A DNA stretch of 64,000 nucleotides, taken from positions 14,308 to 78,307 of the forward strand of contig MHGA01000006.1 in NCBI GenBank assembly GCA_001804415.1. The letters are read 5' to 3'. The stretch is from Candidatus Aquivivens invisus (GTDB lineage: Bacteria; Omnitrophota; Gorgyraeia; Aquiviventales; Aquiviventaceae). The notes beneath the pieces are model-generated. The model saw only the letters and a list, made by a program, of their open reading frames with translations. It had not been told where the DNA came from and did no database searches. Shown one piece after another: positions 1-64,000 of this stretch. Positions within the stretch are counted from its first letter, which is position 1, and each line of letters opens with the position of its first letter. The position numbers and the translations under genes are program-made.

Positions 1-1
1 C

Positions 2-604
2 TTGCGGAGGATCCGCGAGGCGCACACGCGGCGCGCGCTCTCGTGGGGGGAGCGCATCTATTTGCCGGCCATCGCCCAGGGGTTGTGGGTGACCTCCGTC
101 CACTTCTGGCGCAACCTCTTGTTGCATCTTGCGCATCGGCTGGGTCTGTTTCGCCACATTCCAGCGTCGGTGACGATTCAATATCCCGATCAGCAGCGGC
201 AGACCTCTCCAAGGCTTCGCACGCGCCACCGGCTCATGCAGCGGGAGGACGGGACCCCTCGGTGCGTGGGCTGCATGTTGTGCGAGACGGTCTGCCCGGC
301 GAAGTGCATCTACATCACGCCGGCGGAGCATCCGGATCCGAACATCGAGAAATACGCGAAGAGCTTCGATCTCGACCTGGGCAAGTGCGTCTACTGCGGC
401 TACTGCGTGGAGGTGTGTCCCGAGGATGCGATTCGGATGGACACGCAACGGCACGACATCGCGGCCTTCTCGCGCGATGGGATGTGGCTGGATATCGTCG
501 AGCTCTTACACCCTGGCTCCAAACACCCGACGGATCCCCCGAAGAAATTTGTCCAGCTTGCGCTCGAGGACTTCAGGCAACTGAAGCGCGAGCGTCCTAC
601 CTAG
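2..604 (+). CDS. nuoI: NADH-quinone oxidoreductase subunit I, C-terminal part (two 4Fe-4S ferredoxin motifs; 5' end lies outside window)
   Basis: CxxCxxCxxxCP twice (CVGCMLCETVCP, CVYCGYCVEVCP); typical NuoI length/ending. Confidence 0.85.
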   Translation: MRRIREAHTRRALSWGERIYLPAIAQGLWVTSVHFWRNLLLHLAHRLGLFRHIPASVTIQYPDQQRQTSPRLRTRHRLMQREDGTPRCVGCMLCETVCPAKCIYITPAEHPDPNIEKYAKSFDLDLGKCVYCGYCVEVCPEDAIRMDTQRHDIAAFSRDGMWLDIVELLHPGSKHPTDPPKKFVQLALEDFRQLKRERPT

Positions 605-1712
605 CGACTCCGGAGGGGGCGAGGTTGCCGGCGCCTGGTTGTTGAGGTGCGTGGGGGTTGGGCGGCCCCCCGAACAGCTCCTTCTGGGTGGCGTGCTGGA
701 GCGCCTCGTCCGTCGTGATCTTCCTTTCCTGCACGAGCGTCTGCAAGCACTGATCCATCGATTGCATCCCTTCCTTCTTCGCCGTCTGAATGATCGAGGG
801 AATCTGGAACGTCTTGCCCTCGCGGATCAGGTTGGCGATGGCCGAATTGGCGATCATGATTTCCACGGCGGCGATGCGTTCCTGGCCATTCGCTTGCCTC
901 AGCAGGTTCTGCGCCACAACCCCGACCAACACGGTCGAGAGGACCTGACGGATCTGCGGCTGCTGGGCAGCCGGAAAGACGTTGATGATCCGGTCCACCG
1001 TGTCGGAGGCGCTGTTGGTGTGCAGCGTGCCGAACACCAGGTGGCCGGTCTCCGCGGCGGTGAGTGCGAGCTCGATCGTCTCCAGGTCCCGCATCTCCCC
1101 GACCAGGATCACGTCAGGATCCTCCCGCAGAGCCGCTCGGAGCGCGCTGGCAAACGAATCCGTATGGACGCCCGCTTCGCGCTGGTTGATGAGGCAGCCT
1201 TTGTTGGGATGCACGAATTCGATCGGGTCTTCGATGGTGATGATGTGCTCTTTGCGGTTGGCGTTGATGTGGTCGATGATGGCGGCCAGCGTGGTGCTCT
1301 TGCCGCTGCCGGTGGCGCCGGTCACCAGCACCAGCCCCGCGCGGCAGGTGGCGAACCGGATGATCTGCTGCGGCAGCCCCAACTGCGCCACGCTTTTGAT
1401 CTCGAAGGGGATATGCCGGAACACCGCCCCGGGCCCTTGCCGCTGGACGAAGGCGTTGACTCGGAACCGTCCGGTGCCGGGCAGCTCGTACGCGAAGTCG
1501 ACATCGTGGTGTTCGTTCCAGCGTTGTTTCTGCTCGGGGCTCATGAGCGGCTCGATCAGCACGCGCGCCGCCTCCGCCGTCACCACCCCCACGCCGTCGC
1601 ACGGCCGCAACTCGCCGTGGATGCGAAAAAGCGGCGGCGAGCCAGTCGTCAGGTGCACGTCGCTGGCGTGATGGTCTCTTGCCGCCACGAGCAACGGGTC
1701 AATGTCCGCCAC
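597..1712 (-). CDS. pilT: Type IV pilus retraction ATPase PilT
   Basis: Walker A GATGSGKST, PilT/PilU family motifs, 371 aa; SD GCAGGAGG upstream of ATG 1712. Confidence 0.85.
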   Translation of the reverse strand: MADIDPLLVAARDHHASDVHLTTGSPPLFRIHGELRPCDGVGVVTAEAARVLIEPLMSPEQKQRWNEHHDVDFAYELPGTGRFRVNAFVQRQGPGAVFRHIPFEIKSVAQLGLPQQIIRFATCRAGLVLVTGATGSGKSTTLAAIIDHINANRKEHIITIEDPIEFVHPNKGCLINQREAGVHTDSFASALRAALREDPDVILVGEMRDLETIELALTAAETGHLVFGTLHTNSASDTVDRIINVFPAAQQPQIRQVLSTVLVGVVAQNLLRQANGQERIAAVEIMIANSAIANLIREGKTFQIPSIIQTAKKEGMQSMDQCLQTLVQERKITTDEALQHATQKELFGGPPNPHAPQQPGAGNLAPSGVAR

Positions 1713-1805
1713 GGGTCGCCTCCTGCGACTGCAACGCTCAACGGATGATAAGGACGCTTAAAATAAGTATACCTGATCGCCGCCCGCGCTGAGGGGTGGG
1801 GAGAA

Positions 1806-3233
1806 TCAAAACGCTATGGCCGAGGAGAGGAGACGGAGAAACGGCTCCTGCACGGTGCCGATGATGACGATGCCAAGGAGCAACAGGAAGAGGACGGCCC
1901 GGCTGATGCCGTCCACCGCGATCGGCTTCGAAGACGCAGGCTTCAGCAGGTACATGCGCCGCACCACACAGAGATAGTAGTACAGCGAGATCGCCACGTT
2001 GAGGCCACCGATCGCCGCCAGCCAGAGCCGATGGCTCTCGACGGCCGAGAGCAGCACGAGCAGCTTGCCGACGAATCCGGCCAGCGGCGGCACGCCGGCC
2101 AGCGACAACAGCGCCACGAACATCGCCGCCGCCAAGAAGGGCGAGCGGTGCGAGAGACCGTTGTACTCCTCCAGCGAGTCGCCGGGGACGATCATCACGA
2201 CGAAGAACGCCGCGAGGGTGCTGACCAGGTACGCCAGGAGGTAAAAGCCCACCGCCTGCGCGCCGGAGAGCAACCCGCTGCACAGCCCCATCAGCAGATA
2301 TCCTGCGTGGCCGATGGAGGAATAGCCGAGCAGCCGCTTGACGTTGGTCTGCGGGATCGCGGCGAGGTTGCCGTACAGCAGGGTCGCGGCGGAGAGCGCG
2401 GCGAGCACGGCCGTCCACACCGCCGCAACCGGCAAGGCCACCGAGTAGAGTAGGCGCAGCAGGACGATCATCCCCGCCATCTTCGAGCCGACCGACAGGA
2501 GTGCCACCACCGGGGTGGGCGCACCCTCGTAGACATCCGGCACCCAGAGATGAAACGGCACGGCCGCCACTTTGAATCCCAATCCCGCCAAGACCAGGAA
2601 CAACCCCGCGAGCACATTCGGGCCGGCCGGGCCGGAGGCCAACAGCGCGCGGAGCGCCTCGAATCCTGTGCCGCCCGCCGCGCCGTAGAGCAAGCTGATG
2701 CCGTACACCAGGAACCCCGAGGAGACAGAGCCCATGATCAGGTACTTCATACCGGCTTCGATGGAGCGGGGATCAGTCTTGACGTACGCGGCCATGACGT
2801 ACAGCGAGAACGTCAGCAGCTCCAAGGCGATGAACAGCAGCAGCAGATCGTTGATGGACGCCAGCACCAGCATCCCCAGCAGTGCGGAGAAGATCAAGAG
2901 GTAGAATTCTCCAAGGTGGGTGATGGCCAGCGGGTTCGCCTGGCGCATCATGGCGATCACGACCGCGGTGGTAATCAGGAAGAGCCACTTGAAGGTGAAG
3001 GCGAACCCATCAAAGAGAAACATGGGTCCGAAGGCCTGCCCGAGCCAACGCGATTGCCATCCCAGCACCCACGCCAGCACCCCGATCCCCAGCATCGCCA
3101 GGCTCCACAGCCGGCGCTGGCGCTTGCCGCGTTCCAGCCCCGCGAACCGGGGGGTGAGCAGCGCATCGCCCGCCAGCAGGACGGCGATCCAGCCGCAGAC
3201 GGCAAGCTCAATCGCGACAACCGGCCAATTCAT
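1806..3233 (-). CDS. nuoN: NADH-quinone oxidoreductase subunit N
   Basis: 14-TM antiporter-like subunit, NuoN-type N-terminus, follows nuoM. Confidence 0.85.
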   Translation of the reverse strand: MNWPVVAIELAVCGWIAVLLAGDALLTPRFAGLERGKRQRRLWSLAMLGIGVLAWVLGWQSRWLGQAFGPMFLFDGFAFTFKWLFLITTAVVIAMMRQANPLAITHLGEFYLLIFSALLGMLVLASINDLLLLFIALELLTFSLYVMAAYVKTDPRSIEAGMKYLIMGSVSSGFLVYGISLLYGAAGGTGFEALRALLASGPAGPNVLAGLFLVLAGLGFKVAAVPFHLWVPDVYEGAPTPVVALLSVGSKMAGMIVLLRLLYSVALPVAAVWTAVLAALSAATLLYGNLAAIPQTNVKRLLGYSSIGHAGYLLMGLCSGLLSGAQAVGFYLLAYLVSTLAAFFVVMIVPGDSLEEYNGLSHRSPFLAAAMFVALLSLAGVPPLAGFVGKLLVLLSAVESHRLWLAAIGGLNVAISLYYYLCVVRRMYLLKPASSKPIAVDGISRAVLFLLLLGIVIIGTVQEPFLRLLSSAIAF

Positions 3234-3248
3234 CTGTAGAAGATGTAA

Positions 3249-4814
3249 TCATCTAACAATCTGTGTAATCGAGGTCTGCTCTTTAGCTATATGCACTTCG
3301 AGAGGTTGCGCGGGTGCCAGGGTGCGCGCGACGAGCGGGCGCGTGGAGAGATCAATCAATCGCACCAGCGGCTTGGGCCAGCATCCCACGATCAACAGTG
3401 CTGCGATCAACACCACATACGGGAGGCGGGCAAACGGGGTGGCGGCGTCTTTCGCGTGGGCGAGGCTCTCGTTGGCGCCTCCGAAGAACACCCCGCGCAC
3501 CATCCGCAGCATGTACACCGAGGTGATCACGATCCCCAGCACCGCCAGCACCGCCTGCAGACGGTACCGATCCCACGACCCGAAGATCACCATCATCTCC
3601 GCCACGAAGTTCGCGAATCCCGGCAGGCCGCTGGACGCCATGGCGGCCATCACCCCGCAGGTGGCGATGAACGGCAGGCGCTTCGCCAGCCCTCCCAGCT
3701 CCGGCAGGGAGCGCGTGTGCGTCTCGTCGTAGATGTGGCCGACCAGCGCGAAGGCGAGCGCCGTCATCACCCCGTGCCCGAACATCAGCAACACCGCACC
3801 GTTGAGCGAGAGCGGAGTGAGCGCACAGATCCCCAGCAGGACGTAGCCCATGTGGCTGGAGGAGGAGTACCCGATGATGAACTTCAAATCTTTCTGGGCC
3901 ATGGCGACCAGCCCGCCGTAGATGATGTTCATCGTGCACAGCCCGGCGATCCACGGCAGCCACGCCTGCGCGCCGAGGGGCAGGAGGTTCAGCGGCAGGC
4001 GGATGATCGCGTAGGAACCCAGCTTCATCAGGACCGCCGCATGCAGCATGCTCACCGCCGACGGAGCCGCGGCGTGTCCGATAGGCGACCAGCTATGCAG
4101 CGGCCACAGCGGCGCGATGACCCCGAAGCCCACCGCCAGCAGGGGAAAGATCCACCACTGCAACCGGGCGTCCAGCGGATGGGCGCGCAGATGCTCCTCC
4201 AGCGCGACCACGTCAAAGGTCTGCGCCCCGCAACTGACGTACAGCCACAAGAGTCCGATCAACGCCAGCACCGCGCCGGAGGTGAGGTAAATCGTCAGCT
4301 TCATCGCGGCGTATTCTTTCGAGAACACCACCCGGCCGCCTTCCTTGGTATCGCTGCCCCAGACGCCGATGAGCGGATACATCGGGATCACCGCCATCTC
4401 GTAGAAGAAGTAGAAGAAGAACAGATCCAGCGACAGGAACACCCCGAACACGCCGGTGATGAGCAGCAGGTAGAAGAGATAGTATTCCTTCACGCGCTCC
4501 TTGATGGCGTACGAGATCAGCACGCCGGCGAAGGCGCAGATCGCATGCAGCAGCACCAGCACGGCGCTGATCCCATCCACCCCGAGGTGAAACCCGACGC
4601 CCAGCGCGGCGATCCACGGCACCTCCACGTGGAACTGATATCCACCGGAGGAGCGGTCGAAATTCGTCACCACCCACAGCGCGGTCAGCAGCGGGATGAA
4701 GGTCGCCCCCACCGCCACCCGCCGGATGAGGCGGATCTCTTGCCGGGGGAGCCACAGCAACAGCATCACGCCCATCGCCGGCGCCAGCAGGATCATCAGC
4801 AGCGGACTCATCAT
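3249..4814 (-). CDS. nuoM: NADH-quinone oxidoreductase subunit M (start ATGATGA overlapping nuoL stop)
   Basis: NuoM-type sequence; ATG at 4814 overlaps TGA of nuoL (4811-4813); the longer ORF to 4931 is rejected as extension. Confidence 0.85.
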   Translation of the reverse strand: MMSPLLMILLAPAMGVMLLLWLPRQEIRLIRRVAVGATFIPLLTALWVVTNFDRSSGGYQFHVEVPWIAALGVGFHLGVDGISAVLVLLHAICAFAGVLISYAIKERVKEYYLFYLLLITGVFGVFLSLDLFFFYFFYEMAVIPMYPLIGVWGSDTKEGGRVVFSKEYAAMKLTIYLTSGAVLALIGLLWLYVSCGAQTFDVVALEEHLRAHPLDARLQWWIFPLLAVGFGVIAPLWPLHSWSPIGHAAAPSAVSMLHAAVLMKLGSYAIIRLPLNLLPLGAQAWLPWIAGLCTMNIIYGGLVAMAQKDLKFIIGYSSSSHMGYVLLGICALTPLSLNGAVLLMFGHGVMTALAFALVGHIYDETHTRSLPELGGLAKRLPFIATCGVMAAMASSGLPGFANFVAEMMVIFGSWDRYRLQAVLAVLGIVITSVYMLRMVRGVFFGGANESLAHAKDAATPFARLPYVVLIAALLIVGCWPKPLVRLIDLSTRPLVARTLAPAQPLEVHIAKEQTSITQIVR

Positions 4815-6760
4815 GGATGGTTCGCCAGATACAGCAACGCGACGACTCCCACAAAAAACACCAACACGTACTGCTGCACCTTCCCGGTTTGGCACAAGCG
4901 CAGCAACCGGCCGGCCGTCTTGGTCGTCCACGCCGTGCCGTTGACCGCCAAGCCGATAATGACGAACCGCTCAAACAGCGCGCAGGCGGAGGCGATGAGG
5001 CGCTGCTGAATCCGATCCACATACCAGGCATACGCGTCGTCGATACGGTAGTGCCGAAGGAGCAGCCGGTAGACCGGGCCGAACGTCTGCGCAATCTTCG
5101 ACGGTGAGATTGAGCGCGTGCCGTAGATCAACCATGCCAGCCCGACGCCGATGGCCACCACCACCAGGGAGGTCCCGGCGATGCCCCAATGCAGCTCGGC
5201 CGCCTGCTCACCCAGAAACGCCGGGATGCCGAGGTAACCGCCGACGATGGACAGCGCCGCCAGCACCGCCAGCGGAACGAGCATGATCGTCGGAGACTCG
5301 TGCGGATGCAATCCGTGGGCGGGCGACCGAGCCGGCACCATCCCTGCTGGCGAGGAAGTGCCGTCAGCCGCAGGGCTGACGGCCTTGCCCACAAACGCCA
5401 CACACCACACCCGCGCCGTGTAGAACGCGGTGAAACCCGCGGTCACCGTCCCCAACCAGTAGAGCGAGGCGTTGTGCTCATGGGCGAGCGCGAGGATGGC
5501 ATCCTTGCTGAAAAAACCGCTCAAGCCCGGCGCGCCGCACAACGCCAGCGCGCCGACGAAAAACGAGAGCGACGTCCATCGCATCGACGTCCACAGTCCC
5601 CCCAGCTCCCAGATGTTCTGCCGGTGGGTGCCGTGGATGACGCTGCCGGCGCTGAGGAACAGCAGCGCCTTGAAAAACGCGTGCGTGGTGAGGTGATACA
5701 TGCCCGCGCCCGCCCCGCCCAACCCCACCGCCATCACCATGTAGCCAAGCTGGCTCAGCGTCGAGTACGCGAGGATGCGCTTCAGGTCCGATTCCACGAT
5801 GGCCAGGCACGCCGAGAGAAACGCCGTCGCGCCACCGACCCACGCGATCACGGTCAAGACGGTGCGCAACTCCTCGAACAGCCAGAAGGTCCGGCAGAGC
5901 ATGTAGACCCCGGCCGCCACCATCGTGGCCGCATGGATGAGCGCGGAGACCGACGTGGGCCCTTCCATCGCATCCGGCAGCCACACGTGCAGCGGAAACT
6001 GCGCCGACTTGCCCAGCACCCCGCAGAACAGCAACAGCCCGATCCCCGTCAGCGCCGTAGGGGACAGCCACCCCAGCTCCATCAGGTGCGGAAGCCGCTG
6101 GTACAGCGTCTGGAACTGCACGCTGCGCTCAGCGGCGATCGGGCTTGAGACGGCCCACAGCCAGACAATCCCCAGCAGGAAGCCGAAGTCCGCGACGCGG
6201 TTGACCATGAACGCTTTCTTGCCGGCCTCAGCGGCGGCGGGTTTCTCGTACCAGTGGCCGATGAGCGCGTAGGAGCAGAACCCCACTAGCTCCCAGCCGA
6301 TGAACAGCTCGATCCAGTTGGTCGCCAGGACGATCGCCAGCATGGAGAAGGCGAACAGCGACAGCAGTCCGAAGTACCGGCTGTAGCCGGCGTCATCCGC
6401 CATGTAGCCGATGGAATAGAGGAAGATGGCACTGCCCACGCCGGTGACCACCAGCGACATGAGCAGGGAGAGCCGGTCGATGAGCACCCCGAACGGAATG
6501 GAGAAGTCCGGCAGCCCGATCCATGTCACCGATAGCTCCAGCGGCAGGGTCAGGCCTCCGCTGCGCGCTTGGACGAACAGCGACAGCGCGCAGGCAAACG
6601 AGAGCAGCAGCCCCCCATTGGCGAGCAGCGCGCTCAACCGCCGTCGGGAGATCCCGAAGAGGAGAATCCCCAGCGCCGAGACGAGCGGGCTGAGCAACAG
6701 GGTCCACGCGCAGAAAACGGCTGAAGGCTGAAGGCTGAAGGCTGAAGGCTGGGCTACCAT
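4811..6760 (-). CDS. nuoL: NADH-quinone oxidoreductase subunit L; 12-aa N-terminal extension encoded by a (GGCTGAA)n heptamer tract
   Basis: 649-aa antiporter-like subunit with long C-terminal helix region; ATG 6760 overlaps nuoK stop. Confidence 0.85.
   Translation of the reverse strand: MVAQPSAFSLQPSAVFCAWTLLLSPLVSALGILLFGISRRRLSALLANGGLLLSFACALSLFVQARSGGLTLPLELSVTWIGLPDFSIPFGVLIDRLSLLMSLVVTGVGSAIFLYSIGYMADDAGYSRYFGLLSLFAFSMLAIVLATNWIELFIGWELVGFCSYALIGHWYEKPAAAEAGKKAFMVNRVADFGFLLGIVWLWAVSSPIAAERSVQFQTLYQRLPHLMELGWLSPTALTGIGLLLFCGVLGKSAQFPLHVWLPDAMEGPTSVSALIHAATMVAAGVYMLCRTFWLFEELRTVLTVIAWVGGATAFLSACLAIVESDLKRILAYSTLSQLGYMVMAVGLGGAGAGMYHLTTHAFFKALLFLSAGSVIHGTHRQNIWELGGLWTSMRWTSLSFFVGALALCGAPGLSGFFSKDAILALAHEHNASLYWLGTVTAGFTAFYTARVWCVAFVGKAVSPAADGTSSPAGMVPARSPAHGLHPHESPTIMLVPLAVLAALSIVGGYLGIPAFLGEQAAELHWGIAGTSLVVVAIGVGLAWLIYGTRSISPSKIAQTFGPVYRLLLRHYRIDDAYAWYVDRIQQRLIASACALFERFVIIGLAVNGTAWTTKTAGRLLRLCQTGKVQQYVLVFFVGVVALLYLANHP
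6718..6752. repeat. Tandem heptanucleotide repeat (GGCTGAA)x4.7 inside the first 15 codons of nuoL
   Basis: ggctgaa repeated 4 times perfectly + ggctggg; read directly. Confidence 0.95.
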
Positions 6761-7056
6761 TTGAGCTGGCGGACCTCATCGACGTTGAGCGTCTTCAATT
6801 GGCGGGACATCAGGATCGCAATCGCGAGTCCCACGGTGACCTCAGCCGCCGCAACGGTGATCACAAACAGCACGATGAGCTGCCCGTTCAGATCCCCCAG
6901 CGCCCGACCGTAGGCGACAAACGACAGGTTGGCCGCGTTGAACATCAGCTCGATGCACAGCAGGATCATCAGCACGTTGCGCCGCGTCATGATCCCGACG
7001 AGCCCGATCGCAAAGAGCACCCCGCTGAGGACGAGGTAGTGATTGAGGGTGATCAT
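6754..7056 (-). CDS. nuoK: NADH-quinone oxidoreductase subunit K
   Basis: 100 aa, 3 TM, conserved NuoK sequence. Confidence 0.9.
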   Translation of the reverse strand: MITLNHYLVLSGVLFAIGLVGIMTRRNVLMILLCIELMFNAANLSFVAYGRALGDLNGQLIVLFVITVAAAEVTVGLAIAILMSRQLKTLNVDEVRQLKW

Positions 7057-7078
7057 CGAGGGAATGAATAGGTCGGGG

Positions 7079-7582
7079 TCATTGATCGTGTCGCGTGACG
7101 CGGGCGAGGGTGATCGCGCCGATGATGGCCGCGAGGATGAGGAAGGACGTCAGTTCAAACGGCAGCAGGTACGTCGTGAAGAGCAGGCGCGCGACCTCCC
7201 GCACCGTCCACGTCGCCGCCGCCGTCGTGCCCGGGCCGGAGGCGGTGCGCACCAACATCCCCACCAGCTGCACGCAGAAGAGTGCGCCCACCAGCGTGCC
7301 GATGGCGCGCAGCGTAAAGGGGCGCATGCGCGAGAGTGCCTCCGGAGCGAGATTGAGCAGCATGATGGCGAACAGGAACAGCACCAGCACCGCCCCGGCG
7401 TACAGGAGGATTTGGATCGCGGCCACAAAAAAGGCCCCCAGCATCACGAACAGGGAGGCCAAGCAGAACATCGCCACCAGGAGGGAGAGCACGCTGTAGA
7501 TCGGCTGGGGACTGGTGACGACCAGCAGCGCGGCCGCCAGCAGGACTGCGCTGAAGAGATAAAAACAGACTGCTTCCACCAT
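7079..7582 (-). CDS. nuoJ: NADH-quinone oxidoreductase subunit J (true start ATG 7582; the longer ORF to 8281 is an antisense extension)
   Basis: 167 aa MVEAVCFYLF..., NuoJ-type TM profile. Confidence 0.8.
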   Translation of the reverse strand: MVEAVCFYLFSAVLLAAALLVVTSPQPIYSVLSLLVAMFCLASLFVMLGAFFVAAIQILLYAGAVLVLFLFAIMLLNLAPEALSRMRPFTLRAIGTLVGALFCVQLVGMLVRTASGPGTTAAATWTVREVARLLFTTYLLPFELTSFLILAAIIGAITLARVTRHDQ

Positions 7583-7654
7583 TGGGCTCTTGCGGGGGGA
7601 TTCGGAAGGCCTTATTATAGAGGCTCCTTGTTGGGGTGTCCACTGAGGCCTCCC

Positions 7655-8779
7655 ATGAATCGTGCCCAACTCATCATCGCCGATAGCGAGAAAAACGCCA
7701 ACCTCTACTACGCCACGAGATTCCTGGCGCCCGATCCGTTCATCTTGGTTCAAGCCGACGGCCGCAAGCAGCTGGTCATGAGCGACCTGGAGCTGGATCG
7801 CGCCAAGGCGCAAGCGACGGTGGATGAGGTCCTCTCGTACACCGCCCTGGCCCGACAGGCCAAGCAACGGCTCAGCGGGGAACCGACGATGCTGGATGTC
7901 GTCGATGAGCTCTTGCAGGCGTACGGGGCGAAGGCGATCGAGGTCCCGCTCGATTTCAGCGTCGGGCACGCGGATGGGCTGAGGCAGCGGGGCTATGAGA
8001 TCGTCGCCAAGCCGGAGCCGTTTTACCCGCAGCGACTGCTGAAGTCCGAGGAGGAAATCGCCTTCCTCACCCAGACGCTTCGCGCGACGGAAGACGCGCT
8101 CGAATCGGCCATCGAGCTGATCCGCAACTCCGAGATCAAGGCCGACGGGACGCTGTGGATCGGTGGCAAGCCCCTCACGGTGGAGATGATCCGGAAGGTC
8201 CTGCACATGCAGCTGCTGGAGCGCAACTGCATCGGGCAGCACACGATCATCGCCTGCGGGGCGCAGGCGGTCGATCCGCACAACGAAGGTTCAGGCCCGC
8301 TGAGGGCCAACGAGCCGATCGTGATGGACGTGTTCCCGCAGCACGCCGATACGCGCTACTTCGCCGACATCACGCGCACCATCGTCAAGGGCAAGGCGGC
8401 TCCGAAAGTCCGCAAGATGTTCGACGCGGTGCGCGAGGGGCAGGAGATCGCCTTTCGGATGATCAAAGACGGCGTGGATGGGTCGGTGGTGCATCAAGCG
8501 ATCCTGGCCTCGTTCGAGTCGCTCGGGTTCAAGACGGGGCCGCAGGACGGCCGCATGCAGGGGTTCTTCCACGGGACGGGTCACGGGGTCGGCTTGGAGA
8601 TCCACGAGCCGCCGCGCATCAGCCCCCGCAAGGACATCTTGAGAGCCGGCATGGTGGTGACGGTTGAGCCCGGACTCTACTACATGGATGCCGGCGGGAT
8701 GCGCCTCGAGGACATGGTCGTGGTGACGAGCGACGGGTGTCTGGTGCTGACCCAGGCCCCGAAAATCTTGGAAGTGTAG
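7655..8779 (+). CDS. M24 family Xaa-Pro aminopeptidase / creatinase-type peptidase
   Basis: Creatinase N-domain plus pita-bread fold motifs (HGTGHGVGLEIHEPP, VEPGLY). Confidence 0.8.
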   Translation: MNRAQLIIADSEKNANLYYATRFLAPDPFILVQADGRKQLVMSDLELDRAKAQATVDEVLSYTALARQAKQRLSGEPTMLDVVDELLQAYGAKAIEVPLDFSVGHADGLRQRGYEIVAKPEPFYPQRLLKSEEEIAFLTQTLRATEDALESAIELIRNSEIKADGTLWIGGKPLTVEMIRKVLHMQLLERNCIGQHTIIACGAQAVDPHNEGSGPLRANEPIVMDVFPQHADTRYFADITRTIVKGKAAPKVRKMFDAVREGQEIAFRMIKDGVDGSVVHQAILASFESLGFKTGPQDGRMQGFFHGTGHGVGLEIHEPPRISPRKDILRAGMVVTVEPGLYYMDAGGMRLEDMVVVTSDGCLVLTQAPKILEV

Positions 8780-8783
8780 CGCC

Positions 8784-10403
8784 ATGCCCGAGACGCTCCA
8801 CACCACCGCCTTGACCCCTGAGCCCATCGTCAGGCTCGAGAACTATTTCCGCGAGCCGTACAACCTCGCCGTCGCGGCGGCGCGCACCTGTTACTCCTCC
8901 CAGGTGATCTCGACGGACGATGTGGACCGCGATGACCAAACCCGCGCCCAGCGGGACCGCATCGCGGAGAGCATCTACAAGGCCGGCCATCACACGACGA
9001 TCCAGCACCCCACCTTCCAGTTCGTCCTTGAGCGCGTGTCACGCCACTGCATTTGGTCCTTCCTCCACGCGCATCCTTTTTATAACAGCGAGCAGGTTTC
9101 ACAACGTTTTGTCGAGGTGAAGCCGGAGCATTTTACGATCCCGCCGCTGGAAGACGCCGCCCGGTCGATCTACCTCAAGGCGGTGCGCGCGCAGATGGAC
9201 GCCTACCACCGCCTGTGCGAGCTGGTGGAGCCGACGGTCAACCTGGAGTATCGGCGGATCTTTCCCCATCGCGAGCTGTCGGACAAACGCTGGAAGGGCG
9301 CCATCAAGAAACGCTGCCAGGAGGTGGCGAGGTACGTCTTGCCGGTGGCGACCCACGCGCACCTCTACCACACGATCAGCGGGATTACCCTGCACCGCTA
9401 CTGGCGGCTATGCCGGCAGTTTGACGTCCCGCTGGAGCAGCGCTTCGTCGTGCAGCGAATGGTCGAGGAGGTGTGCCGGGTCGATCCGAAGTTCATGGCC
9501 CTGGCGGAGGATCCGATGCCGATGGAGGAGACGCTGGAGTATCGCGTGTTCCAGGCTCTCCACGCCGGATCCCCGGCCCGCCTCGATGGCCAGAGTCCGG
9601 GGCGGGCAACCAACGGGACGGGCCGAGGCTTTGTCGATGAATTCGACCGGGAGCTCGGTGCGCACACCTCCAGGCTGGTGGATTACAAGGCGCGCGCGCA
9701 AGAGACCCTGGCGCAGGCGGTGCGATCGGTGCTCGGCGTACCCAGAGGACAGCTGTCAGATCTGCAGGCGATCGATCTGGTGCTCAATCCGGCGCGCAAC
9801 CCCTACCTGTCCGACACGCTGACCCTCACGACGGTCAGCAAGCTCTCCCGCGCCCTGGTGCATCCCCACTTTACATTTAAGAAGAAACTGTCGCACACCG
9901 CTGATTCGCAGGACCAGCGCCACCGCATGGTGCCCGCCTCGCGGCCGATCCTGCTGACCCACTTCGTCGCGGATCGACCGGACTACATCACCCCCGTCCT
10001 GATTCGCGCCACCCCGGAAGCTCTCGCCTGCTACGGCGAGGTGATGACCACGGTCTGGCGCGCCATCACCCGGTTGCTCGAGCTAGGGGTGAGCCACGAA
10101 TTCGCGCTGTACCTGCTCCCCAATGCGTTTCCGATCCGGTTTGAAGAGTCGGGCGATTTGCTGCACTTCCATCACAAGTGGGTGCAGCGGCTCTGCTACA
10201 CGGCGCAGGAGGAAATCTGGAACAGCTGTCGCGAAGAGGTGTTGCAGGTGACCGAGCGTTTTCCGGAGATCGGCCGGTACCTCCAAGCGCCGTGCTGGCC
10301 GAGGTCGCAGGCAGGGATTCGTCCGTACTGTCCCGAAGGCGACCGCTTCTGCGGCGTCGCCGTGTGGAAGCTGCCGGTCGAAGAGTACCAACGGCTCATT
10401 TGA
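8784..10403 (+). CDS. Tandem-domain ThyX-like (flavin-dependent thymidylate synthase family) protein, 539 aa
   Basis: Two ThyX-like halves; the first has GHHTTIQH...SRHCIWSFLHAHPF..SQRF (RHR replaced by HAH), the second retains RHRMVPAS. Confidence 0.55.
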   Translation: MPETLHTTALTPEPIVRLENYFREPYNLAVAAARTCYSSQVISTDDVDRDDQTRAQRDRIAESIYKAGHHTTIQHPTFQFVLERVSRHCIWSFLHAHPFYNSEQVSQRFVEVKPEHFTIPPLEDAARSIYLKAVRAQMDAYHRLCELVEPTVNLEYRRIFPHRELSDKRWKGAIKKRCQEVARYVLPVATHAHLYHTISGITLHRYWRLCRQFDVPLEQRFVVQRMVEEVCRVDPKFMALAEDPMPMEETLEYRVFQALHAGSPARLDGQSPGRATNGTGRGFVDEFDRELGAHTSRLVDYKARAQETLAQAVRSVLGVPRGQLSDLQAIDLVLNPARNPYLSDTLTLTTVSKLSRALVHPHFTFKKKLSHTADSQDQRHRMVPASRPILLTHFVADRPDYITPVLIRATPEALACYGEVMTTVWRAITRLLELGVSHEFALYLLPNAFPIRFEESGDLLHFHHKWVQRLCYTAQEEIWNSCREEVLQVTERFPEIGRYLQAPCWPRSQAGIRPYCPEGDRFCGVAVWKLPVEEYQRLI

Positions 10404-10411
10404 AGCAAGCG

Positions 10412-10460
10412 ACAAGGGACAAGGGACAAGGGACAAGGGACAAGGGACAAGGGACAAGGA
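10412..10460. repeat. Tandem heptanucleotide repeat (ACAAGGG)x7 between thyX-like stop and cld-like start
   Basis: Seven consecutive 7-nt units, last one ACAAGGA. Confidence 0.95.
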
Positions 10461-10462
10461 AC

Positions 10463-11209
10463 ATGACCATGCCGATACCGGTCGAGGAAGCCAAGAGCCA
10501 CGCCCCCGCGGTTCAACGGGAGGCCGTGGCTCGGCAGATCGTGGGGTTCTCGTTCTACCGCGTGGATCCGGAGTGGAGGCGGCTGCCGGCTTCGACGAAG
10601 CGCAGGCAGGGCGGGGAGCTGGCCGGTGTCATCACGCGCTACGCCAAGCAGCTGATGGTGCTGACCTATTCGCTCGTCGGGTTGAAGCCCGACGTCGACT
10701 TCTTGATCTGGCGCGTGGGCAACCGGCTTGAGCAGCTGCAGGCGATGTCGGCGGCGGTTCGGCAGACGGCGATGGCCGGGTACCTGTCGATGCCGCACGC
10801 GTATCTGTCGATGACGAAACGGTCCACCTACGTGGATAAGCTCGATCCCGATCACGCGGATGCGCGGCGGTTCATCACGCCGTTTCACAGCAAGTACCTG
10901 TTCGTCTATCCCTTCGTGAAAACCCACGAATGGTATCAGCTCCCGTTCGAACAGCGCCAGGCGATGATGGACGAGCATATCGTCCTGGGGAACACGTACC
11001 CCTCGGTGCGGATCCACACGACCTACGGCTTCGGGCTGGATGATCACGAGTTCGTCCTCGCCTTTGAAACCGACCACCCTCAGGACTTCCTCGATCTCGT
11101 GATGGCGATGCGCGAGAGCAAGGCTCGCCCCTACACCCTGCGGGATACGCCGATCTTCACCTGTGTGGCCAAACCGTTTGATGAGATTCTCAATGAAATC
11201 GGCTGCTGA
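10463..11209 (+). CDS. Chlorite dismutase family protein (Cld-like/HemQ-like), cytoplasmic (no signal peptide)
   Basis: C-terminal half aligns with Nitrospira Cld (YxFVKTxEWYxLxxxxRxxMMxEH, GLDDxxF..FET); ATG right after the heptamer tract. Confidence 0.75.
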   Translation: MTMPIPVEEAKSHAPAVQREAVARQIVGFSFYRVDPEWRRLPASTKRRQGGELAGVITRYAKQLMVLTYSLVGLKPDVDFLIWRVGNRLEQLQAMSAAVRQTAMAGYLSMPHAYLSMTKRSTYVDKLDPDHADARRFITPFHSKYLFVYPFVKTHEWYQLPFEQRQAMMDEHIVLGNTYPSVRIHTTYGFGLDDHEFVLAFETDHPQDFLDLVMAMRESKARPYTLRDTPIFTCVAKPFDEILNEIGC

Positions 11210-11214
11210 ACGGC

Positions 11215-11913
11215 ATGCCCGAGTGTCTCACCGCTGAGGTCACGTACCCGAGCGACGGCCTCACGCTCAGGGGCTTCCTGGCGCGGCCACACGATGAGCA
11301 GCCTCGTCCCGCCGTGGTGGTGATCCACGAATGGTGGGGGCTCAACGACCACATCAAGGATGTCACCCAGCGGTTTGCGAAGGAAGGTTACGTGGCGCTG
11401 GCGCCTGACCTCTACTCCCGTGTGGGTCACAAGGTGACGAAGGACCCCGACGAGGCGGCGAAGCTGATGGAACGCCTGCAATCGCAACACGCGCTCAAAG
11501 ACCTCAACGCGGCCACGCGCTATCTCAAGACGCTATCGTGTGTCGACCCCATCAAGATCGGGGCGGTGGGGTTGGGCATGGGAGGGACGTTCGCCTTGAT
11601 GGTGGCCTCACACAACTCCGATGTCAAAGCCTCGGTGTCGTTTTACGGGCAGATCCCCCCAACCGATAGCCTCAAGTATCTCCTCGCGCCTATCCTCTAT
11701 CTCCACGGGGGGCAGGACGCGTGGATTCCGTCGCGCGAGGCGCAGCGCCTTGCTCAGGGGCTCAAACAATTCGGACGGCCGGGCGAGGTGCAGAGCTACG
11801 CGGATTGCCCGCACGCCTTTTTCAACGACACCCATCCTGAGGTGTATCGTTCGAACGAGGCCAAGGACGCCTGGCAACGGACCGCGCGTTTCCTCGCAAC
11901 CTACCTGAGGTAG
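11215..11913 (+). CDS. Dienelactone hydrolase family protein
   Basis: VVIHEWWGLNDH, alpha/beta hydrolase DLH layout, 232 aa. Confidence 0.75.
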   Translation: MPECLTAEVTYPSDGLTLRGFLARPHDEQPRPAVVVIHEWWGLNDHIKDVTQRFAKEGYVALAPDLYSRVGHKVTKDPDEAAKLMERLQSQHALKDLNAATRYLKTLSCVDPIKIGAVGLGMGGTFALMVASHNSDVKASVSFYGQIPPTDSLKYLLAPILYLHGGQDAWIPSREAQRLAQGLKQFGRPGEVQSYADCPHAFFNDTHPEVYRSNEAKDAWQRTARFLATYLR

Positions 11914-11915
11914 CC

Positions 11916-12395
11916 ATGGATGCCCAAGCGAAGAAGATCGCGTTGAGGAAAATTCCGCACGGCGTCTATATCATCGGGGTGGCGCAGGACGGCCAGCTCA
12001 ACGCCTTCACCGGCACGTGGCTGACGCAGGTGTCCTTCACGCCTCCGTTGGTCGCGCTGGGGATCAGGAAGGACAGCCACTCCTTGTCCATGATCCAGCA
12101 CGCCAAGGTGTTCTCGGTGAACATCCTGGGCAAAGAGCAGAAGCCGCTCGCCGAGCATTTCGTCAAGCCCGCCACCGTCATCGGGGAGAAACTCAAGACC
12201 GTTGCGCACCGCGCCGGCAAGACCGGGGCTCCGCTCTTGGATGACGCGATCGCCTTCGTGGAGTGCGAGGTGCGGGAAATCGCCAATGAGCTCGGCGACC
12301 ATGCGGTGGTCATCGGCGAGGTGGTGGAGGCCGGCGTGCGCAACGACGTGCCGGCCTTGACGCTGATAGACACCGGCTGGCACTACGGTGGTTAA
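11916..12395 (+). CDS. Flavin reductase-like (FMN-binding split-barrel) protein
   Basis: 159 aa, typical flavin reductase domain (YIIGVAQDGQLNAFTGTWLTQVSFTPP). Confidence 0.7.
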   Translation: MDAQAKKIALRKIPHGVYIIGVAQDGQLNAFTGTWLTQVSFTPPLVALGIRKDSHSLSMIQHAKVFSVNILGKEQKPLAEHFVKPATVIGEKLKTVAHRAGKTGAPLLDDAIAFVECEVREIANELGDHAVVIGEVVEAGVRNDVPALTLIDTGWHYGG

Positions 12396-13929
12396 GTCTC
12401 TGGTTCGCTGGGCGAGGTGGGGCTGGCTGGTTCTCCTCCTCGGCTACTGCGCGCTGTTTTTCGCCGAGCCGATCAATCTCACCACCGCCGACCTGGGCCG
12501 GCATCTCAAGAACGGCCAGCTTGTCTGGCAGCATCCGGAGCTTCTCTCCACCAACTTCTACTCCTACACCGAGCCCACCCACCCCTTCCTCAATCACCAT
12601 TGGGCGAGCGGGATGGTGTTCTTTCTCATCTGGAGGCTCGGTGGGTTCGCCGGCCTGCACCTGTTCTTCATCGCGCTGAATCTCGCGGCTCTGGCCATCG
12701 CATGGCGATGCGCCGAGGAACGGGCCGGGGTCGGCGTCGCCGCGTGGCTCTCCATCCTCCTGCTCCCGCTCCTGGCCATTCGGGCTGAGGTTCGTCCCGA
12801 AGCCTTCAGCCTGCTCTTCACGTCGGTCTTCTTTCAGCGGTTGCTTCGATTCAGAGACCAACGGGCCTCACAACGCTCGGTGTGGTGGTTGCCTCTGCTC
12901 GAAGCCGTGTGGGTGAATCTCCACAGCTATTTTTTCCTGGGCCCGGCGCTGATCGCCGCCTTCCTCGTCGACAGCTTGTGCTCGCCCGCACGGAGGGGAC
13001 AGGCGCGCGTGTTGGCCGTCGTGCTGAGCCTGGCGATGCTGGCCACGCTGCTCAATCCCTTTGGGATCACGGGAGCCCTAGTGCCGTTGACGATCTTTCA
13101 GGAGTATGGCTACCGGTTGTTTGAGAACCAGACGATCCCGTTTCTCCTCGCTCGTTTTCAGATGCCCGCCTTGTGGCTCTTTCTCGGCGTGTTTATGGCG
13201 CTGGCCCTCAGCCTGGGGGGCGCGTGGGCTCGGGTGGGGAAATCAGCGGGAGTGGCCGAGACGCTCATCGCCGTTGGCGTCAGCGCCATGGGCTGGGTGG
13301 CCTATCGGAATCTGGCGTTGTTCGGGCTATTGGCCTTGCCGCTGATCGCCTCAGCGCTTGGCGTGCTGCGAGCGGTCCGTCCGCGCAACGACCGGTTCTT
13401 CGCGCTGGCCGCGGTGCTGTCGCTTGCGCTGGTCATCGCCGTCCCGTCGACGGTGTGGTCGCTTCCTCCGGCCTCCGGACGGCGTCTGGGTCTTGAGCCA
13501 GGCGACGGCGAGGCGGCGGCGTTTATCCGGCAGCAGCATCTTGAAGGCCCCATCTTTAATAACTATGACATCGGCGGCTACCTGATCTTCCACCTGTTTC
13601 CTGAGCACCGCGTCTTTGTCGACAACCGGCCGGAGGCGTATTCCGCGGCGTTCTTCAGGGAGCTCTATATCCCGATGCAAGAGGATGACGCGGTGTGGCG
13701 CGAGGCGGAGGCGAGGTTCGGGTTGAACATGATCGTCTTCCACCGGCACGACTTGACGCCGTGGGGGCAGCGCTTCATGATCGCGCGCGTGGACGATCCC
13801 GCGTGGGCCCCGGTCTTTGCGGACCGCGACACCCTCATCCTGCTGAAGCGAAACGTGCGCAACCGATCAGCGATCGACCGCTTTGAAATTCCCCGAAGCG
13901 CGTTTCACGTGACGCGCGCAAGCCCTTGA
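12388..13929 (+). CDS. Large polytopic membrane protein, unknown function (glycosyltransferase-39/ArnT-like topology possible)
   Basis: 513 aa, about 12 hydrophobic helices plus C-terminal soluble domain; GTG start overlapping previous gene. Confidence 0.5.
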   Translation: MVKSLVRWARWGWLVLLLGYCALFFAEPINLTTADLGRHLKNGQLVWQHPELLSTNFYSYTEPTHPFLNHHWASGMVFFLIWRLGGFAGLHLFFIALNLAALAIAWRCAEERAGVGVAAWLSILLLPLLAIRAEVRPEAFSLLFTSVFFQRLLRFRDQRASQRSVWWLPLLEAVWVNLHSYFFLGPALIAAFLVDSLCSPARRGQARVLAVVLSLAMLATLLNPFGITGALVPLTIFQEYGYRLFENQTIPFLLARFQMPALWLFLGVFMALALSLGGAWARVGKSAGVAETLIAVGVSAMGWVAYRNLALFGLLALPLIASALGVLRAVRPRNDRFFALAAVLSLALVIAVPSTVWSLPPASGRRLGLEPGDGEAAAFIRQQHLEGPIFNNYDIGGYLIFHLFPEHRVFVDNRPEAYSAAFFRELYIPMQEDDAVWREAEARFGLNMIVFHRHDLTPWGQRFMIARVDDPAWAPVFADRDTLILLKRNVRNRSAIDRFEIPRSAFHVTRASP

Positions 13930-13969
13930 CCCCCACACCAATTGTCGCAGACAACAATTGGTGTGGGGG
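13930..13969. promoter_or_regulatory. Perfect 16-bp-arm palindrome (CCCCCACACCAATTGT-N7-ACAATTGGTGTGGGGG) immediately after the stop at 13929
   Basis: Read directly; no T-run on either side. Confidence 0.6.
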
Positions 13970-14015
13970 CTTGACCCTCTCGTTGCGGGGTGTCAGAATA
14001 GCCAGAGGAGGATCG

Positions 14016-14336
14016 GTGATTCGACGCTCGCGTCGTGTCGTCATCATGGGGCTCGCCGTCTGTTGGAGCCTGAGCGGTCCGGCACAACCGGTGTCGGCAG
14101 ATGCCCTTGGGGATCTTGTTGGAGGGCTTGGGCAGCTGCTCATCGGCGCGTTTGCCATTCCGGTTGAAGCCATCCAGGGGACGCTCAACGGGCCGCCGAT
14201 TCTTGGGACCATCGGCGGCATCCTCAGCGGGACGGTCCATACGGTCGGTTCAACACTGGGCGGGGTGCTGCAGATCGCCAAATCCGTCGTCCCCCTCGCC
14301 ACCTCCCTGGTGCCATTTCTTCCCTGGGTTCTCTAG
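14016..14336 (+). CDS. Small secreted Gly-rich protein, divergent member of the small secreted paralog family (see 37489, 47084, 56874)
   Basis: SD AGGAGG 4 nt before GTG; signal peptide; shares PxEAIQG...G...GG..H.V block with paralogs. Confidence 0.55.
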   Translation: MIRRSRRVVIMGLAVCWSLSGPAQPVSADALGDLVGGLGQLLIGAFAIPVEAIQGTLNGPPILGTIGGILSGTVHTVGSTLGGVLQIAKSVVPLATSLVPFLPWVL

Positions 14337-14343
14337 CCCTTCC

Positions 14344-15195
14344 GTGACCGTGCATCGCACCCGGCTGTCAACCTACGCCAACTTCATCAAACTTGAGCAC
14401 ACGATTCTTTCTCTGCCGCTCATCTATGCGGGAGCCGTCGTGGGTGCGGCAGGGTGGCCCTCGATCCGGCTGGCCGGCCTGATCCTGCTTGCGGCGATCG
14501 GAGGACGGGTGATGGCGATGGGATTGAACCGCCTCATCGACGCCGCCATCGATGCGCGCAACCCCCGCACGAAGGGCCGCGAGCTGCCAAGCGGCACGAT
14601 GCGACCGCTTGAGGCGTGGGGGATCGTCGGACTGGCCGGCCTGCTCTATGCAGGCAGTGCGGCGGCGGTTGCGCCGATCTGCCTGATCTGGTCGCCGCTG
14701 CCGGTTGCGCTGTTTGTCCTGTATCCGTATCTGAAGCGATTCACCGCGCTCTCACACGTTGGACTCGGTCTGGCTTGGTCGATGGGCCCGCTCGGTGGAT
14801 GGTTGGCGACTGCGCAGTCGTTGGCGCACCTTGATCAGATCATGTGGCTGTGGCTGTTCGCCGTCTTGTGGGTGGCGGGGTTCGACGTGATCTACGCCAC
14901 CCTGGATGAAGCGTTCGACCGGCAGGAAGGGTTGCATTCGCTGCCTGCGCGGATGGGAAAAGACCGCGCCCTGCGAGTTGCCGCGTTGTTGCACGCCGCC
15001 GCGTTCATGGCTCTGGCCATCTTACAGCGCGACGTCCTGCGCTCACCCGTTGGCTGGCCGTGGCTGCTCGCCATCGCCGCCATTCTCATTTGGGAGCACG
15101 CCATCGCTCCCCGCCGCCCAGAGTTCGCCTTCTTCTACTTAAATGCCGCTCTCGGCTTCCTTGTCTTCGGTCTGGTTGCATCCGGCTTGAGATAA
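14344..15195 (+). CDS. UbiA-family prenyltransferase, probable menaquinone (futalosine-route) prenyltransferase MqnP-like
   Basis: NRLIDAAIDARNPRTKGRELPSG UbiA motif, 8-9 TM; adjacent to UbiX/UbiD homologs. Confidence 0.75.
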   Translation: MTVHRTRLSTYANFIKLEHTILSLPLIYAGAVVGAAGWPSIRLAGLILLAAIGGRVMAMGLNRLIDAAIDARNPRTKGRELPSGTMRPLEAWGIVGLAGLLYAGSAAAVAPICLIWSPLPVALFVLYPYLKRFTALSHVGLGLAWSMGPLGGWLATAQSLAHLDQIMWLWLFAVLWVAGFDVIYATLDEAFDRQEGLHSLPARMGKDRALRVAALLHAAAFMALAILQRDVLRSPVGWPWLLAIAAILIWEHAIAPRRPEFAFFYLNAALGFLVFGLVASGLR

Positions 15196-15216
15196 CGGCG
15201 CTCCTTATCCAATCTA

Positions 15217-15245
15217 TTGATAATATACATTCTATATAGTATAAT
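15217..15245 (+). promoter_or_regulatory. Canonical sigma-70 promoter TTGATA-17nt-TATAAT upstream of phd/yefM antitoxin
   Basis: -35 TTGATA 15217-15222, 17-nt spacer, -10 TATAAT 15240-15245, SD GGGAGGGAGAGG before ATG 15285; AT-rich island. Confidence 0.7.
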
Positions 15246-15284
15246 CATATTAGTGGAATTGAGTTGGTAGCAGGGAGGGAGAGG

Positions 15285-15551
15285 ATGAAGGAGATCACAG
15301 CTCTCGAGCTTCGGAAGCGCTTTGGGGAAGTCATGGAAGATGTTCGTTATCGCAAGGAGCCGTATCTCGTAAAGCGGAACGGACGCCCCATGATCGTGCT
15401 GCTTGATATCGATGCGTATCAGGCCGATGAAAGTCGCCGAAAGGAAGACGTCTTCATTGAAGACTATACCGAGGAGCGTCTTCAGGAATTCTTAGAGGAA
15501 GACCGCCTGGATCCCGGCGTGCAGGCCCGTGTGAATCGGCGTCTGCGATAA
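15285..15551 (+). CDS. Phd/YefM-family antitoxin
   Basis: MKEITALELRKRFGEVMEDV...PYLVKRNGRPMIVLLDIDAYQ typical YefM/Phd N-domain. Confidence 0.8.
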   Translation: MKEITALELRKRFGEVMEDVRYRKEPYLVKRNGRPMIVLLDIDAYQADESRRKEDVFIEDYTEERLQEFLEEDRLDPGVQARVNRRLR

Positions 15552-15983
15552 ATGGTCCGGGTCTTCCTGGATGCGAACGTGTATTTCGCTGGTTGTTATT
15601 CTGCGAAGGGGGCCTCGGCGCTCCTGCTGAAGCTGGCGGTGCGCAAACGCCTCCAAGTGGTGGCATCTCGGCTAGTATTGCGGGAAGCCGAGCGCAACTT
15701 GCATGCGAAAGCCGATCGCAAGGCTCTGCGCGTGTTTCATCGGTTCTTAGAGACTGCCACCCCGCGCATACTTCGAACGCCATCCGCCAAAACGCTCGCT
15801 GCCTACGAGACGATTATTCATCCGAAAGACGTCCCAGTGCTGGCTGCGGCCGTTGAAGCAAAGGTTGACTATCTGGTGACGCTGGACCGCCGGCATTTCT
15901 TTGCCCCCCTCGTCGAGGCCCGAATTAAATCGCCGCGCATTCTGGCCCCCGGCGACTTCCTACAGGAATGGCTGTCGAGATGA
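15552..15983 (+). CDS. PIN-domain (VapC-like) toxin
   Basis: FLDANVY PIN signature, TAAATG junction with antitoxin. Confidence 0.75.
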   Translation: MVRVFLDANVYFAGCYSAKGASALLLKLAVRKRLQVVASRLVLREAERNLHAKADRKALRVFHRFLETATPRILRTPSAKTLAAYETIIHPKDVPVLAAAVEAKVDYLVTLDRRHFFAPLVEARIKSPRILAPGDFLQEWLSR

Positions 15984-16219
15984 AACGTACAAAACGCGAA
16001 GTGGCGGACATCATTGACTCATTTTTATCAGGCGAGGGAGAGGAGTGGGACTGGGATGATTTTACCAGCATTCCAATTCACGATCCCGAGTTAAACAGAA
16101 TTCGTCTGAGGTGCGTTCAACTCGACAAAGAATTTCCTCCAGAGAAACGTGGCGAGTATTGTAATGCTCATGGAATGGACGTGTTGCGGGATTATGTGAA
16201 GCGATTACGGACGAAATAG
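15979..16219 (+). CDS. Small acidic hypothetical protein in low-GC island (80 aa)
   Basis: ATGA overlap with vapC stop; markedly AT-rich codon usage. Confidence 0.4.
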
Positions 16220-16226
16220 AGATCTG

Positions 16227-16790
16227 ATGGAGAGAATGATGCGCATTGTAGTCGGGATGACGGGGGCGTCGGGGGCGGTCTTCGGGGTGGAGTTTCTGCG
16301 GCGATGTCAGGCGGAGAAATACCTGATTCTGACGAAGTGGGGGCGGTACGTGCTGAAAGAAGAAACCGGCCTGACCGAACACCATCTAGCCGAGCATGTC
16401 AAACGCAGCTTTTCAGACGACGATCTCTCCGCGCCGTTTTCCTCAGGGTCGACGCCGTTCGATGCGCTGGTGATCGTGCCCTGCTCCGCCTCGACGATGG
16501 CCAAGCTCGCTGTCGGGATTGCCGATACCCTGCTGACAAGGGCGGCGATGGTCGCTCTCAAAGAACGGCGAAAGCTGATCATCTGCCTTCGCGAGACGCC
16601 GTTGTCCACCATCCACTTGGAACAGGCGCACAAGCTCTCGCAGGCCGGCGCCATCGTGATGCCGATTTGCCCGCCGTTCTATCACCGCCCCCAGACGATC
16701 GACGAGATGGTGAGCCAGTTCACCGAGAAGGTCCTGAGTCTCCTCGGATTCGAAACCTCGCTTGCTTGGAAAGCCGAAGCCCTTGAGTAA
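16227..16790 (+). CDS. ubiX: Flavin prenyltransferase UbiX family (MqnL-like in futalosine route)
   Basis: Flavoprotein fold motifs GMTGASGAV, PCSASTMAKLAVGIADTLLTRAA. Confidence 0.85.
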   Translation: MERMMRIVVGMTGASGAVFGVEFLRRCQAEKYLILTKWGRYVLKEETGLTEHHLAEHVKRSFSDDDLSAPFSSGSTPFDALVIVPCSASTMAKLAVGIADTLLTRAAMVALKERRKLIICLRETPLSTIHLEQAHKLSQAGAIVMPICPPFYHRPQTIDEMVSQFTEKVLSLLGFETSLAWKAEALE

Positions 16791-18548
16791 ATGGCTGATT
16801 TGCAATCCTTCCTCTCCCTCTTAGAACGCGAGGACCAACTCGCCCGCATCCGGGTGGAGGTCGATCCGGAGCTCGAGATCACCGAGATCGCCACGCGCGT
16901 GGTCAAGGAACGGGGGCCGGCGCTGTTGTTCGAGCGGGTGAAAGGCTCGGCCATCCCTCTGGCGATTAACATCTTGGGGACTGAGCGGCGCATCGAGCTC
17001 GCGCTCGGTCGGCACCCGCAAGAGGTTGGGGCCTCGCTGAAGCGCTTGATGGAAGCCGCGATGCCGCCTCGGCCCAAGCGGTTGCTCGAGGAATGGCGCA
17101 CCGTTGGCCGGGTGCTGTCGATGCCGCCCAGGCGGGTGCGTCGCGCGGCGTGCCACGACGTGGAAGAACCGCCCGACCTGGGGAAGCTGCCCATCATGAA
17201 ATGCTGGCCGAACGACGCGGGGCGGTTCATCACCTGCGGGATGGTGCTGACGCATGATCCCAAGACGGAGGTCCGGAACCTTGGCATCTACCGGATGCAG
17301 GTGGTCGGAGGCGATCAGGTGCTCATGCACTGGCAGATCCAGAAGGGCGGAGGATTCCACTATTGGAAAGCCGAGCAGCAGGGCAAGGCGCTGGCGGTCT
17401 CGGTCATCATCGGCGCAGATCCTCTCCTTTATATCGCTTCGGTCGCTCCGCTGCCTGAAGGGATTGACGAGCTGGCGTTCGCCGGATTTCTGGGAGGCCG
17501 GCGCATCCCGCTGGTGCATGGGAAGGCCACACCGACCGTCGCTCCCGCCGAGGCGGAGATCGTGCTGGAAGGTGTGGTGCCGCCTGATGAGCGCCTGCCC
17601 GAAGGGCCGTTCGGGGACCATTTCGGCCACTACTCCCATCCCGCGCCGTTTCCCGTGATGTGGGTTCAGACCATGACGCGCCGCGCCAAGCCGATTTATC
17701 TCTCGGCGGTCGTGGGCAAACCCCCTCAAGAGGACCGGTATATCGGCGACGCGGTGCAGGAGATGCTGCTGCCGATGATCCGGTTGATCCATCCGGAGCT
17801 GAAGGACCTGTGGGCCTATTACGAGGCCGGGTTTCACAGCCTGGCGGTGGCGGCGGTTGAGGAGCGGTACGGCAAGGAAGGGATGAAGACCGCCCTGGGG
17901 CTGCTGGGAACCGGGCAGATGAGCCTCACCAAGTGCCTCATCCTGGTGGATCCGGACGTCAACGCGCGCGACGCCAACGAAGTGCTGCGCGCCGTGCGCG
18001 ATCATTTCGATCCGGCGGAGGACTTTCTCTTGCTCCCTGGTGTCCCTTTTGATACGCTAGATTTTACGAGCCTGACCCCCAATCTGGGCAGCAAGATGGT
18101 GCTCGATGCCACCCGCGACGGGAAGGCATCCCCTCCAGGGGTTCCTCCAGTTGATCTGGAGGCTGTCCGGTGTCTGCATCCACGGATCCAAGCTGCCCGC
18201 ATCATCGGGGGATGTCTGGTGGCGGTCCAGGTCGAGGGCGAAGGCCGCTCGGTGGTGGAGGCGCTCGTTCAGGCGGATGCGTTGCGCGCCGTCAAGCTGA
18301 TCGCCGCGGTCAGCGCCGACGTGGACCTGCGCGAGGGCGAAAGCCTGTTGTGGGGGATCTTCACGCGGTTTGATCCCGCCCGCGACGTCGTCTTCACCGA
18401 GGTGGAGCTCCACGGAGGCTGGCCCATCCACCGAGGCCGCCTCGGCATCGATGCCACCTTCAAGACCGGATACCCTGATCCGATCGTGATGGATCCGGCA
18501 GTCGTCACACGAGTCACCCAACGATGGCCTCACTACTTCAAGGCGTAG
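16791..18548 (+). CDS. ubiD: UbiD-family decarboxylase (MqnM-like in futalosine route)
   Basis: 585 aa, UbiD family conserved blocks; starts 1 nt after ubiX stop. Confidence 0.8.
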   Translation: MADLQSFLSLLEREDQLARIRVEVDPELEITEIATRVVKERGPALLFERVKGSAIPLAINILGTERRIELALGRHPQEVGASLKRLMEAAMPPRPKRLLEEWRTVGRVLSMPPRRVRRAACHDVEEPPDLGKLPIMKCWPNDAGRFITCGMVLTHDPKTEVRNLGIYRMQVVGGDQVLMHWQIQKGGGFHYWKAEQQGKALAVSVIIGADPLLYIASVAPLPEGIDELAFAGFLGGRRIPLVHGKATPTVAPAEAEIVLEGVVPPDERLPEGPFGDHFGHYSHPAPFPVMWVQTMTRRAKPIYLSAVVGKPPQEDRYIGDAVQEMLLPMIRLIHPELKDLWAYYEAGFHSLAVAAVEERYGKEGMKTALGLLGTGQMSLTKCLILVDPDVNARDANEVLRAVRDHFDPAEDFLLLPGVPFDTLDFTSLTPNLGSKMVLDATRDGKASPPGVPPVDLEAVRCLHPRIQAARIIGGCLVAVQVEGEGRSVVEALVQADALRAVKLIAAVSADVDLREGESLLWGIFTRFDPARDVVFTEVELHGGWPIHRGRLGIDATFKTGYPDPIVMDPAVVTRVTQRWPHYFKA

Positions 18549-18574
18549 CCGACCGCCTTCAGCGCCGCGCGCGG

Positions 18575-19702
18575 ATGTCGAGAGCAGAGGCGCTGAAGCT
18601 CTTTGAGGCACGCGATCTCATCGGCCTCGGGCAATTGGCGAACGAGGTCAAGCAAGCCACATGGGGCGATCGCGCCCACTTTGTGATCAACCGCCAGATC
18701 AACCCTACGAACGTCTGCGTCCTGTCCTGCCGGTTCTGCGACTTCGCGACCAAGCGGGGACGCCCTAACGCCTACGAGATGACGATCCAGGACGTCTTAG
18801 ATCGCCTCAGCCCGGAGCTGCGGGAAGTCCACATCGTGCAGGGGCTGCATCCGGACTGGACGTGGGATTTCTACCTGGAGATGCTCCGCGCGATCAAGAC
18901 GAGCTTCCCCCGGATGCAGATCAAAGCCTGGACGGCGGTTGAGATTGACTATTTCTCCAAGAAGTTTCGCCTCTCGGTCGAAGAGGTCCTGGTGCAGATG
19001 AAGGAGGCGGGGCTCTCCGCCTTGCCCGGCGGGGGCGCGGAGGTGTTTTCCGAACGGGTGCGCAAGGCGCTGTTTCCCTTTAAAATCGGCGCGCCGAGGT
19101 GGCTGGAGATTCACCGGATCGCGCATCAGCTGGGCATCCCGACCAACGCGACCTTGCTGTACGGCCACATCGAGACGCGCGAAGAACGCGTGGATCACCT
19201 CCTGAAGCTTCGCGAACTCCAGGATGACACCGGCGGCTTCATGAGCTTCATCCCGTTGGCGTATCAAGTCGGCAAGACGCGCGTGGTCGAGCGCCAGGCG
19301 TCGGCGATCGAGGACCTCAAGACGATGGCGATCTCCAGGCTGCTCCTGGACAACATCCCCCACATCAAAGCCTACTGGGTGACGATGGGTGAAGAGACGG
19401 CGTCGATCGCCCTGAACTTCGGGGCCGATGATCTCGACGGGACGATCGGGGAGGAGCGGATCATGCATGCCGCGGATGCCGCAAGCCCGATTCGGCAGAC
19501 CCGCGAGCGGCTGGTGGAACTCATCCGAGCCTCCGGATGCGTGCCGGTGGAACGCGATGCCCTCTATCACGAGGTCGCGGTGTGCGACCCTTCGACTCGC
19601 GCCACGGCCTCTGGCCGTGGGCTCGCTCAGGATTCCGCCCCACGGGCGCAGGAAGAGGTGCCACGGGCTCTGCCCGTGGGGCTCCACAATGGCCACCGGT
19701 AA
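18575..19702 (+). CDS. Radical SAM menaquinone biosynthesis enzyme, MqnC/MqnE family (paralog 1; alternative start 18524); about 45-aa C-terminal extension encoded by hairpin repeats
   Basis: NPTNVCVLSCRFCDFA cluster motif, CofG/CofH-like fold. Confidence 0.75.
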   Translation: MSRAEALKLFEARDLIGLGQLANEVKQATWGDRAHFVINRQINPTNVCVLSCRFCDFATKRGRPNAYEMTIQDVLDRLSPELREVHIVQGLHPDWTWDFYLEMLRAIKTSFPRMQIKAWTAVEIDYFSKKFRLSVEEVLVQMKEAGLSALPGGGAEVFSERVRKALFPFKIGAPRWLEIHRIAHQLGIPTNATLLYGHIETREERVDHLLKLRELQDDTGGFMSFIPLAYQVGKTRVVERQASAIEDLKTMAISRLLLDNIPHIKAYWVTMGEETASIALNFGADDLDGTIGEERIMHAADAASPIRQTRERLVELIRASGCVPVERDALYHEVAVCDPSTRATASGRGLAQDSAPRAQEEVPRALPVGLHNGHR

Positions 19703-19736
19703 AGTCAGAAGTCAAAAGTCAGAAGTCGGAAGTACA
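19702..19736. repeat. Tandem heptanucleotide repeat (AAGTCAG)x5 (imperfect) between mqnC/E paralog 1 and mqnA
   Basis: aagtcag aagtcaa aagtcag aagtcgg aagtaca, followed by CT-rich run. Confidence 0.9.
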
Positions 19737-19766
19737 CTTCCCTCTTCCCCCTTCGCTCTTCCCCCT

Positions 19767-20522
19767 TTGACGGTGGCCCGCATTCCGTATCTCAACTGCG
19801 CGCCGTTTTTTGCCGGCCTTCCGCTCAAGCCAGGATGGGAGGTGGTCGACGTTGCGCCCAGGCGTTTAGGCCAGATGGCTGAGGAGGGCAAGTTCTTGGC
19901 GGGCGTGATGTCGCTGGCGGATTACCTGCGGTTGCAGGATCGCTTCGAGCGGATCGGGCCGCTGGGGGTGGCGGTGCGGGGACGGGTGGGCAGCGCGCTG
20001 CTGTTTTCGCGCAAACCCCTTCGGCAGCTGGACGGCGCCTGCGTCGCGGTGACGGACGAAACGTCGACGACCGCCCTGTTGCTTCGCGTGATCCTGGAAC
20101 AGCGTTACCACCTGACGGTTCGACTCGCGCCGCACGCCCACCCGACCCAGCAGGATGCTGACGCGGTGCTGCTGATCGGCGATGAGGCCTTGCGGTTTGG
20201 CAGCGTCAACCGGCTCTATCCGTTTGAGATTGATGTCGCCTTTGAATGGTGGTTGTGGCAGCATCTGCCCTGCGTCTTCGCCGTGTGGGCGATCCGCGCG
20301 GACGCCGGCGCGAGCACCAAGCGGGAGGTGAGCGAAGCCCTCCAGCGCACCCTGGCGGTCAACCTGCGTCGCCTCGATGAGCTCGTCATCCAACCGGCTG
20401 CCTCCCTGCACGTTCCGGCCGAGGACCTCACGATGTATCTGAGCCGGTTCATCTATCGTCTCAGCGCCGAGGAGGAGCGCGCCATCCAGCGCTTCGCCCA
20501 ACTGTCCCAATCCATGGCATGA
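19767..20522 (+). CDS. mqnA: Chorismate dehydratase MqnA (start uncertain: TTG 19767/GTG 19773, or ATG 19689 if heptamer tract is translated)
   Basis: RIPYLNCAPF MqnA signature, PF02621-type fold. Confidence 0.75.
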   Translation: MTVARIPYLNCAPFFAGLPLKPGWEVVDVAPRRLGQMAEEGKFLAGVMSLADYLRLQDRFERIGPLGVAVRGRVGSALLFSRKPLRQLDGACVAVTDETSTTALLLRVILEQRYHLTVRLAPHAHPTQQDADAVLLIGDEALRFGSVNRLYPFEIDVAFEWWLWQHLPCVFAVWAIRADAGASTKREVSEALQRTLAVNLRRLDELVIQPAASLHVPAEDLTMYLSRFIYRLSAEEERAIQRFAQLSQSMA

Positions 20523-21604
20523 GCCCCGTCTGCTGCGACTCGCTCGAGGAGAAGGTGTTCGCCGGGGAGCGGCTGACGCGCGAGGAAGGCCGCTCCCTCT
20601 TGCAAGACGCCTCCCTCCTTGAGCTAGGTCAGCTCGCCAACTCCGTGCGCTCCCGCCACAATCCCGACCCCGCCGTGACGTTTGTGATCGACTCGAATCC
20701 GAACTACACGAATGTGTGCATCACCGACTGCGTCTTCTGCGCGTTCTACCGCAAGCCCGGCTCGAAGGACGGCTATGTCCTGACGGTGGACCAAGTCATG
20801 GAGAAGGTCCGTCGGGCCGTTGAGTTGGGGGCGACGACCGTCTTGCTGCAAGGAGGGCACAACCCGCAGATTCCCCTCAGCTATTACCTGGCGTTGGTCT
20901 CCGAAACCCGCCGCCGGTTTCCGCAGGTGACCCCGCATTTCTTCACCGCCTCGGAAGTGACGACGATGGCGCAGGTCTCCGGGCTGCCGATCGGCGATGT
21001 GCTCAGACAGCTCAAAGACGCGGGGCAGTCCACCTTGCCGGGCGGGGGCGCGGAGATCCTCTCCGATCGCATTCGGCGGAGGCTCAGTCCGAAGAAAGGC
21101 GGAGCCGAGGCGTGGTTATCGGTCCATCGCGAAGCGCACCGCCTCGGCTTCAAATCGACCGCGACCATGATGTTCGGTCACCTCGAGGACGACGACGATC
21201 TCCTCCAACACCTTGAGCACATCCGCGGGCTGCAAGATGAGACGAGAGGGTTCACCGCTTTTATCCCGTGGAGCTTCAAGCCCGGCAACACCCCGCTCGA
21301 GAAACCGATCCCGCATCACGCCGACCCAACCCGTTACCTTCGGATCATCGCGCTCTCGCGACTCTACCTCGACAACGTCCCGCACATCCAGGCTTCCTGG
21401 TTCTCTGAAGGCAAGAAGACCGGCCAGGTCGCTCTGCACTTCGGGGCCGACGATTTCGGAGGGACCTTGTTCGAGGAGAACGTGCACGCCGCCACCAACT
21501 TTATCAACACAACGAGCGTTGAGGACCTCGTCACCGTGATCCGTGAAGCGGGATTTCGGCCGGTTCAACGCACCACGTTGTACGAACGCATCAAGGAGTG
21601 GTAA
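20519..21604 (+). CDS. Radical SAM menaquinone biosynthesis enzyme, MqnC/MqnE family (paralog 2)
   Basis: NYTNVCITDCVFCAF motif; ATGA overlap with mqnA. Confidence 0.75.
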   Translation: MSPVCCDSLEEKVFAGERLTREEGRSLLQDASLLELGQLANSVRSRHNPDPAVTFVIDSNPNYTNVCITDCVFCAFYRKPGSKDGYVLTVDQVMEKVRRAVELGATTVLLQGGHNPQIPLSYYLALVSETRRRFPQVTPHFFTASEVTTMAQVSGLPIGDVLRQLKDAGQSTLPGGGAEILSDRIRRRLSPKKGGAEAWLSVHREAHRLGFKSTATMMFGHLEDDDDLLQHLEHIRGLQDETRGFTAFIPWSFKPGNTPLEKPIPHHADPTRYLRIIALSRLYLDNVPHIQASWFSEGKKTGQVALHFGADDFGGTLFEENVHAATNFINTTSVEDLVTVIREAGFRPVQRTTLYERIKEW

Positions 21605-21606
21605 GG

Positions 21607-22077
21607 ATGGGACAGGAGATTCCGCTTTCCAACGGTGTGGGCGAGGTCATGGCGCCGCAGACGCTCGTGACGGCCTTCGTCATCGCGCCGGACGGCAGCA
21701 TTCGGTTGGATGCCGGCGCGCTGCATGGACGCAGCCAGATCGAGGGCCAGGTGACGATGGTCTCGCGGCAGGAGCTGGCGGGTGAGTCCCAGCCGGTGCT
21801 CGTCGTGTGGGTGGCCCTGGAGCTTGACGGGGCCAATCGGCCGGTGCGGTACAAAGGCTTGTCGGTGTGCCAGATCCTCGTGAACTCGAAGCAGCAGATG
21901 GGCTACAAGAGCCTCTCCGAGCACGTCAACCGCATGGGCGAAGCGATTCGAGGAGACATCAACATTGCGCGTCTCAGCCCCGAGCAGCGGCGCGCGGTCA
22001 AGCAACAACTCGTGGCCTTGGGCGCTTCGTTCTGGGACGCGTCCGACCCGGTGCTCAAGCAGGCCCTTGAGTCGTGA
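21607..22077 (+). CDS. Hypothetical protein (156 aa), translationally coupled to downstream BioB-like gene
   Basis: SD AAGGAG upstream; ATGA overlap at 22074. Confidence 0.45.
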   Translation: MGQEIPLSNGVGEVMAPQTLVTAFVIAPDGSIRLDAGALHGRSQIEGQVTMVSRQELAGESQPVLVVWVALELDGANRPVRYKGLSVCQILVNSKQQMGYKSLSEHVNRMGEAIRGDINIARLSPEQRRAVKQQLVALGASFWDASDPVLKQALES

Positions 22078-23048
22078 TGGAGTGGTCCTCCATCATCTCG
22101 CGCTCGCTGACGGACGAGGCGATTGCCCGCGAGGAAGCCCTCGACATCCTGCGGCTGCCTGACGAGCAGATCGTGGAGGTCTTACGCGCCGCCTTCGAGG
22201 TGCGCCAAGCCACCTACGGCAAGCGGGTGAAAATCTGCCTGCTGCAAAACGCCCGCAGCGGGCTGTGCCCCGAGGATTGCCACTACTGTTCCCAGTCCGC
22301 CGTATCCACCGCGCCGATTGCGAGGTACCTGCTGCTTCCCCTTGACCAGCTGATGGAGGGGGCTCGTCGCGCGCGCGAGGCCGGGGCAAGACGCTACTGC
22401 ATGGTGACCAGCGGACGGGGCCCCAGCGAAGAAGACATCGCGCACTTCTGTGAAGCCGCCCGACTGATCAAATCCCAGTATCCCCTGGAGATCTGCGTGT
22501 CGCTGGGCATCCTGTCGGGGACGCAGGCCCACCAACTCAAAGAGGCCGGTGTGGGGTGGGTGAACCACAACCTGAACACCAGCGCTCGGCATCATCCCGC
22601 CATCTGTACGACCCACACGTATCAGGATCGCCTCCAAACCGTCCGGAATGTCCAGCAGGCCGGGCTGATGACGTGCAGCGGAGGCATCGTGGGCATGGGC
22701 GAAACGGACGAGGATCTTCTCGAACTCGCCCTGGCCCTGCGGGAGTTGCGCGTCAACTCGCTGCCGGTCAATTTCCTCAATCCGATCCCCGGCACGCCGC
22801 TGGAGGCGTGCCGCGCGCTGACCCCCATGCGGTGTCTGAAAATCCTCTGCCTGTTCCGGTTTCTGAATCCGAAAAGCGATCTGCGCGCCGCGGGAGGCCG
22901 CGAGGTCAATCTGCGCTCCCTCCAGCCGCTGGCGCTGTATCCCGCCAATTCCATCTTCGTGGACGGTTACCTGACCACGCCGGGCCAGGCCGCGCAGGCC
23001 GCCCGGCAGATGGTCAGCGACATGGGGTTTGAGCTGGAGGAGTCATGA
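22074..23048 (+). CDS. bioB: Biotin synthase-like radical SAM protein
   Basis: CPEDCHYCSQS plus BioB-type 2Fe-2S cysteines (RYCMVTSGRG, EICVSLGIL, MTCSGGIVG). Confidence 0.6.
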   Translation: MMEWSSIISRSLTDEAIAREEALDILRLPDEQIVEVLRAAFEVRQATYGKRVKICLLQNARSGLCPEDCHYCSQSAVSTAPIARYLLLPLDQLMEGARRAREAGARRYCMVTSGRGPSEEDIAHFCEAARLIKSQYPLEICVSLGILSGTQAHQLKEAGVGWVNHNLNTSARHHPAICTTHTYQDRLQTVRNVQQAGLMTCSGGIVGMGETDEDLLELALALRELRVNSLPVNFLNPIPGTPLEACRALTPMRCLKILCLFRFLNPKSDLRAAGGREVNLRSLQPLALYPANSIFVDGYLTTPGQAAQAARQMVSDMGFELEES

Positions 23049-23181
23049 TCCCCCCACCTCCTGAGGGCTGCCAATGGCAGCCCATGCAACGCGAGACAGC
23101 GCGCGAGGGGATGGCGAAATTTGCAGAGACAGAGCATGGTTGCATTGCCACGCCATTGGTGTGGCATCAGGAGGTGGGGGG

Positions 23182-23721
23182 ATGAAGCGAACCTGGATCC
23201 TGACGGCGATCGGCAGGGATCGGCCCGGCATCGTGGCGCATGTGACCAAGGTCTTGTACGCGCTCGGCGGCAATCTCGAAGACTCCGCGATGACGCGGCT
23301 GTGCGGCGAATTTGCGATCATGCTGGTCTTCTCCGCGCCGGGTCTGGTGACGGCGAAGCGGCTGGAGAGGGCCTTTCGACCGGTCGCCTCCCGACTAGGG
23401 CTGGCGACTCATCTCAAGCCGCTGGCGGCAACCGCGCAGCGTTCGACGACGCGGCCCCGCGTCTCTCTCATCTCCGTCTACGGGGCTGACCACCCGGGCA
23501 TTGTGTATCGGGTTGCCGAGTTGCTCGCCCGCTCCAAGATCAACATCACCGACCTATCGACCCATCGAACCACGGGCAACCGTCCGCTGTACCATCTCCT
23601 CCTTGAAGTCGAGCTGCCAAACCGACTCGACCCCGCACGGCTCGAACGCCGCCTGAAGACGCTGGGCAGACGACTTGGCGTCACGGTGAGCCTCCGAGCG
23701 GCTGAGACGACAGTCCTCTAG
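23182..23721 (+). CDS. Tandem ACT-domain protein (GcvR/UPF0237-like)
   Basis: Two ACT repeats (GRDRPGIVAHVT..., GADHPGIVYRVAELL...). Confidence 0.6.
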   Translation: MKRTWILTAIGRDRPGIVAHVTKVLYALGGNLEDSAMTRLCGEFAIMLVFSAPGLVTAKRLERAFRPVASRLGLATHLKPLAATAQRSTTRPRVSLISVYGADHPGIVYRVAELLARSKINITDLSTHRTTGNRPLYHLLLEVELPNRLDPARLERRLKTLGRRLGVTVSLRAAETTVL

Positions 23722-23732
23722 CTGCCGCGCGC

Positions 23733-24236
23733 ATGGCCGTGCTGCCTGTCCGACGGTTTCCCGATCCGCTCCTCAAGACCATCACTCGCCCTGTCGATCC
23801 AAACGCCCCGCCTGTCCGGCGGCTCATCGCGGATCTTATCGACACCATGCGGCATCATCCCCGTTGTGTCGGCTTGGCCGCGCCGCAGGTGGGGCAGCTG
23901 CTGCGCGTGGCGGTGGTGGATGTGACCGGCCACCCGAAAGCCGAGCAGTCGCACGGCCTGCTGGTGTTGGTGAATCCCCGCCTCACGGCCCGAGACGGTC
24001 TGCGCATGCAACGGGAGGGATGCCTGTCGGTGCCTGATCTCACCGGGAACGTCAGCCGGGCCGTCCGGGTGCACGTCGAGGCGTGGGATGGCTCAGGCGC
24101 CCGGTGGACCAGGCGGCTGGAGGGATTTGAGGCGGTGGCGGTTCAGCACGAGCTCGATCACCTGGACGGCACGCTCTTCCTGGATCGCGTGGTGAATGCG
24201 CGCACCGACGTGTTCAGGCGACAACGATACGCCTAA
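23733..24236 (+). CDS. def: Peptide deformylase
   Basis: GLAAPQVG, EGCLSVP, HELDHLDG motifs. Confidence 0.9.
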   Translation: MAVLPVRRFPDPLLKTITRPVDPNAPPVRRLIADLIDTMRHHPRCVGLAAPQVGQLLRVAVVDVTGHPKAEQSHGLLVLVNPRLTARDGLRMQREGCLSVPDLTGNVSRAVRVHVEAWDGSGARWTRRLEGFEAVAVQHELDHLDGTLFLDRVVNARTDVFRRQRYA

Positions 24237-25087
24237 CGATCCGCGGTCCGCGTCGGCGGCTGGATCAACGCGAGACGGGGCACGCGCGGGATCAGGCCGC
24301 GCGCATGCGCCTCGCGGTAGAGCAGGCGCAGGGCCTGCCGGCAGGGACGGGAAAAACTCAGGGTGTCTTCGTTCACATACATGCTGACGAACTGTCTGGC
24401 GCGCACCGGATCAATGCCTCGCCCGTAGCGAAGCGACCAGGCCATGGCTTCATCCTGATGCGTCATCGCATAGACGATGCTGTCCCGCAGCAGCTGCGCA
24501 AATTTCGAAGCGAGGGGTTTGCCCAACGAGCGTTTGATGACGTTCAACCCCAGCGGCAGCGGCAATTTTTTCTGCTGCTGCCACCACATCCCTAAATCCA
24601 GGATCGGCAGCAAGCCTTGATCGCGGTAGGTCAGTTGCCGCTCGTGGATGAGCAGCCCCGCCTCCACTTCGCCGTTGAGCACCGCGTCGGGAATCCGCTC
24701 GAAGGCCATCTCGATCGGCACAATCCCCTGGACGGCAAGCGAGAGGAGGAGGGAGGCCGTGGTGTGGAGACCGGGAACCGCCACGCGGCACTTGGCGAGG
24801 TCAGACGGCGCGTAGCCCTTCATCGCCACCACGACCGGCCCGTAGCTTCGCCCCACGCTTGACCCAACGCCCAACATCCAGTAGTCATGGGCGATCAGGG
24901 GGTAGCTCGCCGCCGAGACGGCCGTGACGTCCAGCTCGGCGTGGAGGGCTCGTCGGTTCAGGGTTTGGATGTCTTCGATTGTCTGTCGGACACGGAGTCC
25001 CTCCATCGCGACCTTTCCTTCCGCGATGGCGTAGAACATGAACGCATCGTCCATGTCCGGCGTATGCCCAACAGTGAGCGTCCTCAT
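24233..25087 (-). CDS. MqnA/MqnD-family protein, probable 1,4-dihydroxy-6-naphthoate synthase MqnD (start 25087 or 25096)
   Basis: GHTPDMDDAFMFYA aligns with MqnD GxSPCPNDTFxFYA; N-terminal 55 aa of the longer ORF rejected. Confidence 0.6.
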   Translation of the reverse strand: MRTLTVGHTPDMDDAFMFYAIAEGKVAMEGLRVRQTIEDIQTLNRRALHAELDVTAVSAASYPLIAHDYWMLGVGSSVGRSYGPVVVAMKGYAPSDLAKCRVAVPGLHTTASLLLSLAVQGIVPIEMAFERIPDAVLNGEVEAGLLIHERQLTYRDQGLLPILDLGMWWQQQKKLPLPLGLNVIKRSLGKPLASKFAQLLRDSIVYAMTHQDEAMAWSLRYGRGIDPVRARQFVSMYVNEDTLSFSRPCRQALRLLYREAHARGLIPRVPRLALIQPPTRTADR

Positions 25088-25797
25088 CAGCTCCATTCCT
25101 CGTAGTGGATCTGCCCAGGCTGCACCCCGTAGGCGCGCAGGTCGTGGGCCACCGCCTTCACCACCTCGAGCCAGCCGCAGATGTAAATTTCTTTGTTGGT
25201 GAAGTCGGTGATATACTTGCGGAACGCGTCTTGCACGTGTCCGACCTCGCCCTGCCATTCTTTCGGCCGGCTGACGATCGGAACATACTGGAAGTTATGG
25301 CGCAGGGAGGCCAGCGTGCGGAACTCAGCCTCGAACAAGGTGCCGTGCTCGTACCGGCAGCCGAAGAACAGCCGCACCGGTTGGGTCGCATGCAGGTGAA
25401 AGAGATGATGAATCATGCTCCGCAGCGGGGCGACACCGGTTCCAGTGGCCATGAAGATCGGCTCATACGTGAGGGGTTGCTTGAGGACGAAGCGCCCGTG
25501 CGGGCCGGAGAGGGTGACGGGGGAGCCGGTTTTTAATTGCCAGAAGAAGGTCGAAGCCGCCCCGCCGTCCACATGCTGGAGGCAAATCTCCACCACGCCC
25601 TCCTCATGCGGGGGCGAGGCGATGGAGTAGGCTCGCTTGACGACCGCCCCGTTCTTCGGCACATGGACAATCACGAACTGCCCGGCTTCGAAGGGCAGGT
25701 GGGTGGGTTCGGCCAGCCGAAGCCGGAAACAGCGGACGTTATACGACAAGATGTCAATCCGATCGACGACCGTGCGATACGGTTGCGCTGCCATCAT
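25087..25797 (-). CDS. Ferredoxin-NADP reductase-like FAD/NAD(P)-binding oxidoreductase, translationally coupled (TGATG) to the mqnD-like gene
   Basis: RAYSIAS FAD motif, GTGVAP NAD motif. Confidence 0.65.
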   Translation of the reverse strand: MMAAQPYRTVVDRIDILSYNVRCFRLRLAEPTHLPFEAGQFVIVHVPKNGAVVKRAYSIASPPHEEGVVEICLQHVDGGAASTFFWQLKTGSPVTLSGPHGRFVLKQPLTYEPIFMATGTGVAPLRSMIHHLFHLHATQPVRLFFGCRYEHGTLFEAEFRTLASLRHNFQYVPIVSRPKEWQGEVGHVQDAFRKYITDFTNKEIYICGWLEVVKAVAHDLRAYGVQPGQIHYEEWS

Positions 25798-25866
25798 CTG
25801 GTATTCTAACAGAGCGGCTCGCGCATTGTAAATTGACGTCGTCGGGCGGCGTGGTGAACCTCGCGC

Positions 25867-26568
25867 ATGCGCGCATTGATTCGAACGTTCCAGCGACGGG
25901 TGGTGCGGTGGTACGCGCGCCACCAGCGGAGGCTACCGTGGCGGCGGACGCATGATCCCTATAAGATTCTGGTCTCGGAGATCATGCTGCAGCAGACCCA
26001 GGTGGATCGCGTCATCCCCAAATACCGCGAATTCCTAAAGCGGTACCCCACCGTCGAAGACCTGGCGAAGGCGCGGCCAACCGAGGTTCGCAAGCTGTGG
26101 TACCCGCTGGGCTACAACATCAGGCCGCTGCGCCTGCGCAGGATCGCCAAGCAGGTTGTGGAGCAACACGGCGGCTCAATCCCTGGGTCGTATGACGGCC
26201 TGCTGGCGATGGACGGGATCGGCCGGTACACCGCAGGCGCGGTGCTGAGCTTCGCGTTCAAACAGGACGCGCCCATTCTCGATACGAATGTAGCGCGACT
26301 ACTCTCGCGCTATTTCGGCATCCGAGCGTCTCTCGCGCGCGGGAGGACGCGGCGTCGTCTCTGGGACCTGGCTGCGGCGGTGATCCCCACAGGGCATGGC
26401 TACACCATCAACCAGGCGATGATGGATTTCGGCGCCTTGGTGTGCACGGCACACAACCCTAAGTGTCCCACCTGTGTCTTGCGTCGATCGTGTCGGAGTT
26501 ATCCGTATGCGGCCGCTGCCTCACGTGCGCGTGGTACCCACCTGCAAGGTCGCCCTCGCCGTCGTTGA
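25867..26568 (+). CDS. mutY: A/G-specific adenine glycosylase MutY, catalytic HhH-GPD plus 4Fe-4S domain only (reading frame ends early)
   Basis: HhH motif, CTAHNPKCPTCVLRRSC cluster loop. Confidence 0.75.
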   Translation: MRALIRTFQRRVVRWYARHQRRLPWRRTHDPYKILVSEIMLQQTQVDRVIPKYREFLKRYPTVEDLAKARPTEVRKLWYPLGYNIRPLRLRRIAKQVVEQHGGSIPGSYDGLLAMDGIGRYTAGAVLSFAFKQDAPILDTNVARLLSRYFGIRASLARGRTRRRLWDLAAAVIPTGHGYTINQAMMDFGALVCTAHNPKCPTCVLRRSCRSYPYAAAASRARGTHLQGRPRRR

Positions 26569-26980
26569 GCGGCGCAAGCGCTACCTGATCTGCCGGCGCC
26601 GCGCCGATGCTCATTTCGGCGGCTACTGGGAGTTCCCAGGCGGGAAGAAAGAGGCACGGGAATCATGGGAGGCGTGTCTTCGTCGGGAGCTTCGAGAGGA
26701 ATTAGGCGTGTCGGTGCGGGCGTTGCGAGGGTTCGGGCGTCTGCAGCACCGATATCCTGATCGCCGGATCTCCTTTCGGATCTATCGCTGTCAGATCGCG
26801 CGTGGGCGCCCCAAGCCGTTGGGGACCGCAGACATCCGGTGGGCGACGGCCGAGGAGCTACCGCGCTACCGTTTCCCGCCCGCCGATCTGGCGTTGATTG
26901 CTCGCCTGACTGAAGCAGGGTCGTTGCCTCGTCGTCGACGGCATGCTATACTAACAAGACAGAGGAGGAATCGCTCATGA
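26507..26980 (+). CDS. NUDIX-fold domain corresponding to MutY C-terminal domain, in a different frame (frameshift or split gene)
   Basis: YWEFPGGKKE NUDIX-like block; overlaps mutY ORF by 62 nt. Confidence 0.55.
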   Translation: MRPLPHVRVVPTCKVALAVVERRKRYLICRRRADAHFGGYWEFPGGKKEARESWEACLRRELREELGVSVRALRGFGRLQHRYPDRRISFRIYRCQIARGRPKPLGTADIRWATAEELPRYRFPPADLALIARLTEAGSLPRRRRHAILTRQRRNRS

Positions 26981-27303
26981 TTGCACTGACACCAACAGCG
27001 GTTGAGGAAGTGAAACGGCTGATCGCCAAAGAACAGAAGCCGAACCTGGCTCTGCGTCTCGGGGTCAAGGGGGGCGGGTGCTCCGGCTTCAGCTACCAGA
27101 TGCTCGTGGACGAGGCGACGCCGAAGACCTACGACACCACCTTCGAGCAAGATGGCGTCAAAATCGTCGTTGATGCAAAGAGCCATCTCTACCTGGATGG
27201 CACCACCATCGACTTCAAGAGTGGTTTGGTCGGCGGTGGGTTTGAATTCAACAACCCGTTGGCCAAGAAGAGCTGCGGGTGCGGCTCATCGTTCAGCGTG
27301 TAG
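26977..27303 (+). CDS. erpA: A-type iron-sulfur carrier (ErpA/IscA/HesB family)
   Basis: C-terminal CGCGSSF, 108 aa. Confidence 0.85.
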   Translation: MIALTPTAVEEVKRLIAKEQKPNLALRLGVKGGGCSGFSYQMLVDEATPKTYDTTFEQDGVKIVVDAKSHLYLDGTTIDFKSGLVGGGFEFNNPLAKKSCGCGSSFSV

Positions 27304-27735
27304 AGTCTGAGCCTACTGCCTTCCGAACAGCCTTACAAAGTCTTCACGGTTGAAGAAGCCAACGCGCTCCTGCCTCGCGTTCGCCCGCTCGTCGAGCAGC
27401 TTCGGGCGCTGCAAGGCTCAATCGTCACGACCAACGAGCAGCTCGACGAGAAAGTGCACAAGCTCTCCGGAGGAAACGGCTATCCCTTGCAGGACCTGCG
27501 CCATCACATCGAGAAGCTGACCCGGCATCAGCTCCAACTGATCGAAGCCTTCCATTCCGCCCTCCAGCAGCTTGAGGAACTGGGGTGCGTGTTGAAAGAC
27601 CTCAGCCTCGGCCTGATCGATTTCTATACCGTGCGTGACGGCGAGCCGGCGTTCCTGTGCTGGAAGCTGGACGAAGAGACCGTACGGTTTTGGCATCCGC
27701 TCGATGCCGGCTACGCCGCCCGCCGACCCCTCTAA
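27304..27735 (+). CDS. DUF2203-like hypothetical protein with no canonical start codon; the frame opens directly after the erpA TAG in the same frame
   Basis: Conserved-looking N-terminus KVFTVEEANALLP begins 7 codons after TAG; first ATG/GTG only at 27454. Confidence 0.4.
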   Translation, partial: SLSLLPSEQPYKVFTVEEANALLPRVRPLVEQLRALQGSIVTTNEQLDEKVHKLSGGNGYPLQDLRHHIEKLTRHQLQLIEAFHSALQQLEELGCVLKDLSLGLIDFYTVRDGEPAFLCWKLDEETVRFWHPLDAGYAARRPL

Positions 27736-27737
27736 GC

Positions 27738-28088
27738 ATGGAATCCCGCCCGATCCCGTTTCACAAGATCCTCTTCGTGTGCGTCAACCGGAGGGCTGCG
27801 AACGAGATCTGCTGCGCCCATCGGGATAGCGAGACGATCGCCGCTCAGCTCAAGGAGCGCATCAAAGCCCTGGGGTTGTCTCGCGTCGTGCGGGTCAGCA
27901 AATCAGGATGCCAAGATCTCTGCGCGAAGGGGCCCAACGTGATGGTGTTTCCGGACGGTGTGTGGTATGACGGGGTGACGCCTACGGATGTGGAGCAGAT
28001 TATTCAGGACGCGATCCGTGACGTGCCAGGTGCACGAGCGCTTCCCGTACCACCAGCACCGCCAGTCCCAGCAAGACCAGGGCGATGA
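27738..28088 (+). CDS. Thioredoxin-like [2Fe-2S] ferredoxin (NuoE-like fold)
   Basis: Cys pattern FVCVNRRAANEICC...SGCQDLCAKGP; 3' end overlaps cstA on opposite strand. Confidence 0.65.
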   Translation: MESRPIPFHKILFVCVNRRAANEICCAHRDSETIAAQLKERIKALGLSRVVRVSKSGCQDLCAKGPNVMVFPDGVWYDGVTPTDVEQIIQDAIRDVPGARALPVPPAPPVPARPGR

Positions 28089-29667
28089 CGCCGATCCAAT
28101 CCCAGGCGCCTCGGCCCTGCAGCAGCGTGCTCACCCAGGGCTTGATCGTCAGCACCAGCGACCAGAGCGTCATCGTCACCATGAAGGCGGCAGGAATCCC
28201 GGTCAGCCACCAGGGACGGCGACTTCGTTTCAGCCAGACCGTGATGGTCAACAGGGTGAGCGCGGCCAGCAGTTGATTCGAGGTGCCGAAGATCGTCCAG
28301 AACACCTTCCACGCCGGCACGATCTGGCCTGAGGCGTCTCGGATGGTCAAGCTCACGCACACCGCCGGCAGGGCCAGGGTGCACAGCGTCGAGCCCACCC
28401 GTCCCCACCATCCGGTCCAGCCAGTCAGCTCCTGGAAGACATAGCGTCCTAATCGTGTCGCCACATCCAGCGTGTCGTAGATGAACGTGGCAAACGCCAG
28501 GAGCGCAAACGACCGGGCGAAATCCCGGTTGACCCCGAAGCGCGCCACGAATTGGCTCAGGCCATTGGCGTAAATCCGGTCGGGGGATTGGGCGGTCGTC
28601 GGATCCCCCGGAGCCAGCAGCATCAGCGTGGCCAGCGCGATCACGGCAACCAACCCTTCCAGCAGCATCCCACCATAGCCCACCAACCGGCAGTCTGATT
28701 CCCGGCTGATCTGCTTGGACGTCGTGCCTGAGCTCACGATGCCGTGGAAACCGGAGCACGCCCCGCAGGCGATCGTGACGAACAACATGGGGAACAATGG
28801 GAGCCCCCGTTGGCTCGTCCATCCGAGGAACGCCGGATACTGAATGCGCTCGCCCCCGAGGAAGAGGCCCACCACACCTGCGGCCAGCACGACGTACAAG
28901 AAGAACCCCCCGAGATACCCGCGCGGTTGCAGGAGTAGCCACATCGGCGCGATCGAGGCGAGCAGGCAGTAGGTGAGGATGATTCCGTTCCAGAGCACCT
29001 GCGGGCGCACCCCACCGAGCGCTGGCAAGGTCAGCGGGATGGATTGGCCGAGCCAGATGATCGCTCCCACCAGCGGCAGGAACACGCACGTCGCCAGCCA
29101 CAGCGGCAGGCGCAGCTTATAGAGGGAGAATCCCATCGCCATCGCGGCAGCGAGATACATCGCCGAGGAGGCGGCGACCCCTCCGCCGTAGGTCGCTTCC
29201 ACGAACGAGCCACTCGTCAAATCCGTAAACGCGATGATCACGTAGAGCAGGGACAGCCACACGAAGCCCATGAACAACCCGTGGGCTTTCGGGCCCAGCT
29301 GGTCGCGGACGATTTCCACAATCGAACGCGCGCGATGACGCACCGAGCCGACGAGGCTGGAGAAGTCGTGCACCGCGCCGAAGAAAATCGCCCCGAAGAC
29401 GATCCACAGCAGGGCCGGCAGCCATCCGAACCACAGCCCGGCGAGGATCGGGCCGACGATCGGACCGGCCGCGGCGATCGCCGAGAAATGTTGACCGAGC
29501 AGGAACGGGGCTTTGGCGGGCACGTAGTCCACGCCGTCGTTGAGCTCGCAGGCCGGCGTGGGTCGGCTGGGGGAGAGCTCAAAGCGTCTGGCCAGCCACC
29601 GTCCATAGAGGAGATAGCCGGCCAGAAACAATCCGCACGACGCAAGCGCGATGACGAACAGCGGCAT
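28000..29667 (-). CDS. cstA: Carbon starvation protein A (peptide/pyruvate transporter CstA family)
   Basis: 555 aa, CstA-family conserved blocks. Confidence 0.85.
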   Translation of the reverse strand: MPLFVIALASCGLFLAGYLLYGRWLARRFELSPSRPTPACELNDGVDYVPAKAPFLLGQHFSAIAAAGPIVGPILAGLWFGWLPALLWIVFGAIFFGAVHDFSSLVGSVRHRARSIVEIVRDQLGPKAHGLFMGFVWLSLLYVIIAFTDLTSGSFVEATYGGGVAASSAMYLAAAMAMGFSLYKLRLPLWLATCVFLPLVGAIIWLGQSIPLTLPALGGVRPQVLWNGIILTYCLLASIAPMWLLLQPRGYLGGFFLYVVLAAGVVGLFLGGERIQYPAFLGWTSQRGLPLFPMLFVTIACGACSGFHGIVSSGTTSKQISRESDCRLVGYGGMLLEGLVAVIALATLMLLAPGDPTTAQSPDRIYANGLSQFVARFGVNRDFARSFALLAFATFIYDTLDVATRLGRYVFQELTGWTGWWGRVGSTLCTLALPAVCVSLTIRDASGQIVPAWKVFWTIFGTSNQLLAALTLLTITVWLKRSRRPWWLTGIPAAFMVTMTLWSLVLTIKPWVSTLLQGRGAWDWIGVIALVLLGLAVLVVREALVHLARHGSRPE

Positions 29668-30008
29668 GCCAGAAGTCTACCAAAGGCATCGATGTCAGAG
29701 CAAGTCGTTAGGAGAGTGGATGGTGAACTAAATGCGCCCAAGAATGCACGTTAACATGATGGGGCGCATTTAAATGGAACCCCCCTGAATGTTAAGATGC
29801 ATTGGTGGTTCCATTTAGGACGGGGTGAGGGAGCGCAGCAATTCGCAGAGGATCTGGTTCGTTCGCTTGGCGCGCGCCTGCAGGAGCGGCACCTTCTGCT
29901 CGAGATGCTTGCGCACCTCCTTGCGCAAATCCCATGTCCGATCCAACACCGCGCACAGCTTGCCGATGTTGAGCTCCGCGATGGAGGCAAGCCTCTCTGC
30001 TCAAGAGT

Positions 30009-30746
30009 CTACCTGCGGCTGCGCAGCTTCGCCAAGAGCCTGATGATCTCGAGGTACAGCCACACCAAGGTCACCGTCAGGCCGAAGGCGGCGTACCACT
30101 CCATATACTTCGGGAGATTGTTCCGGGCGCCCTGCTCGATGAAGTCGAAATCCAGCACCAGGTTGAGCGCGGCCACCACCACGATGAACAGACTGATCCC
30201 GATGCCGATGGGGCCGCTGTCATGAAGAAATGGGATGGAGATGCCGAAGAAGGCCAGGACAAAGCTCGCGAGATAGACGAGCATGATCCCGCCGGTGGCC
30301 GCGGCGACCCCGAGGCGGAAGTTGGCCGTCACCGGAATCAGGCGGGAGGTGTAAGCGATCAACAGCGCCGCCAGCACGCCGAAGGTCAACGTCACCGCCT
30401 GCATCGCGATGCCGGGGTAGCTGACCTCGAACATCGCCGAGATGCCACCCAGCGCGAGCCCTTCCAGCGCGGCATAGAGCGGGGCTGTGAGCGGCGCCCA
30501 CGTTTTCTTGAGGATCGTCACGAACGCCACGACCAGCCCGCCTAACGCCCCCAGGGCGATGAAGCCCTGCACGGGAACGCCCATGAAGGCTTTGCCCCAC
30601 ACCCACGCGCTGGTCACCAGCAGCAGGCCCAGGAGCACCGCGGTTTTGTTGACGGTGCCCTGGATGCTCATGGCCGCGCCCGAGACCATGCCGCGCGCGC
30701 CGATAAACGTCCCAGCCCCTAACGCCGGATTGGCGGTTCGCATCAT
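30009..30746 (-). CDS. Bax inhibitor-1/YccA family membrane protein
   Basis: 7-TM, BI-1 family conserved regions. Confidence 0.8.
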   Translation of the reverse strand: MMRTANPALGAGTFIGARGMVSGAAMSIQGTVNKTAVLLGLLLVTSAWVWGKAFMGVPVQGFIALGALGGLVVAFVTILKKTWAPLTAPLYAALEGLALGGISAMFEVSYPGIAMQAVTLTFGVLAALLIAYTSRLIPVTANFRLGVAAATGGIMLVYLASFVLAFFGISIPFLHDSGPIGIGISLFIVVVAALNLVLDFDFIEQGARNNLPKYMEWYAAFGLTVTLVWLYLEIIRLLAKLRSRR

Positions 30747-30788
30747 CTGCGTGCTCCTGGTTGTTCGTGGTACCCACCCGTAGGGCGG

Positions 30789-30954
30789 TTACTCGTCCAC
30801 CTCAAACTGCGCCTCGCACACCCCGCACTCGTAGACCAAGACTTCGTAGCGCATCCCCACGAACCGCGTCTGCGTCAGGCCACAGTTCGGACAGGCGACC
30901 GGCGGCCGCCACGACTCCGGCTCTTCCTCGCCGATGTCCCCGCTCGCTGCCATG
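30789..30954 (-). CDS. Unlisted 55-aa zinc-ribbon protein (CPNCG...CGVC) downstream of hflC
   Basis: Own translation: MAASGDIGEEEPESWRPPVACPNCGLTQTRFVGMRYEVLVYECGVCEAQFEVDE; no clear SD. Confidence 0.4.
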
Positions 30955-30976
30955 GCGGCGTTTCGGCGTGCGCCGT

Positions 30977-31939
30977 TTACTTCGAAGCGGCGCCTGAGAG
31001 CCGTTTGAGGTAGCGGAAGTAATCGCTGTCGGTCGTGAGGATCAGCGTGCTGTGCTCGTCCACGGTGGCGCGGTAGGTCTCCAGCGTCTTCAAAAACGTG
31101 TAGAACTCGGGATCCTTGTTGAACGCCTCGGCATAGACCGCGGTTGACTCGGCATCGGCCTGGCCCTTCACCTCCTGCGCCGTGCGATATGCCTCGGAAG
31201 TGATCCGCTTCAACTCCTTCTCCATCTGGCCCTCGATCTCGGCCCGCTTGCCCTGGCCTTCCGAGCGGGACTTCTCGGCGGCTTGCTTGCGCTCGGCGAT
31301 CATCCGGTCGTAGATCTTCTGGCGGACCTCCTCGATGTAGTTGATCCGCTTGACCCGCATGTCCACCAGCTCGATCCCGTAGCTGGGGACCAGTTCAGAC
31401 GCCCGCGCCAGGATCAGACGGGTCAGCTCATCGCGGCCTTTCTCGATCCGCTCGCCGACTTCAGCCGGCAGGATGATGTCTTCTCCCGTCTCGATGGGTT
31501 CATCCAGCAGCCGGTTGGAGGACCGCACTACCTCCTGGAGGATGTGGCCGGTGACCACGTCCCGGGTGGCGGAGCCGATGATGTCGTTCAAGCGGGCCAT
31601 GGCGCCAAGCTCGCTGCCGACCGTCTGCATGAAGAGCAGCGGATCGGTGATGCGCCAGCGGGCCACCTCATCGATCAAGATGAACTTCTTGTCCTTGGTC
31701 GGAATCTGCGTCGGCAGCCCGTCCCATTCGATGAGCCGTTTGTCAAAGTAGTTCGCCTGTTGGATAAACGGGCGCTTGAGGTGCAAGCCGGCCGCGGTGA
31801 TCGGCGCTCCGATCGGCTCCCCGAATTGGGTAATGACTACCTGATGAGCCTCGGTGACCACGTAGAACACCCCGCCGGCCAGCACCAGGGCCACGAGGAT
31901 GACGAGCACGAGCAGCCCAGAGATGAATCGCGCCATCAC
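30977..31939 (-). CDS. hflC: Protease modulator HflC
   Basis: SPFH/band-7 domain, N-terminal TM, follows hflK with 4-nt overlap. Confidence 0.85.
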   Translation of the reverse strand: MMARFISGLLVLVILVALVLAGGVFYVVTEAHQVVITQFGEPIGAPITAAGLHLKRPFIQQANYFDKRLIEWDGLPTQIPTKDKKFILIDEVARWRITDPLLFMQTVGSELGAMARLNDIIGSATRDVVTGHILQEVVRSSNRLLDEPIETGEDIILPAEVGERIEKGRDELTRLILARASELVPSYGIELVDMRVKRINYIEEVRQKIYDRMIAERKQAAEKSRSEGQGKRAEIEGQMEKELKRITSEAYRTAQEVKGQADAESTAVYAEAFNKDPEFYTFLKTLETYRATVDEHSTLILTTDSDYFRYLKRLSGAASK

Positions 31940-32916
31940 TCCGCTCCTCCCTTCTGCAGCTGCAGGAACGGCAGGAGCGCCTGCTGGCTGGGATCGATGA
32001 TGTACTTCTGCTTCGAGGTCGCCAGCACCTGCGCCATGGCATCGAGATAGAGGCGCTTGCGGGTCACCTCCGGGGCCTGGCGGTACGCCTCCCAGGTGGC
32101 CAGGAAGCGCTGCGCCTCCCCCTTGGCGCGATTGACCACGTCCACGGCATAGCCCTCCGCCTCGCGGATCGTCTTCTCAGCCTCGCCTTTGGCCCTTGGG
32201 ATGACCTTGTTGTAGGCCTCCCACGCCTGGTTGATCGTTCGTTCTTTTTCCTGCTTAGCCTCGTTGACCTCGTTGAAGGCTGGCTGCACGCGCTCGGGCG
32301 GAGTGACATCCTGCAACTTCACGGTGACGATCTGCACGCCTGCCCCATAGCTATCGAGGATCCGCTGGAGCTCCTCCTGCGCCTGCACGTCGATCTCGGC
32401 CCGCTTGATCGTGAGGACCTCATCCACCGAGTAGTCGCCGGTGACCCGCCGCATGACCGCCTCGGAGATGTCACGGAGGGTTTCGCGCTGATCCCGGACC
32501 CGGAACAAAAACTGCACCGGATCCTTGATCTGGAATTGGACGATCCAGCGGATCTCCAGGACATTTAAGTCCCCGGTGAGCATCAGGGATTCGTCCCGGT
32601 AGAAGTCGGAACGGGTCTGGCGCGCCCCTTGAGCCTCCGCGCGAAACCCGAATTCCTCCTTGAAGATGCGCTTGACCTTGATGGGGATGGCCCGCTCCAC
32701 CAACAACGGGATCTTCATGTGCAGGCCCGGCGTCGTCGTCCGCACGTACTTGCCAAATCGCAAGATCACCCCCGCTTCATCCGGACCGATCGAGTAAAAC
32801 GACGTCAGGGCCGCCGCAAGCAGCAGGACCAACACGATGATCGCCGGCAGCCCTTTCAGCCAGCGTTGGACTTGAACGCTCTTCAAAATGTCCTCAGGAG
32901 ACTCGAAGTCAGCCAT
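31936..32916 (-). CDS. hflK: Protease modulator HflK
   Basis: SPFH domain, HflK-type. Confidence 0.85.
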   Translation of the reverse strand: MADFESPEDILKSVQVQRWLKGLPAIIVLVLLLAAALTSFYSIGPDEAGVILRFGKYVRTTTPGLHMKIPLLVERAIPIKVKRIFKEEFGFRAEAQGARQTRSDFYRDESLMLTGDLNVLEIRWIVQFQIKDPVQFLFRVRDQRETLRDISEAVMRRVTGDYSVDEVLTIKRAEIDVQAQEELQRILDSYGAGVQIVTVKLQDVTPPERVQPAFNEVNEAKQEKERTINQAWEAYNKVIPRAKGEAEKTIREAEGYAVDVVNRAKGEAQRFLATWEAYRQAPEVTRKRLYLDAMAQVLATSKQKYIIDPSQQALLPFLQLQKGGAE

Positions 32917-33154
32917 GCGTCACCTCCGTCCGTTGGCCTGAGCGCGAATCAGCGGCAGGTGGCGCCTGAGACCGCTCGGCGTGCTGCATGTGGATCGTGC
33001 GGATGGGAAACGGAATCGTAATGTTTTCTTGGTCATACCGTTTGTGGAGCCGCTTCACGAACTCATGCTTGAGGAGGTACTGATCCACGTACTCTTTGGC
33101 TCCGAGCCGATTTCCTCTCAGCTTCACTGCCACAGAAAAACGAGAAACCGCCAT
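32909..33154 (-). pseudogene. Remnant of an MscS-family channel (C-terminal about 55 aa only)
   Basis: FVKRLHKRYDQENITIPFPIRTIHMQ matches MscS C-terminus (cf. VKNRFDELGIEIPFPHRTLYW of 35020 gene). Confidence 0.55.
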
Positions 33155-33232
33155 CCGTTGTTTCCTCGGATGGCGGCCCGACCACCGACAACTCCTCTAA
33201 GAAGGAGCATGCGCTGCCTTCTTAGACCCTTC
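33134..33232 (-). terminator. Copy 1 of a repeated two-hairpin module ending (minus orientation) in GC hairpin plus U-run; downstream of ArsB/NhaD-family gene
   Basis: Hairpins ctctaagaagg/ccttcttagag and ccgccatccg/cggatggcgg, conserved linker GGTGGTCGGGCC. Confidence 0.6.
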
Positions 33233-33288
33233 GCAGTGCTTTCAGTGTACGTGCGCGAATGGAAAAAGCAAGAAATTTCCGGCCAACC

Positions 33289-34704
33289 TCAGTGCGGCAT
33301 GAGCGACAGTTGTGCCACGAGCAGCAGGTTCGCAACCAGCAGCGTCGGAACCGCAACCAGTAGACCCGCCCTAGCCCACTGAGCAAATGTGATGGTTCCG
33401 AGCTGGCGCCGCTCTAGCATCCCAGCGGCGACGATATTCGCGGTCGAACCGATCAGCGTTGCGTTCCCCATGAGTGTCCCGCCCATCAGCATGGCCCACC
33501 ATAGCGGAAAGGGATTGAGCCCCACGCGGGCCACATCCGAGACAATCGGCACAAATGTTGCCACGGCCAGCACATTGTCCATCACCGCCGTCAGGACGCC
33601 CGAGCTCCAGGCAAACAGCGTCGTGAGCACACCGAGATGTCCGCCGGAGAGTACCACAATCCGTTGCGCCAGCACATCGGTCACCCCAGTTTGCTTCAGC
33701 GTCCCGACCGAGGCGAACAAGAACAGGAAGAATGTCAGCGTCCACCAGTCCACACGCTTCTCCACCAGTTGACGCGCCTGATCGCCGCTCATCATCAGCG
33801 CCGCCCCGGCGCCCAGAAGCGCCACACCCAAGAGCATCGTATTTGGCGGCAGATGCAGCCAATGTTCGATGGGATGGTGGAGCACAAGTCCCACCACCAC
33901 ACTGCCGAAGAGCCAGCCGCTTTGCCGCACACCTGTCTTAGCGAGCCGGGCATCCGCCACGACGTGTTCGATGTGCTCCTCGCCGCGCTTGCCCGTCAAC
34001 ACGCCCTTCAGGCCAGCAATGTCCTTGGCGAAGAGCTTGAAGCAGATGGGAATCGTGATGGCCAGGCACACGGCCGAGATTGGTGTGGCCCAGCGCAGGA
34101 AATCGAGGAATGTGAGCCCGCTGCGCAACGCAATGATGACCCCGACCGGATTGCCCACCACCGTGGCGCTGGAGCCGATATTGGTCGTGAAGACCAGCAT
34201 CAGGATGAAAGGGATCGGGTTGAGTTTTGAGCCTTTGAGCAGGTTGAGCATTGCGGCGACCATGAACAGGATGGATGTCACCTCGTCCACCAGCGCCGCG
34301 GACACCGCAGCCATCATCATCATGGCCAGCATGATCCGCCTGGGGTGCGGGCCAACGAGTTTGAGTAGGCGCTCGATGAGATGCTCGAAGAATAGCTGCT
34401 CCTCCATGAAGCCGATCACCATCATCATGGCCAGGAGGAACGCGATGATGTCCAATCCGGCGAACTCGACGAAGTGTGGGACGTCGAGGAGTCCAGCCGC
34501 CAGCAGACCAGCGATGCCAAAGCAGGCGAAGGCCAGCCGCTGGCGCCAGAACAAGATGGCGCCGTACAAGACCACGCAGAAGCCGCCGACCGCGAGAGTT
34601 TGGGAAGCGGTGAGACCCAGTCGGGCGAGGAGCAAGGGCGTCAGGACAACACCGGCGAGATACCACAGCCAGTCTCGCTTCGCTGAGACGAGGTCACCGA
34701 TCAT
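33289..34704 (-). CDS. ArsB/NhaD-superfamily (CitMHS-type) ion transporter
   Basis: 12-TM, duplicated halves typical of the ArsB/NhaD permease superfamily. Confidence 0.7.
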   Translation of the reverse strand: MIGDLVSAKRDWLWYLAGVVLTPLLLARLGLTASQTLAVGGFCVVLYGAILFWRQRLAFACFGIAGLLAAGLLDVPHFVEFAGLDIIAFLLAMMMVIGFMEEQLFFEHLIERLLKLVGPHPRRIMLAMMMMAAVSAALVDEVTSILFMVAAMLNLLKGSKLNPIPFILMLVFTTNIGSSATVVGNPVGVIIALRSGLTFLDFLRWATPISAVCLAITIPICFKLFAKDIAGLKGVLTGKRGEEHIEHVVADARLAKTGVRQSGWLFGSVVVGLVLHHPIEHWLHLPPNTMLLGVALLGAGAALMMSGDQARQLVEKRVDWWTLTFFLFLFASVGTLKQTGVTDVLAQRIVVLSGGHLGVLTTLFAWSSGVLTAVMDNVLAVATFVPIVSDVARVGLNPFPLWWAMLMGGTLMGNATLIGSTANIVAAGMLERRQLGTITFAQWARAGLLVAVPTLLVANLLLVAQLSLMPH

Positions 34705-34819
34705 GATCGTCTTTCTTGCCCTTCTTCTCTTCCTGGCGGCTCTTGATGACCACGTACGCAAAGAAATACAGGACGCCGCCGACGAGAATGAGCACTACCC
34801 AATTTGCCGGGTCATGCAT
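34694..34819 (-). CDS. Unlisted 41-aa single-TM protein with Lys-rich C-tail, overlapping start of transporter
   Basis: SD GGAGGG 6 nt upstream of ATG 34819; MHDPANWVVLILVGGVLYFFAYVVIKSRQEEKKGKKDDHDR. Confidence 0.45.
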   Translation of the reverse strand: MHDPANWVVLILVGGVLYFFAYVVIKSRQEEKKGKKDDHDR

Positions 34820-34842
34820 CGTGATCCCTCCGTAACGGGAAG

Positions 34843-34925
34843 CGCAAAATAAAAACCGCCATCTAGCAAACGCTAGGTGGCGGCCCGACCACTAGAAACT
34901 CCTCCGGGCGATATACCCGGACCCT
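34843..34925 (-). terminator. Copy 2 of the repeated two-hairpin/terminator module (downstream of mscS)
   Basis: GGAAGCGCAAAATAAAAACCGCCATC identical to copy 3; first hairpin replaced by ccggg/cccgg stem. Confidence 0.6.
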
Positions 34926-35019
34926 TATTGGTACACTCGATTATGTTTGCAATTCTATCGCAAGCGATCTACGCGATCAAGCAGAACAACGGACCCACTC
35001 GTCATGCTGCACGTGATTA

Positions 35020-36174
35020 TCACGTTTGCTGAAGACCTCTCTGTGCGGCAGCAGCGCTCTCCTTCTGCACGCCCCAATAGAGCGTCCGGTGAGGAAACGG
35101 GATCTCGATGCCCAACTCATCGAACCGATTCTTTACGCGGCGCCGGAATTCCCGGGCCACGTCCCACTGTTTGATCGGCACCGTTTTAAAGAAACACTTG
35201 AGCGTCACTTGCGACTCCCCAAATTCCTCAACGCCAAGCATCTGGAGATCCTCCAGGATGAGCTTGCCGAAAACCGGATCCTGCCGCAGCTGCCGGCCCA
35301 GTTCTTTGAGGACGTCCATGACGTGATCCACATTCTCCTTGTAGGCGACGCCGATGTTGAACACCGCTCGGGACCATTCCTTCGTCATGTTGATGACGGC
35401 TTTGATCTCGCCGTTGGGGATGTAAATGACCCTGCCTTCAAGGTCTCTGAGGACCGTCACCCGCAGATTGACGTTCTCGACCATGCCCGCCAAGTCCCCG
35501 ATTTTGATCACGTCGTTGATCCGGTACTGCCCCTCGAATAAAATGAAGATGCCGTTGATAAGATCGCGGATCAGATACTGGCCGCCGAACCCGAAGGCCA
35601 ACCCGGCAATCCCGACGCCCGCCAGGAGTGGGGCCACATTGATCCCGATGGTTTCGAGGATGACATACAGCAGACACCCAACCAGGGTGACGGTTCCCAG
35701 CCAATAGGCCAGCCGGGAGAGCGTCTTAGCCCGCAGCCGTGCCTCGCTCTCGCGGATGGCGTCTTTCTGCGACATGAGCGTTTCGATCCGGCTGATGCCT
35801 CTCTTCAACAGGAGAAACAGCACCCCGCCGAAGAACAGGATCACCATGATCTTGATGGCCTTCTCGATCCAGAGCCAGACGGCCGAGCGTTCATGCGTGA
35901 CCGCGGCTTGTAATTTGGCCTCGGCCACCACCGCCTGCTGGGCCAACTGTTCGGCTTGCGCGCCAGAGACCTGCACTTGCTCCTGGAGCGCGGCTGACTC
36001 TTTGGCCAGCGCTTCAATGCGCTGTTCGAGGACTGCGGTCTCCGGGGTTCGCTCTGTCGCTGCAGTCCCAGTAGACTGCCATGCCAGTACACAGTAGATA
36101 GCTGCAATCCCGAGCAGCCACGGCGCGCCTGTGCGCCCGGTTCCCATTCGATGTCTCATGGCGGTAGCCTCCAC
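35020..36174 (-). CDS. Mechanosensitive ion channel, MscS family, with N-terminal periplasmic coiled-coil
   Basis: MscS TM3/beta domain, C-terminus IEIPFPHRTLY. Confidence 0.8.
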   Translation of the reverse strand: MEATAMRHRMGTGRTGAPWLLGIAAIYCVLAWQSTGTAATERTPETAVLEQRIEALAKESAALQEQVQVSGAQAEQLAQQAVVAEAKLQAAVTHERSAVWLWIEKAIKIMVILFFGGVLFLLLKRGISRIETLMSQKDAIRESEARLRAKTLSRLAYWLGTVTLVGCLLYVILETIGINVAPLLAGVGIAGLAFGFGGQYLIRDLINGIFILFEGQYRINDVIKIGDLAGMVENVNLRVTVLRDLEGRVIYIPNGEIKAVINMTKEWSRAVFNIGVAYKENVDHVMDVLKELGRQLRQDPVFGKLILEDLQMLGVEEFGESQVTLKCFFKTVPIKQWDVAREFRRRVKNRFDELGIEIPFPHRTLYWGVQKESAAAAQRGLQQT

Positions 36175-36203
36175 ACGTTGTTCACCTCTTCATGGCTCTT
36201 TCC

Positions 36204-36911
36204 TCAACAACGACTCAGTGGTAGTTTTTCTGCAAGGAGCACAAGACTTGGAAGATGTGGACGCGCTCTGAGCCGCTCATATTCTATCTCACGCAAGCCG
36301 TGACGTCGGATCAGAGTGCGCAGCGATGTGATGGTGAAATAGCGAAAGTACCGTGGCCCCAATCCCGATTCGTTGACGAATCCTTCTTGCGTGCCATATC
36401 GGACAAAGAGGTAGAGTAACCCGCCAGGCTTCAGGACGCGGACGAGCTCACCCAGAGCCGCATCGGCCGCCCGCCGGGTCAGGTGGTGGAACAGCGCCTG
36501 GGCCCGCACCGCGTCAATGCTCGCCTCCCGGAGACCCAGCCGCCGGATGTCCATTTGAACCAGCGCGCCCGAATCCAGCCCGAGTGCCCGTCTTCCCGCC
36601 TGGAGCATCGCCAAGGAAGAGTCGACACCGAACGCACGAACACCTGGTTGGGCCTTCAACCAGGCCAGGTCGCGTCCGTATCCGGTGCCGGCGTCAAGGA
36701 TGAGCGGAGGCTGGGTTTCGCGCAAGCCGAGCATCTGGCGCCGTGAACGAGCGACGGCCAGCAACCGGCGCAGCCATCGCGCCTCATGGGGCCTGGGACG
36801 ATCGCCCCGGAGCCGCCGAAACGCCTCGACAAATTCCGGGTTCGCATATTGCAAGCGTGTCACCTCTTCAAAGGTGAATTCAGCGGAACGAGAGGCCCGT
36901 TTCATCCCCAT
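36204..36911 (-). CDS. Class I SAM-dependent methyltransferase
   Basis: LDAGTGYG motif I, VLKPGGLL post-I. Confidence 0.7.
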   Translation of the reverse strand: MGMKRASRSAEFTFEEVTRLQYANPEFVEAFRRLRGDRPRPHEARWLRRLLAVARSRRQMLGLRETQPPLILDAGTGYGRDLAWLKAQPGVRAFGVDSSLAMLQAGRRALGLDSGALVQMDIRRLGLREASIDAVRAQALFHHLTRRAADAALGELVRVLKPGGLLYLFVRYGTQEGFVNESGLGPRYFRYFTITSLRTLIRRHGLREIEYERLRARPHLPSLVLLAEKLPLSRC

Positions 36912-37098
36912 CAGAGCTTCCAAGAAGATAAAAGGAGCTGGGCCCCATTCTGCTTCCGCCACCACACCAACCACGCTGAGGCGGAACCACGCGAAGGAGG
37001 TGAGTCCTCGTCAGGCCCAGCTCTCATCACCAGTTAGCCGGTCTCGTCGTTCAAAGCGGGTCCATTACCACCCCTGTCTGTGGCCGATCAAGATTCCC

Positions 37099-37476
37099 TC
37101 ACTGCCCCTTGTAACGCAATTCCACCCCGTGGTTCGGGCAGAATTTGATCCCTTCGGTATAAATCTCGCCACCGACCGGGCAGATTTTGGTCTGGCCGGA
37201 TGTCAGTGGATACTGCTGTCGTTGGAGCTTCTTGTCTTGTGCCTCCAGCGCTGAGCCGATCAATCCCCCACTCAGCGCTCCTAATCCGGCGCCGATCGCC
37301 GTCCCAGCTCCGGCTTTCCCTTTTTGCTCGCCGATGATCGCGCCGGTGCCTGCCCCGAGCAATCCGCCCAGCGCTGCGCCCTGCACGGCTTTGGACTGCG
37401 CGGCGGTCTGTGCGCCTTCACATCCGACCACACCCACGAGGCTCAAGCACAACACGGACCGAGCCATCCACGCCAT
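37099..37476 (-). CDS. Glycine-zipper lipoprotein with C-terminal zinc ribbon
   Basis: Lipobox LVGVVGC, GxxxG zipper run, CPVGG...CPNHG. Confidence 0.55.
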   Translation of the reverse strand: MAWMARSVLCLSLVGVVGCEGAQTAAQSKAVQGAALGGLLGAGTGAIIGEQKGKAGAGTAIGAGLGALSGGLIGSALEAQDKKLQRQQYPLTSGQTKICPVGGEIYTEGIKFCPNHGVELRYKGQ

Positions 37477-37488
37477 CGTTGTTCCTCC

Positions 37489-37929
37489 TTAACGCCGCTG
37501 CGGCCTGGGGCGCGTGATCTCCACGGGAATCCCGCCTTCCGGCAACGGCACATCAATGCGTGTGACGGGAAAGGTGACGAGGTGCACGGCACCTCCCACC
37601 GTATCGCCGATTGCGTTCCACACCCCCTCGGCAACTCCGCGACCGATGGACTGCTTTCGCCTGAAGGCTTCCCAGGGCTCAGTCACCAGTTTGGTCCATC
37701 CAAAGACAACGTTCGTGAGTCCGAAGGCGAATTTCGCCTTGACCCGAGTACCCTGCCCGACTTCACGCGTCCAATAACTGCCCTTCCAGGGAGTGGTTGT
37801 CTTCGCCTGGGTCGGCTTCGACGATAAAGGAGAGCGACCGGTCCGCGGCCCCTCGTCTTTCGCCAACGCCAATGTGGGCGCGATGCCAAGAAGGACGATG
37901 AGCGCCCACCCATTCCATCTTGTCAACAT
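37489..37929 (-). CDS. Small secreted protein, paralog family member (KFxxGLxNxxxGWxEI...VGGAxHxxTFP)
   Basis: Signal peptide plus conserved block shared with 47084 and 56874. Confidence 0.6.
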   Translation of the reverse strand: MLTRWNGWALIVLLGIAPTLALAKDEGPRTGRSPLSSKPTQAKTTTPWKGSYWTREVGQGTRVKAKFAFGLTNVVFGWTKLVTEPWEAFRRKQSIGRGVAEGVWNAIGDTVGGAVHLVTFPVTRIDVPLPEGGIPVEITRPRPQRR

Positions 37930-37964
37930 GCCTGCCTCCTTTGTGTGAGTCATCAGACGCTCCG

Positions 37965-38411
37965 TTACTCCTCAGGAAGATAGCTCGCGAGCCTCGCCCA
38001 GGTTTTCGGCCCGACTTTGCCATCGGCTGAGAGTCCGTTGGTCCGCTGGAACTCCTTGATGGCCTGTTTGGTCTGTGGACCGATCTTGCCGTCGACGCTC
38101 CCCGTGTAGTGCCCGGCGTTCTTCAGTGCCGTCTGGATCCGCCTCGGGGTGGATTTAACGGCAGCGGCTCGTCCCGACTGGCCGAACCCTGCTTGCATTC
38201 CCTCGACACGACCTCGAAGGTAGGAGACATCCTCCCGCTGGTTCCAGGCCTTGCCTTCGATGAGTCCCAAGTGGTTCTCCAGCATGCTGACCCGGCCATC
38301 AAGCTGGGCCACCTGCATATTCAGATTCTGCGTCTGCGCTGCCCGATGGCCGGCGCATCCCGTCAGGGTGACCACCATCAGACCCAGCAAACCCATGTAC
38401 CGTCCTTTCAT
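37965..38411 (-). CDS. Lipoprotein with C-terminal peptidoglycan-binding (PG_binding_1) domain
   Basis: Lipobox LTGC; LKNAGHYTGSVDGKIGPQTKQAIKEFQRTNGLSADGKVGPKTW. Confidence 0.7.
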   Translation of the reverse strand: MKGRYMGLLGLMVVTLTGCAGHRAAQTQNLNMQVAQLDGRVSMLENHLGLIEGKAWNQREDVSYLRGRVEGMQAGFGQSGRAAAVKSTPRRIQTALKNAGHYTGSVDGKIGPQTKQAIKEFQRTNGLSADGKVGPKTWARLASYLPEE

Positions 38412-38433
38412 GTCCTCTTACCTCCTTTGCGGC

Positions 38434-39066
38434 TTACTTCATCCATCCGTCGTCGTCTGCGCGACTGACATTCTTTTCTGGCAGCGACACCATCACTGAC
38501 ACCGGCTCCGTTCTCGTGGCCATGCGGGGACGATCCAGGAAGAGCCGCACGCTGTAGGCCATGCCATCCCAGACCGGCAGCACGCATTCCCGCAACAGCT
38601 CGGATTCGTGCCTCGGTGGCAACTTCGTCATCGTGTTGAGCAGGGTGGTCACGTCGTAGTGCCGCTCCACGTCGCGTTGCCAGCGCACGGACTGCCCAGG
38701 CGACTCGGTGATTGAGCAGCTCAGCATGGCCTCATGTCTGACGTGTGTAGGATAACGCCGGCGGATGGTGTAGCCCAAGCGGGGGACGGTACACGTCAGG
38801 ATATAATCAGCTGTGCCTGTCTCCGCCGTGACAGCACGAACGCCTTTTGACCGGAGCTGATGGAGTAGAAGCTGGGTGAACTCTTCGGGGCTCAGGTGGC
38901 TTGTTTGCCGCGCCGCGGCATCAGAGACCACAGGGTTTACCAAGAGCGTCTGTGCGGCTTCGCCAGAGAACAGCGGAGGGCCTGATCGCTTCAGACCTGC
39001 GCCGGTGCCGCACCCTGTGATCCCAACAACGCACGCTACCAGGAACCACCACCACCACTGGTTCAT
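38434..39066 (-). CDS. Hypothetical lipoprotein
   Basis: MNQWWWWFLVACVVGITGC lipobox; N-terminal extension of the longer ORF rejected. Confidence 0.45.
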   Translation of the reverse strand: MNQWWWWFLVACVVGITGCGTGAGLKRSGPPLFSGEAAQTLLVNPVVSDAAARQTSHLSPEEFTQLLLHQLRSKGVRAVTAETGTADYILTCTVPRLGYTIRRRYPTHVRHEAMLSCSITESPGQSVRWQRDVERHYDVTTLLNTMTKLPPRHESELLRECVLPVWDGMAYSVRLFLDRPRMATRTEPVSVMVSLPEKNVSRADDDGWMK

Positions 39067-39079
39067 GACGTTCGACGTG

Positions 39080-39481
39080 TTACCACCTTGCTTTCTTCTT
39101 GGTCTGGGTTGCCGACGGCTTTGCTGCGGGCTGCACAGCCTTGGGCGTCTCAACGAAAATGCGCTTCGCAATGTTGTTGCCCCGCCTGACTTCGTAGTCG
39201 GCTCGGAGGAGATCGCCCATGCGGATGTTTGACGCGGGGATCACCTTGTCGTTCTTCATGATCAGGGTTTTCTTGGGGTCAATCTGGAGCGTGACCGCCT
39301 GACCCTGTGTGGGCTTCACCGTGACCATTGGGCGTTTGCTGTCCTTGACGTTCACGACGGTCACTTTGCCACTGGCAAATGATGCCGTAGACGCCTTCTT
39401 CCCCATCACCGAAGCCAGCGAACCGATCACGAACAGGCTGGCAACAGCCAGCCCGATGGCAACAATCCAACGTCTACGCAT
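39080..39481 (-). CDS. Secreted hypothetical protein
   Basis: Signal peptide, 133 aa. Confidence 0.45.
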   Translation of the reverse strand: MRRRWIVAIGLAVASLFVIGSLASVMGKKASTASFASGKVTVVNVKDSKRPMVTVKPTQGQAVTLQIDPKKTLIMKNDKVIPASNIRMGDLLRADYEVRRGNNIAKRIFVETPKAVQPAAKPSATQTKKKARW

Positions 39482-39502
39482 GGACTCCCCCTCCTTCCGT
39501 GG

Positions 39503-40243
39503 CTAATCTTCAAGCGCTGCGCGCTCCTGGGCGCGCAGGCTTCCCGGCTCCAGATACTCGCTCAACGCCGTCCACGTCTTCACCCCCACGACTCCATCCG
39601 GCTCCAGGCCGTTGGCTCGCTGAAACGACCGCAGCGCCTGGTCAGTCCGGGGGCCGAGCTCGCCATCAATCGGTCCCAGATCGAAGCCGGCCTGCGTGAG
39701 GGCGAGCTGGACTTTCTTGATTCGCTCCGGGGAGCGCAGGCGAGATTCGAGGATCGCGGAGCGGACCTCATCCCTCTTGCTCGCTGAAGCAGGAGCCTTC
39801 TCTACCTCGGTCGTTGCACTGACCTCAGGGGCATCAGACACCTGTTCCGGCGAGGGATCGAACATGGATGTGGCGGCAGCAGCGAGACGCTGAGGCGCCG
39901 GATCTTCCAGCGCTGAGCGGTCGCGGCTGCGGGCTTGTAAGGCGTTCCACGTTTCGGTGTTCACCTCGCCTGTCGGCTTCAGGTCGTTGGCGGACTGAAA
40001 CGCTTTGAGCGCACGTCGCGTCCGGTGGCCCATCTGACCATCGATCGGCCCTGGATCAAATCCTGCCTGTTGTAAGGCACGCTGGACATCGGCCAGTGGT
40101 GGAGGGAAGGCGGCCTTCGAGGACTGTCGTTCTGGTGAAGCATTAATGGTCTGCTGAAAGAACTGCCCGATGCCTTCGCGCAGCGGCCCCGCAAGCCACA
40201 GCACGATGGCGCCGATTCCGAGAATGACCAGCAGCCGTTTCAT
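39503..40243 (-). CDS. Secreted protein with two peptidoglycan-binding (PG_binding_1) domains
   Basis: Two copies of LxxAGFDxGPIDGxxGxRTxxALxxFQxANxLxxxG. Confidence 0.7.
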   Translation of the reverse strand: MKRLLVILGIGAIVLWLAGPLREGIGQFFQQTINASPERQSSKAAFPPPLADVQRALQQAGFDPGPIDGQMGHRTRRALKAFQSANDLKPTGEVNTETWNALQARSRDRSALEDPAPQRLAAAATSMFDPSPEQVSDAPEVSATTEVEKAPASASKRDEVRSAILESRLRSPERIKKVQLALTQAGFDLGPIDGELGPRTDQALRSFQRANGLEPDGVVGVKTWTALSEYLEPGSLRAQERAALED

Positions 40244-40252
40244 CGTGGACGA

Positions 40253-40960
40253 TCAGCCTCCCTGCCGCCGGAAGGCGAGCAAGGCGTTGGCAAGACGCCG
40301 GGCGATCTCTTCACGCACAGCAGGATCATTGAGCAGTGCTTCATCCTTCGAGTTGGTGAGAAAGCCGGTCTCCACCAGGACCGCTGGAATGGGCGTATGT
40401 TTCAGCACATGAAACCTGGCCTGCTTGATGCCGCGATCCTTGAGCGGCCAGTCGCGCCGAAACTCGCGCTGAATGAGCTGGGCGAGCCGATAGCTGGCAT
40501 CGGGTGAGCGAGCGCTGGCGTACGCAATACCGCGGCCGTACCGCGCGGCATCAGGCAGGTAGTACACCTCAAAGCCCGAGGCGGAGGTATTTTTGGCGGC
40601 ATTGGCGTGGATGCTCAGGAACGCCCAGGCGCCTGAGCGTTTCCCGAGATCACTACGCTGGGCCAGCGTGACCGTCTGATCTCCGGCTCGTGTCAGCATC
40701 ACGCGCAAGCCCGCTTGCTCCAACTGGCGCTTGAGGCGCCGGGTGATATCCAGCGTGACCACTTTCTCCGCGGTACCGCGTCGGCCCCGCGCGCCGACTT
40801 GCTGCCCGCCGTGCCCTGGGTCAAGAACGACATCCCAACCTGCGGGCTTGGCCGGCAGACGCGCAGGCGGCACGCGGGACGGGGCATAGACCCCTGGCGT
40901 AGCGCAGCCGGCAACGACCAATATGAGGGCCAGAGCGCCCCATCGCATGCTCCTCATCAC
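40253..40960 (-). CDS. N-acetylmuramoyl-L-alanine amidase (Amidase_3/AmiC family) lipoprotein
   Basis: LDPGHGG, FLSIHANA, VLVETGFLTN motifs. Confidence 0.8.
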   Translation of the reverse strand: MMRSMRWGALALILVVAGCATPGVYAPSRVPPARLPAKPAGWDVVLDPGHGGQQVGARGRRGTAEKVVTLDITRRLKRQLEQAGLRVMLTRAGDQTVTLAQRSDLGKRSGAWAFLSIHANAAKNTSASGFEVYYLPDAARYGRGIAYASARSPDASYRLAQLIQREFRRDWPLKDRGIKQARFHVLKHTPIPAVLVETGFLTNSKDEALLNDPAVREEIARRLANALLAFRRQGG

Positions 40961-41023
40961 ACCACTGGTTTGGATACCATGTCCCTACTTGATAGAAGCG
41001 CAGAAATCGTGCCAACGTCCTGT

Positions 41024-41058
41024 CAAAAACAAAAACCTCGTAACTGTCGTTACGAGGC
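41024..41058 (-). terminator. Intrinsic terminator after the sigma-54 two-component operon (minus strand: CCUCGUAAC-GACA-GUUACGAGG plus UUUUUGUUUUU)
   Basis: Perfect 9-bp stem and U-run read on minus strand. Confidence 0.7.
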
Positions 41059-41148
41059 TATGTTACAAGCAGCGCGTCGAGTGAAATGTTTAGGTCATAA
41101 CCGATCCTGGCTGGTTAACGGCTTGCCAGTAAGGAAAGCGTGTTGCCT

Positions 41149-42576
41149 CTAGCCCTCCCGTTGGTTGAGGTGCACCCTACGCTGGATACGGTACTTGGAG
41201 ATTTTTTCCCGAAGCGTCGGCCGGGTGATGCCCAGCAACTTCGCGGCTTGAGCCAGATTCCCCTGGGTCTGCATGAGCGCCTCCAGGATGAGCTGCGCCT
41301 CGACCTGCTCGATCAGGTGTTGGTGGGCACTGCCAGGCGCCTGCTCCAGATGCTGCCGCGCCAACTCGCGCACGGCGTTCAAGCTCTCCGGAGCCGACCG
41401 GAGCTGAACGGCCGAGCTCTGCCCGAGGCGTAGATGTTCCGGCATCAGCACATCGCCCTGGCCCAGTACCATCGCCTGCTTGATGCAGTTCTCCAGCTCG
41501 CGGACATTGCCCGGCCACTCGTAGGCGCTTAACCGCTCCAACGCCTCCGGGGATAACCGCATGCCGCTTTTCTGGAGCTCCCGGCTGTACCGCTTCAGGA
41601 AGTATTCCGCCAGCAGCGGGATGTCCTCTTTACGCTCCCGGAGTGACGGCACGGTAATCGTCACGACATGGAGCCGGTAGTAAAGATCCTCCCGAAACCG
41701 CCGGTCGCGGATCAACGCTTCGAGGTCCTGATTGGTCGCCGCCAGCAGCCGCACATCCACGCGGATCGTCTCGTGGCCTCCGAGACGTTCACACGTGCCC
41801 TCTTGGAGCACCCGTAACACCTTCGCTTGGGTGGAAGGGCTCATGTCTCCCACTTCATCTAGGAGTATGGTCCCACCGCTGGCCTGCTCAAACTTGCCCG
41901 GCTTGCGAGCCACCGCCCCCGTAAAGGCCCCCTTTTCATAGCCGAACAGTTCGCTCTCCAGGAGTGTTTCAGGAATCGCCGCGCAGTTGACCGCGATGAA
42001 CGGCCGTTCCGCCCGCTGGCTATGATGGTAGATGGCCCGGGCCACCAGCTCCTTACCGGTGCCGCTCTCCCCCCGGATCAGCACGGTCACATTGGAGGGC
42101 GCGACTTGCCCGATAAGTTTATACACCTCAATCATCTTGGAGGACTTTCCAATGATCCGCTGCGCGCGCGCATCAGCATCAGCGGCGCCGTAGGTCACAG
42201 GGGTGCGCATGAGCTGCCCCATGGCCAAGGCCCGCTCGATCAGCGCGGTCAGCTTCGGGATATCGAAGGGCTTCAGGGTGTACTCGAACGCCCCGAGCTT
42301 CATCGCCTCAATGGCGGTATCGGTCGTGCCATACGCGGTCATCATGATCACGGGCACCTTCGGGACGATGGCCTTCGCCTGCCGGAAGGTCTCCAGGCCG
42401 GAGAGCCCGGCCATGCGGATATCCATGAGAATAAGATCGGGCGAATTCGATCCGAGCAGCGAGAGCGCCTGCTCGCCGCTTTTGGCCGTGAGGACCTCAT
42501 GTCCCTTCTTACCGAGCAGGTGCTGGAATGACGTCAAGACGTTGCGCTCGTCATCTACGACGAGGATGCGGCTCAT
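41149..42576 (-). CDS. Sigma-54-dependent response regulator (NtrC family)
   Basis: REC domain MSRILVVDDE, AAA+ sigma-54 activator GESGTGKE/GAFTGA, C-terminal HTH; start at 42576 (4-nt overlap with kinase). Confidence 0.85.
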   Translation of the reverse strand: MSRILVVDDERNVLTSFQHLLGKKGHEVLTAKSGEQALSLLGSNSPDLILMDIRMAGLSGLETFRQAKAIVPKVPVIMMTAYGTTDTAIEAMKLGAFEYTLKPFDIPKLTALIERALAMGQLMRTPVTYGAADADARAQRIIGKSSKMIEVYKLIGQVAPSNVTVLIRGESGTGKELVARAIYHHSQRAERPFIAVNCAAIPETLLESELFGYEKGAFTGAVARKPGKFEQASGGTILLDEVGDMSPSTQAKVLRVLQEGTCERLGGHETIRVDVRLLAATNQDLEALIRDRRFREDLYYRLHVVTITVPSLRERKEDIPLLAEYFLKRYSRELQKSGMRLSPEALERLSAYEWPGNVRELENCIKQAMVLGQGDVLMPEHLRLGQSSAVQLRSAPESLNAVRELARQHLEQAPGSAHQHLIEQVEAQLILEALMQTQGNLAQAAKLLGITRPTLREKISKYRIQRRVHLNQREG

Positions 42577-43901
42577 GCGACCGCTCCGACAGGTTGGAGC
42601 AGCGGGAGCCGGATCGCCACCGTCGTGCCCGCCCCATGGCGATCCTTCAGTGCAATGCTGCCTCGATGCTGCTCCACCACCTTCTTGGCCAGTGACAGTC
42701 CAAGCCCGATCCCATTGGCCTTCGTCGTGAAGAAGGGCTCGAAGAGATTGGCCCGCGACTCCTTGGGGATGCCGGGGCCGGTGTCGCTCACGGAGACTTC
42801 GAGCGATCCATCCGCCCAAGAAGCCCCGATATCGACCACCCCACCTTCCGGCATGGCCTGGACGGCATTGAGGAGCAGATTCAATAGCACCTGTTCCAGC
42901 TGCTCCGCATCGCCGTGCACCAAGGGCAGGCCGTCGGACAGGCTGGTGCGGACTTGTATCGCTTGTTCCTCAAGAGTTGGCTTCATGACCTCAAGCGCCC
43001 GCGTGATGACGTCGCTGACCGCAAGCAACCGGAGGCAGGGCTCCGGCAGCCGCGCGAGGTCCAGAAAGTTCTGGACCATTCGCTCCAGCCGCTCGATCTC
43101 CTGCCGGATGACGGTCACGTGATCCTGGCTGGCGTGTGACGCCTCGAGTTCGTCCTGCAACGCGTGGATGCGCATTTTGATCGCGGTCAGGGGATTGCGC
43201 ACCTCGTGGGCGACGAGGCCTGCCATGTGCCCCAGGGAGGCGAGCTTCTCCGACTGCACCAGCCGTCGCGTCATGCTCCGCGCGATCAGCCAGCCACCGA
43301 GCACCCCCAACAGGATGGCGGTGGCCACGCTGCCCCAGAGCATCGTCTGAAACCAAATGAGCCGGTGACCGCTGGCTTGCTGCGACTCCGCGATCAGCTG
43401 CTCATTGAAGAAGAGCAGTTCCTCGCAGGAATCATAAAGCCGATCCGCCAGCTCGCGGCCATGCTGGAACAACAGCTGCTCGGCCGCGCGCGTCTCGCCA
43501 TCCTGAGCAAGCTGGATGACGTGATACCGCAGACGGTCGTACTCTTGATAGAGCAAACGAATCCGATCCAAGATTCGCTGCTCATGTGTTGTCAAGGCGA
43601 CCTGTTTAGCTTTGTTAAACCACTCCTCGAATTTGGCACGCTTCTCTTCCAGGAGCTTCAGCCATTGCGGATCGCCGTTCACCAGGTAGCTGCTGACCAG
43701 GCCTTTTTGGTCCAACAGCGTGATCTCAAGCTCTTCTGCAGCCTTGAGACTAGAGACGTTCTCGGTGAGAATGGCTTGCGAAGATCGAGCCACCGTATGG
43801 CTCATCTGCCCGGCAAGCAGACCAATCGCCACGACGAGCAGCCCGAGCAACACGGACCAGGCGAGTACTCTTGTCTTAAAGGACCACATGAGAGATTTCA
43901 C
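42573..43901 (-). CDS. Sensor histidine kinase (HisKA/HATPase, NtrB/AtoS-like)
   Basis: H-box HEVRNPLTAIK, N/G boxes, 2 TM. Confidence 0.8.
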   Translation of the reverse strand: MKSLMWSFKTRVLAWSVLLGLLVVAIGLLAGQMSHTVARSSQAILTENVSSLKAAEELEITLLDQKGLVSSYLVNGDPQWLKLLEEKRAKFEEWFNKAKQVALTTHEQRILDRIRLLYQEYDRLRYHVIQLAQDGETRAAEQLLFQHGRELADRLYDSCEELLFFNEQLIAESQQASGHRLIWFQTMLWGSVATAILLGVLGGWLIARSMTRRLVQSEKLASLGHMAGLVAHEVRNPLTAIKMRIHALQDELEASHASQDHVTVIRQEIERLERMVQNFLDLARLPEPCLRLLAVSDVITRALEVMKPTLEEQAIQVRTSLSDGLPLVHGDAEQLEQVLLNLLLNAVQAMPEGGVVDIGASWADGSLEVSVSDTGPGIPKESRANLFEPFFTTKANGIGLGLSLAKKVVEQHRGSIALKDRHGAGTTVAIRLPLLQPVGAVA

Positions 43902-44023
43902 GACGCTATTATAGCCTCATCGGCCTGGTTTCTTGTATTGCGTCCCAAATTGCTCCGTAATTGCCCGAAGATCTTGGATTGCTCGTTCGATGGTTCGCTG
44001 GCTGGCTCGTTTTCCGTCGCGGA

Positions 44024-44120
44024 AGCGCAAAATAAAAACCGCCATCCAGCAATGCTAGATGGCGGCCCGACCACCGAACCTCCTCTAAGAAGGGGCACAA
44101 GACATCCTTCTTAGACCCTT
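44024..44120 (-). terminator. Copy 3 of the repeated two-hairpin/terminator module (downstream of APC permease)
   Basis: Minus orientation: GGGUCUAAGAAGG..CCUUCUUAGAGG-AGGUUCGGUGGUCGGGCC-GCCAUCUAGCAUUGCUGGAUGGCGG-UUUUUAUUUU. Confidence 0.65.
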
Positions 44121-44167
44121 TGTGTTGTTTAGTCTACCGACATGCATAAAGCAGTCAAGAGGTATTT

Positions 44168-45487
44168 TCACCCCACTCGCCGGCGGGAGAGCGCGTAAAA
44201 GGGTAGCGCTAGGACGAGGAGGCCGAAGCCGAAGAGCGCCTCACGCGGCTGCTTCACGCAGACGTCGAGGATGAAGCCGCACATCACCAAGGAGAACAGC
44301 AGCGGGGTCAGCGGATACCCCCAGGCGCGGTAGGGCCTTGGGCGCGTGGGATGCGCGCGCCGCAGGACGATCACCCCCAGCACCGCCATCACGAAGAACA
44401 CGGAGATGACGACCGTGGAGTAGGTCATGATCTGGTCAAACGTCTTGGTGAACACTAGCACCACGGCGATCGCCGCGTTGGTCCACAAGGCCAGGGCCGG
44501 CGTGTGATACGTCGGGTGCACGGCGCTCAACCATTCGAAGAGGGGATGATCCTTGCCCATCGCATACAGGATGCGCGCGCCGGTGAGGATGTAGCCGTTG
44601 AGCGCGCCGAACGCCGAGCAGGCTACCATGACGGCGATGAACGTCGCCCCCGGATTTCCCCACAGGCGTTCCAGCACATGCGAGGCGACCAGCGTGGTGG
44701 TCGGCAAGTCGGTCATGTCCACGCAGACCAAGTAGCTGATGTTCACCAGCAGATACAAGACAGTCACCAGCGCCAGGCCTCCGAGAATCGAACGCGGCAG
44801 CGTGCGGGACGGATCGCGGATTTCTTCGGCGACGTAGGCGGCCTCCGTCCATCCGCCGAAGGTCCACAGCACAAACACAAACGCCACGCCGGACGACTGG
44901 ATGACGGGCAGGGTCAGGGCGGGGAGGCGCCAGTCAACGGCCACGCCGCGCCCGCCGGCCAACGCAATCACGCCGGTTGCGATCACGCTGACCAACGCCC
45001 CGATCTTCAGCACGGTAAAAATGTTTTGGACCGCTGTGCCCCGCCGCACCCCCAAGACGTTGATGGCGGTCAGCAGCACAATCGAGCCGGCGGCGAGGCC
45101 TCGCAGCGCAACCGGCGACATCGGGAACAACCGCCCGAGGTACTCCGCGAACACAAAACCCAGGATGGCGATGGTGCCGGTTCGCTCGATGAACAGTTTC
45201 GTCCAGCCGAAGAGAAAGCCCCAGAACCGGCCGTAGCCTTGCGTGATGTAGACGTAGTCGCCCCCGCTCTGTGGAAACAGCGTGGACAATTCGGCGTAGC
45301 ACAACGCACCGCACAATGACACGAGTCCCCCGACGACCCAGAGCGCGAGGATCAGCGAGGGACTTGGGAGGTGCGTGGCGATTGAGCTGGCCGTGCGGAA
45401 GATCCCGACGCCGACGATGCAGCCCACCACCAGCATCGTCGCATCGAAGAGCCCCAGCGCCCTAATGAGGGAAGACGGCTTGCTCAT
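44168..45487 (-). CDS. APC-family amino acid permease (start ATG 45487; the GTG 45505 alternative lies inside the repeat)
   Basis: 12-TM APC family profile. Confidence 0.75.
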   Translation of the reverse strand: MSKPSSLIRALGLFDATMLVVGCIVGVGIFRTASSIATHLPSPSLILALWVVGGLVSLCGALCYAELSTLFPQSGGDYVYITQGYGRFWGFLFGWTKLFIERTGTIAILGFVFAEYLGRLFPMSPVALRGLAAGSIVLLTAINVLGVRRGTAVQNIFTVLKIGALVSVIATGVIALAGGRGVAVDWRLPALTLPVIQSSGVAFVFVLWTFGGWTEAAYVAEEIRDPSRTLPRSILGGLALVTVLYLLVNISYLVCVDMTDLPTTTLVASHVLERLWGNPGATFIAVMVACSAFGALNGYILTGARILYAMGKDHPLFEWLSAVHPTYHTPALALWTNAAIAVVLVFTKTFDQIMTYSTVVISVFFVMAVLGVIVLRRAHPTRPRPYRAWGYPLTPLLFSLVMCGFILDVCVKQPREALFGFGLLVLALPFYALSRRRVG

Positions 45488-45492
45488 AGCGG

Positions 45493-45559
45493 CGACAAGC
45501 GACACGCGACAAGCGACAAGAAGAGAATCATGTCACTTGTCCCTTGTCACTTGTCACTC
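45493..45559. repeat. Inverted arrays of heptamers: (CGACAAG)x4, 10-nt spacer, (CTTGTCA/TGTCACT)x4; long hairpin between M15 peptidase stop and permease start
   Basis: Read directly; right arm supplies the last codons and stop of the peptidase. Confidence 0.9.
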
Positions 45560-46419
45560 TGTTCAAAGTGCCAATGCCACGGCTCGAACGCCGTGTTGTG
45601 CGGATTATCGCGGGGGTACGACAGCACGAATCCAAACTCGTGCGCATGGTGCGCAAGCCACTGGTATTCCGGGAGGGCTTCGAACGCCTCAGGGTTGTCC
45701 TCGCCATTGATGCCCTCCTCGTTGATGAAATCGACGGCTTGGCGGGGAGGGTAGCCGTGCTCGCTGTGTCCCGGCAAGGCGACGAAACGGTTGGTCTCGC
45801 GGATGGAATGGTCGTGCTTCGGCAGATAGAAGAGGAACAAATACAGCTGATAAGCCGGCGAGCGATAGCCGGACTCAACCAGGAGGCGCTTGCCGAGGTC
45901 GTGCGCCATGGCCTCCATCATGGCCTCGTAGGCCAGCATGGCTTCCCGAGGCAGAACCTGGGCGTCCAGCAAGATCGGTTGGCCTTCCTTGAGGTATTCC
46001 TGGGGACCCACCGGCACCACGTCGGGCGGTTCGCTCAACTCCCCGAAATAGTGGGAGGTTGCGCCGAGATCGGTTCCGCGCAAGGCGCGGACGGCATCGA
46101 GGAACGCGCGCTGCTCCTCGGTGAGGGGTTGGTACAGCTCCTCCCAGGTGAGCAGGTTGGCCGTGCCGGATTGCTTGTGGGAACTGATGAGCGGATCGAG
46201 GCGTTCAAGGACCGCCTGGAGCTGCGCGGTCTCTTCAGGATCCAGACGATCGACGTGGAGGGCGAGAGCCGACGCGGCAACACACAGCAGCCCGACCGTT
46301 GCCAGAACGCCGGCGAGGAACGGTCGGGCTGCGCGCGCGTGCACGGCGAGAATTACCGTCTCTTCGATGACAATTCGTCGACCACGCCGTTGAACCAGCG
46401 CCCCGCCTGATCCTTGCAT
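45547..46419 (-). CDS. D-alanyl-D-alanine carboxypeptidase, VanY/peptidase M15B family
   Basis: ESGYRSP and LPGHSEHGYPPRQAVD motifs; signal peptide. Confidence 0.75.
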   Translation of the reverse strand: MQGSGGALVQRRGRRIVIEETVILAVHARAARPFLAGVLATVGLLCVAASALALHVDRLDPEETAQLQAVLERLDPLISSHKQSGTANLLTWEELYQPLTEEQRAFLDAVRALRGTDLGATSHYFGELSEPPDVVPVGPQEYLKEGQPILLDAQVLPREAMLAYEAMMEAMAHDLGKRLLVESGYRSPAYQLYLFLFYLPKHDHSIRETNRFVALPGHSEHGYPPRQAVDFINEEGINGEDNPEAFEALPEYQWLAHHAHEFGFVLSYPRDNPHNTAFEPWHWHFEQSDK

Positions 46420-47027
46420 CCCAGGCCGAAGGCCAGCGCCAACCCAAAGCTGACGGCGGCGAGGACGATGAGGAACGCTTCCCCCACCAACTGGATTTGC
46501 AGTTGTCGCAGGGCGGCGGAGATGGCGAAGATCACCACGATGGCTTGGACCGCCTGGCCCAGCAGCCTGGAGGCATCCACCCCCGCATTGCTCGCCGCGG
46601 TACGCACGGTGCTGGCGAGAAACGCTCCCGTGACAATGCCAGCCACGAGGATGAAGATGGCCGCCACCACGTTCGGGAGGAAGGCGACGATGTGCTCAAG
46701 CAGTTGGGCTGCGACGGTGAGCTGCAGGGCGTTGAGGGTGGCAATGAGGACGACCAGCGTCACAAGCCAGTAGATGATCACCCCGATGACTTCCGAGAGC
46801 TTGCGTTTGATACCACCTTTGCTTAACACCTCGGTCAATTGCACCTTATCCGCGAGCTTGTCCAGCTTCGCCGTCTTGAGCAACTTGACGATCACGCCTT
46901 CCACCCCCTTGGCGACCGCCCATCCGACCAGCAGGATGAACAGGGCCCCCAGCACGTTGGGGAGAAACCCCATGAGCTGGCTGAAAAAGACTTGGACCGG
47001 CTGAATGAGCACCAACTGCCAATCCAT
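46353..47027 (-). CDS. Membrane protein with conserved TM-helix repeats (MscS-associated TM_helix type)
   Basis: Three similar TM repeats (FLPNVxxAxFILxxG). Confidence 0.55.
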   Translation of the reverse strand: MDWQLVLIQPVQVFFSQLMGFLPNVLGALFILLVGWAVAKGVEGVIVKLLKTAKLDKLADKVQLTEVLSKGGIKRKLSEVIGVIIYWLVTLVVLIATLNALQLTVAAQLLEHIVAFLPNVVAAIFILVAGIVTGAFLASTVRTAASNAGVDASRLLGQAVQAIVVIFAISAALRQLQIQLVGEAFLIVLAAVSFGLALAFGLGCKDQAGRWFNGVVDELSSKRR

Positions 47028-47083
47028 CCCTCACCTCCCGTGTTCAGGTACGGTGACACGACAACCCGAACCCACTTCAGGAT

Positions 47084-47431
47084 TTATGGGACAGCGCTGG
47101 ATTCTTCCCAGAAGACGAACTCGGGCTGGATGACCGGCTCGTAGTCAGGCGGGGCCGGAAAGGGGAACGTGAAGAACTCGTAGAACCCTGCGGCGGTCCG
47201 GACGAATCCGTGGCCCATCCCGCGCAGCAGCCCCCACGTGAGCCCGGCCGCCATCCCTTCGGTGTTGGAGGTCTCGGCGATGCGTTTGGGGATTTCGACC
47301 CACCCCGTGATGATGTTCGCGAGGCCTCGACCCAACTTGGTCGTCGGGCTGGCAGCGTGACTGAGGGAGGGAACGCTCAGGAAGGCAATCGTCAGGAAGG
47401 TCAGGGTCCGTGCAGCTTGCGACCGTGACAT
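47084..47431 (-). CDS. Small secreted protein, paralog family member
   Basis: Signal peptide; [18 protein letters not shown]...TFPFP. Confidence 0.6.
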
Positions 47432-47487
47432 GCGCGTACTGTAGCATGAGCAGCCTCCGAACGCAAGCGCTTGTTATAATAGGGAGG

Positions 47488-49635
47488 ATGCGAAGGAAAG
47501 AGTGGCTCTTGGTGATCATGGTCGGGGGGATCGCCGGTGCCATCTGGTTGGCCGGCACACGTCCCTGGCCGCACACGGAGTCAGTCCCTATGGTGCAGGA
47601 ACATCCGGGTCGTCAGCCGAACCGTCTCATTAAGGAAAAGAGTCCCTACCTCTTACAACACGCCTACAACCCGGTGGCCTGGTATCCGTGGGGCGACGAG
47701 GCGCTCGCCACAGCTGCGCGTGAGGACAAACCCATTCTCCTGTCGATCGGCTACTCCACCTGCTACTGGTGCCATGTGATGGAGCAGGAGTCGTTCGAAG
47801 ATCCGGAAATCGCCCGGCTCATGAACGAGTGGTTTGTATCCATCAAGGTGGATCGGGAGGAGCGGCCTGATCTTGACGCCCTGTACATGACGGCAGTGCA
47901 GGCGATGTCGGGGCAGGGCGGATGGCCCATGACCGTCTTTCTGACTCCCGAGGGCAGGCCGTTCTGGGGCGGGACGTATTTCCCCCCCGAGGACGCGTAC
48001 GGTCGTCCGGGATTCAGGACGGTCCTGCGCTCGATCCACGAGGCCTGGCAAGCCAAACGCGCCGATCTCCTGGCCACCAGCCAATCAATCACCCAAGCGC
48101 TCCAAGCCGAGACCCAGCGCCTGACGACGGTGCCGTTAACGCGCGAGACCCTCCAGGAGGCGGTTGCGCAGTTGAGCGCCCAATACGATCCCGACCACGG
48201 CGGATTTGGACCGGCCCCGAAGTTCCCCCGACCGCACGCGCTCTCCTTCCTCTTGCGCGTGTGGTATCGGGATCGTGACCCCAAGCCCTTGGAGATGGTC
48301 GAGACGACGCTTCAGGCGATGGCTCGCGGCGGCATCCACGATCATCTCGGCGGCGGGTTCCATCGGTATTCCACCGACGAGCGGTGGCTCGTCCCCCATT
48401 TCGAGAAGATGCTCTACGACCAAGCCTTGTTGGCCCTGGCGTATCTTGAGGCGTTTCAGATTACCGGCAAGGCCGACTACGCGCAGGTCGCCCGAGGCAT
48501 CTTCACCTATGTGCTGCGCGATCTGCGCGATCCGCAGGGGGCCTTCTTGTCCGCAGAGGACGCCGGCGAGGTCGGCAAGGAAGGGGAGTTTTACGTGTGG
48601 AGTCCATCACAGGTTGAGGCCGTCTTGGGAGTGGAGGGCGCGGCGCCGTTCAACCAGGCGTATGACGTGACTGACCAGGGAAATTTTGAGGGGCATAGCC
48701 TCCTTCACCTGAACCAACAGTTATCAGCCGTTGAGCACCTTGCCTTGGCACGCGCCAAGCTGCTGCAAGAGCGCAACCGGCGCCCGAGGCCGCACCGTGA
48801 CGACAAGATCCTCACCGACTGGAACGGCTTGATGATCGGCGCGCTGGCCTATGGCGCGAAGGCACTTGGGGAACCGGCTTACGGCGAGGCGGGCGCAGGC
48901 GCCGCGACGTTTCTTCTCGATCGACTGCAGCGTTCGGGGCAACTGCTCCACCGCTATCGGGACGGCCAGGCCGAGATCCACGCGTTTCTTGATGACTACG
49001 CGTTCCTCAGTTGGGGGTTGCTTGCGTTGTATGAGGCCACGGGTGAGGCGCGCTGGCTGTCGGAGGCCAAACGACTGATGACGCAAGCGCTGCCACTCTT
49101 CTGGGACGATGCCGCAGGCGGGTTGTTCCTGAGTGGTGCTAAGAATGAAACCCTGATCGCCCGCACCAAGGAGCTGTACGACGGCGCGATTCCGTCAGGC
49201 AACTCAGTGGCCGCCCTGGTGTTGGTGCGCTTGAGTCAACTGACCATGGACGAAGCGATGCAGGACAAGGCGAAGCGGCTCATTGAAGCCTTTTCGGGAG
49301 AGGTCGCCCGCGCTCCGCACGCGTTTCCCCAATTTCTGATCGCGGTGGACGGATGGCTGGGTCCCTCGCAGGAGATCGTCATTGCGGGTGATCCCGATGC
49401 CCCGGCGACCCGCCGGATGCTGGAGCACGTCCACCGCCGGTTCCTGCCTCGGGCCTCGGTCGTCTTGCATCCACCAGGGGAAGCGGGCCGGACGATTGAA
49501 TCGCTCATCCCCTTTGTGGCCAATCAGGTCCAGCTCAACGGCCAGCCCACGGCCTATGTGTGTGAGAACTACCTCTGCAAGCTGCCGACGACGGATGTGG
49601 CAAAGCTGGTGGAACTGCTTGATGCGATCCGGTGA
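47488..49635 (+). CDS. Thioredoxin-domain protein YyaL/DUF255 with six-hairpin glycosidase-like domain
   Basis: [12 protein letters not shown] thioredoxin-like motif, about 715 aa. Confidence 0.8.
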
Positions 49636-49672
49636 GGGTGTATAATAACGCCACACAGGAGGGCGAGTCATC

Positions 49673-50293
49673 ATGCCGGATCTGTACAGCAATCTCCACC
49701 TGATCATCCGATGGCTGCATGTGATCGCGGGCATTACGTGGATCGGGCATCTCTATTTCTTCAATTTCGTGAATGTCCCCCTCCAAGGCTCGCTCGATGA
49801 CGCGGCGAAAAAGGCCGTCAACCCGCAGCTGATGCCCCGCGCCCTGTGGTGGTTCCGGTGGGGTGCGATGGTCACGTTCCTCGCGGGACTTTCGCTGTTC
49901 GTCCTGACCTACTTCTACACCCCAGGCGTCGGCTTCGGTGCGACCAGTCTCTTGATCGACACGATGGGCCTGACCCACCGGGCTATGTGGATTCTCTTCG
50001 GGATGCTCCTGGGAACCATCATGTGGTTCAACGTGTGGTTCATCATTTGGCCCACCCAGAAACGTCTCCTCACCGGCAAGGTCCCGGCTGACCAGATTCC
50101 CGCCGCGAGGAAGAAAGCCCTGCTGACCTCGCGGATCAATACGTATCTCTCCGGCCCTATGCTCTTCGGCATGCTCGCCCCGGCGCACTACGGCGCGATG
50201 AGCACGCCGGCACTCCTCATCGCCCTCGGCCTGGGGCTCCTGGCGATCTGGGCGAGCATTCGCTCCTCCTCGAACGTTGGCAAGCTCGCGTAA
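49673..50293 (+). CDS. Membrane protein of the HemJ / urate-hydroxylase-N-domain (DUF989)-like type
   Basis: LHVIAGITWIGHLYFFNFVNVP resembles HemJ/PuuD-N signature; 4-5 TM. Confidence 0.45.
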   Translation: MPDLYSNLHLIIRWLHVIAGITWIGHLYFFNFVNVPLQGSLDDAAKKAVNPQLMPRALWWFRWGAMVTFLAGLSLFVLTYFYTPGVGFGATSLLIDTMGLTHRAMWILFGMLLGTIMWFNVWFIIWPTQKRLLTGKVPADQIPAARKKALLTSRINTYLSGPMLFGMLAPAHYGAMSTPALLIALGLGLLAIWASIRSSSNVGKLA

Positions 50294-51923
50294 TCAGGCC
50301 ACAGTTCTCGCACGGCACGAGGCCCGCCTCGTGTCGTTTCTGTCGAATCCCGCTAGCTACACTCCTCCGGTCGATTGCGTCGAGCGACGGGAAACGCACG
50401 TCTCCCACGTGTTCCTCGCCGGGGCCTTCGCCTACAAGTTGAAGAAGCCGGTCACCTTTCCATTTCTCGACGCCTCCACCCTGGCGCTGCGACGGCGGTG
50501 GTGCGGTTTGGAGCTGACGCTCAACCGGCGGCTCGCTCCCCGCATCTATCTGGGCCTTGCGCCGGTGGTGGAGGGCACCGAGGGCCTGTGTCTCGGAGGG
50601 AAGGGTCGAGTGGTGGAGTGGCTGGTTGCGATGCGCCGACTGCCTGAGGCGCGGATGCTCGATCAGCTCGTGGCGAAAGACCGGGTCAGCCGGCGCGATA
50701 TGTTCCGGATCGCAGACATCCTGGCGCGGTTCTTCAGGACGTGTGCGCGCAGCGCACGCATCAACCGGTTTGGCGCTTCCCGGCTCGTTGCGGAGCTTGT
50801 GCTTGGCAACCTCCGGGAGTGCGCCCCATTTGTGGGGCGGCTGCTGTCGGAGAAGGACCTCCGGTTGCTGGAATCGGCGTATCGGCAGTTCCTCTCGCTC
50901 CATGAACCTCTGCTGCAACGGCGGGTGCGCGAGGGACGCATCATCGACGGCCACGGGGATCTGCGCTGCGAGAACATTTGCATGACTGAGCCGGTGACGA
51001 TCTTTGATTGCGTGGAGTTCCAGCCGGCGTTTCGCTGCGGCGACGCCATCAACGACCTGAGTTTCCTGGCGATGGATCTCGAGTTTCGCGGCAAGCCCAG
51101 ACTGGCCGAGGCGCTGGTGGCGCGCTATCGTCGGAACAGCCGCGATGTCACGTGCGAGCCGCTCCTGCCGTTCTACAAATGCCACCGCAGCCTGGTGCGG
51201 GGCAAGGTCAGGGGGCTTTCGTGGCTGCAGCATCCGCGCGCCGCGGAAGGTCGACGGGTACGGAAGCTTTCCCGACGGCACTTTGCGCTGGCCGTGCGGT
51301 ACGCCAGGCAATTTGCCCCCCCGCGGCTCATCGCAGTCGGCGGCCTGATCGGCACAGGGAAGAGCACCCTGGCCCGCGGGCTGGCCGAGCGGTTGGGGGC
51401 GGTGTGGCTGCGGACCGATGAGATCCGGCTGAAAGAATTTGCGAGATTTCGGCGGCTCGCCTCTGCGAAGCCAGGTGGCGAAGCAGGGGAGGATGCAAGG
51501 GGTTTCTCGGACGGGCTCTACGCCCCGCGCGTCTCAGCCCTGGTGTACGAACGGTTGATCGAGCGAGCCGAAGCCGTCATCCGCCAGGGCCGGTCGGTGG
51601 TCTGCGACGGGACGTTCTCAAGGGCCGAAGGGCGCCGGGCGCTGAGACGCATCGCGAAACGCGCCGGTGGTTCGTTCTATTTCTTTGAGTGCACAGCACC
51701 TCGGCAGGTGGCGAGGCAACGGGTGGGGAGGCGCCTGGCCAGGCAGAGCGACCTGTCAGAAGCCAGACCGGAGCACTACGACCGCCTGAAACACGGGTTT
51801 GAGCCGGTCCGAAGACCTGAGGCTGCTTGCTGGAGGCGGCTGCCCACCACGAGCTCACCGGAGCGCGTGGTGCAGGAGGCGCTGGAGACCCTGCGCCGCG
51901 CCTGGCGTATCGGGGCCTATTGA
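50277..51923 (+). CDS. Bifunctional aminoglycoside-phosphotransferase-like kinase / P-loop ATP-binding protein (start uncertain, TTG)
   Basis: APH catalytic loop HGDLRCENI plus DxxE; C-terminal Walker A GLIGTGKST. Confidence 0.65.
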   Translation: MASSRNQATVLARHEARLVSFLSNPASYTPPVDCVERRETHVSHVFLAGAFAYKLKKPVTFPFLDASTLALRRRWCGLELTLNRRLAPRIYLGLAPVVEGTEGLCLGGKGRVVEWLVAMRRLPEARMLDQLVAKDRVSRRDMFRIADILARFFRTCARSARINRFGASRLVAELVLGNLRECAPFVGRLLSEKDLRLLESAYRQFLSLHEPLLQRRVREGRIIDGHGDLRCENICMTEPVTIFDCVEFQPAFRCGDAINDLSFLAMDLEFRGKPRLAEALVARYRRNSRDVTCEPLLPFYKCHRSLVRGKVRGLSWLQHPRAAEGRRVRKLSRRHFALAVRYARQFAPPRLIAVGGLIGTGKSTLARGLAERLGAVWLRTDEIRLKEFARFRRLASAKPGGEAGEDARGFSDGLYAPRVSALVYERLIERAEAVIRQGRSVVCDGTFSRAEGRRALRRIAKRAGGSFYFFECTAPRQVARQRVGRRLARQSDLSEARPEHYDRLKHGFEPVRRPEAACWRRLPTTSSPERVVQEALETLRRAWRIGAY

Positions 51924-51968
51924 CAAATTATTTTTTATCAGCTAATATTTAGCATAAGCGAATTAAAC

Positions 51969-52403
51969 ATGACGATCAGCCGATCCCACGTCAGCGAAGC
52001 GGTGGCCCAGCTCATGCCCAACATCATCCGGGGCGTGCAGCTGGACTTTTTTGTCAAGCGCCGGGTCACCCAGACCCAGTTGCTCATGCTGCTGGCGATC
52101 CGAGGATACGGACATCCCTCAATGGGTCGTCTGGCCGATGGCCTCCACGTGAAGATGCCCACCGCCACCGGCATCGCGAGCCGCTTGGCCCGTGCGGGGT
52201 ACGTCCGGCGCGCCCCAGGAGAAACCGATCGCCGGCAAGTCCTGGTGCAGCTCACGCCGAGGGGCGAGCAGTTTATCCGCGATTTTCAATCCGTCATCCG
52301 CCGGCGCTGGGAGGACGTGCTGGGTTCGCTCAACGCCGGGGAGCTGGCGGCGTTCCACCGGGTGGTTACCAAACTCTCCGCATCGCTGCAAGGAACCCTC
52401 TAA
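51969..52403 (+). CDS. MarR-family transcriptional regulator
   Basis: wHTH MarR core, 144 aa. Confidence 0.8.
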   Translation: MTISRSHVSEAVAQLMPNIIRGVQLDFFVKRRVTQTQLLMLLAIRGYGHPSMGRLADGLHVKMPTATGIASRLARAGYVRRAPGETDRRQVLVQLTPRGEQFIRDFQSVIRRRWEDVLGSLNAGELAAFHRVVTKLSASLQGTL

Positions 52404-52407
52404 CCTC

Positions 52408-53658
52408 ATGCGCATCCTGTGTGGGATCGTCCTTCTGCTGTTCATGCCCTCGGGGATTTCCTCCGCCTCTGACGTCTTGACGCTCGAAGAGTGTTATGAG
52501 CTCGCGCTGGCGCGCAGCGAGGAGCTCCTGATCCACCAGGAGAAGATCCGGGAAGCCGAAGGGCGGTTCCTCGAGGCGCTCGGCACCGTGATGCCCACCG
52601 CGACGTTCGAATGGTCTCGCAAGCGGCAGGACGGCAACAACGCCTCGGCGTTCAGCCTCCAGGATATCCCAGAGCGAAAATTTGTCTTCACGCAGCCGAT
52701 CTTCTCCGGCTTCAAGGAGTTTGCGGCGTTGGCCGCCTCGCGCGCCCAGCGCCGCGAGCGCGCGTTCGAGCGCCGGCGGGCGGAGCACCTGTTGTTCCTC
52801 GACGTCGTGGACGCGTTCTCCCTGTTGAGGCAGCAGCGGGAAGATTTGGCGACGCTGGAGGCGATCCGCCTGGCGCTGGTGGAGCGACTCGATGAGCTGG
52901 CTGCGCGGCAGCGGCTGGGCCGCTCAAGGCCGAGCGATCGGGTCAGCGCCGAGGCGCGGCTTCGGCGCGACGAAGCTGAGATCGAACGCGTCCGGCGGCA
53001 GGAGGCGACGGCGCGTCACCTGCTTGAGTTCCTCACCGGTCTGCCGCAGATCAGCGGACTCGCGGACGATGCGGCGGGCGCGCCGATGCTCGACGACGAG
53101 GAGACGTGCGTCCAGCGCGCACACCTGCGTCCGGATGTGCAAGCGGAGGAGGAGGCCTGGCGGATCGTCAAGCACGAGGTGGTGGTGGCCCAATCCGGGC
53201 TGTGGCCCGACGTCGATGTGGAGGGCAACTACTACACCCGTCGGGTCGGGAACGCCTCGGGGGTTGATTGGGACGTCCTCTTGAAGGTGGAGGTGCCGAT
53301 CTTCAAGGGCAGCGAGGTGCTCGGGGATATCCAGACGGCCTCGGCGAAAGCCCGTCAGGCAAAATGGCGTTTCGAGCAGGTTCACCGGGAGGCGCAACGC
53401 GAGATTCGGGACGCCTACTCGGACGTGCAGTTGGCGATCGCCCGGCAACAGGCCTTGGATCGCGCGTGGAAAGCCGCCGAGGACAACTACCGGCTCCAAC
53501 TGGACGACTACCGTCTCAACATCGTCAATAACCTCGACGTCCTCCAGACGCTTCAGGAGCTTCAAGATGTGCGCCGCGACCTCATCGCGGCGACGTACGA
53601 CGTGCAACGGCTCTACCAACGCTTGCAAATCGCCACCGCTCATGATCCCACCACCTGA
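52408..53658 (+). CDS. Outer-membrane efflux protein (TolC-like OMF)
   Basis: Signal peptide plus two OEP repeats; 416 aa. Confidence 0.75.
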   Translation: MRILCGIVLLLFMPSGISSASDVLTLEECYELALARSEELLIHQEKIREAEGRFLEALGTVMPTATFEWSRKRQDGNNASAFSLQDIPERKFVFTQPIFSGFKEFAALAASRAQRRERAFERRRAEHLLFLDVVDAFSLLRQQREDLATLEAIRLALVERLDELAARQRLGRSRPSDRVSAEARLRRDEAEIERVRRQEATARHLLEFLTGLPQISGLADDAAGAPMLDDEETCVQRAHLRPDVQAEEEAWRIVKHEVVVAQSGLWPDVDVEGNYYTRRVGNASGVDWDVLLKVEVPIFKGSEVLGDIQTASAKARQAKWRFEQVHREAQREIRDAYSDVQLAIARQQALDRAWKAAEDNYRLQLDDYRLNIVNNLDVLQTLQELQDVRRDLIAATYDVQRLYQRLQIATAHDPTT

Positions 53659-53757
53659 GCATCAAGGCAGCTCCGGTGCGGCGATCCCGGGCTGCCTTGA
53701 TACGCGTGGGGGGCTTAACCGTTGGCCCCGCCTTCGGCGGGGCGCACAGGTGGGGGG

Positions 53758-56700
53758 ATGACCCTCTCTGATCTGTCGATCAAGAAACCGGTGTTCGCCT
53801 GGATGCTCATGGCCGGGCTGATCGTCTTCGGCACGATCAGTTTTAAGCGACTGGGCGTGAGCCAGATGCCGGATGTCGAGTTTCCGGTCGTGTCCGTCGA
53901 TCTGCGATGGGAGGGTGCCGCCCCGGAGGTGATGGAGACCGACGTCGTGGATGTCACGGAAGACGTCATCACGAGCATCCAAGGCATCCGGGATATCTCT
54001 TCCTCGATCCGCCAGGGACAAGCGACGATCACCATTGAATTCGATCTGGAGCGCGACATCGACGTCGCCGTGCAGGAGGTGCAGACCAAGCTCGCCCAGG
54101 CGCAGCTGCGCCTGCCACGCGAGCTGGATCCGCCGATCGTGACCAAGGTCAATCCGCAGGATCAACCCATCATGTGGCTGGGCGTTTCAGGCGACGTGCC
54201 GAAGCGCGAGCTGATGGAGTACGTGCAGGACCACCTGAAGGATCAGTTTCAGACGATCAGCGGCGTGGGTGAAATCTTCCTGGGCGGATTTCTCGAGCGC
54301 AACCTGCGCGTCTGGATCGATGCGGACAAGCTGGAGGTCGCTCAGTTGACCATCGAGGATGTCATCACGGCGATCCAACGGGAGCACGCGGAGCTGCCGG
54401 CCGGCCGCCTGGAGACCGGCGCGAAAGAGTTCAACGTGCGCGCCATGGGCGAGGCGAGCAGCGTGGAGGAGTTCGGCAGGATCCTCATCCCGAGCCGCGG
54501 GGGCCAGCCGATCTACACCCCGATTGCCTTGAAGGATGTGGCGGTCATCGAGGACGGGCTGGCGGACCAACGGCGCATCTCCCGCATCATGGGCGAGACG
54601 GCGGTGGGCTTAGGGATCCGCAAGCAGCGCGGGGCGAACGACGTGGAGGTCGCCCGGCGGGTGCGCCGGAAAATGGCGGAGGTGGCGCAACGACTGCCTC
54701 AGGGGATCCAGCTCGGCGTCAACTTTGACCGGACGCGCTTCATCGAGGACTCGATCAACGAGCTCACCTTCACGCTGATCCTCTCGGCCATCCTGACGTC
54801 CCTGGTCTGCTGGGCGTTCCTCGGGTCGTGGAGTGCGACGCTCAACATCCTCATGGCGATCCCGACCTCGATCGTCGGATCGTTCATCTGTTTGTATTTC
54901 CTCGGCTTCACCCTCAACACCTTCACGCTGCTCGCACTCTCCCTGGCGATCGGCGTGGTGGTGGATGACGCCATCATGGTACTGGAAAACATCGTGCGCC
55001 ACCGCGAGCAGGGCCTCGCGCGGATCGAGGCGGCCAGGCTGGGCGCCCGGCAGATCACCTCGGCGGCGCTGGCGGCCACGCTGTCGATCATCGCGATCTT
55101 CCTGCCGGTGGCGTTCATGGCCGGCCTCATCGGGAAATTTTTCTTCGAATTCGGCATGACCATCTCCATCGCGGTCGCACTCTCCCTCCTGGAAGCCTTG
55201 ACGCTGGCCCCGATGCGCTGCGCCCAGTTCCTTCGGATCGGCGAGCGGCGCACGCAATTCGGCAAAGCGGTGGAATCGGCGTTTCGGATCCTGGCGGTTC
55301 GCTATCACGCGGCGCTGATCTGGTCCCTGCGGAATCGGCGAATGGTGCTCCTGGCCTCCGCGGCGATCTTCGTCGTGTCGTTGGGGGTGCTGCCGTGGCT
55401 GCGGAAGGAGTTCGTGCCGCCGCAGGATCAAAGCATGTTTTTGGTCCGGCTGCAGACGCCGGTCGGCTCGTCGATCGAGTTCACGGATGAGCAATTCAAG
55501 CTGGCGGAGCAGTTCGCGATGAGCCGCCCGGAGATCAAGCGCTATTTCGGAGCCATCGGCGGCTTCGGCGGCGGGGAGGTGAACGCGGGCATCTTGTTCA
55601 TCACCCTCCATCCGCCGCGCCAGCGCCGGATCGTGCCGCCGGACAGACATCCCCTGTCGCAACGCGAGTTGATGGCGCTCTTCCGGAAGGAGCTCAACGC
55701 CATTCCCGATGTGAAGGCCTCGATTCAAGACCTGAGCCTCAGCGGGTTCTCCGCCCAGCGGGGATTTCCCATTGAGTTCAGCATCCGCGGACCGGACTGG
55801 GAGCAGCTCGGCGTCATCGCGCAGGAGATGGAACGGCGGATGAGCCGAAACCCCCTCATGGTGGACGTCGACAGCGACTACTTGACCGGCGTGCCGGAGG
55901 TGCGCGTGCGGCCCGACCGCCGGCAGGCGGCGGCGCGCGGTGTCAGCATGGCGACGATCGCGCGGACCATCAACGCGCTCATCGGGGGGGAGCGGGTGGC
56001 CAAGTACACCCGCGGAGGCCGGCGCTACGACGTGCGGGTGCGGTTGATGCCGACCCAGCGTCTGCAGGCCGATGACATCGAGCGGTTATGGGTCTGGAAC
56101 CGCCACGGCGAGCTGGTCCAACTGAAGGACATCGTGACGATCACCGAAAATCCGTCGCTGTTGACCATCACGCGCAAGAACCGCGAGCGGGCCATCAGCG
56201 TTTTCTCGAACATCGCCCCGGGCCGGTCGCAGGCGGAGGCATTGCGGGAGGTGCAGCGGATCGCCAAGGACGTCCTGCCGCAGGGCTATCACGCGGTCTT
56301 CGGCGGCAGCGCGCAGACGTTCCGCGAGTCGTTTCAAAGCCTCCTGTTTGTCCTGTGGCTCGGCGTCCTCGTGGCGTACATGGTGCTGGCGTCGCAGTAC
56401 AACAGCTACCTCCATCCCGTCCTGGTGCTCTTAGCACTTCCGTTCAGCGTCTCCGGCGCCCTGATGGCGCTCTGGGTGGGAGGGCAGTCGCTGAACATTT
56501 ACAGTTTCATCGGACTGATCTTGCTGATGGGGATCGTCAAGAAAAACTCCATCCTGTTGGTGGACTTCACCAACCAGCTTCGGGAACAAGGGCAGGGCGT
56601 CCATGAGGCGCTCCTGAACGCGTGCCCCATGCGGCTGCGTCCGATCCTCATGACGTCCATCTCGACGGTGGCGGCCGCTGTCCCTCCGGCCCTGGCCGTG

Positions 56701-56880
56701 GGGCCTGGGGCGGAGACGCGCATCCCGATGGCGGTCGCGGTCATCGGCGGGGTGCTGCTCTCAACCCTCCTGACCTTGTTTGTGGTGCCGTGCGCGTATA
56801 GCCTCATCCCTGAGAAAAACAAAGGCCCTTGGGGATTCCCAAGGGCCTTGTCGATTGCGCAGGAAGCAAAAGGCTATTGA
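53758..56880 (+). CDS. RND efflux transporter (AcrB/CzcA superfamily)
   Basis: 1040 aa, 12-TM RND topology with two large periplasmic loops. Confidence 0.85.
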   Translation: MTLSDLSIKKPVFAWMLMAGLIVFGTISFKRLGVSQMPDVEFPVVSVDLRWEGAAPEVMETDVVDVTEDVITSIQGIRDISSSIRQGQATITIEFDLERDIDVAVQEVQTKLAQAQLRLPRELDPPIVTKVNPQDQPIMWLGVSGDVPKRELMEYVQDHLKDQFQTISGVGEIFLGGFLERNLRVWIDADKLEVAQLTIEDVITAIQREHAELPAGRLETGAKEFNVRAMGEASSVEEFGRILIPSRGGQPIYTPIALKDVAVIEDGLADQRRISRIMGETAVGLGIRKQRGANDVEVARRVRRKMAEVAQRLPQGIQLGVNFDRTRFIEDSINELTFTLILSAILTSLVCWAFLGSWSATLNILMAIPTSIVGSFICLYFLGFTLNTFTLLALSLAIGVVVDDAIMVLENIVRHREQGLARIEAARLGARQITSAALAATLSIIAIFLPVAFMAGLIGKFFFEFGMTISIAVALSLLEALTLAPMRCAQFLRIGERRTQFGKAVESAFRILAVRYHAALIWSLRNRRMVLLASAAIFVVSLGVLPWLRKEFVPPQDQSMFLVRLQTPVGSSIEFTDEQFKLAEQFAMSRPEIKRYFGAIGGFGGGEVNAGILFITLHPPRQRRIVPPDRHPLSQRELMALFRKELNAIPDVKASIQDLSLSGFSAQRGFPIEFSIRGPDWEQLGVIAQEMERRMSRNPLMVDVDSDYLTGVPEVRVRPDRRQAAARGVSMATIARTINALIGGERVAKYTRGGRRYDVRVRLMPTQRLQADDIERLWVWNRHGELVQLKDIVTITENPSLLTITRKNRERAISVFSNIAPGRSQAEALREVQRIAKDVLPQGYHAVFGGSAQTFRESFQSLLFVLWLGVLVAYMVLASQYNSYLHPVLVLLALPFSVSGALMALWVGGQSLNIYSFIGLILLMGIVKKNSILLVDFTNQLREQGQGVHEALLNACPMRLRPILMTSISTVAAAVPPALAVGPGAETRIPMAVAVIGGVLLSTLLTLFVVPCAYSLIPEKNKGPWGFPRALSIAQEAKGY

Positions 56881-57212
56881 AGGAGCTGCGTCCCGCCTTC
56901 CGGAAGGGGGACGTCGATCTGCGGGATGGGGAAGGTTGCCACGTGCAACGCCCCGCCGACGGTCTGCCCGATGCCGTTGAAGAGCCCTTCGCCGATGCCG
57001 AGGAAGAAGTTCCCTCCACCCTGGATGGCTTCCGCCGGTTCGCTGAAGATCTCCGTCCAGCCCAGCAGCCCGTTCTTGAGGCCGTAGACGAACTTGCCCT
57101 TTACCTTGCCAAGATAGTCCACCTCTTGCGTCCACGGGCTTGCCGCAAACGCCGCAATGGGCGCTGCCACCAACGCGAGGACCACTGCGATTGCCCCTAA
57201 CCGTCTGGTCAT
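56874..57212 (-). CDS. Small secreted protein, paralog family member
   Basis: Signal peptide; GKFVYGLKNGLLGWTEIFSEPAEAIQG...VGGALHVATFPIP. Confidence 0.6.
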   Translation of the reverse strand: MTRRLGAIAVVLALVAAPIAAFAASPWTQEVDYLGKVKGKFVYGLKNGLLGWTEIFSEPAEAIQGGGNFFLGIGEGLFNGIGQTVGGALHVATFPIPQIDVPLPEGGTQLLQ

Positions 57213-57348
57213 GGGTACCCTCCTCTGTTAACACAACACTCTAGCAGGGTTCTATAAAAATGCAACAAAAATTATCAAAAACCATCAAACGTTAAATCTG
57301 AATTTTCGTTTTCCTTGAGCCCATTAATCAGTACACTATTCTCGGCCC

Positions 57349-58221
57349 ATGAAACGGGTGTTGGTCGTCTACAAGAAAAGCGCCTATCAGCTCCACGTGG
57401 TGGAGCGGAAGGATCCGTGGCTGAGGCGGCTGCTGCGAGCGAGTCACCCCGATGCCCTCGACTGGCTCGCGGCCCACCGCGTGCAACAACGCACCCTCGA
57501 TGCCGTGGTGCGCAGCCTGCGCAGCCTCGGCGTGCGGGAGACCCTGGTCTATCGCGAGCGCCTTCGGCCCGCCACCGGCTACGATCTGGTGCTGAGTGTG
57601 GGAGGCGACGGGACGGTGCTGCAGGCCTCCCACTTCATGAAGGACACGCCGCTCCTGGGCGTGAACTCAGATCCGACGCGCAGTGAGGCCGTGTTCTGCG
57701 CGGCCACCGCCTCGGACGTCCATCGAGTCGTGCGGGACGCGTTGGAGGGCCGGCTGCCCGCGCTCTTGCTCTACCGCTTGGCCGTTGCGCTCAACGGCCG
57801 GCGGCTGGGTCCGTTAGCGCTCAATGACGTGCTGATCGCCCATGAGGATCCCGCCACGATGAGCCGCTATCGCCTGCGGCTCGGCGCCCGGTGTGAAGAT
57901 CACAAGAGTTCAGGATTGTGGGTGGCCACCGCCGCGGGCTCCAGCAGCGCGATGGCCGCGGCGGGAGGAAGGCGCCTGCCCTGGGGGGCCAAGCGGTTTC
58001 AGTACCGGCCTCGCGAGCTGTACCAGGGGCGCTTGACCCGTTGTCGCCTGACAGGCGGGCAGCTTTCGCCCCCACGGTGTCTTGAGTTGGTCTGGTTGAT
58101 GCGGGAGGGTGCGGTCTTTCTCGACGGGCCGCATCTCAAACACCGACTGCGATTCGGGGATCGGGTGACGGTGTCGCTCTCGCCGCAACATCCATTCCGC
58201 GTGCTGGGCTTACGCCGATGA
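57349..58221 (+). CDS. nadK: NAD kinase
   Basis: GGDGT motif, NAD kinase fold. Confidence 0.8.
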   Translation: MKRVLVVYKKSAYQLHVVERKDPWLRRLLRASHPDALDWLAAHRVQQRTLDAVVRSLRSLGVRETLVYRERLRPATGYDLVLSVGGDGTVLQASHFMKDTPLLGVNSDPTRSEAVFCAATASDVHRVVRDALEGRLPALLLYRLAVALNGRRLGPLALNDVLIAHEDPATMSRYRLRLGARCEDHKSSGLWVATAAGSSSAMAAAGGRRLPWGAKRFQYRPRELYQGRLTRCRLTGGQLSPPRCLELVWLMREGAVFLDGPHLKHRLRFGDRVTVSLSPQHPFRVLGLRR

Positions 58222-58228
58222 GACAGAG

Positions 58229-58336
58229 CGACAAGCGACAAGCGACAGGTAACAAGTCGAACAGGCCTACTCGAGGGCAGCTTCCTCTGTTGTGGTGTTG
58301 CCTTGTCGCTTGTACCTTGTCGCTTGTCCCTGTCCT
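58229..58336. repeat. Inverted arrays of heptamers (CGACAAG)x3-5 ... 37-nt spacer ... (CTTGTCG/CTTGTMC)x5 between nadK and memo-ammecr1
   Basis: Read directly; ATG 58218 (overlapping nadK TGA) is in frame through the array with the downstream gene. Confidence 0.9.
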
Positions 58337-58367
58337 TGAGGTCACGGCGGAGCCGCGAAGCGCCCGC

Positions 58368-59735
58368 GTGGCCGGGGCGTTCTATCCCGATGACCCTGCC
58401 GTCTTGCGCGCGACGATTGAGCAGCTCCTCGCGGGCCACGACGGCGCACCGGCATCGCCCGACAAGCCCCGCATACTCATCAGCCCCCACGCCGGCTACC
58501 CCTATGCGGGGTCAGTGGCCTCCCGCGCCTTCCACGAGGTCCAGGGGCGTGCCTATGATGGAGTCGTCGTCGTGGGCTTCACACACCGCTTGAACTTCGA
58601 GGGTACCTCCGTCGAGACCCGCGACGCCTACCACACGCCGCTGGGTCCCATCCCCGTCGACACGGAGGCCGTGGAGTTCCTGCAGGCGCAACCCGGCATC
58701 ACGCACGTCGAGGAGGCGCATGAGGCCGACGAGCACTCGATGGAGGTGATGCTGCCGTTCTTGCAGGTTGCCTTAGGCGAGTTCCGGGTGGTCCCGATGC
58801 TGATGGGCCGCCATGATTTCTCAGACGCCCAGGAACTGGCCGCGGCCCTGGCGCAGTTGGCGCAGCACGGCGAGTATCTGTTCGTGTTCAGCACCGACCT
58901 CTCCCACTACCATCCGTACGACGAGGCGAAACGGCTCGATGACCAGACCGTCAACCTCATCCTGCGCGAAACCGCGGGGGCGGTTGATCGGCTCTTCTCC
59001 CAGGGCCACCTGGAGGCGTGCGGTCGGGGGCCGGTGGTCGCCGGGTTGCTGCTCGCCCAACGGTTCGGCTATCTGGAGCGTCGGTTGCTCCTCTACGCGA
59101 ATTCGGGCGATACGACGGGTGAGGCGAGTCGCGGGGTCGTGGGGTATGCCGCCATCGGGATGTATCCGCCGAAGACGTCCGCGTCGGTGGAGACGGTGTC
59201 CCGCGACGCGGGGATGGCGCTGGTGCGCGCGGCCCGGCAGGTCATCACCGCGAAACTTCAACCCACCCCCTCGACCGAGGCCGTTGCGCTGGACGTGTTT
59301 CCTGAGCTGCAGCAAGCGCGCGGCATGTTCGTGACGCTGCGCAAGCACGGGGAGTTGCGCGGCTGCATCGGCCGCATCGAGACAGACGAGCCGATGGCCT
59401 CGCTGCTGCCGACCGTCTCGGTCGAAGCGGCGCTGGCGGATACGCGCTTCCTGCCTGTGACTGCGGAGGAGCTGGACGACATCACCGTCGAAGTCTCCGT
59501 CCTGAGCCCGCCGGCACCGGTCAGCTTCCAAGACATCGTCGCCGGGCGTGACGGGGTGGTGCTGCGGAAGGACGGCCGCAGCGGGGTGTTCCTGCCGCAG
59601 GTCTGGACAGAGAGCGGCTGGACGAGGCTGGAATTCTTACGCGAGCTGGCCCACCAGAAGGCCGGGCTCCAGCCGGATGCCTGGCAATCCGCGCAGCTGT
59701 TCACCTTCCAGGATCAGGTGTTTGAAGAACACTGA
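58368..59735 (+). CDS. Fused MEMO1-like (AmmeMemoRadiSam protein B-type) and AMMECR1 (protein A-type) protein; GTG start 58368, alternative ATG 58218
   Basis: N-terminal VAGAFYP...ISPHAGYPYAGSVASRAF (MEMO), C-terminal FVTLRKHGELRGCIGRIE (AMMECR1). Confidence 0.7.
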   Translation: MAGAFYPDDPAVLRATIEQLLAGHDGAPASPDKPRILISPHAGYPYAGSVASRAFHEVQGRAYDGVVVVGFTHRLNFEGTSVETRDAYHTPLGPIPVDTEAVEFLQAQPGITHVEEAHEADEHSMEVMLPFLQVALGEFRVVPMLMGRHDFSDAQELAAALAQLAQHGEYLFVFSTDLSHYHPYDEAKRLDDQTVNLILRETAGAVDRLFSQGHLEACGRGPVVAGLLLAQRFGYLERRLLLYANSGDTTGEASRGVVGYAAIGMYPPKTSASVETVSRDAGMALVRAARQVITAKLQPTPSTEAVALDVFPELQQARGMFVTLRKHGELRGCIGRIETDEPMASLLPTVSVEAALADTRFLPVTAEELDDITVEVSVLSPPAPVSFQDIVAGRDGVVLRKDGRSGVFLPQVWTESGWTRLEFLRELAHQKAGLQPDAWQSAQLFTFQDQVFEEH

Positions 59736-61015
59736 TTCGTCTGGCAGGCGGTGTTGCGGTGGAAGAGGAAGCGGCGCGCCGCCACCCAATCGTAGGCTCG
59801 TACGCCGACCCAGCGTGCGCCGGGGAGGTACAGCAGCGGCACAAGCCACCACAGCAGCACGAGCCGGACGCTGATCCGGCGAAACGCGTCAAACCCCTCC
59901 GCGATCCTCCCGTACGGCTCCACCAGTTGCATGCGACTCTGGCAGCCCTCCCGAGTCAGCGACGGGTGGATGGCGCGTAGATCCGCGACCCCGTGAAAGT
60001 CAATCGGCTCCAGCCGACCGAACAGGTCAAGCGCGAACAGCCGCGCAACACTCGCCAGGCAAAATCCGCATCGTCCGTCGTAGAGCAGGCGGATCCGCCC
60101 GCGCTGCGCATGACGGGTTCTCCGCCGTTCAATCCACCGCACGAGGGTTTCCGGCTCGACGAACAGCAGCAGCTGCGGGGGAAAGAGGAAGAAGAAGATC
60201 GTCGGCACATGGAGGGTCACCAGCAGCAGCACGTGAAAGCTGACACCCCACAGCAGCGCGAAGGGGCGCGTGCGCCGGATGAAGAGCAGGAACGGCAGGG
60301 CGAATTCCCCCGTGATGACCACCAGCTCAATCCACTGGCACACCTCAGGCTGCCCCGCCAGCCATGCGCGGAAGGGGAACTGTCGCACCACACCCTGCGG
60401 CGGGTAGCGCAGAAGATAGTAGTATGGGTTGTCGGTGAGCCAGTTGCCTCCGGCGGTGATCTTGCTCAAGCCGGTGTAGAGAAAGGTCCAGGCGATCTGC
60501 AATTGCAACAGCCGCTGCACGAAAAACGGCCGGAGGCGTTTGTACGCATGGGCGCCGGCTCGGTCGCCGCGCAGGAAGCTGTCGACCGAGAGGAAGTCGC
60601 CGGGGTAGCTCGTGACGTACATCAGCGAGAGTGTGACCAGCAAAATGTCAAATGACAGCGTGCCGATGTGGAGGGAATTGAGCGCGTAAAAGTAGTAACA
60701 GGACACTCCCATGAGGAGGCAGCTTGCCTGGGTATTGAGGCCGATCAGCACGCAGGCCCAGGAGCCGCCGAAGAGCCCGACGAACGTCCACACCAGCCAG
60801 TCGGGACTTTGCTCGATGAGCTGCAGGGCCCAGAGCGGGAAGAACGAGCCGTTCTTCTCCTTGAAGGCGGTGGCGAGGTAATTGTCCTCCATCTGAAAGA
60901 ACCCGGGGAACAGATGAGCCCCGACCGTGATCGCCACCGCGATCCGGAACAACCCCAGGCTGAGCGACGGTCTCTCGACCAAGAACGCCTTGTGCCACCA
61001 CGCTCTCACGGACAT
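59714..61015 (-). CDS. HTTM-domain (vitamin-K-dependent gamma-carboxylase-like TM domain) protein fused to a DCC-family thiol-disulfide oxidoreductase (DUF393) domain
   Basis: N-terminal LGLFRIAVAITVGAH HTTM; C-terminal LLYDGRCGFC DCC motif. Confidence 0.65.
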   Translation of the reverse strand: MSVRAWWHKAFLVERPSLSLGLFRIAVAITVGAHLFPGFFQMEDNYLATAFKEKNGSFFPLWALQLIEQSPDWLVWTFVGLFGGSWACVLIGLNTQASCLLMGVSCYYFYALNSLHIGTLSFDILLVTLSLMYVTSYPGDFLSVDSFLRGDRAGAHAYKRLRPFFVQRLLQLQIAWTFLYTGLSKITAGGNWLTDNPYYYLLRYPPQGVVRQFPFRAWLAGQPEVCQWIELVVITGEFALPFLLFIRRTRPFALLWGVSFHVLLLVTLHVPTIFFFLFPPQLLLFVEPETLVRWIERRRTRHAQRGRIRLLYDGRCGFCLASVARLFALDLFGRLEPIDFHGVADLRAIHPSLTREGCQSRMQLVEPYGRIAEGFDAFRRISVRLVLLWWLVPLLYLPGARWVGVRAYDWVAARRFLFHRNTACQTNQCSSNT

Positions 61016-61449
61016 CGGTACATGACCTGCCGTTGAATCTCGTCCGGACGATTCGCAAGGTCCGGATGCGCCGCGTAGACCACCGTGAAACCGTCATACT
61101 GAGGAAACTTTCGCCGCAGGTATCGGCAGAATCGCGGCGCGTCGTGCAAAGAGAGCACGCTGATGAGGACGTTACGGTGAATGTTGTCGTACCAGACAAA
61201 GCGGGTTTCAAAAATCTCGTGGGGATCGATCAGAGACGGCTGGCCGTGCTTGAGGCCGTAGACCTCCGTGAACCCGTAGGAGCGGTCCACGTTGAAGAAC
61301 ATGATCCAGCCAGCCGGCGGGTACAGAAATTTCAGCTTCGGCAGCTCCCGCCCGATGAGGGGGCTGAGGTAGTTCAGGCGGAGGGTCTCGTAATGGAAGA
61401 CGGCGATCCAGAGGATCACGAATCCACTGATCCAGACATGGCGTCGCAT
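61006..61449 (-). CDS. Hypothetical membrane-anchored protein co-transcribed with HTTM-DCC gene
   Basis: ATG 61449; N-terminal TM; 10-nt overlap with downstream gene. Confidence 0.4.
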   Translation of the reverse strand: MRRHVWISGFVILWIAVFHYETLRLNYLSPLIGRELPKLKFLYPPAGWIMFFNVDRSYGFTEVYGLKHGQPSLIDPHEIFETRFVWYDNIHRNVLISVLSLHDAPRFCRYLRRKFPQYDGFTVVYAAHPDLANRPDEIQRQVMYRCP

Positions 61450-61471
61450 GCCACTACTATATCGCATCGCC

Positions 61472-61512
61472 GGAAAAAGAAAACGGCCCCGCGCTCGCAA
61501 GAGCGCAGGGCC
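61472..61512 (-). terminator. Intrinsic terminator of cspA (GGCCCUGCGCUC-UUGC-GAGCGCGGGGCC plus UUUUCUUUUUCC)
   Basis: Read on minus strand directly after cspA stop. Confidence 0.7.
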
Positions 61513-61531
61513 GCTTCCGGCGAGCCCAACG

Positions 61532-61735
61532 CTAGGCGGCCTTCGTCACGTTGGCAGCCTGAGGACCTTTCGGTCCTTGGGTGACCTCGAACTCCACCTG
61601 TTGGCCTTCCTGAAGGCTGCGAAAGCCGTCAGCTTTGATGGCGCTGTGATGGACGAACACGTCCTTCGACCCGTCCTCCGGGGTGATGAACCCATACCCC
61701 TTCTGGTCGCTGAACCACTTCACGGTACCCTTCGC
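61532..61735 (-). CDS. cspA: Cold-shock protein CspA family
   Basis: [18 protein letters not shown]..., RNP motifs; long 5' leader. Confidence 0.9.
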
Positions 61736-62032
61736 CATGCTCCGTACACCCCCCTTCATTTTCGGTCACACAACTTACGTTTCCGCCAAACCACTCGGCG
61801 GATCCGCCAAGTCTTGTGGCGGACGCTGTCGCTCCGTAAGTGACGGCCTCAAATGAAAAAACCGCTGGACGACCGAACAGATCGCCCTGCGGTTTCCCCA
61901 ACCAACTACTTCTGGATCAACGCCTTCCCGACGTTCAGAAGGGCGCATAGACACTGTAACTATATCAGGACGGTGAGGTGGTTGTCAAGGACATGTTTGT
62001 CGGCGGAGAGGCATAGTATATAATGAACGGTC

Positions 62033-64000
62033 ATGTCGAACGGCGAACACGAGCCTCTGAAGGCGTTGTACGCCGGCCTGGCCCAGCGGCACGCGGCGCT
62101 GCGCAAGCGGTTGGGCCGCCCGCTGACGCTGGCCGAGAAGATTCTCGGCGCGCACGCGGCGGATGCCGAGACACAGGCCTTCGCCCGCGGCACCAGCTAC
62201 CTGACGCTGAAGCCCGATCGGGTGATCATGCAGGATGCCACCGCCCAGATGGCGATCCTCCAGTTCATGCTCGCCGGCCGAGACGCCGTGGCGGTGCCGA
62301 CGACGGTCCACTGCGATCACCTCATCCAGGCGCGCGTCGGAGCCTCCGGCGACATGCAGGCGGCGCTGGACGCCAACCGCGAGGTGTATGACTTCCTCCG
62401 CTCCGCGTCCCAGCGCTACGGGATGGGCTTCTGGCAGCCGGGGGCGGGCATCATTCATCAAGTGTTCCTGGAACAGTACGCGTTTCCCGGCGGGCTGATC
62501 ATCGGGACGGACTCGCACACCCCCAATGCCGGCGGCCTGGGGATGCTGGCGATTGGCGTGGGGGGATCGGAAGCGGCCGACGTGATGGCCGGGCTGCCAT
62601 GGGAAGTCAAATGCCCGAAGCTCATCGGCGTGCGGCTGACCGGACGCTTAAGCGGCTGGACCTCGCCGAAAGACGTCATCCTGAAGGTCTGCGGCCTCCT
62701 GACGACGAAAGGCGGTACGAACAAGATCCTCGAGTATTTCGGGGCCGGCACGCGCTCCATCAGTTGCACGGGCAAGGCGACGATCACGAACATGGGCGCG
62801 GAGCTGGGTGCGACCACCTCGGTGTTTCCGTTCGATGAGCGGATGAGCACGTATCTGCGCGCCACCGGCCGCGCCGGCGTGGCGGATCTGGCGCAGCGAC
62901 ACGCCGAGGACCTGGGAGCGGATCCGCAGGTCCAGGAGGACCCCCGGCGGTTCTACGACGAGGTCATTGAGATCGACCTTTCTTGGCTTGAGCCGCACAT
63001 CGTCGGGCCTCGTTCGCCCGACGTCGCGAGGCCGATTTCGCAATTGGCGAAGGACGTGGAGCGCGGCGGCTGGCCGCCCCAGATCAACGTTGCGCTGATC
63101 GGCAGTTGCACCAACTCCTCCTACGAAGATATCGGCCGCGCCGCCTCGGTGGCCCGGCAGGCCCGGCAGGCCGGCCTCAAGGCGAAATGCTACTTCCTGA
63201 TCACGCCGGGGTCGGATCAGATCTACGAGACGATCCGGCGCGACGGGCAGCTCGAAGCGCTGGAGGCGATCGGCGGCACGGTATTAGCGAATGCCTGCGG
63301 GCCGTGCATCGGCCAGTGGAGGCGCGATGACATCGCGCCCGGCGAAGTGAACTCGATCCTCACGTCGTTCAACCGCAACTTCCCGCGCCGCAACGACGGC
63401 ACCGCCGAGACGCTGGCGTTCATGGGCAGCCCAGAACTTGTGACCGCGATGGCGCTGGCGGCGGACCTGCGGTTCAATCCACTGACCGACTCGGTGGACA
63501 CGCCCGATGGACGCCGCGTGAAGCTGAGCCCTCCGGAGGCGCCGGAGCTGCCGTCCAACGGCTTTGCGCGCGGCATGGCGGGCTGCTTGCCGCCCCTGCC
63601 GCAGGCGGAGCGCCGGACGATCAGCGTGCTGGTGCCGCCGGGTAGCGAGCGGCTGCACGTATTGGAGCCGTTTCGGCCATGGAACGGGCGTGACTTCGAG
63701 CGCCTGCCGGTGTTGATCAAAGTCCGGGGGCAGTGCACCACCGACCACATCTCCCCGGCGGGGAAGTGGCTGCGGTTCCGCGGTCATCTGGATCGGATCA
63801 GCGACAACATGTTCACCGCCGCGGAAAACGTCTTCACGAAACACACCGGCATGGCGATCGATCAGCTCGATGGAAACGAGAAGCCGATCCCAGAGGCGGC
63901 GCGCCACTACAAGGCGGAGGGCTTGGGGTGGGTTGCCGTCGGCGATGAGAACTACGGGGAGGGCTCCAGCCGCGAGCACGCGGCCATGTCACCCCGGCAT
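62033..64000 (+). CDS. acnA: Aconitate hydratase (mitochondrial-type/AcnA-like), N-terminal 656 codons; continues beyond window
   Basis: Own translation: RVIMQDATAQMA, GSCTNSSYED, ANACGPCIGQW cluster-ligand motifs; not in ORF track because no stop within window. Confidence 0.85.
   Translation, partial: MSNGEHEPLKALYAGLAQRHAALRKRLGRPLTLAEKILGAHAADAETQAFARGTSYLTLKPDRVIMQDATAQMAILQFMLAGRDAVAVPTTVHCDHLIQARVGASGDMQAALDANREVYDFLRSASQRYGMGFWQPGAGIIHQVFLEQYAFPGGLIIGTDSHTPNAGGLGMLAIGVGGSEAADVMAGLPWEVKCPKLIGVRLTGRLSGWTSPKDVILKVCGLLTTKGGTNKILEYFGAGTRSISCTGKATITNMGAELGATTSVFPFDERMSTYLRATGRAGVADLAQRHAEDLGADPQVQEDPRRFYDEVIEIDLSWLEPHIVGPRSPDVARPISQLAKDVERGGWPPQINVALIGSCTNSSYEDIGRAASVARQARQAGLKAKCYFLITPGSDQIYETIRRDGQLEALEAIGGTVLANACGPCIGQWRRDDIAPGEVNSILTSFNRNFPRRNDGTAETLAFMGSPELVTAMALAADLRFNPLTDSVDTPDGRRVKLSPPEAPELPSNGFARGMAGCLPPLPQAERRTISVLVPPGSERLHVLEPFRPWNGRDFERLPVLIKVRGQCTTDHISPAGKWLRFRGHLDRISDNMFTAAENVFTKHTGMAIDQLDGNEKPIPEAARHYKAEGLGWVAVGDENYGEGSSREHAAMSPRH

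Follow-up and report, generated by a model that had tools for sequence, protein, structure and literature searches.

Canonical MutY, as known from Escherichia coli and Geobacillus stearothermophilus and as modelled in NCBIfam TIGR01084 and NF008132, joins a catalytic domain with the HhH-GPD fold and a four-cysteine [4Fe-4S] cluster to a C-terminal MutT-like domain carrying an H-x-FSH loop. The FSH loop has been defined as an 8-oxoG-recognition feature, and the Lost City study used H-x-FSH in the C-terminal domain to authenticate MutYs, discarded candidates that lacked it and stated that the origin of the oxidized-guanine (GO) repair system is unknown (PMC11078426). Within the catalytic domain of the E. 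coli enzyme, V45 and Q182 are determinants of adenine specificity (PMC2714593), and a laboratory truncation of E. coli MutY that removes the C-terminal domain leaves an active glycosylase with less preference for OG:A (PMC10993402; PMC9266487). The mismatch glycosylase MIG (Mig.MthI, PDB 1kea) consists of about 220 aa with HhH-GPD and [4Fe-4S] elements and no C-terminal domain, and MutYX of Eggerthella has lost the Fe-S cluster and carries a non-Nudix "X" domain at its C terminus (PMC12631127). Free-standing Nudix hydrolases of the MutT, NudG (ORF135) and MutT2 type, covered by TIGR00586, PRK10776 and PRK08999, share a fold with a complete Nudix box and YPDR and FPPA(D/N) motifs.

The locus described here lies in a stretch of 64,000 nucleotides of Candidatus Aquivivens invisus (Omnitrophota; contig MHGA01000006.1), the whole of which we call the window. 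A preliminary description had read it as a mutY gene split between frames, with an HhH-GPD/4Fe-4S open reading frame (ORF) stopping at 26568 and a Nudix ORF continuing from about 26507 in another frame after a 62-nt overlap. The ORF list (25867..26568) and the Pfam matches confirmed the first of these, and the second was borne out by an ATG at 26507 in the +1 frame. Very probably the locus is not one broken gene but consists of two intact genes, each translated on its own, in an operon with the order mutY-core, mutT-like, iscA. Its features are as follows.

25867..26568, + strand: gene 1 (ORF1), ATG start, 233 aa; HhH-GPD/[4Fe-4S] catalytic domain only.

25975..26004, + strand: SEIMLQQTQV motif with catalytic Glu38, Gln/Thr and Val46, aligned to E. 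coli MutY.

26275..26289, + strand: ILDTN motif with catalytic Asp139 (E. coli D138) and Asn141.

26410..26427, + strand: NQAMMD motif with Gln183, the counterpart of E. coli Q182; MutY type.

26443..26493, + strand: [4Fe-4S] ligand motif C-X6-C-X2-C-X5-C (Cys193, 200, 203 and 209).

26494..26497, + strand: GGAG, a likely Shine-Dalgarno sequence for gene 2, 9 nt before ATG 26507; role predicted.

26507..26980, + strand: gene 2 (ORF2), ATG 26507, 157 aa; predicted MutT/NudG-type Nudix (deoxy)nucleoside-triphosphate pyrophosphohydrolase.

26507..26568, + strand: overlap of genes 1 and 2, 62 nt; gene 2 in the +1 frame relative to gene 1.

26642..26710, + strand: Nudix box GKKEARESWEACLRRELREELGV, a complete GX5EX7REUXEEXGU, gene 2 residues 46-68.

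26753..26767, + strand: YPDRR motif, MutT type, at the site of the H-x-FSH loop of the MutY C-terminal domain.

26977..27303, + strand: gene 3, Fe-S cluster insertion protein of the IscA/HesB type; start codon overlapping the gene 2 stop codon (ATGA).

Judged from its residues and profile matches, gene 1 is predicted to encode a MutY-type adenine DNA glycosylase that is a catalytic domain only. Pfam matches were to HhH-GPD (73 bits) and HhH, and the best PDB matches were MutY catalytic domains (179-184 bits). The E. coli MutY catalytic domain (1kg4) scored 184 bits, above MIG (1kea; 139 bits) and EndoIII (65 bits). The match to the mutY model TIGR01084 covered positions 2-210 of its 277 and scored 242.8 bits, and the match to NF008132 scored 215.4 bits, in both cases below the cutoff (286.5 and 427, respectively). 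Glu38 and Val46 align with E. coli E37 and V45; Val46 and Gln183, the counterparts of the V45/Q182 pair, are invariant in alignment A1, as are the positions of the SEIMLQQTQV motif, including Glu38, and the four cysteines within residues 193-209. Asp139 is conserved in at least 90% of the sequences in A1, and Tyr83, the wedge tyrosine of the LGY motif, is also among the residues conserved in the gene 1 alignments. In MutY, the Gln and Thr of a motif of this type touch the 8-oxoG strand. The signature around the wedge is LGYNxRPxRL, compared with LGYYxRARNL in E. coli MutY and in the fused protein P0310. The polypeptide ends about 24 residues after the last cysteine, so that the C-terminal MutT-like domain and its H-x-FSH loop are absent, and its last ~20 codons, which encode a basic tail, share their DNA with the beginning of gene 2. 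Third-position GC content (GC3) was 0.78 in the ORF1 frame versus 0.62 and 0.49 in the other two frames, in support of the ORF1 frame.

Gene 1 has the domain content, and almost the length, of the E. coli MutY fragment of residues 1-225 (PDB 1muy, 1kg2, etc.), with which its residues 7-210 align; the fragment is a laboratory truncation, whereas gene 1 occurs naturally and is conserved, with selection maintaining it in several phyla. Like MutYX, it is a natural MutY variant departing from the MutT-like C-terminal domain, but it keeps the cluster and carries no C-terminal domain at all. Identity as a MIG, a T/U:G mismatch glycosylase of the same architecture, was ruled out by the pocket residues, which are Val46 and Gln183 in gene 1 versus Ala50 and Leu187 in Mig.MthI (PMC2714593).

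The preliminary description had taken the second ORF for the 8-oxoG-recognition domain of MutY, an assignment that did not hold. On the evidence of its motifs and predicted fold, gene 2 appears to be a free-standing MutT/NudG-type hydrolase with an intact catalytic box and not a detached MutY C-terminal domain, because the Nudix box is complete, the other motifs are of the MutT type, the H-x-FSH loop is missing and the profile scores favour MutT. Pfam matched NUDIX_4 and NUDIX. The NCBIfam MutT equivalog model TIGR00586 gave 93.6 bits, just under its trusted cutoff of 97.9, PRK10776 gave 93.3 bits (cutoff, 148), and the best-scoring model was PRK08999, "Nudix family hydrolase," at 114.7 bits (cutoff, 245). 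The core G-x5-E-x7-RE-x2-EE is kept in all 78 aligned neighbour Nudix proteins, and E52, R60, E61, E64 and E65 are invariant in alignment A2. At the place where canonical MutY loci have FSH, gene 2 has YPDRR, for which the counterpart in Klebsiella and E. coli MutT is FPDRH (alignment to 7syc), and it has Asp where both of those proteins have the Asn of FPPAN. [quoted passage not shown] An AlphaFold2 model of gene 2 (pLDDT, 90.2) found free MutT, MutT2, NudG and BdRppH structures as its best Foldseek matches (TM, 0.8-0.91 for MutT-like structures), with MutY at rank 50, and the family sits amid thousands of free MutT-like proteins. Since the nearest solved relatives include CTP/dCTP and RNA pyrophosphohydrolases, the substrate is uncertain. 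Gene 2 also differs from the MutT family in its position, nearly always directly downstream of a short mutY gene and often overlapping it.

The open frame containing gene 2 begins with a GTG and spans 26474..26980 on the + strand. Within it, starts other than the ATG at 26507 are the GTGs at 26525 and 26531, which would give 151 and 149 aa, respectively; even with the most downstream of these, 26531, the overlap with gene 1 would be 38 nt. The gene 1 stop codon, TGA (26566-26568), straddles two gene 2 codons, taking one base from the end of V20 (GTT) and two from the start of E21 (GAG). GC3 does not tell the frames apart in the gene 2 region (0.66 versus 0.67). The GGAG sits inside the gene 1 codons for a conserved Cys-Arg-Ser (TGT CGG AGT), and CGGAGTT also precedes the Nudix ATG in three relatives (L093, L096 and L098). 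The putative ribosome-binding site of gene 2 and its start codon are both contained in the 3'-terminal part of gene 1. Gene 3 is probably part of the same operon, since its ATG overlaps the gene 2 stop, and in Omnitrophota loci L007, L092, L094 and L095 the pair is likewise followed by an iscA-like gene. A scan for promoters and terminators was uninformative, yielding consensus-level matches only and no terminator between the genes. The arrangement suggests that the three genes are cotranscribed and translationally coupled.

The same split architecture is found in relatives at 55 to 84% identity. The closest relatives of gene 1 are about 215-250 aa long and none is fused; its best 120 homologues (215-296 aa) all lack a Nudix domain, and the best 120 homologues of gene 2 are free Nudix proteins of 126-175 aa. 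Among the 80 closest metagenomic loci, none was fused, 5 were uninformative, 3 had no Nudix neighbour and the remaining 72 of the 75 informative loci had the short gene followed by a Nudix gene on the same strand. Among species-representative genomes, a Nudix gene adjoins 11 of 17 short mutY genes and is absent beside the other 6, and no fused protein was found among loci with at least 52% identity. The comparison with orthologs that the preliminary description had proposed therefore shows that they, too, are split. The junction itself is variable, with overlaps of 62, 47, 26, 8, 4 or 1 nt, gaps that are listed at 5-97 nt and described as tens to hundreds of nucleotides, and relative frames of 0, 1 and 2. 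In Omnitrophota relatives, the gene 1 stop falls at the same site as a TGA, TAG or TAA codon. MutY homologues without the C-terminal domain form a clade separate from canonical MutY, found in Omnitrophota, Nitrospirota, Rokubacteria, Acidobacteriota and other groups, with 91% bootstrap support in a neighbour-joining (NJ) tree of the N-terminal domain that was midpoint rooted without an outgroup and so gives no direction between a pre-fusion state and fission. The gene pair is coinherited, and the two proteins codiverge (Mantel r = 0.85 over 73 loci; 0 of 999 permutations as high). Neither a second mutY nor a Nudix paralogue was found within the window.

Two such ORFs in different frames could be a once-fused mutY of about 370 aa broken by an authentic frameshift in this lineage, with a defective enzyme and a mutator genotype as the consequence. 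As the preliminary description anticipated in putting the restored protein at ~365 aa, the coordinates indicate that a 1-nt edit in the overlap would make a single ORF of about 370 aa, and a fused architecture with a similar Nudix domain exists elsewhere, in P0310. We nevertheless regard an inactivating frameshift as very unlikely: no fused gene turned up in the 80 metagenomic loci, the representative loci at ≥52% identity or the 120 best database matches, the short clade extends across several phyla, the frames of the pair vary among relatives, the gene 1 stop is maintained through three different stop codons and gene 2 has its own ATG and likely Shine-Dalgarno site. Both genes are also under purifying selection, with invariant catalytic residues and, in L084, seven substitutions within gene 1 that are all synonymous, since the protein is identical. 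An indel introduced into this contig by sequencing or assembly, the other form of damage that had been raised, has in its favour only that metagenome assemblies often contain such errors, and we consider it exceedingly improbable. At least 24 contigs, in NCBI, ENA and JGI assemblies, encode the exact 233-aa protein, and the junction (26440-26620) is identical in all 10 independent contigs compared, which come from different assemblies and differ by substitutions elsewhere; over the stretch compared, 9 of the 10 show 0-15 substitutions relative to the window, and one falls out of register upstream. The relatives at lower identity share the architecture as well. Programmed +1 ribosomal frameshifting in the overlap, by which some MutY-Nudix fusion would be made beside two separate products, would fit the window-type junctions of Omnitrophota, where the Nudix gene overlaps the short gene by 26-62 nt in the +1 frame. 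It was rejected as highly improbable because the overlap contains no conserved slippery motif or shift site, relatives differ both in the overlap sequence and in where the Nudix ATG lies, a product shifted at the stop codon would be missing strand β1 of the Nudix fold and sister lineages show gaps, 4-nt overlaps or other frames.

A further reading keeps both proteins and makes them a two-subunit MutY, in which the Nudix protein would associate with the short glycosylase and provide it with 8-oxoG recognition in trans, with or without a role as a hydrolase. Near-obligatory adjacency in the metagenomic loci, the tight codivergence of the two proteins and likely translational coupling through the overlaps are all consistent with this idea, as is the diminished OG:A preference of MutY without its C-terminal domain (PMC9266487, PMC10993402). 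There are also natural proteins in which a MutY N-terminal domain is fused to such a Nudix domain, one (P0310) with the box and YPDR and others (L031, L034 and L059) with the box and H-x-FSH. Against it, gene 2 lacks the loop that contacts 8-oxoG in MutY, all of its catalytic Nudix residues are strictly conserved, as expected of an enzyme, its family is embedded among free MutT-like proteins, and no Nudix gene adjoins 6 of the 17 short mutY genes in representative genomes or 3 of the 75 in metagenomes. On balance, a two-subunit MutY seems unlikely. Of the preliminary suggestion that this is a genuinely split two-protein MutY, the two-gene arrangement thus proved real, whereas the second protein is of the MutT/NudG type and not a MutY domain.

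If the two genes are separate enzymes of one operon, as we favour, the short glycosylase would excise adenine mispaired with G or 8-oxoG and the Nudix enzyme would hydrolyse (d)NTPs that are oxidized or aberrant in other ways, for example 8-oxo-dGTP, so that together their products would make a compact module against oxidized guanine. A point against this reading is the weaker OG:A preference of truncated E. coli MutY, since a natural short MutY would have to reach sufficient specificity without the domain. A clade spanning several phyla that has no C-terminal domain, keeps every catalytic and adenine-pocket residue and almost always has an intact MutT-like gene next to it is a natural system for asking how OG:A specificity arises without a fused C-terminal domain and whether loss of a stop codon in such an operon gave rise to MutY. 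We found no description of a conserved pair of mutT and a MutY gene without the C-terminal domain in the full-text literature searched.

MutY has been proposed to be the product of a fusion, a hypothesis attributed to Noll et al. in 1999. What is moderately novel here is the likeness of the conserved pair, together with fused MutYs that retain a Nudix box, to the state proposed for MutY before fusion. In five loci (L101, L102, L133, L137 and L150), a single in-frame stop codon separates the two genes. Against the neighbour-Nudix profile, box-bearing fused MutYs, with or without FSH, scored 111-158 bits, whereas canonical C-terminal domains without the box scored 15-75 bits or did not match. 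E. coli MutT, whose motifs are confirmed by the 7syc alignment, scored 101.6 bits, lower than the box-bearing fusions. That the mutY-core/mutT-like pair is a surviving example of the unfused state from which canonical MutY arose is compatible with these observations but is a tentative idea, and a somewhat unlikely one; in its stronger form, the MutT-like partner may already cooperate physically with the short glycosylase in 8-oxoG recognition. The C-terminal extension of a Chloroflexota-type MutY (L016) is non-Nudix, with no match in a PDB sequence search.

For annotation, the locus should be treated neither as a pseudogene nor as a mutator allele, and both ORFs should be called; the Nudix gene is left uncalled in three GenBank records of this locus.

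ORF calls, Pfam matches and the cysteine motif (C-X6-C-X2-C-X5-C, ORF1 residues 193-209) confirmed the coordinates and the two-ORF layout given for mutY in the preliminary description:

25867-26568, + strand: ORF1 (short MutY), 233 aa, Pfam HhH-GPD and HhH
26507-26980, + strand: ORF2, frame open from 26474, in-frame ATG at 26507, Pfam NUDIX_4/NUDIX
9 nt before ATG 26507, within conserved Cys-Arg-Ser codons: GGAG, likely Shine-Dalgarno sequence of ORF2
26977-27303: IscA/HesB-type Fe-S cluster insertion gene, ATGA overlap with the ORF2 stop

ORF2 is read in the +1 frame with respect to ORF1, and the overlap is 62 nt counted from ATG 26507 and still 38 nt from the latest possible start, GTG 26531.

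At least 24 contigs, drawn from NCBI bins, ENA assemblies, and JGI metagenomes, encoded the exact 233-aa ORF1 protein, and the junction (26440-26620) was the same as in the window in all 10 loci compared, 9 of which differed from it by 0 to 15 substitutions across the compared stretch, while the tenth loses register upstream. One locus (L084) has seven substitutions inside ORF1 yet encodes the identical protein, so all seven are synonymous. An indel introduced by sequencing or assembly, one of the origins first proposed for the split, is therefore very unlikely; we give an assembly error virtually no chance.

Relatives proved to be likewise split. The best 120 database homologues of ORF1 were proteins of 215 to 296 aa with HhH-GPD only, the best 120 of ORF2 were free Nudix proteins of 126 to 175 aa, and many matches in the two sets sit on contigs of equal size. 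In the species-representative set (one genome per species), all matches of at least 52% identity were short, and a Nudix gene lay directly downstream of 11 of 17 short genes, these pairs coming from Omnitrophota, Nitrospirota, Rokubacteria, and Acidobacteriota/Vicinamibacteria. None of the 80 closest metagenomic loci carried a fused MutY-Nudix gene; in 72, a Nudix gene followed the short gene on the same strand, 3 had no Nudix gene within about 2 kb, and 5 were truncated. The junction itself varied, with overlaps of 62, 47, and 26 nt in Omnitrophota and of 8, 4 (ATGA/GTGA), and 1 nt outside it, start-codon gaps of 5 to 97 nt in species-representative loci, and a Nudix gene hundreds of nucleotides downstream in some metagenomic loci. 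All three relative frames were found, and in five loci (L101, L102, L133, L137, and L150) a single in-frame stop separated the two genes, the Nudix gene having its own ATG. In the Omnitrophota relatives, the ORF1 stop always lay over the same Nudix codons (V/I and then E, S, or K) and was TGA, TAG, or TAA; the ending of ORF1 there is conserved in its own right. Split relatives, variable junctions, the conserved stop, and the likely Shine-Dalgarno sequence together exclude a frameshift lesion, and we regard the inactivating frameshift suggested earlier as extremely improbable. Programmed +1 frameshifting is just as improbable, since overlaps, gaps, and frames vary and ORF1 termination is conserved. 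A frameshifted mutY is thus the wrong interpretation; the locus is functional, with predicted enzyme activities.

One point mutation in any of the five single-stop loci would yield a fused MutY-Nudix protein. A short MutY of the bacterial clade (57% identity), with no adjacent Nudix gene, was also present in a Candidatus Hermodarchaeota archaeon bin (L008, JAEOUH010000010.1), and its presence in this Asgard bin could reflect horizontal transfer or a binning contaminant.

Among solved structures, ORF1 matched MutY catalytic domains best (179 to 184 bits, versus 139 for MIG and 65 for EndoIII). It conserves Glu38, Asp139, Asn141, the wedge Tyr83, Gln42/Gln43/Thr44, and the four Cys, as well as Val46 and Gln183, at the positions of the adenine-specificity determinants that set MutY apart from Mig.MthI (PMC2714593). 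The absence of the C-terminal part of the profile is the sole reason why it falls short of the NCBIfam cutoffs for MutY. In a neighbor-joining tree of N-terminal domains from the species-representative loci and the window, the 17 short proteins formed one clade (91% bootstrap), separate from the canonical full-length clade. The basic tail of about 20 residues that follows the cluster is read from the stretch shared with the Nudix N terminus, and its apparent conservation (R-x-R-R-H) arises because it is overprinted on that N terminus. Placed near the short clade were MutY-like proteins of about 290 to 350 aa from Chloroflexota and others (L016, L019, L025, L030, L036, L041, L048, L056, and L063; match start 3001 in most), whose C-terminal extension is not Nudix; the L016-type extension had no PDB sequence match, and these extensions may be another alternative C-terminal domain, in concept like MutYX.

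ORF2 contains a complete Nudix box, GKKEARESWEACLRRELREELGV. The catalytic core G-x5-E-x7-RE-x2-EE and the MutT-like motifs YP(D/E)(R/K) and FPPAD (FPDRH and FPPAN in Klebsiella MutT, 7syc) were present in all 78 aligned neighbor Nudix proteins. ORF2 scored 93.6 bits against NCBIfam MutT TIGR00586 (cutoff 97.9) and did not match the NCBIfam full-length MutY models. With a profile of the ORF2 family, MutT structures scored 95 to 125 bits, E. coli MutT 103.5 bits, and the Geobacillus stearothermophilus MutY C-terminal domain only 48.5 bits. The best structural matches of an AlphaFold2 model of ORF2 (pLDDT 90.2) were free MutT, MutT2, NudG, and BdRppH, with MutY at rank 50. The Nudix box is missing from canonical MutY C-terminal domains (PMC5389931), and these read 8-oxoG through an H-x-FSH loop (PMC11078426), which we saw in the canonical loci compared here; ORF2 has YPDRR in its place. 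Sequence motifs, profile scores, and the model therefore identify ORF2 as a predicted MutT/NudG-type hydrolase and not as a detached MutY domain. Of the proposed two-protein MutY, then, the two genes stand, but the detached domain does not. The same Nudix family also occurs fused to a UDG-superfamily uracil-DNA glycosylase (P0317), a PD-(D/E)XK nuclease (P0386), and a 2Fe-2S ferredoxin domain (P0251 and P0253), which suggests that it was recruited more than once into DNA repair or redox settings.

Some full-length MutYs retain a complete Nudix box in the C-terminal domain:

L028, 3001-4071; L031, 3001-4071; L034, 3001-4071; L059, 3001-4047; proteins P0310 and P0348 (Nitrospinota, Planctomycetota, and Anaerolineae)

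Most also have an H-x-FSH-like loop, while P0310 has a MutT-type YAYPDR and no FSH. They scored 111 to 158 bits with a profile of the neighbor Nudix family, compared with 101.6 for E. coli MutT and 15 to 75 bits or no match for canonical C-terminal domains, and may be bifunctional MutY-MutT enzymes or MutY-fusion intermediates. Noll et al. reportedly hypothesized in 1999 that MutY arose through fusion with a MutT-like gene; the score gradient fits this, direction of change aside.

Pairwise distances of short MutY and neighbor Nudix proteins were strongly correlated (Mantel r = 0.85, 73 loci, 0/999 permutations); the two genes have descended together as a unit. We consider it very probable that the locus comprises two intact genes in one translationally coupled operon, mutY-core -> mutT-like -> iscA. 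The Nudix enzyme would sanitize oxidized (d)NTPs, and the short glycosylase would excise adenine paired with G or 8-oxoG. In E. coli MutY, truncation reduces the preference for OG:A (OG, 8-oxoG; PMC10993402 and PMC9266487), so the operon reading leaves the specificity of the natural short enzyme unexplained. That the Nudix protein works in trans as an 8-oxoG reader is unlikely. Both families are known and already named in GenBank ("adenine glycosylase" and "pyrophosphohydrolase/MutT"); in the literature searched, we found no description of a multiphylum clade of MutY homologues without the C-terminal domain or of such a clade being tied almost obligatorily to a mutT-like gene with intact catalytic residues. 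Candidates without that domain were explicitly excluded in the Lost City study (PMC11078426).

The iscA-type gene 3' of the operon pair is kept in Omnitrophota loci L007, L092, L094, and L095 and may be linked to loading of the glycosylase [4Fe-4S] cluster. In the deposited GenBank annotation of the same locus in three bins (L082, GCA_001805925.1; L085, GCA_001804485.1; L089, GCA_001805685.1), the Nudix ORF is uncalled, leaving a gap between glycosylase and iscA, probably an annotation loss due to the long overlap; Prodigal-based ENA/JGI annotation calls it as 157 aa. Farther downstream (27316-28088 region), the start of a DUF2203 gene differs among assemblies (93, 139, or 142 aa), and gene models are unsettled, with an overlapping ORF (27657-28088) that weakly matches thioredoxin-like 2Fe-2S ferredoxin.

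Follow-up and report, generated by a model that had tools for sequence, protein, structure and literature searches.

Three modules of about 95 nt each, lying on the minus strand of a 64-kb stretch of DNA (the window) at 33134-33232 (copy 1), 34843-34925 (copy 2), and 44024-44120 (copy 3), are very probably cis-acting riboswitches of the nhaA-I (Li+-I) class, in the intrinsic-terminator subtype with the 'Na+-II' architecture, and lead the operons downstream of them by the mechanism set out below. This reading stands on their family membership, on mutually exclusive helices, on covariation, and on gene context, to which the mechanism would add a ligand, termination or antitermination, and the use of a promoter by each module.

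Family membership of the three modules

The original prediction described three related two-hairpin modules with covarying stems and a terminator at the 3' end, and read them as a selected RNA structure. The modules, their strand, and their positions are confirmed from the sequence, and we uphold that reading. The window contains the core GGTCGGGCCGCC exactly three times, and a composite pattern matches copies 2 and 3, with 0.00 matches expected from shuffles. A candidate fourth copy at 55907-55918 (the core with one mismatch) was rejected; it lies inside GC-rich coding-like sequence and has neither a P1 nor a terminator. The near-identical flank ascribed to the copies is found in part, as a 26-nt GGAAGCGCAAAATAAAAACCGCCATC common to copies 2 and 3 and absent from copy 1. 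The DNA comes from a groundwater MAG labelled Omnitrophica WOR_2.

The nhaA-I motif reportedly goes back to Weinberg et al. in 2017. In the Rfam search that had been suggested for these modules, all three match RF03057 (nhaA-I) above the curated gathering threshold of 37 bits, scoring 42.7 (copy 1), 42.9 (copy 2), and 42.5 bits (copy 3), with E-values of 3.5e-5 to 4.5e-5 and untruncated coverage of model positions 1-55 of 55. Besides these, the window holds no further RF03057 copy even at E <= 0.5; at the same cutoff, the only match to another Rfam family is a sub-threshold one to cspA, and no other riboswitch family appears. Since nhaA-I has been validated as the Li+-I riboswitch class by White et al. 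2022 (PMC9646797), the modules are, judged by their sequence, members of the nhaA-I/Li+-I class and not a new RNA.

The aptamers span 33168-33229 (copy 1), 34875-34924 (copy 2), and 44057-44118 (copy 3), all on the minus strand. The 5' GGGU, the P1 hairpin, the AGG opening the linker, and the P2 loop CGGGCC closed by U-G are all present, and these motifs do not differ among the copies. P1 corresponds to the first hairpin of the original prediction, whose arms had been read correctly: copies 1 and 3 have UCUAAGAAGG/CCUUCUUAGA, and copy 2 has UCCGGG/CCCGGA, extended in the aptamer to UCCGGGU/GCCCGGA. P2 is GGUGGU/GCCAUC in copy 3 and AGUGGU/GCCACC/U in copy 2. The stretch GGUGGUCGGGCC, taken earlier for a single-stranded linker, is instead the 5' arm and loop of P2 (GGUGGU pairs with GCCAUC around the loop CGGGCC, in the Rfam alignment and in truncated folds), and the supposedly exposed motif AGGAGG/GGUGGUCGGGCC is the aptamer core, made up of the conserved AGG of J1/2 with the P2 5' arm and loop. 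For modules matching a validated riboswitch family, neither a terminator cassette nor a MITE nor a multicopy sRNA exposing that motif, the explanations first offered, is the best one.

Competition between P2 and the terminator

The 3' hairpins vary in sequence among the copies, keep their pairing, and are each followed by a U-run, as had been claimed. What had been called hairpin 2 is an intrinsic terminator built in part from the 3' arm of P2, and P2 and the terminator are therefore mutually exclusive. In copy 3 (44024-44068, minus strand), the loop and 3' arm of P2 are drawn into a stem of 15 pairs, which is followed by UUUUUAUUUU (hairpin -24.4 kcal/mol); the minus-strand terminators of copy 2 (34843-34886, -21.3 kcal/mol) and copy 1 (33134-33179, -21.6 kcal/mol) likewise overlap P2, the former ending in UUUUUAUUUU and the latter in an interrupted U-run (UUUCUCGUUUUUCU). 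The full-length RNAs are predicted to fold into P1 and the terminator, and 3'-truncated RNAs into P1 and P2. Enforcing P2 in the folding carries a penalty of 14.1 kcal/mol in copy 3, 10.0 in copy 2, and 8.2 in copy 1; with the terminator favoured by 8-14 kcal/mol, P2 would need kinetic or ligand capture.

Helices P1 and P2 and the terminator also covary among relatives, as we found with a register-anchored alignment whose 64 distinct members, all of the terminator type, come from other genomes and from metagenomes among the matches listed. In these 64 elements, double-sided changes occur at 11 of the 13 pairs of P1 and P2 (score 0.549, versus 0.274 in shuffles and <= 0.21 with slid partners) and at 7 of the 14 terminator pairs (0.366 versus 0.203). 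The alignment members were pre-selected for pairing, which inflates any percentage of paired positions but not the counts of double changes. Three-way covariation is also seen among the same matches, linking the 5' arm of P2, the shared arm, and the 3' arm of the terminator as G-C-G (n = 34) versus A-U-A (n = 13). The register-anchored terminator detector missed bulged stems, calling 45, then 68, of 107 elements among the matches listed; nearly all of the uncalled ones end, by eye, in a hairpin and a U-run.

A promoter-like site on the minus strand precedes each module at a spacing of 10-25 nt; the promoter scan located those of copies 2 and 3, and that of copy 1 was recognised by eye. The copy 3 site (44131-44158, TTGACT-16-TAGACT) begins 10 nt past the stop codon of an APC permease gene, and the copy 2 site (34952-34980, TTGATC-17-TAGAAT) lies 40 nt past that of mscS_A. 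The weaker copy 1 site (33244-33271, TTGCTT-16-TACACT) falls under the scan threshold and has an orthologous TTGACT-17-TATTCT in a relative's locus (L128).

In the proposed mechanism, each module would be transcribed from a promoter of its own lying a few nucleotides before GGGU, and the nascent RNA would fold P1 and then P2 with its loop CGGGCC. Binding of a monovalent cation, for which Na+ is the likeliest candidate, with Li+ and perhaps NH4+ active too, would hold P2. Because the P2 loop and 3' arm are needed as the 5' arm of the terminator, a held P2 would leave no terminator and would permit read-through into the operon (ON); in the absence of ligand, the far more stable terminator would form, releasing a transcript about 100 nt long (OFF). 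Most likely, then, the three switches turn their operons on when monovalent cations rise. Terminator-carrying nhaA-I aptamers were described by White et al. 2022 (PMC9646797), and the terminator-type RNA of D. propionicus shows cation-dependent read-through in single-round transcription, a response lost with mutations M2 (GG-to-AA in the AGG linker) or M3 (CC-to-UU on the 5' side of the P2 loop) (PMC9646797). Na+-I riboswitches work by the same terminator-versus-P2 mechanism (PMC9337991).

Downstream operons and relatives

The modules had been placed just downstream of genes, which is positionally right but overlooks their functional setting: each stands directly upstream of an operon on its own strand. 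The predicted targets of copy 2 are most likely a 41-aa single-pass membrane ORF (MHDPANWVVLILVGGVLYFF..., 34694-34819, minus strand, with GGAGGG before its start) and a 471-aa CitMHS/ArsB-type permease of the NhaD-like ion transporter superfamily (33289-34704, minus strand), whose start the small ORF overlaps by 11 nt. An orthologue of the small ORF follows a copy-2-like riboswitch in a relative's locus (L149), where element and ORF are placed after the transporter; in L128, neither a riboswitch nor the small ORF lies upstream of a 76%-identical transporter orthologue. On the evidence of these two relatives, a conserved role for copy 2 as leader of the transporter gene is not supported.

Copy 1 precedes a remnant of mscS_B (its last ~62 codons, 32909-33105), hflK (31936-32916), whose start overlaps the end of the remnant, and hflC (30977-31939), all on the minus strand. 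A deletion of ~925 bp, with its junction at ~33105/33106, took the start codon and most of mscS_B. An 81-aa ORF at 32909-33154 was rejected as a real small gene, as it has no Pfam match and its ATG occurs by chance within the copy 1 terminator; its last 62 residues are the C-terminus of full-length MscS in a sister strain. Copy 1 orthologues in close relatives sit before intact mscS_B-hflK, and a comparison of these loci suggests that copy 1 most likely controlled mscS_B-hflK-hflC ancestrally. Owing to the deletion, it would in this genome control only the remnant and hflK-hflC; given its interrupted U-run and the pseudogene remnant downstream, copy 1 may be decaying. With copy 2 before a CitMHS/NhaD-like transporter and copy 1 ancestrally before mscS, both have the position of cation-gene leaders, and citrate-type transporter, nhaD, and mscS are among the downstream gene types listed for the nhaA-I family (Supplementary Table I, PMC9646797).

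For copy 3, the predicted targets are most likely a sensor histidine kinase, the first gene past the module (42573-43901, minus strand; domains 4HB_MCP, HisKA, and HATPase_c), and a sigma-54-dependent response regulator of the NtrC family (41149-42576, minus strand), which has a 4-nt overlap with the stop codon of the kinase gene. A two-component system downstream is atypical for the nhaA-I family, and the arrangement is not conserved. No nhaA-I element precedes the orthologous kinase genes at any of the seven loci with usable upstream sequence (L207-L213, 55-90% identity), an eighth (L214) having been left out of this count with only 85 nt upstream, and these seven element-free loci rule out a conserved wiring of the riboswitch to the two-component system. 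Immediately before the kinase start codon lies a conserved TATAAT-containing motif, which could provide riboswitch-independent transcription. Copy 3 looks chimeric, with a P1 like that of copy 1 and a terminator tail like that of copy 2, and in this lineage it appears to be a new arrival before the two-component operon, where it would have taken the place of part of a small ORF.

A pattern scan of the genome collection returned similar elements of the terminator type, at least 73 of them, carrying at least seven different labels at phylum level, the MAG labels including Omnitrophota, Elusimicrobia, Planctomycetes, Spirochaetes, Nitrospirae, and NC10. Among the matches listed, these elements mostly precede otsA, mscS, and Na+/H+ transporter genes, with otsA (7), MscS (7), CitMHS (5), Na_H_Exchanger (3), NhaA (1), and Band_7 (1) among the 49 first downstream genes; this neighbourhood looks like a salt/osmotic-stress regulon.

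Ligand, alternatives, and known systems

All three copies carry GGUCGGGCC, with a U at what corresponds to D. propionicus nucleotide 54, the 5' neighbour of the CGGGCC loop, and in this they depart from the Na+-II pattern, which has C54. The D. propionicus RNA, the only tested Na+-selective variant, has the C (AGCCGGGCC), and its C54U mutant (M4) responds to Li+, Na+, and NH4+ (PMC9646797). As the window copies have U54 and the mutant responds to all three cations, the copies may sense Na+, Li+, or both. Among the terminator-type matches listed, 66 of 73 also have U, not C, at this position.

We consider it unlikely that the copies are strictly Li+-selective Li+-I riboswitches acting against lithium toxicity, like the validated RNAs of A. 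caulinodans, P. monteilii, and R. eutropha. Such a reading would fit the GGUCGGGCC of all copies, since this position is U in most Li+-I RNAs, as well as their scores as full-length nhaA-I; however, the terminator and the lower P1 GGGUC...GAGG are those of the Na+-responsive D. propionicus RNA, whereas validated Li+-I RNAs have GGGUG...CAGG, and the broadly responsive C54U mutant has the very configuration of the window copies. The salt and osmotic genes downstream, both here and in relatives (otsA, mscS, Na+/H+ exchangers, and hflKC, with nhaA in 1 of 49 cases among the matches listed) also speak against strict Li+ selectivity.

Each module lies 40-60 nt past a same-strand stop codon with no other terminator-like hairpin in between, as passive 3'-end cassettes would, serving the genes of the APC permease, mscS_A, and the CitMHS transporter as terminators with a stabilising 5' hairpin. 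With no terminators of their own, these upstream genes would probably have their read-through ended at the riboswitch terminators, a secondary role at best. As a full explanation we give the cassettes very little weight; they leave unexplained the invariant GGGU, AGG, and CGGGCC, the covariation in P2 and its competition with the terminator, and the promoter-like sites between stop codon and module, and elsewhere the element precedes mscS, otsA, and transporter genes regardless of the gene upstream.

Trans-acting riboswitch fragments are known in other classes, and the folds suggest that the OFF state should accumulate, per locus, a discrete RNA of about 100 nt with a terminator hairpin. That these transcripts act in trans as sRNAs through GGAGG/GGUGGUCGGGCC is just as improbable as the cassettes: within the aptamer, the would-be seed either pairs or takes part in ligand binding, and such action, although compatible with the cis mechanism, is unnecessary to account for the conservation. 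Least probable of all is a MITE-like small mobile element spreading the hairpin module, for although three copies occur within 11 kb, copy 3 is lineage-specific, adjoins a truncated ORF, and looks chimeric, and the copy 2 and small-ORF module is variably placed in related genomes, no terminal inverted repeats or target-site duplications are apparent on reading the sequences, the copies resemble one another only in blocks of 27-32 nt inside the RNA and in 18 nt common to copies 2 and 3, the P1 of copy 2 is unrelated to that of copies 1 and 3, the junction of copy 1 with the truncated gene is the mscS_B deletion and not an insertion, and the family occurs across phyla as a gene-linked leader.

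Read as cis-acting riboswitches, the three 'repeats' become three regulated operons in annotation, with their orientation relative to the served genes corrected. Judged by MAG labels, the range of terminator-bearing nhaA-I now extends beyond Deltaproteobacteria, and most terminator-type elements among the matches listed have U at the one site to which Na+ versus Li+ selectivity has so far been linked. Tentatively, and with the balance somewhat against it, terminator-type nhaA-I might form a large cross-phylum subclass, mostly with the Na+-II lower P1 and U54 (natural equivalents of M4), that senses general monovalent-cation or salt load and controls an osmotic-stress regulon of trehalose synthesis, MscS, Na+/H+ transporters, and HflKC, and whose promoter-aptamer-terminator unit would, in this Omnitrophota-labelled lineage, have been copied before an operon of a kinase and a sigma-54 activator. 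If true, ions would directly control a protein signalling cascade through copy 3. The locus also presents what appears to be a riboswitch leader gaining one target (the two-component system) and losing another (the deleted mscS) in one groundwater population; the wider value is modest.

Among known systems, the Na+-I riboswitches (DUF1646 motif), which serve Na+ homeostasis and osmotic-stress genes, share with the window copies a similar two-hairpin consensus, the terminator competing with P2, and the ON logic (PMC9337991). Their covariance model has no match in the window at E <= 0.5, and going by published descriptions, their conserved lower P1 and P2 loop differ from those of the copies. 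Li+-I/nhaA-I riboswitches have in common with the copies the GGGU, P1, the AGG linker, and the P2 loop CGGGCC closed by U-G, together with a place upstream of ion-transport genes and an ON switch, the latter predicted for the window. They differ in the lower P1 (GGGUG...CAGG versus GGGUC...GAGG), in a presumed occlusion of the ribosome-binding site in most members where the copies have an intrinsic terminator, in the genes downstream, which for the copies do not include nhaA, and in their hosts, which are Alpha-, Beta-, Gamma-, and Deltaproteobacteria (PMC9646797), whereas the window host is labelled Omnitrophota. Na+-II, described as rare, confined to Deltaproteobacteria, and found before hypothetical genes (PMC9646797), contrasts with the Omnitrophota label and identifiable genes of the window; it nevertheless shares with the copies the aptamer scaffold, the lower P1 GGGUC...GAGG, the terminator overlapping P2 (whose 3' arm it shares in all three copies), and the predicted anti-termination ON logic, and a further likeness is the occurrence of tandem and multiple copies in relatives.

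Three nhaA-I modules with competing helices

The three related minus-strand modules of the original prediction share one common layout at 33134-33232 (copy 1), 34843-34925 (copy 2) and 44024-44120 (copy 3): from 5′ to 3′, (A)AGGGUC is followed by a hairpin and GAGGAG; after a handful of variable bases come GGUGGUCGGGCCGCCA(U/C)C, another hairpin and a run of U's. Copies 1 and 3 have, as described, UCUAAGAAGG/CCUUCUUAGA as their first hairpin, and copy 2 has UCCGGG/CCCGGA. Three exact instances of the core GGTCGGGCCGCC were counted in the 64-kb window, and a composite pattern picked out copies 2 and 3, where shuffles predict 0.00 matches. The flank said to be nearly identical between copies is so for copies 2 and 3 (26 nt identical) but not for copy 1. 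Scanning the whole window against Rfam, the check originally proposed, returned exactly three matches above curated thresholds, all to nhaA-I (RF03057, the Li+-I riboswitch class; curated threshold 37 bits), each on the minus strand and covering model positions 1-55 of 55: copy 2 at 34875-34924 (42.9 bits), copy 1 at 33168-33229 (42.7 bits) and copy 3 at 44057-44118 (42.5 bits). At a permissive Rfam E-value of ≤ 0.5, no further nhaA-I copy or other riboswitch family was found in the window. The three modules are new members of a known, curated riboswitch family; the underlying observation is real and needs small corrections.

One correction concerns GGUGGUCGGGCC, previously taken for a single-stranded linker, which in the Rfam alignment comprises the 5′ arm of aptamer helix P2 (GGUGGU) and most of its loop (CGGGCC). 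In the same alignment, GGGU is the conserved 5′ tail, hairpin 1 is helix P1, the linker between P1 and P2 opens with the conserved AGG, and the 3′ arm of P2 is GCCAUC. Hairpin 2 as originally drawn starts within the P2 loop (GGGCCGCCAUC...), so that the 3′ arm of P2 doubles as the 5′ arm of hairpin 2. On folding, RNAs ending after P2 form P1 and P2, and full-length RNAs form P1 and a 12-15-pair hairpin followed by U's; forcing P2 costs 8.2 (copy 1), 10.0 (copy 2) and 14.1 kcal/mol (copy 3) relative to the terminator fold. These predicted structures confirm that P2 and the terminator are mutually exclusive, a logic demonstrated in Na+-I riboswitches, where a terminator competes with P2 (PMC9337991). 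The competing helices, like the family membership, are established by the present analysis, and we infer that transcription would actually terminate at copies 1-3.

Covariation was evaluated in a gap-free alignment of 64 distinct rows, anchored solely on invariant single-stranded motifs; the rows were chosen for pairing, and the search pattern itself prescribed GAGG and some of the core. In these 64 rows preselected for pairing, 95.2% of P1 and P2 cells and 94.5% of terminator cells are paired, with double-sided changes in 11/13 and 7/14 pairs, respectively. The covariation score of P1 and P2 is 0.549, compared with 0.274 for shuffles and at most 0.21 for slid partners, and that of the terminator is 0.366 versus 0.203. 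The shared arm covaries with both partners (G-C-G, n = 34; A-U-A, n = 13), which is what a two-state switch predicts.

Promoters and genes around the copies

The relevant genes all lie on the minus strand, and the modules follow, as originally described, an APC permease gene, mscS_A (upstream of copy 2) and a CitMHS transporter gene. Ahead of each copy, 3′ of the stop codon of the preceding gene and 5′ of GGGU, lies a sigma-70-like site, found by scanning at 44158 to 44131 (-) for copy 3 and 34980 to 34952 (-) for copy 2, and by eye as a weaker site, TTGCTT-16-TACACT, at 33271-33244 (-) for copy 1; the orthologue of the latter at the related locus L128 is TTGACT-17-TATTCT. We infer that these candidate promoters are used. 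On the 3′ side, copy 3 is followed by a 4HB_MCP/HisKA/HATPase sensor kinase gene and an overlapping NtrC-family sigma-54 response regulator gene, copy 2 by GGAGGG and a 41-aa membrane ORF, which runs into the start of the 471-aa CitMHS/ArsB-type transporter, and copy 1 by an ORF of 81 aa that has no match in Pfam, ahead of hflK-hflC. Directly 3′ of the response regulator gene, at 41034-41059 (-), a strong hairpin of 11 pairs with a T-run resembles a terminator; the kinase-regulator operon under copy 3 probably ends there.

The upstream genes carry no other terminators, and for this reason the modules may also serve them as passive terminators, in a secondary role. The functions originally offered, a reusable terminator cassette, a MITE or a multicopy sRNA, explain less than riboswitch function does. 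The best-supported reading is that the three modules are riboswitches that turn transcription on in response to a monovalent cation.

Elsewhere in the window, a cspA thermoregulator match at 61482-61866 (-), sub-threshold in Rfam (43.1 bits, gathering score 78; E = 9.8e-8, whole model covered), probably marks a cold-shock protein gene and its leader.

Gene associations in close relatives

Exact matches to window proteins were found on contig MHHE01000042.1 of GCA_001805925.1 and on several groundwater metagenome contigs; in NCBI, these proteins bear the label 'Omnitrophica WOR_2 bacterium GWA2_63_20 / GWF2_63_9' and belong to Candidatus Omnitrophota. On one sister contig (L005, 49-1035), a full-length MscS precedes hflK, and its final 62 residues are identical to those of the 81-aa ORF in the window (32909-33154, -). 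That ORF was rejected as a genuine gene: it is an artefact whose ATG sits inside the terminator. In a second metagenome contig (L127, 1-1197; 97% identical), whose first base falls within the copy 1 terminator, the same 5′ UTR leads on to the intact start codon of this mscS gene, mscS_B. Alignments place the break in the window at about 33105/33106, with ~925 bp missing. Relatives at 80-83% identity have the order promoter, riboswitch, terminator, mscS_B, hflK, and the core motif is also present ~190 nt upstream of roughly 12 mscS_B homologues that are less closely related. Because the order is intact in relatives and the window carries a deletion break, copy 1 is ancestrally the leader of an operon mscS-hflKC, from which mscS, downstream of copy 1, has been deleted in this genome. 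The deletion of the riboswitch-controlled mscS is the dominant window allele, and L005 and L127, from the same aquifer, keep the gene intact; mscS_B is thus a presence/absence polymorphism inside one population.

The associations of copies 2 and 3 are less stable than that of copy 1. An nhaA-I element was found upstream of kinase orthologues at none of the seven loci with usable upstream sequence (55-90% identity). In relatives at 86-88%, a small ORF fills this space, and the window retains just its 3′ end, beginning directly after the copy 3 terminator tail. Copy 3 looks chimeric: it shares an identical P1 with copy 1, and with copy 2 an identical terminator tail and 18 nt of flank. The conserved motif GAGGCTATAATAGCGTCGTG adjoins the kinase start codon in all relatives and might be a promoter independent of copy 3. 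Kinase orthologues with identities as low as 55% retain a ~20-nt motif, GAGGCTATAATAGCGTCGTGAA, which lies at ~43899-43922 (-) in the window (also at L207:2480-2503 and upstream of the kinase start in L210-L213); its TATAAT box ends 6 nt 5′ of the sensor kinase GTG start, and it may be a dedicated promoter, yielding an mRNA with a short leader or none, or a site of translation control. At L208:1116-2504, the gene for a 70% identical kinase directly overlaps the end of rpoN (sigma-54), which ties the two-component system to sigma-54 in operon structure as well.

Upstream of the L128 transporter (76% identical), neither a riboswitch nor the small ORF is present. On the related metagenome contig L149, the transporter comes first and the orthologue of the small ORF follows it together with a copy-2-like riboswitch, in the order (L149:1-1200) transporter end, copy-2-like riboswitch, 45-aa ORF, 90-aa membrane ORF (possibly DUF202/YidH-like, by eye), copy-1-like riboswitch, mscS_B. 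With this altered order and the two riboswitches just 580 nt apart, the modules have therefore been shuffled between close relatives. The small single-pass membrane ORF (34694-34819, -; L149:407-544; MHDPANW[VL]VLILVGGVL[YF]FF.YVVIKSRQE...), for which no Pfam family was found, lies 3′ of a copy-2-type riboswitch in two different genomic arrangements and may be its original cargo. The locus offers an example of a riboswitch leader both acquiring and losing target genes inside one population.

Terminator-type relatives and the ligand

nhaA-I RNAs are Li+-responsive ON switches usually preceding nhaA, and 'rare variants' with an intrinsic terminator have been named Na+-II (White et al. 2022, PMC9646797). 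Species-representative genomes were scanned with the pattern GAGG..RGYCGGGCCGC..GCGGYYTTT, giving at least 120 loci, of which at least 73 terminator-type elements remained once xGGU, a P1 hairpin and a paired P2 were required. Labels among the matches listed include Thermodesulfobacteriota, Syntrophia and Desulfobacterales (~30), Omnitrophota (~13), Elusimicrobia (~8), Planctomycetes (4), Spirochaetes (3), Nitrospirae (2) and NC10 (1). The first downstream ORFs (49 proteins, among the matches listed) include Glyco_transf_20/otsA (7), MscS (7), CitMHS (5), pentapeptide repeats (4), Na_H_Exchanger (3), NhaA, Rnf-Nqr and Band_7 (1 each). Judged from these genes, the neighbourhood reads as a salt/osmotic-stress regulon rather than lithium export, in agreement with the authors' remark that otsA-linked members possibly sense Na+ (PMC9646797). 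Several filtered elements are tandem doubles or triples (L045:504-822, L108, L061, L034, L079, L090, L111, L126) from Desulfobulbaceae, Thermodesulfobacteriota and other MAGs, spaced ~115-250 nt apart, recalling the one triple arrangement from the environment that White et al. 2022 mention (PMC9646797). The known family gains a modest host-range extension plus a ligand question.

In single-round transcription, the terminator variant from D. propionicus shows cation-dependent read-through and responds to Na+; it has a C immediately 5′ of CGGGCC, where most nhaA-I RNAs have U, and its C54U mutant M4, altered at this position, responds to Li+, Na+ and NH4+ (supplementary sequences: D. propionicus, GUUAGCCGGGCC; M4, GUUAGUCGGGCC; PMC9646797). 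Among the 73 elements listed, this position is U in 66/73 and C in 7/73. Copies 1-3 differ from the D. propionicus RNA in having U (GGUGGUCGGGCC) but share its lower P1, GGGUC...GAGG, whereas three validated Li+-I RNAs have GGGUG...CAGG. In these two respects, the U and the lower P1, they are natural equivalents of M4. This resemblance to M4, together with the neighbouring genes, makes Na+, or else a broad response to Na+, Li+ and NH4+, seem more likely than strict Li+ selectivity.

Follow-up and report, generated by a model that had tools for sequence, protein, structure and literature searches.

In this study, we analyzed a stem-loop that separates two co-directional genes, those for a VanY carboxypeptidase and an amino acid permease, in 64 kb of the genome of a groundwater bacterium of the Omnitrophota (the window), and found that it is one member of a class of period-7 arrays in this genome that is met at five loci of the window. 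The reading that we favor, to which we give a little better than even chances, is that the hairpin is an inverted pair of heptanucleotide simple sequence repeats of DNA-level origin. The junction, which is translationally coupled, would tolerate the pair, and with the pair in place, permease translation probably still depends on that of VanY. The repeat class itself is already known, and Omnitrophota is a new phylum for intergenic heptamer repeats. In dozens of lineages, one and the same operon junction carries either an overlapping stop and start or a lineage-specific heptamer hairpin, which amounts to a natural experiment, and comparison of these junctions leads to the concrete hypothesis that the spacers preserve coupling.

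The hairpin occupies positions 45491-45559 and is transcribed from the minus strand. On the plus strand, the left array consists of the units CGACAAG (45493-45499), CGACACG (45500-45506), CGACAAG (45507-45513), and CGACAAG (45514-45520), and the right array of the inverted units TGTCACT (45531-37), TGTCCCT (45538-44), TGTCACT (45545-51), and TGTCACT (45552-58). The sequence and TRF, which called both arrays (period 7, 4.1 and 4.0 copies, 90% matches), bear out the four plus four units and the 10-nt loop, AAGAGAATCA (45521-45530), of the original prediction. In the mRNA sense, the 5' arm (45531..45558) reads AGUGACA, AGUGACA, AGGGACA, AGUGACA and the 3' arm (45493..45520) reads CUUGUCG, CUUGUCG, CGUGUCG, CUUGUCG; RNA folding predicts a stem-loop of ~27 pairs, G-U included, in which the 10 nt between the arrays add 2 bp and leave a 6-nt apical loop. 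The arrays are not a product of chance, since GACAAGNGACAAG with at most one mismatch has 17 matches in the 64-kb window against 0.23 expected and none of 200 shuffles folds as well. Folding, the check that had been proposed, gave −49.9 kcal/mol for the minus-strand RNA (z = −5.64, 111-nt context) and a weaker −39.7 kcal/mol for the plus strand. Several arm mismatches of the DNA and plus-strand RNA turn into G-U wobbles on the minus strand, and the stem that had been called near-perfect is so as minus-strand RNA but not as DNA or plus-strand RNA. These mismatches also explain why the hairpin is missing from the 25 longest inverted-repeat pairs of the window. At E ≤ 1, the sole Rfam 15 result was a chance mir-598 match nearby, and blastn of plasmids gave no relevant match.

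The stem-loop makes up nearly all of the VanY-permease gap, which measures 59 nt (45488-45546, minus strand) rather than the roughly 40 nt first reported, a value that stems from an ORF-maximal GTG at 45505. The permease, of the APC family of amino acid permeases (439 aa, 44168..45487, minus strand), starts at the AUG at 45485..45487, as indicated by gene calls on six near-identical contigs and by the conserved N terminus of relatives (M-S-K and similar). These six contigs were matched via an identical permease and are too alike for covariation analysis. VanY, an M15 D-Ala-D-Ala carboxypeptidase (265 aa, 45547..46344, minus strand), has a GTG start according to the sister-contig calls; the 290-aa ORF had no exact protein match because the called gene uses this later GTG. 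As had been predicted, VanY ends within the right arm, which provides its final three codons (S-D-K) and its stop, UGA in the mRNA (45549-45547, minus strand), 10 nt into the 5' arm; the same array-encoded tail S-D-K-stop is found in two related lineages (L131 and L140). The predicted stem begins 8 nt 5' of the VanY stop codon and ends 3 to 4 nt from the permease AUG, upstream of which there is no Shine-Dalgarno-like sequence (gucgccgcuAUG). Two co-oriented minus-strand genes lie upstream, an MscS-TM-like gene 8 nt from VanY (46353-47027) and a 115-aa gene (47084-47431), and a −10-like motif, TGCTACAGT, is found 6 nt upstream of the first ATG in this block (46353..47431). A 59-nt gap leaves no space for a promoter, so read-through into the permease is required, and the gene layout thus places VanY, the hairpin, and the permease on one predicted transcript.

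This arrangement upholds the stem-loop as intercistronic within a co-directional gene pair, while the suggestion that it could be a terminator is not supported. The hairpin is not a classical terminator: the stem runs into GCCGCUAUG with no U-run, a terminator scan did not call it, and the permease AUG follows directly. The same scan did call a canonical hairpin with a U-tract at 44068-44036, 1.4 kb away, within and just downstream of a match to the nhaA-I riboswitch. A terminator or attenuator of the U-tract-less ('I-shaped') kind, stopping most transcripts after VanY, would suit a long stable stem right after a stop codon as well as the similar pairs that lie between convergent genes in other phyla. 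We regard it as very improbable, because the permease start is at most 4 nt beyond the stem, where promoter space is lacking, and because 12 of 37 lineages have VanY and the permease overlapping or almost adjacent, which implies cotranscription. Hairpins of this type should therefore not be labelled terminators in annotation.

In the window as a whole, period 7 accounts for five to six tandem arrays and periods 4 to 6, 8, and 10 to 12 for none; period 9 gives two arrays at a looser setting. The GACAAG heptamer does recur, as had been noted, and its family is present at three loci (10406, 45493, and 58222). On the plus strand, an array of ~8 GGACAAG units (10406..10463), unpaired and unstructured, spans the interval from a stop TGA (10401-10403) to the ATG at 10463. 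Also on the plus strand, directly after a stop TGA (58219-58221), an inverted pair made up of a GACAAGC array, a 45-nt loop, and a CTTGTCN array (58222..58335) folds with −56.8 kcal/mol (z = −4.7). The two remaining loci use other units. From a stop TAA (19700-19702, plus strand), AAGTCAG ×4.6 followed by CTTCCCC ×4.4 (19702..19767) forms a periodic bulged hairpin (−23.6 kcal/mol, z = −2.5), and an unpaired minus-strand array, CCUUCAG ×4.7 in the mRNA sense (6719..6751), lies between a stop TAG (6754-6756) and the next minus-strand gene and folds less than its shuffles. All five loci are intergenic, flanked by genes of the same direction, and begin no more than 3 nt from the upstream stop codon. 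With tandem 7-mers, an excess of period 7, and dispersed noncoding sites, the hairpin is STRR-like and a heptanucleotide long simple sequence repeat (LSSR; Mrazek 2007, as relayed in PMC4679880). Direct and inverted copies of one short unit also look like an operator or an iteron, and the hairpin could act as DNA, as an array or cruciform to which a regulator or nucleoid protein binds. That is barely credible when a single 64-kb window holds three or more unrelated heptamer units and the corresponding junction of relatives about a dozen, and when the arrays are found between genes of one direction and not at promoters.

Variation among close strains bears on another possibility, namely, that the hairpin is a phase-variable contingency repeat whose unit number tunes or switches permease expression, like the 7-bp repeats upstream of Haemophilus hmw1A. 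The sister array at 10406 does shift by one unit between otherwise identical strains (eight in the window, seven in two other assemblies), and 5' untranslated 7-bp repeats that act with RNase III are a documented mechanism (PMC12721329). The hairpin itself, however, has 4 + 4 units in all seven assemblies, which come from several samples (the window and L001-L006), its interrupted units would suppress slippage, and the genes beside the arrays have ordinary metabolic or transport functions, all of which makes phase variation quite improbable. A single substitution distinguishes the seven assemblies, and in the variant (L005) the pairing is kept as G-U. The retained pairing, which would suit a selected RNA, and the constant copy number both count against our own reading.

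We then turn to the same junction in relatives, where the comparison covered 37 distinct VanY-permease junctions and 36 related metagenomic lineages. The 12 tight junctions range from −4 to +16 nt, with the −4 overlap in five, and the other 25 have a spacer of at least 29 nt. Eighteen of the 25 spacer junctions have a folding z of −2 or lower, and in 14 of the 25, as judged by eye, both arms contain tandem 7- to 8-nt arrays. The units vary by lineage (about a dozen, including GACAAGN, TGTCACA, GGTGAGA, GAGACAT, CAGTGAN, and TCCATAG). Where there is a stem-loop, it takes up a median of 90% of the stop plus spacer; the median distance is 3 nt from its 5' base to the stop that follows and 5 nt from its 3' base to the start that follows. 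Array presence and unit type are scattered over the permease tree, and sister lineages may have units one base apart or no spacer at all.

These junctions provide a computational test of whether the hairpin is a selected RNA stem-loop, one that is processed by RNase III or RNase E or that holds up 3'-exonucleases and so sets unequal levels of VanY and permease. The model for such an element is REP/BIME in the E. coli malEFG operon. A hairpin persists in those 18 spacer junctions despite complete sequence turnover, and the VanY-permease junction is occupied by a spacer far more often than the neighboring MscS-like-VanY junction (25/37 versus 3/26; Fisher p = 9e-6), which purely neutral tolerance would not predict and which counts against our preferred reading. 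In the window, moreover, the arm mismatches that become G-U on the mRNA strand fit RNA-level selection at that locus, where the sense strand folds with ~−45 kcal/mol against ~−34 kcal/mol for the antisense. This locus is an exception. Across the 25 spacer junctions, the sense strand has no folding advantage (11 sense versus 14 antisense, p = 0.29), and G-U pairs number 84 in the sense and 100 in the antisense strand; we therefore rejected G-U asymmetry, which holds at the window locus alone, as a sign of RNA-level selection. The closest hairpin of the same family (L128) is more stable as antisense, by 14 kcal/mol, arms decay unevenly (two units versus four in L163), one-third of the lineages have no spacer, and the hairpin has no Rfam match at the gathering threshold. 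On balance, we consider a selected RNA element unlikely. The missing sense-strand advantage is also what leads us to place the origin of the repeats at the DNA level.

Arrays of this kind extend well beyond the Omnitrophota. Among the matches listed in a contig scan with GACAAGNGACAAGNGACAAG, which was run without a scrambled-unit control and shows taxonomic breadth rather than frequencies, the GACAAGT architecture occurs in Pyrinomonadaceae, Gemmatimonadaceae, Bacteroidales, and others. For the pattern-derived loci, the statistics on ORF stops within 10 to 15 nt of the array are partly circular because GACAAGT repeats have TGA in every frame, a caveat that extends to the orientation bias; we rely instead on the polarity of the pairs, in which the purine-rich arm comes first in 45 of 55 scorable cases and second in 10. 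The window hairpin follows the majority, and three of the ten pyrimidine-first pairs are from one cyanobacterial MAG. The rules that emerge from the comparison are that arrays are anchored at stops, that the purine-rich, stop-bearing arm precedes its complement, and that a bias toward the RNA strand is absent.

Such breadth might also be explained by a mobile palindrome, similar to a REP/REPIN or a MITE, that inserted at the junction and was spread by a transposase encoded elsewhere. One heptamer family can occupy several loci of a genome (GACAAG in the window; GATTTTN twice in L128), and presence and absence at orthologous junctions resemble insertion. The copies have only their arrays in common, however, with loops unrelated in length and sequence; inspection revealed no target-site duplication, GTAG/CGTC terminal tag, or fixed length; and the array at 10406 belongs to the GACAAG family although it is unpaired, and it slips unit by unit. 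We consider a mobile element improbable. Both of its specific forms were rejected, REP/REPIN because neither hairpin end carries GTAG or CGTC and the copies are alike in heptamer arrays only, and MITE because the borders lack a duplication and the loops differ between copies.

Under the reading that we prefer, 7-nt replication slippage combined with inverted duplication or template switching between the arms would have produced the hairpin, at a junction whose other state, probably the ancestral one, is a 4-nt ATGA stop/start overlap. The array would have supplied a new VanY stop codon, the C-terminal S-D-K, and essentially the whole 59-nt spacer. The stem would then occlude the permease initiation region, and a ribosome that reaches the VanY stop, 10 nt into the 5' arm, would melt most of the stem and expose the AUG; permease translation would thus be coupled to that of VanY, as it is where relatives have the two genes overlapping. 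Slower termination and a block to 3'-exonucleases are further possible effects of the stem. Coupling and occlusion are inferred from the anatomy and from what is generally known of structured initiation regions. The permease has no Shine-Dalgarno-like sequence, the gap is too short to hold a promoter, and overlapping stop and start codons are the alternative state of the junction. Since the element would preserve coupling and carries stop codons, tolerance describes it better than fine selection as an RNA.

Two further points weigh against this tolerated-repeat reading: we know of no mechanism that makes both arms in register, and the 45-to-10 polarity needs a selective or mechanistic cause. 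A bolder reading is that heptamer hairpins are a cross-phylum junction module with a fixed grammar, made by a dedicated mechanism and kept for coupling or for insulation of cistrons. In this grammar, the purine-rich, stop-bearing arm would face the incoming gene, each arm would have about four units, and the complementary arm would abut the next start. The mechanism could be a polymerase or template-switching process that works in steps of 7 nt, or else a factor recognizing heptamers such as GACAAGN. We regard such a module as conceivable, though rather doubtful. If it exists, the repeated occupation of one Omnitrophota junction with full sequence turnover would be the signature of a dedicated process.

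Several known systems resemble the hairpin in part. In the E. coli infC-rpmI-rplT operon, a helix hides the start of the downstream cistron until ribosomes on the cistron before it unwind that helix; there, coupling was shown experimentally, whereas for VanY and the permease it is deduced from anatomy. Reports of heptamer repeats between bacterial genes go back to 1990. Cyanobacterial STRRs, treated by Mazel et al. in 1990 and Vioque in 1997, reportedly comprise a few heptamer families per genome at many intergenic sites, and such arrays are reported to extend helix P12 of RNase P RNA in each of its two arms, i.e., to build stems. The hairpin is STRR-like but not an STRR, as its unit is GACAAGN in Omnitrophota and STRR units are CCCCAGT, TTGGTCA, and CAACAGT in heterocystous cyanobacteria. 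Like the REP/BIME elements of enterobacteria and pseudomonads, it is a transcribed extragenic palindrome in an intercistronic or 3' position; such palindromes reportedly affect mRNA stability and, near a stop codon, also translation of the upstream gene, in the 2015 work of Liang, Rudd, and Deutscher. To our knowledge, heptamer hairpins have no link to RAYT proteins. Unlike REP/BIME, the hairpin has no conserved element sequence and arms of tandem 7-mers, and it lacks the GTAG/CGTC tag that PMC3733652 gives as the defining feature of REPs.

According to PMC4679880, a 2007 survey ranked heptamers first in abundance among long simple repeats for the majority of the genomes it examined. The TAACTGA repeats of marine Beggiatoaceae (MacGregor 2015, PMC4679880) form intergenic arrays of two to six units that abut starts without canonical ribosome-binding sites; the heptamer is found across phyla, and a translational role has been proposed. 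They are nearly all unpaired (one indirect repeat versus 169 direct sets), whereas the arrays of the hairpin are paired, anchored at the upstream stop codon, and built from another unit. The GGGAATC repeats of Xanthomonas (Rehm et al. 2015, PMC4692102) are intergenic tandem 7-mers with a preference for ~4 units per array; each genome has 70 to 75 close opposite-strand 'convergent' array pairs that could fold into stem-loops, the array rich in purines and G follows an ORF and is on its coding strand, and neighborhoods and pair type are kept between species despite extensive change in length and sequence. Their function is called unknown in that study. The hairpin arrays are likewise of one unit, on opposite strands, convergent, and within ~150 nt of each other. 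They differ in that the unit, GACAAGN, does not form G-quadruplexes, the host is an Omnitrophota, and the pair fills a stop-to-start gap within an operon, where it encodes the last codons of the upstream gene.

The hairpin at 45493-45558 lies between two minus-strand genes, encoding a VanY/M15 peptidase and an APC-family permease, and its composition agrees with the original prediction: four direct units (CGACAAG/CGACACG), a 10-nt loop, and four inverted ones (TGTCACT/TGTCCCT), with the VanY stop codon (45549-45547) and the last three VanY codons in the right arm. Tandem Repeats Finder gave each of the two arrays a period of 7 and about four copies. The predicted intergenic gap of about 40 nt needs correction. 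On six near-identical public contigs the permease gene is called from ATG 45487, and the N-terminus conserved among relatives agrees with this start and not with the ORF-maximal GTG 45505, so the gap is 59 nt. Folding confirmed the stem on the mRNA (minus) strand (-49.9 kcal/mol, z = -5.6); the plus strand folds more weakly (-39.7 kcal/mol) because several arm mismatches are G-U pairs on the mRNA strand.

The hairpin belongs to a heptamer repeat class. A period scan of the window found five to six arrays of period 7 and none at periods 4-6, 8, or 10-12. The arrays comprise one at 6719-6751, a perfect GGACAAG array at 10406-10463 flanked by genes for a Thy1-domain protein (539 aa) and a chlorite-dismutase-family protein, an inverted pair of a different unit at 19702-19767, the VanY-permease pair, and a second GACAAG inverted pair at 58222-58335, which bears out the expectation that the same heptamer recurs in the window. 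Matches to the two-unit pattern number 17 in the window, where 0.23 would be expected, and a chance origin of the hairpin repeats is excluded. Each of the five array loci occupies a short gap in a co-directional gene pair, starting at, or no more than 3 nt from, the upstream stop codon; when folded, the inverted pairs form long hairpins and the single arrays are unstructured. The array at 10406 has eight units in the window versus seven in two JGI assemblies (about 1449-1500) whose aligned flanks are identical, a one-unit polymorphism indicating that slippage is active there. The 4 + 4 hairpin is unchanged in seven assemblies apart from one A-to-G substitution that keeps pairing as G-U, and we regard its use as a phase-variable rheostat as distinctly improbable. 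The window also contains other strong inverted repeats at 13930-13969 (16-nt perfect arms, 8-nt loop), 23048-23064/23167-23183 (17-nt perfect arms, 102 nt apart), and 29729-29772 (18-nt arms, 8-nt loop).

Permease copies identical to that of the window occur in Rifle and other groundwater assemblies, and the nearest homologues, at 60-72% identity, carry the label Candidatus Omnitrophica. The gene order MscS-like-VanY-permease is kept in three long contigs and about 45 metagenome loci, which supplied 36 further distinct VanY-permease junctions (37 with the window). These show that the junction alternates between states: 12 are tight, at distances of -4 to +16 nt that include five 4-nt stop/start overlaps, and 25, the window included, have a spacer of at least 29 nt. 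Among the latter, 18 form a hairpin with z <= -2, and in 14, judged by eye, both arms contain tandem 7-8-nt arrays. The stem-loop encloses a median of 90% of stop codon plus spacer, its 5' base lying a median 3 nt ahead of the stop codon and its 3' base a median 5 nt ahead of the start codon; in the window and two relatives (L131 and L140), the first repeat units encode the VanY tail S-D-K-stop. Array presence and unit type are scattered over the permease tree, in which the sister lineages L128 (CAAGTGA) and L146 (CCAGTGA) differ by one base of the unit and their next relative, L137, has an ATGA overlap. Units vary by lineage (GACAAGN, TGTCACA, GGTGAGA, GAGACAT, CAGTGAN, TCCATAG, GCGGAAT, CGTCGTT, and others), and a DNA-binding array is barely credible. 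Spacers exceed 30 nt in only 3/26 lineages at the MscS-like-VanY junction versus 25/37 at VanY-permease (Fisher p = 9e-6).

Overlaps also alternate with long hairpins, some heptamer-built, at the permease-cstA junction. There the spacers of L128 (11324-11590), L151, and L163 begin TGATCCCACCACCTG and finish CAGGTGGTGGGATG, with G replacing the second C-C pair in L151; these shared ends point to a conserved helix pairing the permease stop-codon region with the cstA start codon. Extended -10-like motifs (TTGCTATAGT / TTGTTATAGT) closely precede cstA in several relatives (L128, L133, L147, L151, L155, and L158). Another such motif, TGCTACAGT, lies at about 47437-47446 in the window, 6 nt 5' of the start ATG of the first gene (115 aa), whose mRNA may be leaderless. 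In some relatives, operon junctions bear long nested palindromes that lack heptamer periodicity and look REP-like: one in L135 (865-1020; outer stem about 18 bp, inner 12 bp) and one of repeated GAAAAATAGAAATGTCCC modules in L139 (3012-3223).

If stems were kept for the mRNA, the sense strand should outfold the antisense, since only the functional strand would tolerate G-U pairs. Over the 25 spacer junctions no sense advantage appeared (11 better, 14 worse; Wilcoxon p = 0.29), and G-U pairs numbered 84 on the sense versus 100 on the antisense strand; the asymmetry of the window thus does not extend to the junctions as a whole. The two arms decay separately as well; in L163, 2 units stand opposite 4. 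These observations favour birth and decay at the DNA level rather than a conserved RNA, and we consider a selected processing or stability element unlikely, the recurrent hairpins notwithstanding.

The suggestion of a terminator did not hold up: the stem has no U-run after it, a terminator scan gave no call there, and the permease AUG follows 3-4 nt past the stem, which rules out a canonical terminator and leaves a U-less one very improbable. The same scan called a terminator made of a hairpin and U-tract at 44068-44036. This site overlaps, at its 3' end, an nhaA-I (RF03057) riboswitch match (44057-44118, minus strand) that lies directly downstream of the permease, with a sigma-70-like promoter match (44158-44131) ahead of it; two further minus-strand nhaA-I matches, at 34875-34924 and 33168-33229, likewise exceed the Rfam gathering score. 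The hairpin itself matched no Rfam family. Neither REP tags, target-site duplications, nor a conserved interior was seen in it, and copies of the GACAAG family have the arrays alone in common; a mobile REP/MITE-like element is thus improbable.

Among the GACAAG-pattern matches listed, the same architecture recurs, with (GACAAGN)n and (NCTTGTC)n arrays flanking, in that order, a unique loop of 30-70 nt (e.g., L009 7268-7444, L088 1161-1288, L103 2397-2534, L086 371-518, and L038 7476-7590), often between convergent ORFs, in Pyrinomonadaceae and other Acidobacteriota, Gemmatimonadaceae, Bacteroidales, Chloroflexi, Actinomycetota, and a Clostridia-labelled MAG. Array density is very high in some Chloroflexota; a Thermomicrobiales MAG (L016) has three more inverted pairs in 8 kb (1277-1384, 3273-3382, and 4735-4854), built of AGCCGGT twice and GAGGCGG once. 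Among 59 inverted heptamer pairs collected, many of them from these matches but with polarity no selection criterion, 45 lead with the purine-rich arm and 10 with the pyrimidine-rich arm (binomial p = 2e-6). Whichever side a pair is read from, the first arm encountered has a stop triplet in its unit in 35/58 pairs versus 8/58 for the second arm, and 29 pairs of non-GACAAG units lean the same way (16-17/29 vs 7/29). We infer that, for a palindrome to be tolerated at a gene end, its first arm must stop translation in all frames.

With moderate confidence, we read the hairpin as a slippage-born heptamer pair that keeps permease translation coupled to VanY. Slippage by 7 nt and inverted duplication would create the pair at a former ATGA-overlap junction. 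The gap is too short for a promoter, and no SD-like sequence was found upstream of the permease AUG; on the polycistronic mRNA, a stem of about 27 bp would sequester this start. A ribosome ending at the VanY UGA, which lies 10 nt into the 5' arm, would unwind most of the stem and expose the AUG, and coupling would thereby be retained. By analogy with REP elements, which Liang, Rudd, and Deutscher reportedly described in 2015 as slowing termination or obstructing 3' exonucleases, the stem may additionally delay termination or bar such exonucleases.

A literature search found no earlier description of such repeats in Omnitrophota, and the comparative pattern at a single junction, together with the polarity rule, is potentially useful to specialists. 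By its defining features the hairpin is a heptanucleotide LSSR and not a REP, MITE, intrinsic terminator, or STRR sensu stricto; it therefore belongs to an already known kind of repeat. The proposed coupling would resemble classical translational coupling of the unmasking type. Among the closest known systems are the cyanobacterial STRR, whose sensu stricto definition does not extend to this hairpin, the TAACTGA repeats of Beggiatoaceae (PMC4679880), and the inverted GGGAATC pairs of Xanthomonas, which have the same "convergent" arrangement and a preference for four units (Rehm et al., PMC4692102).
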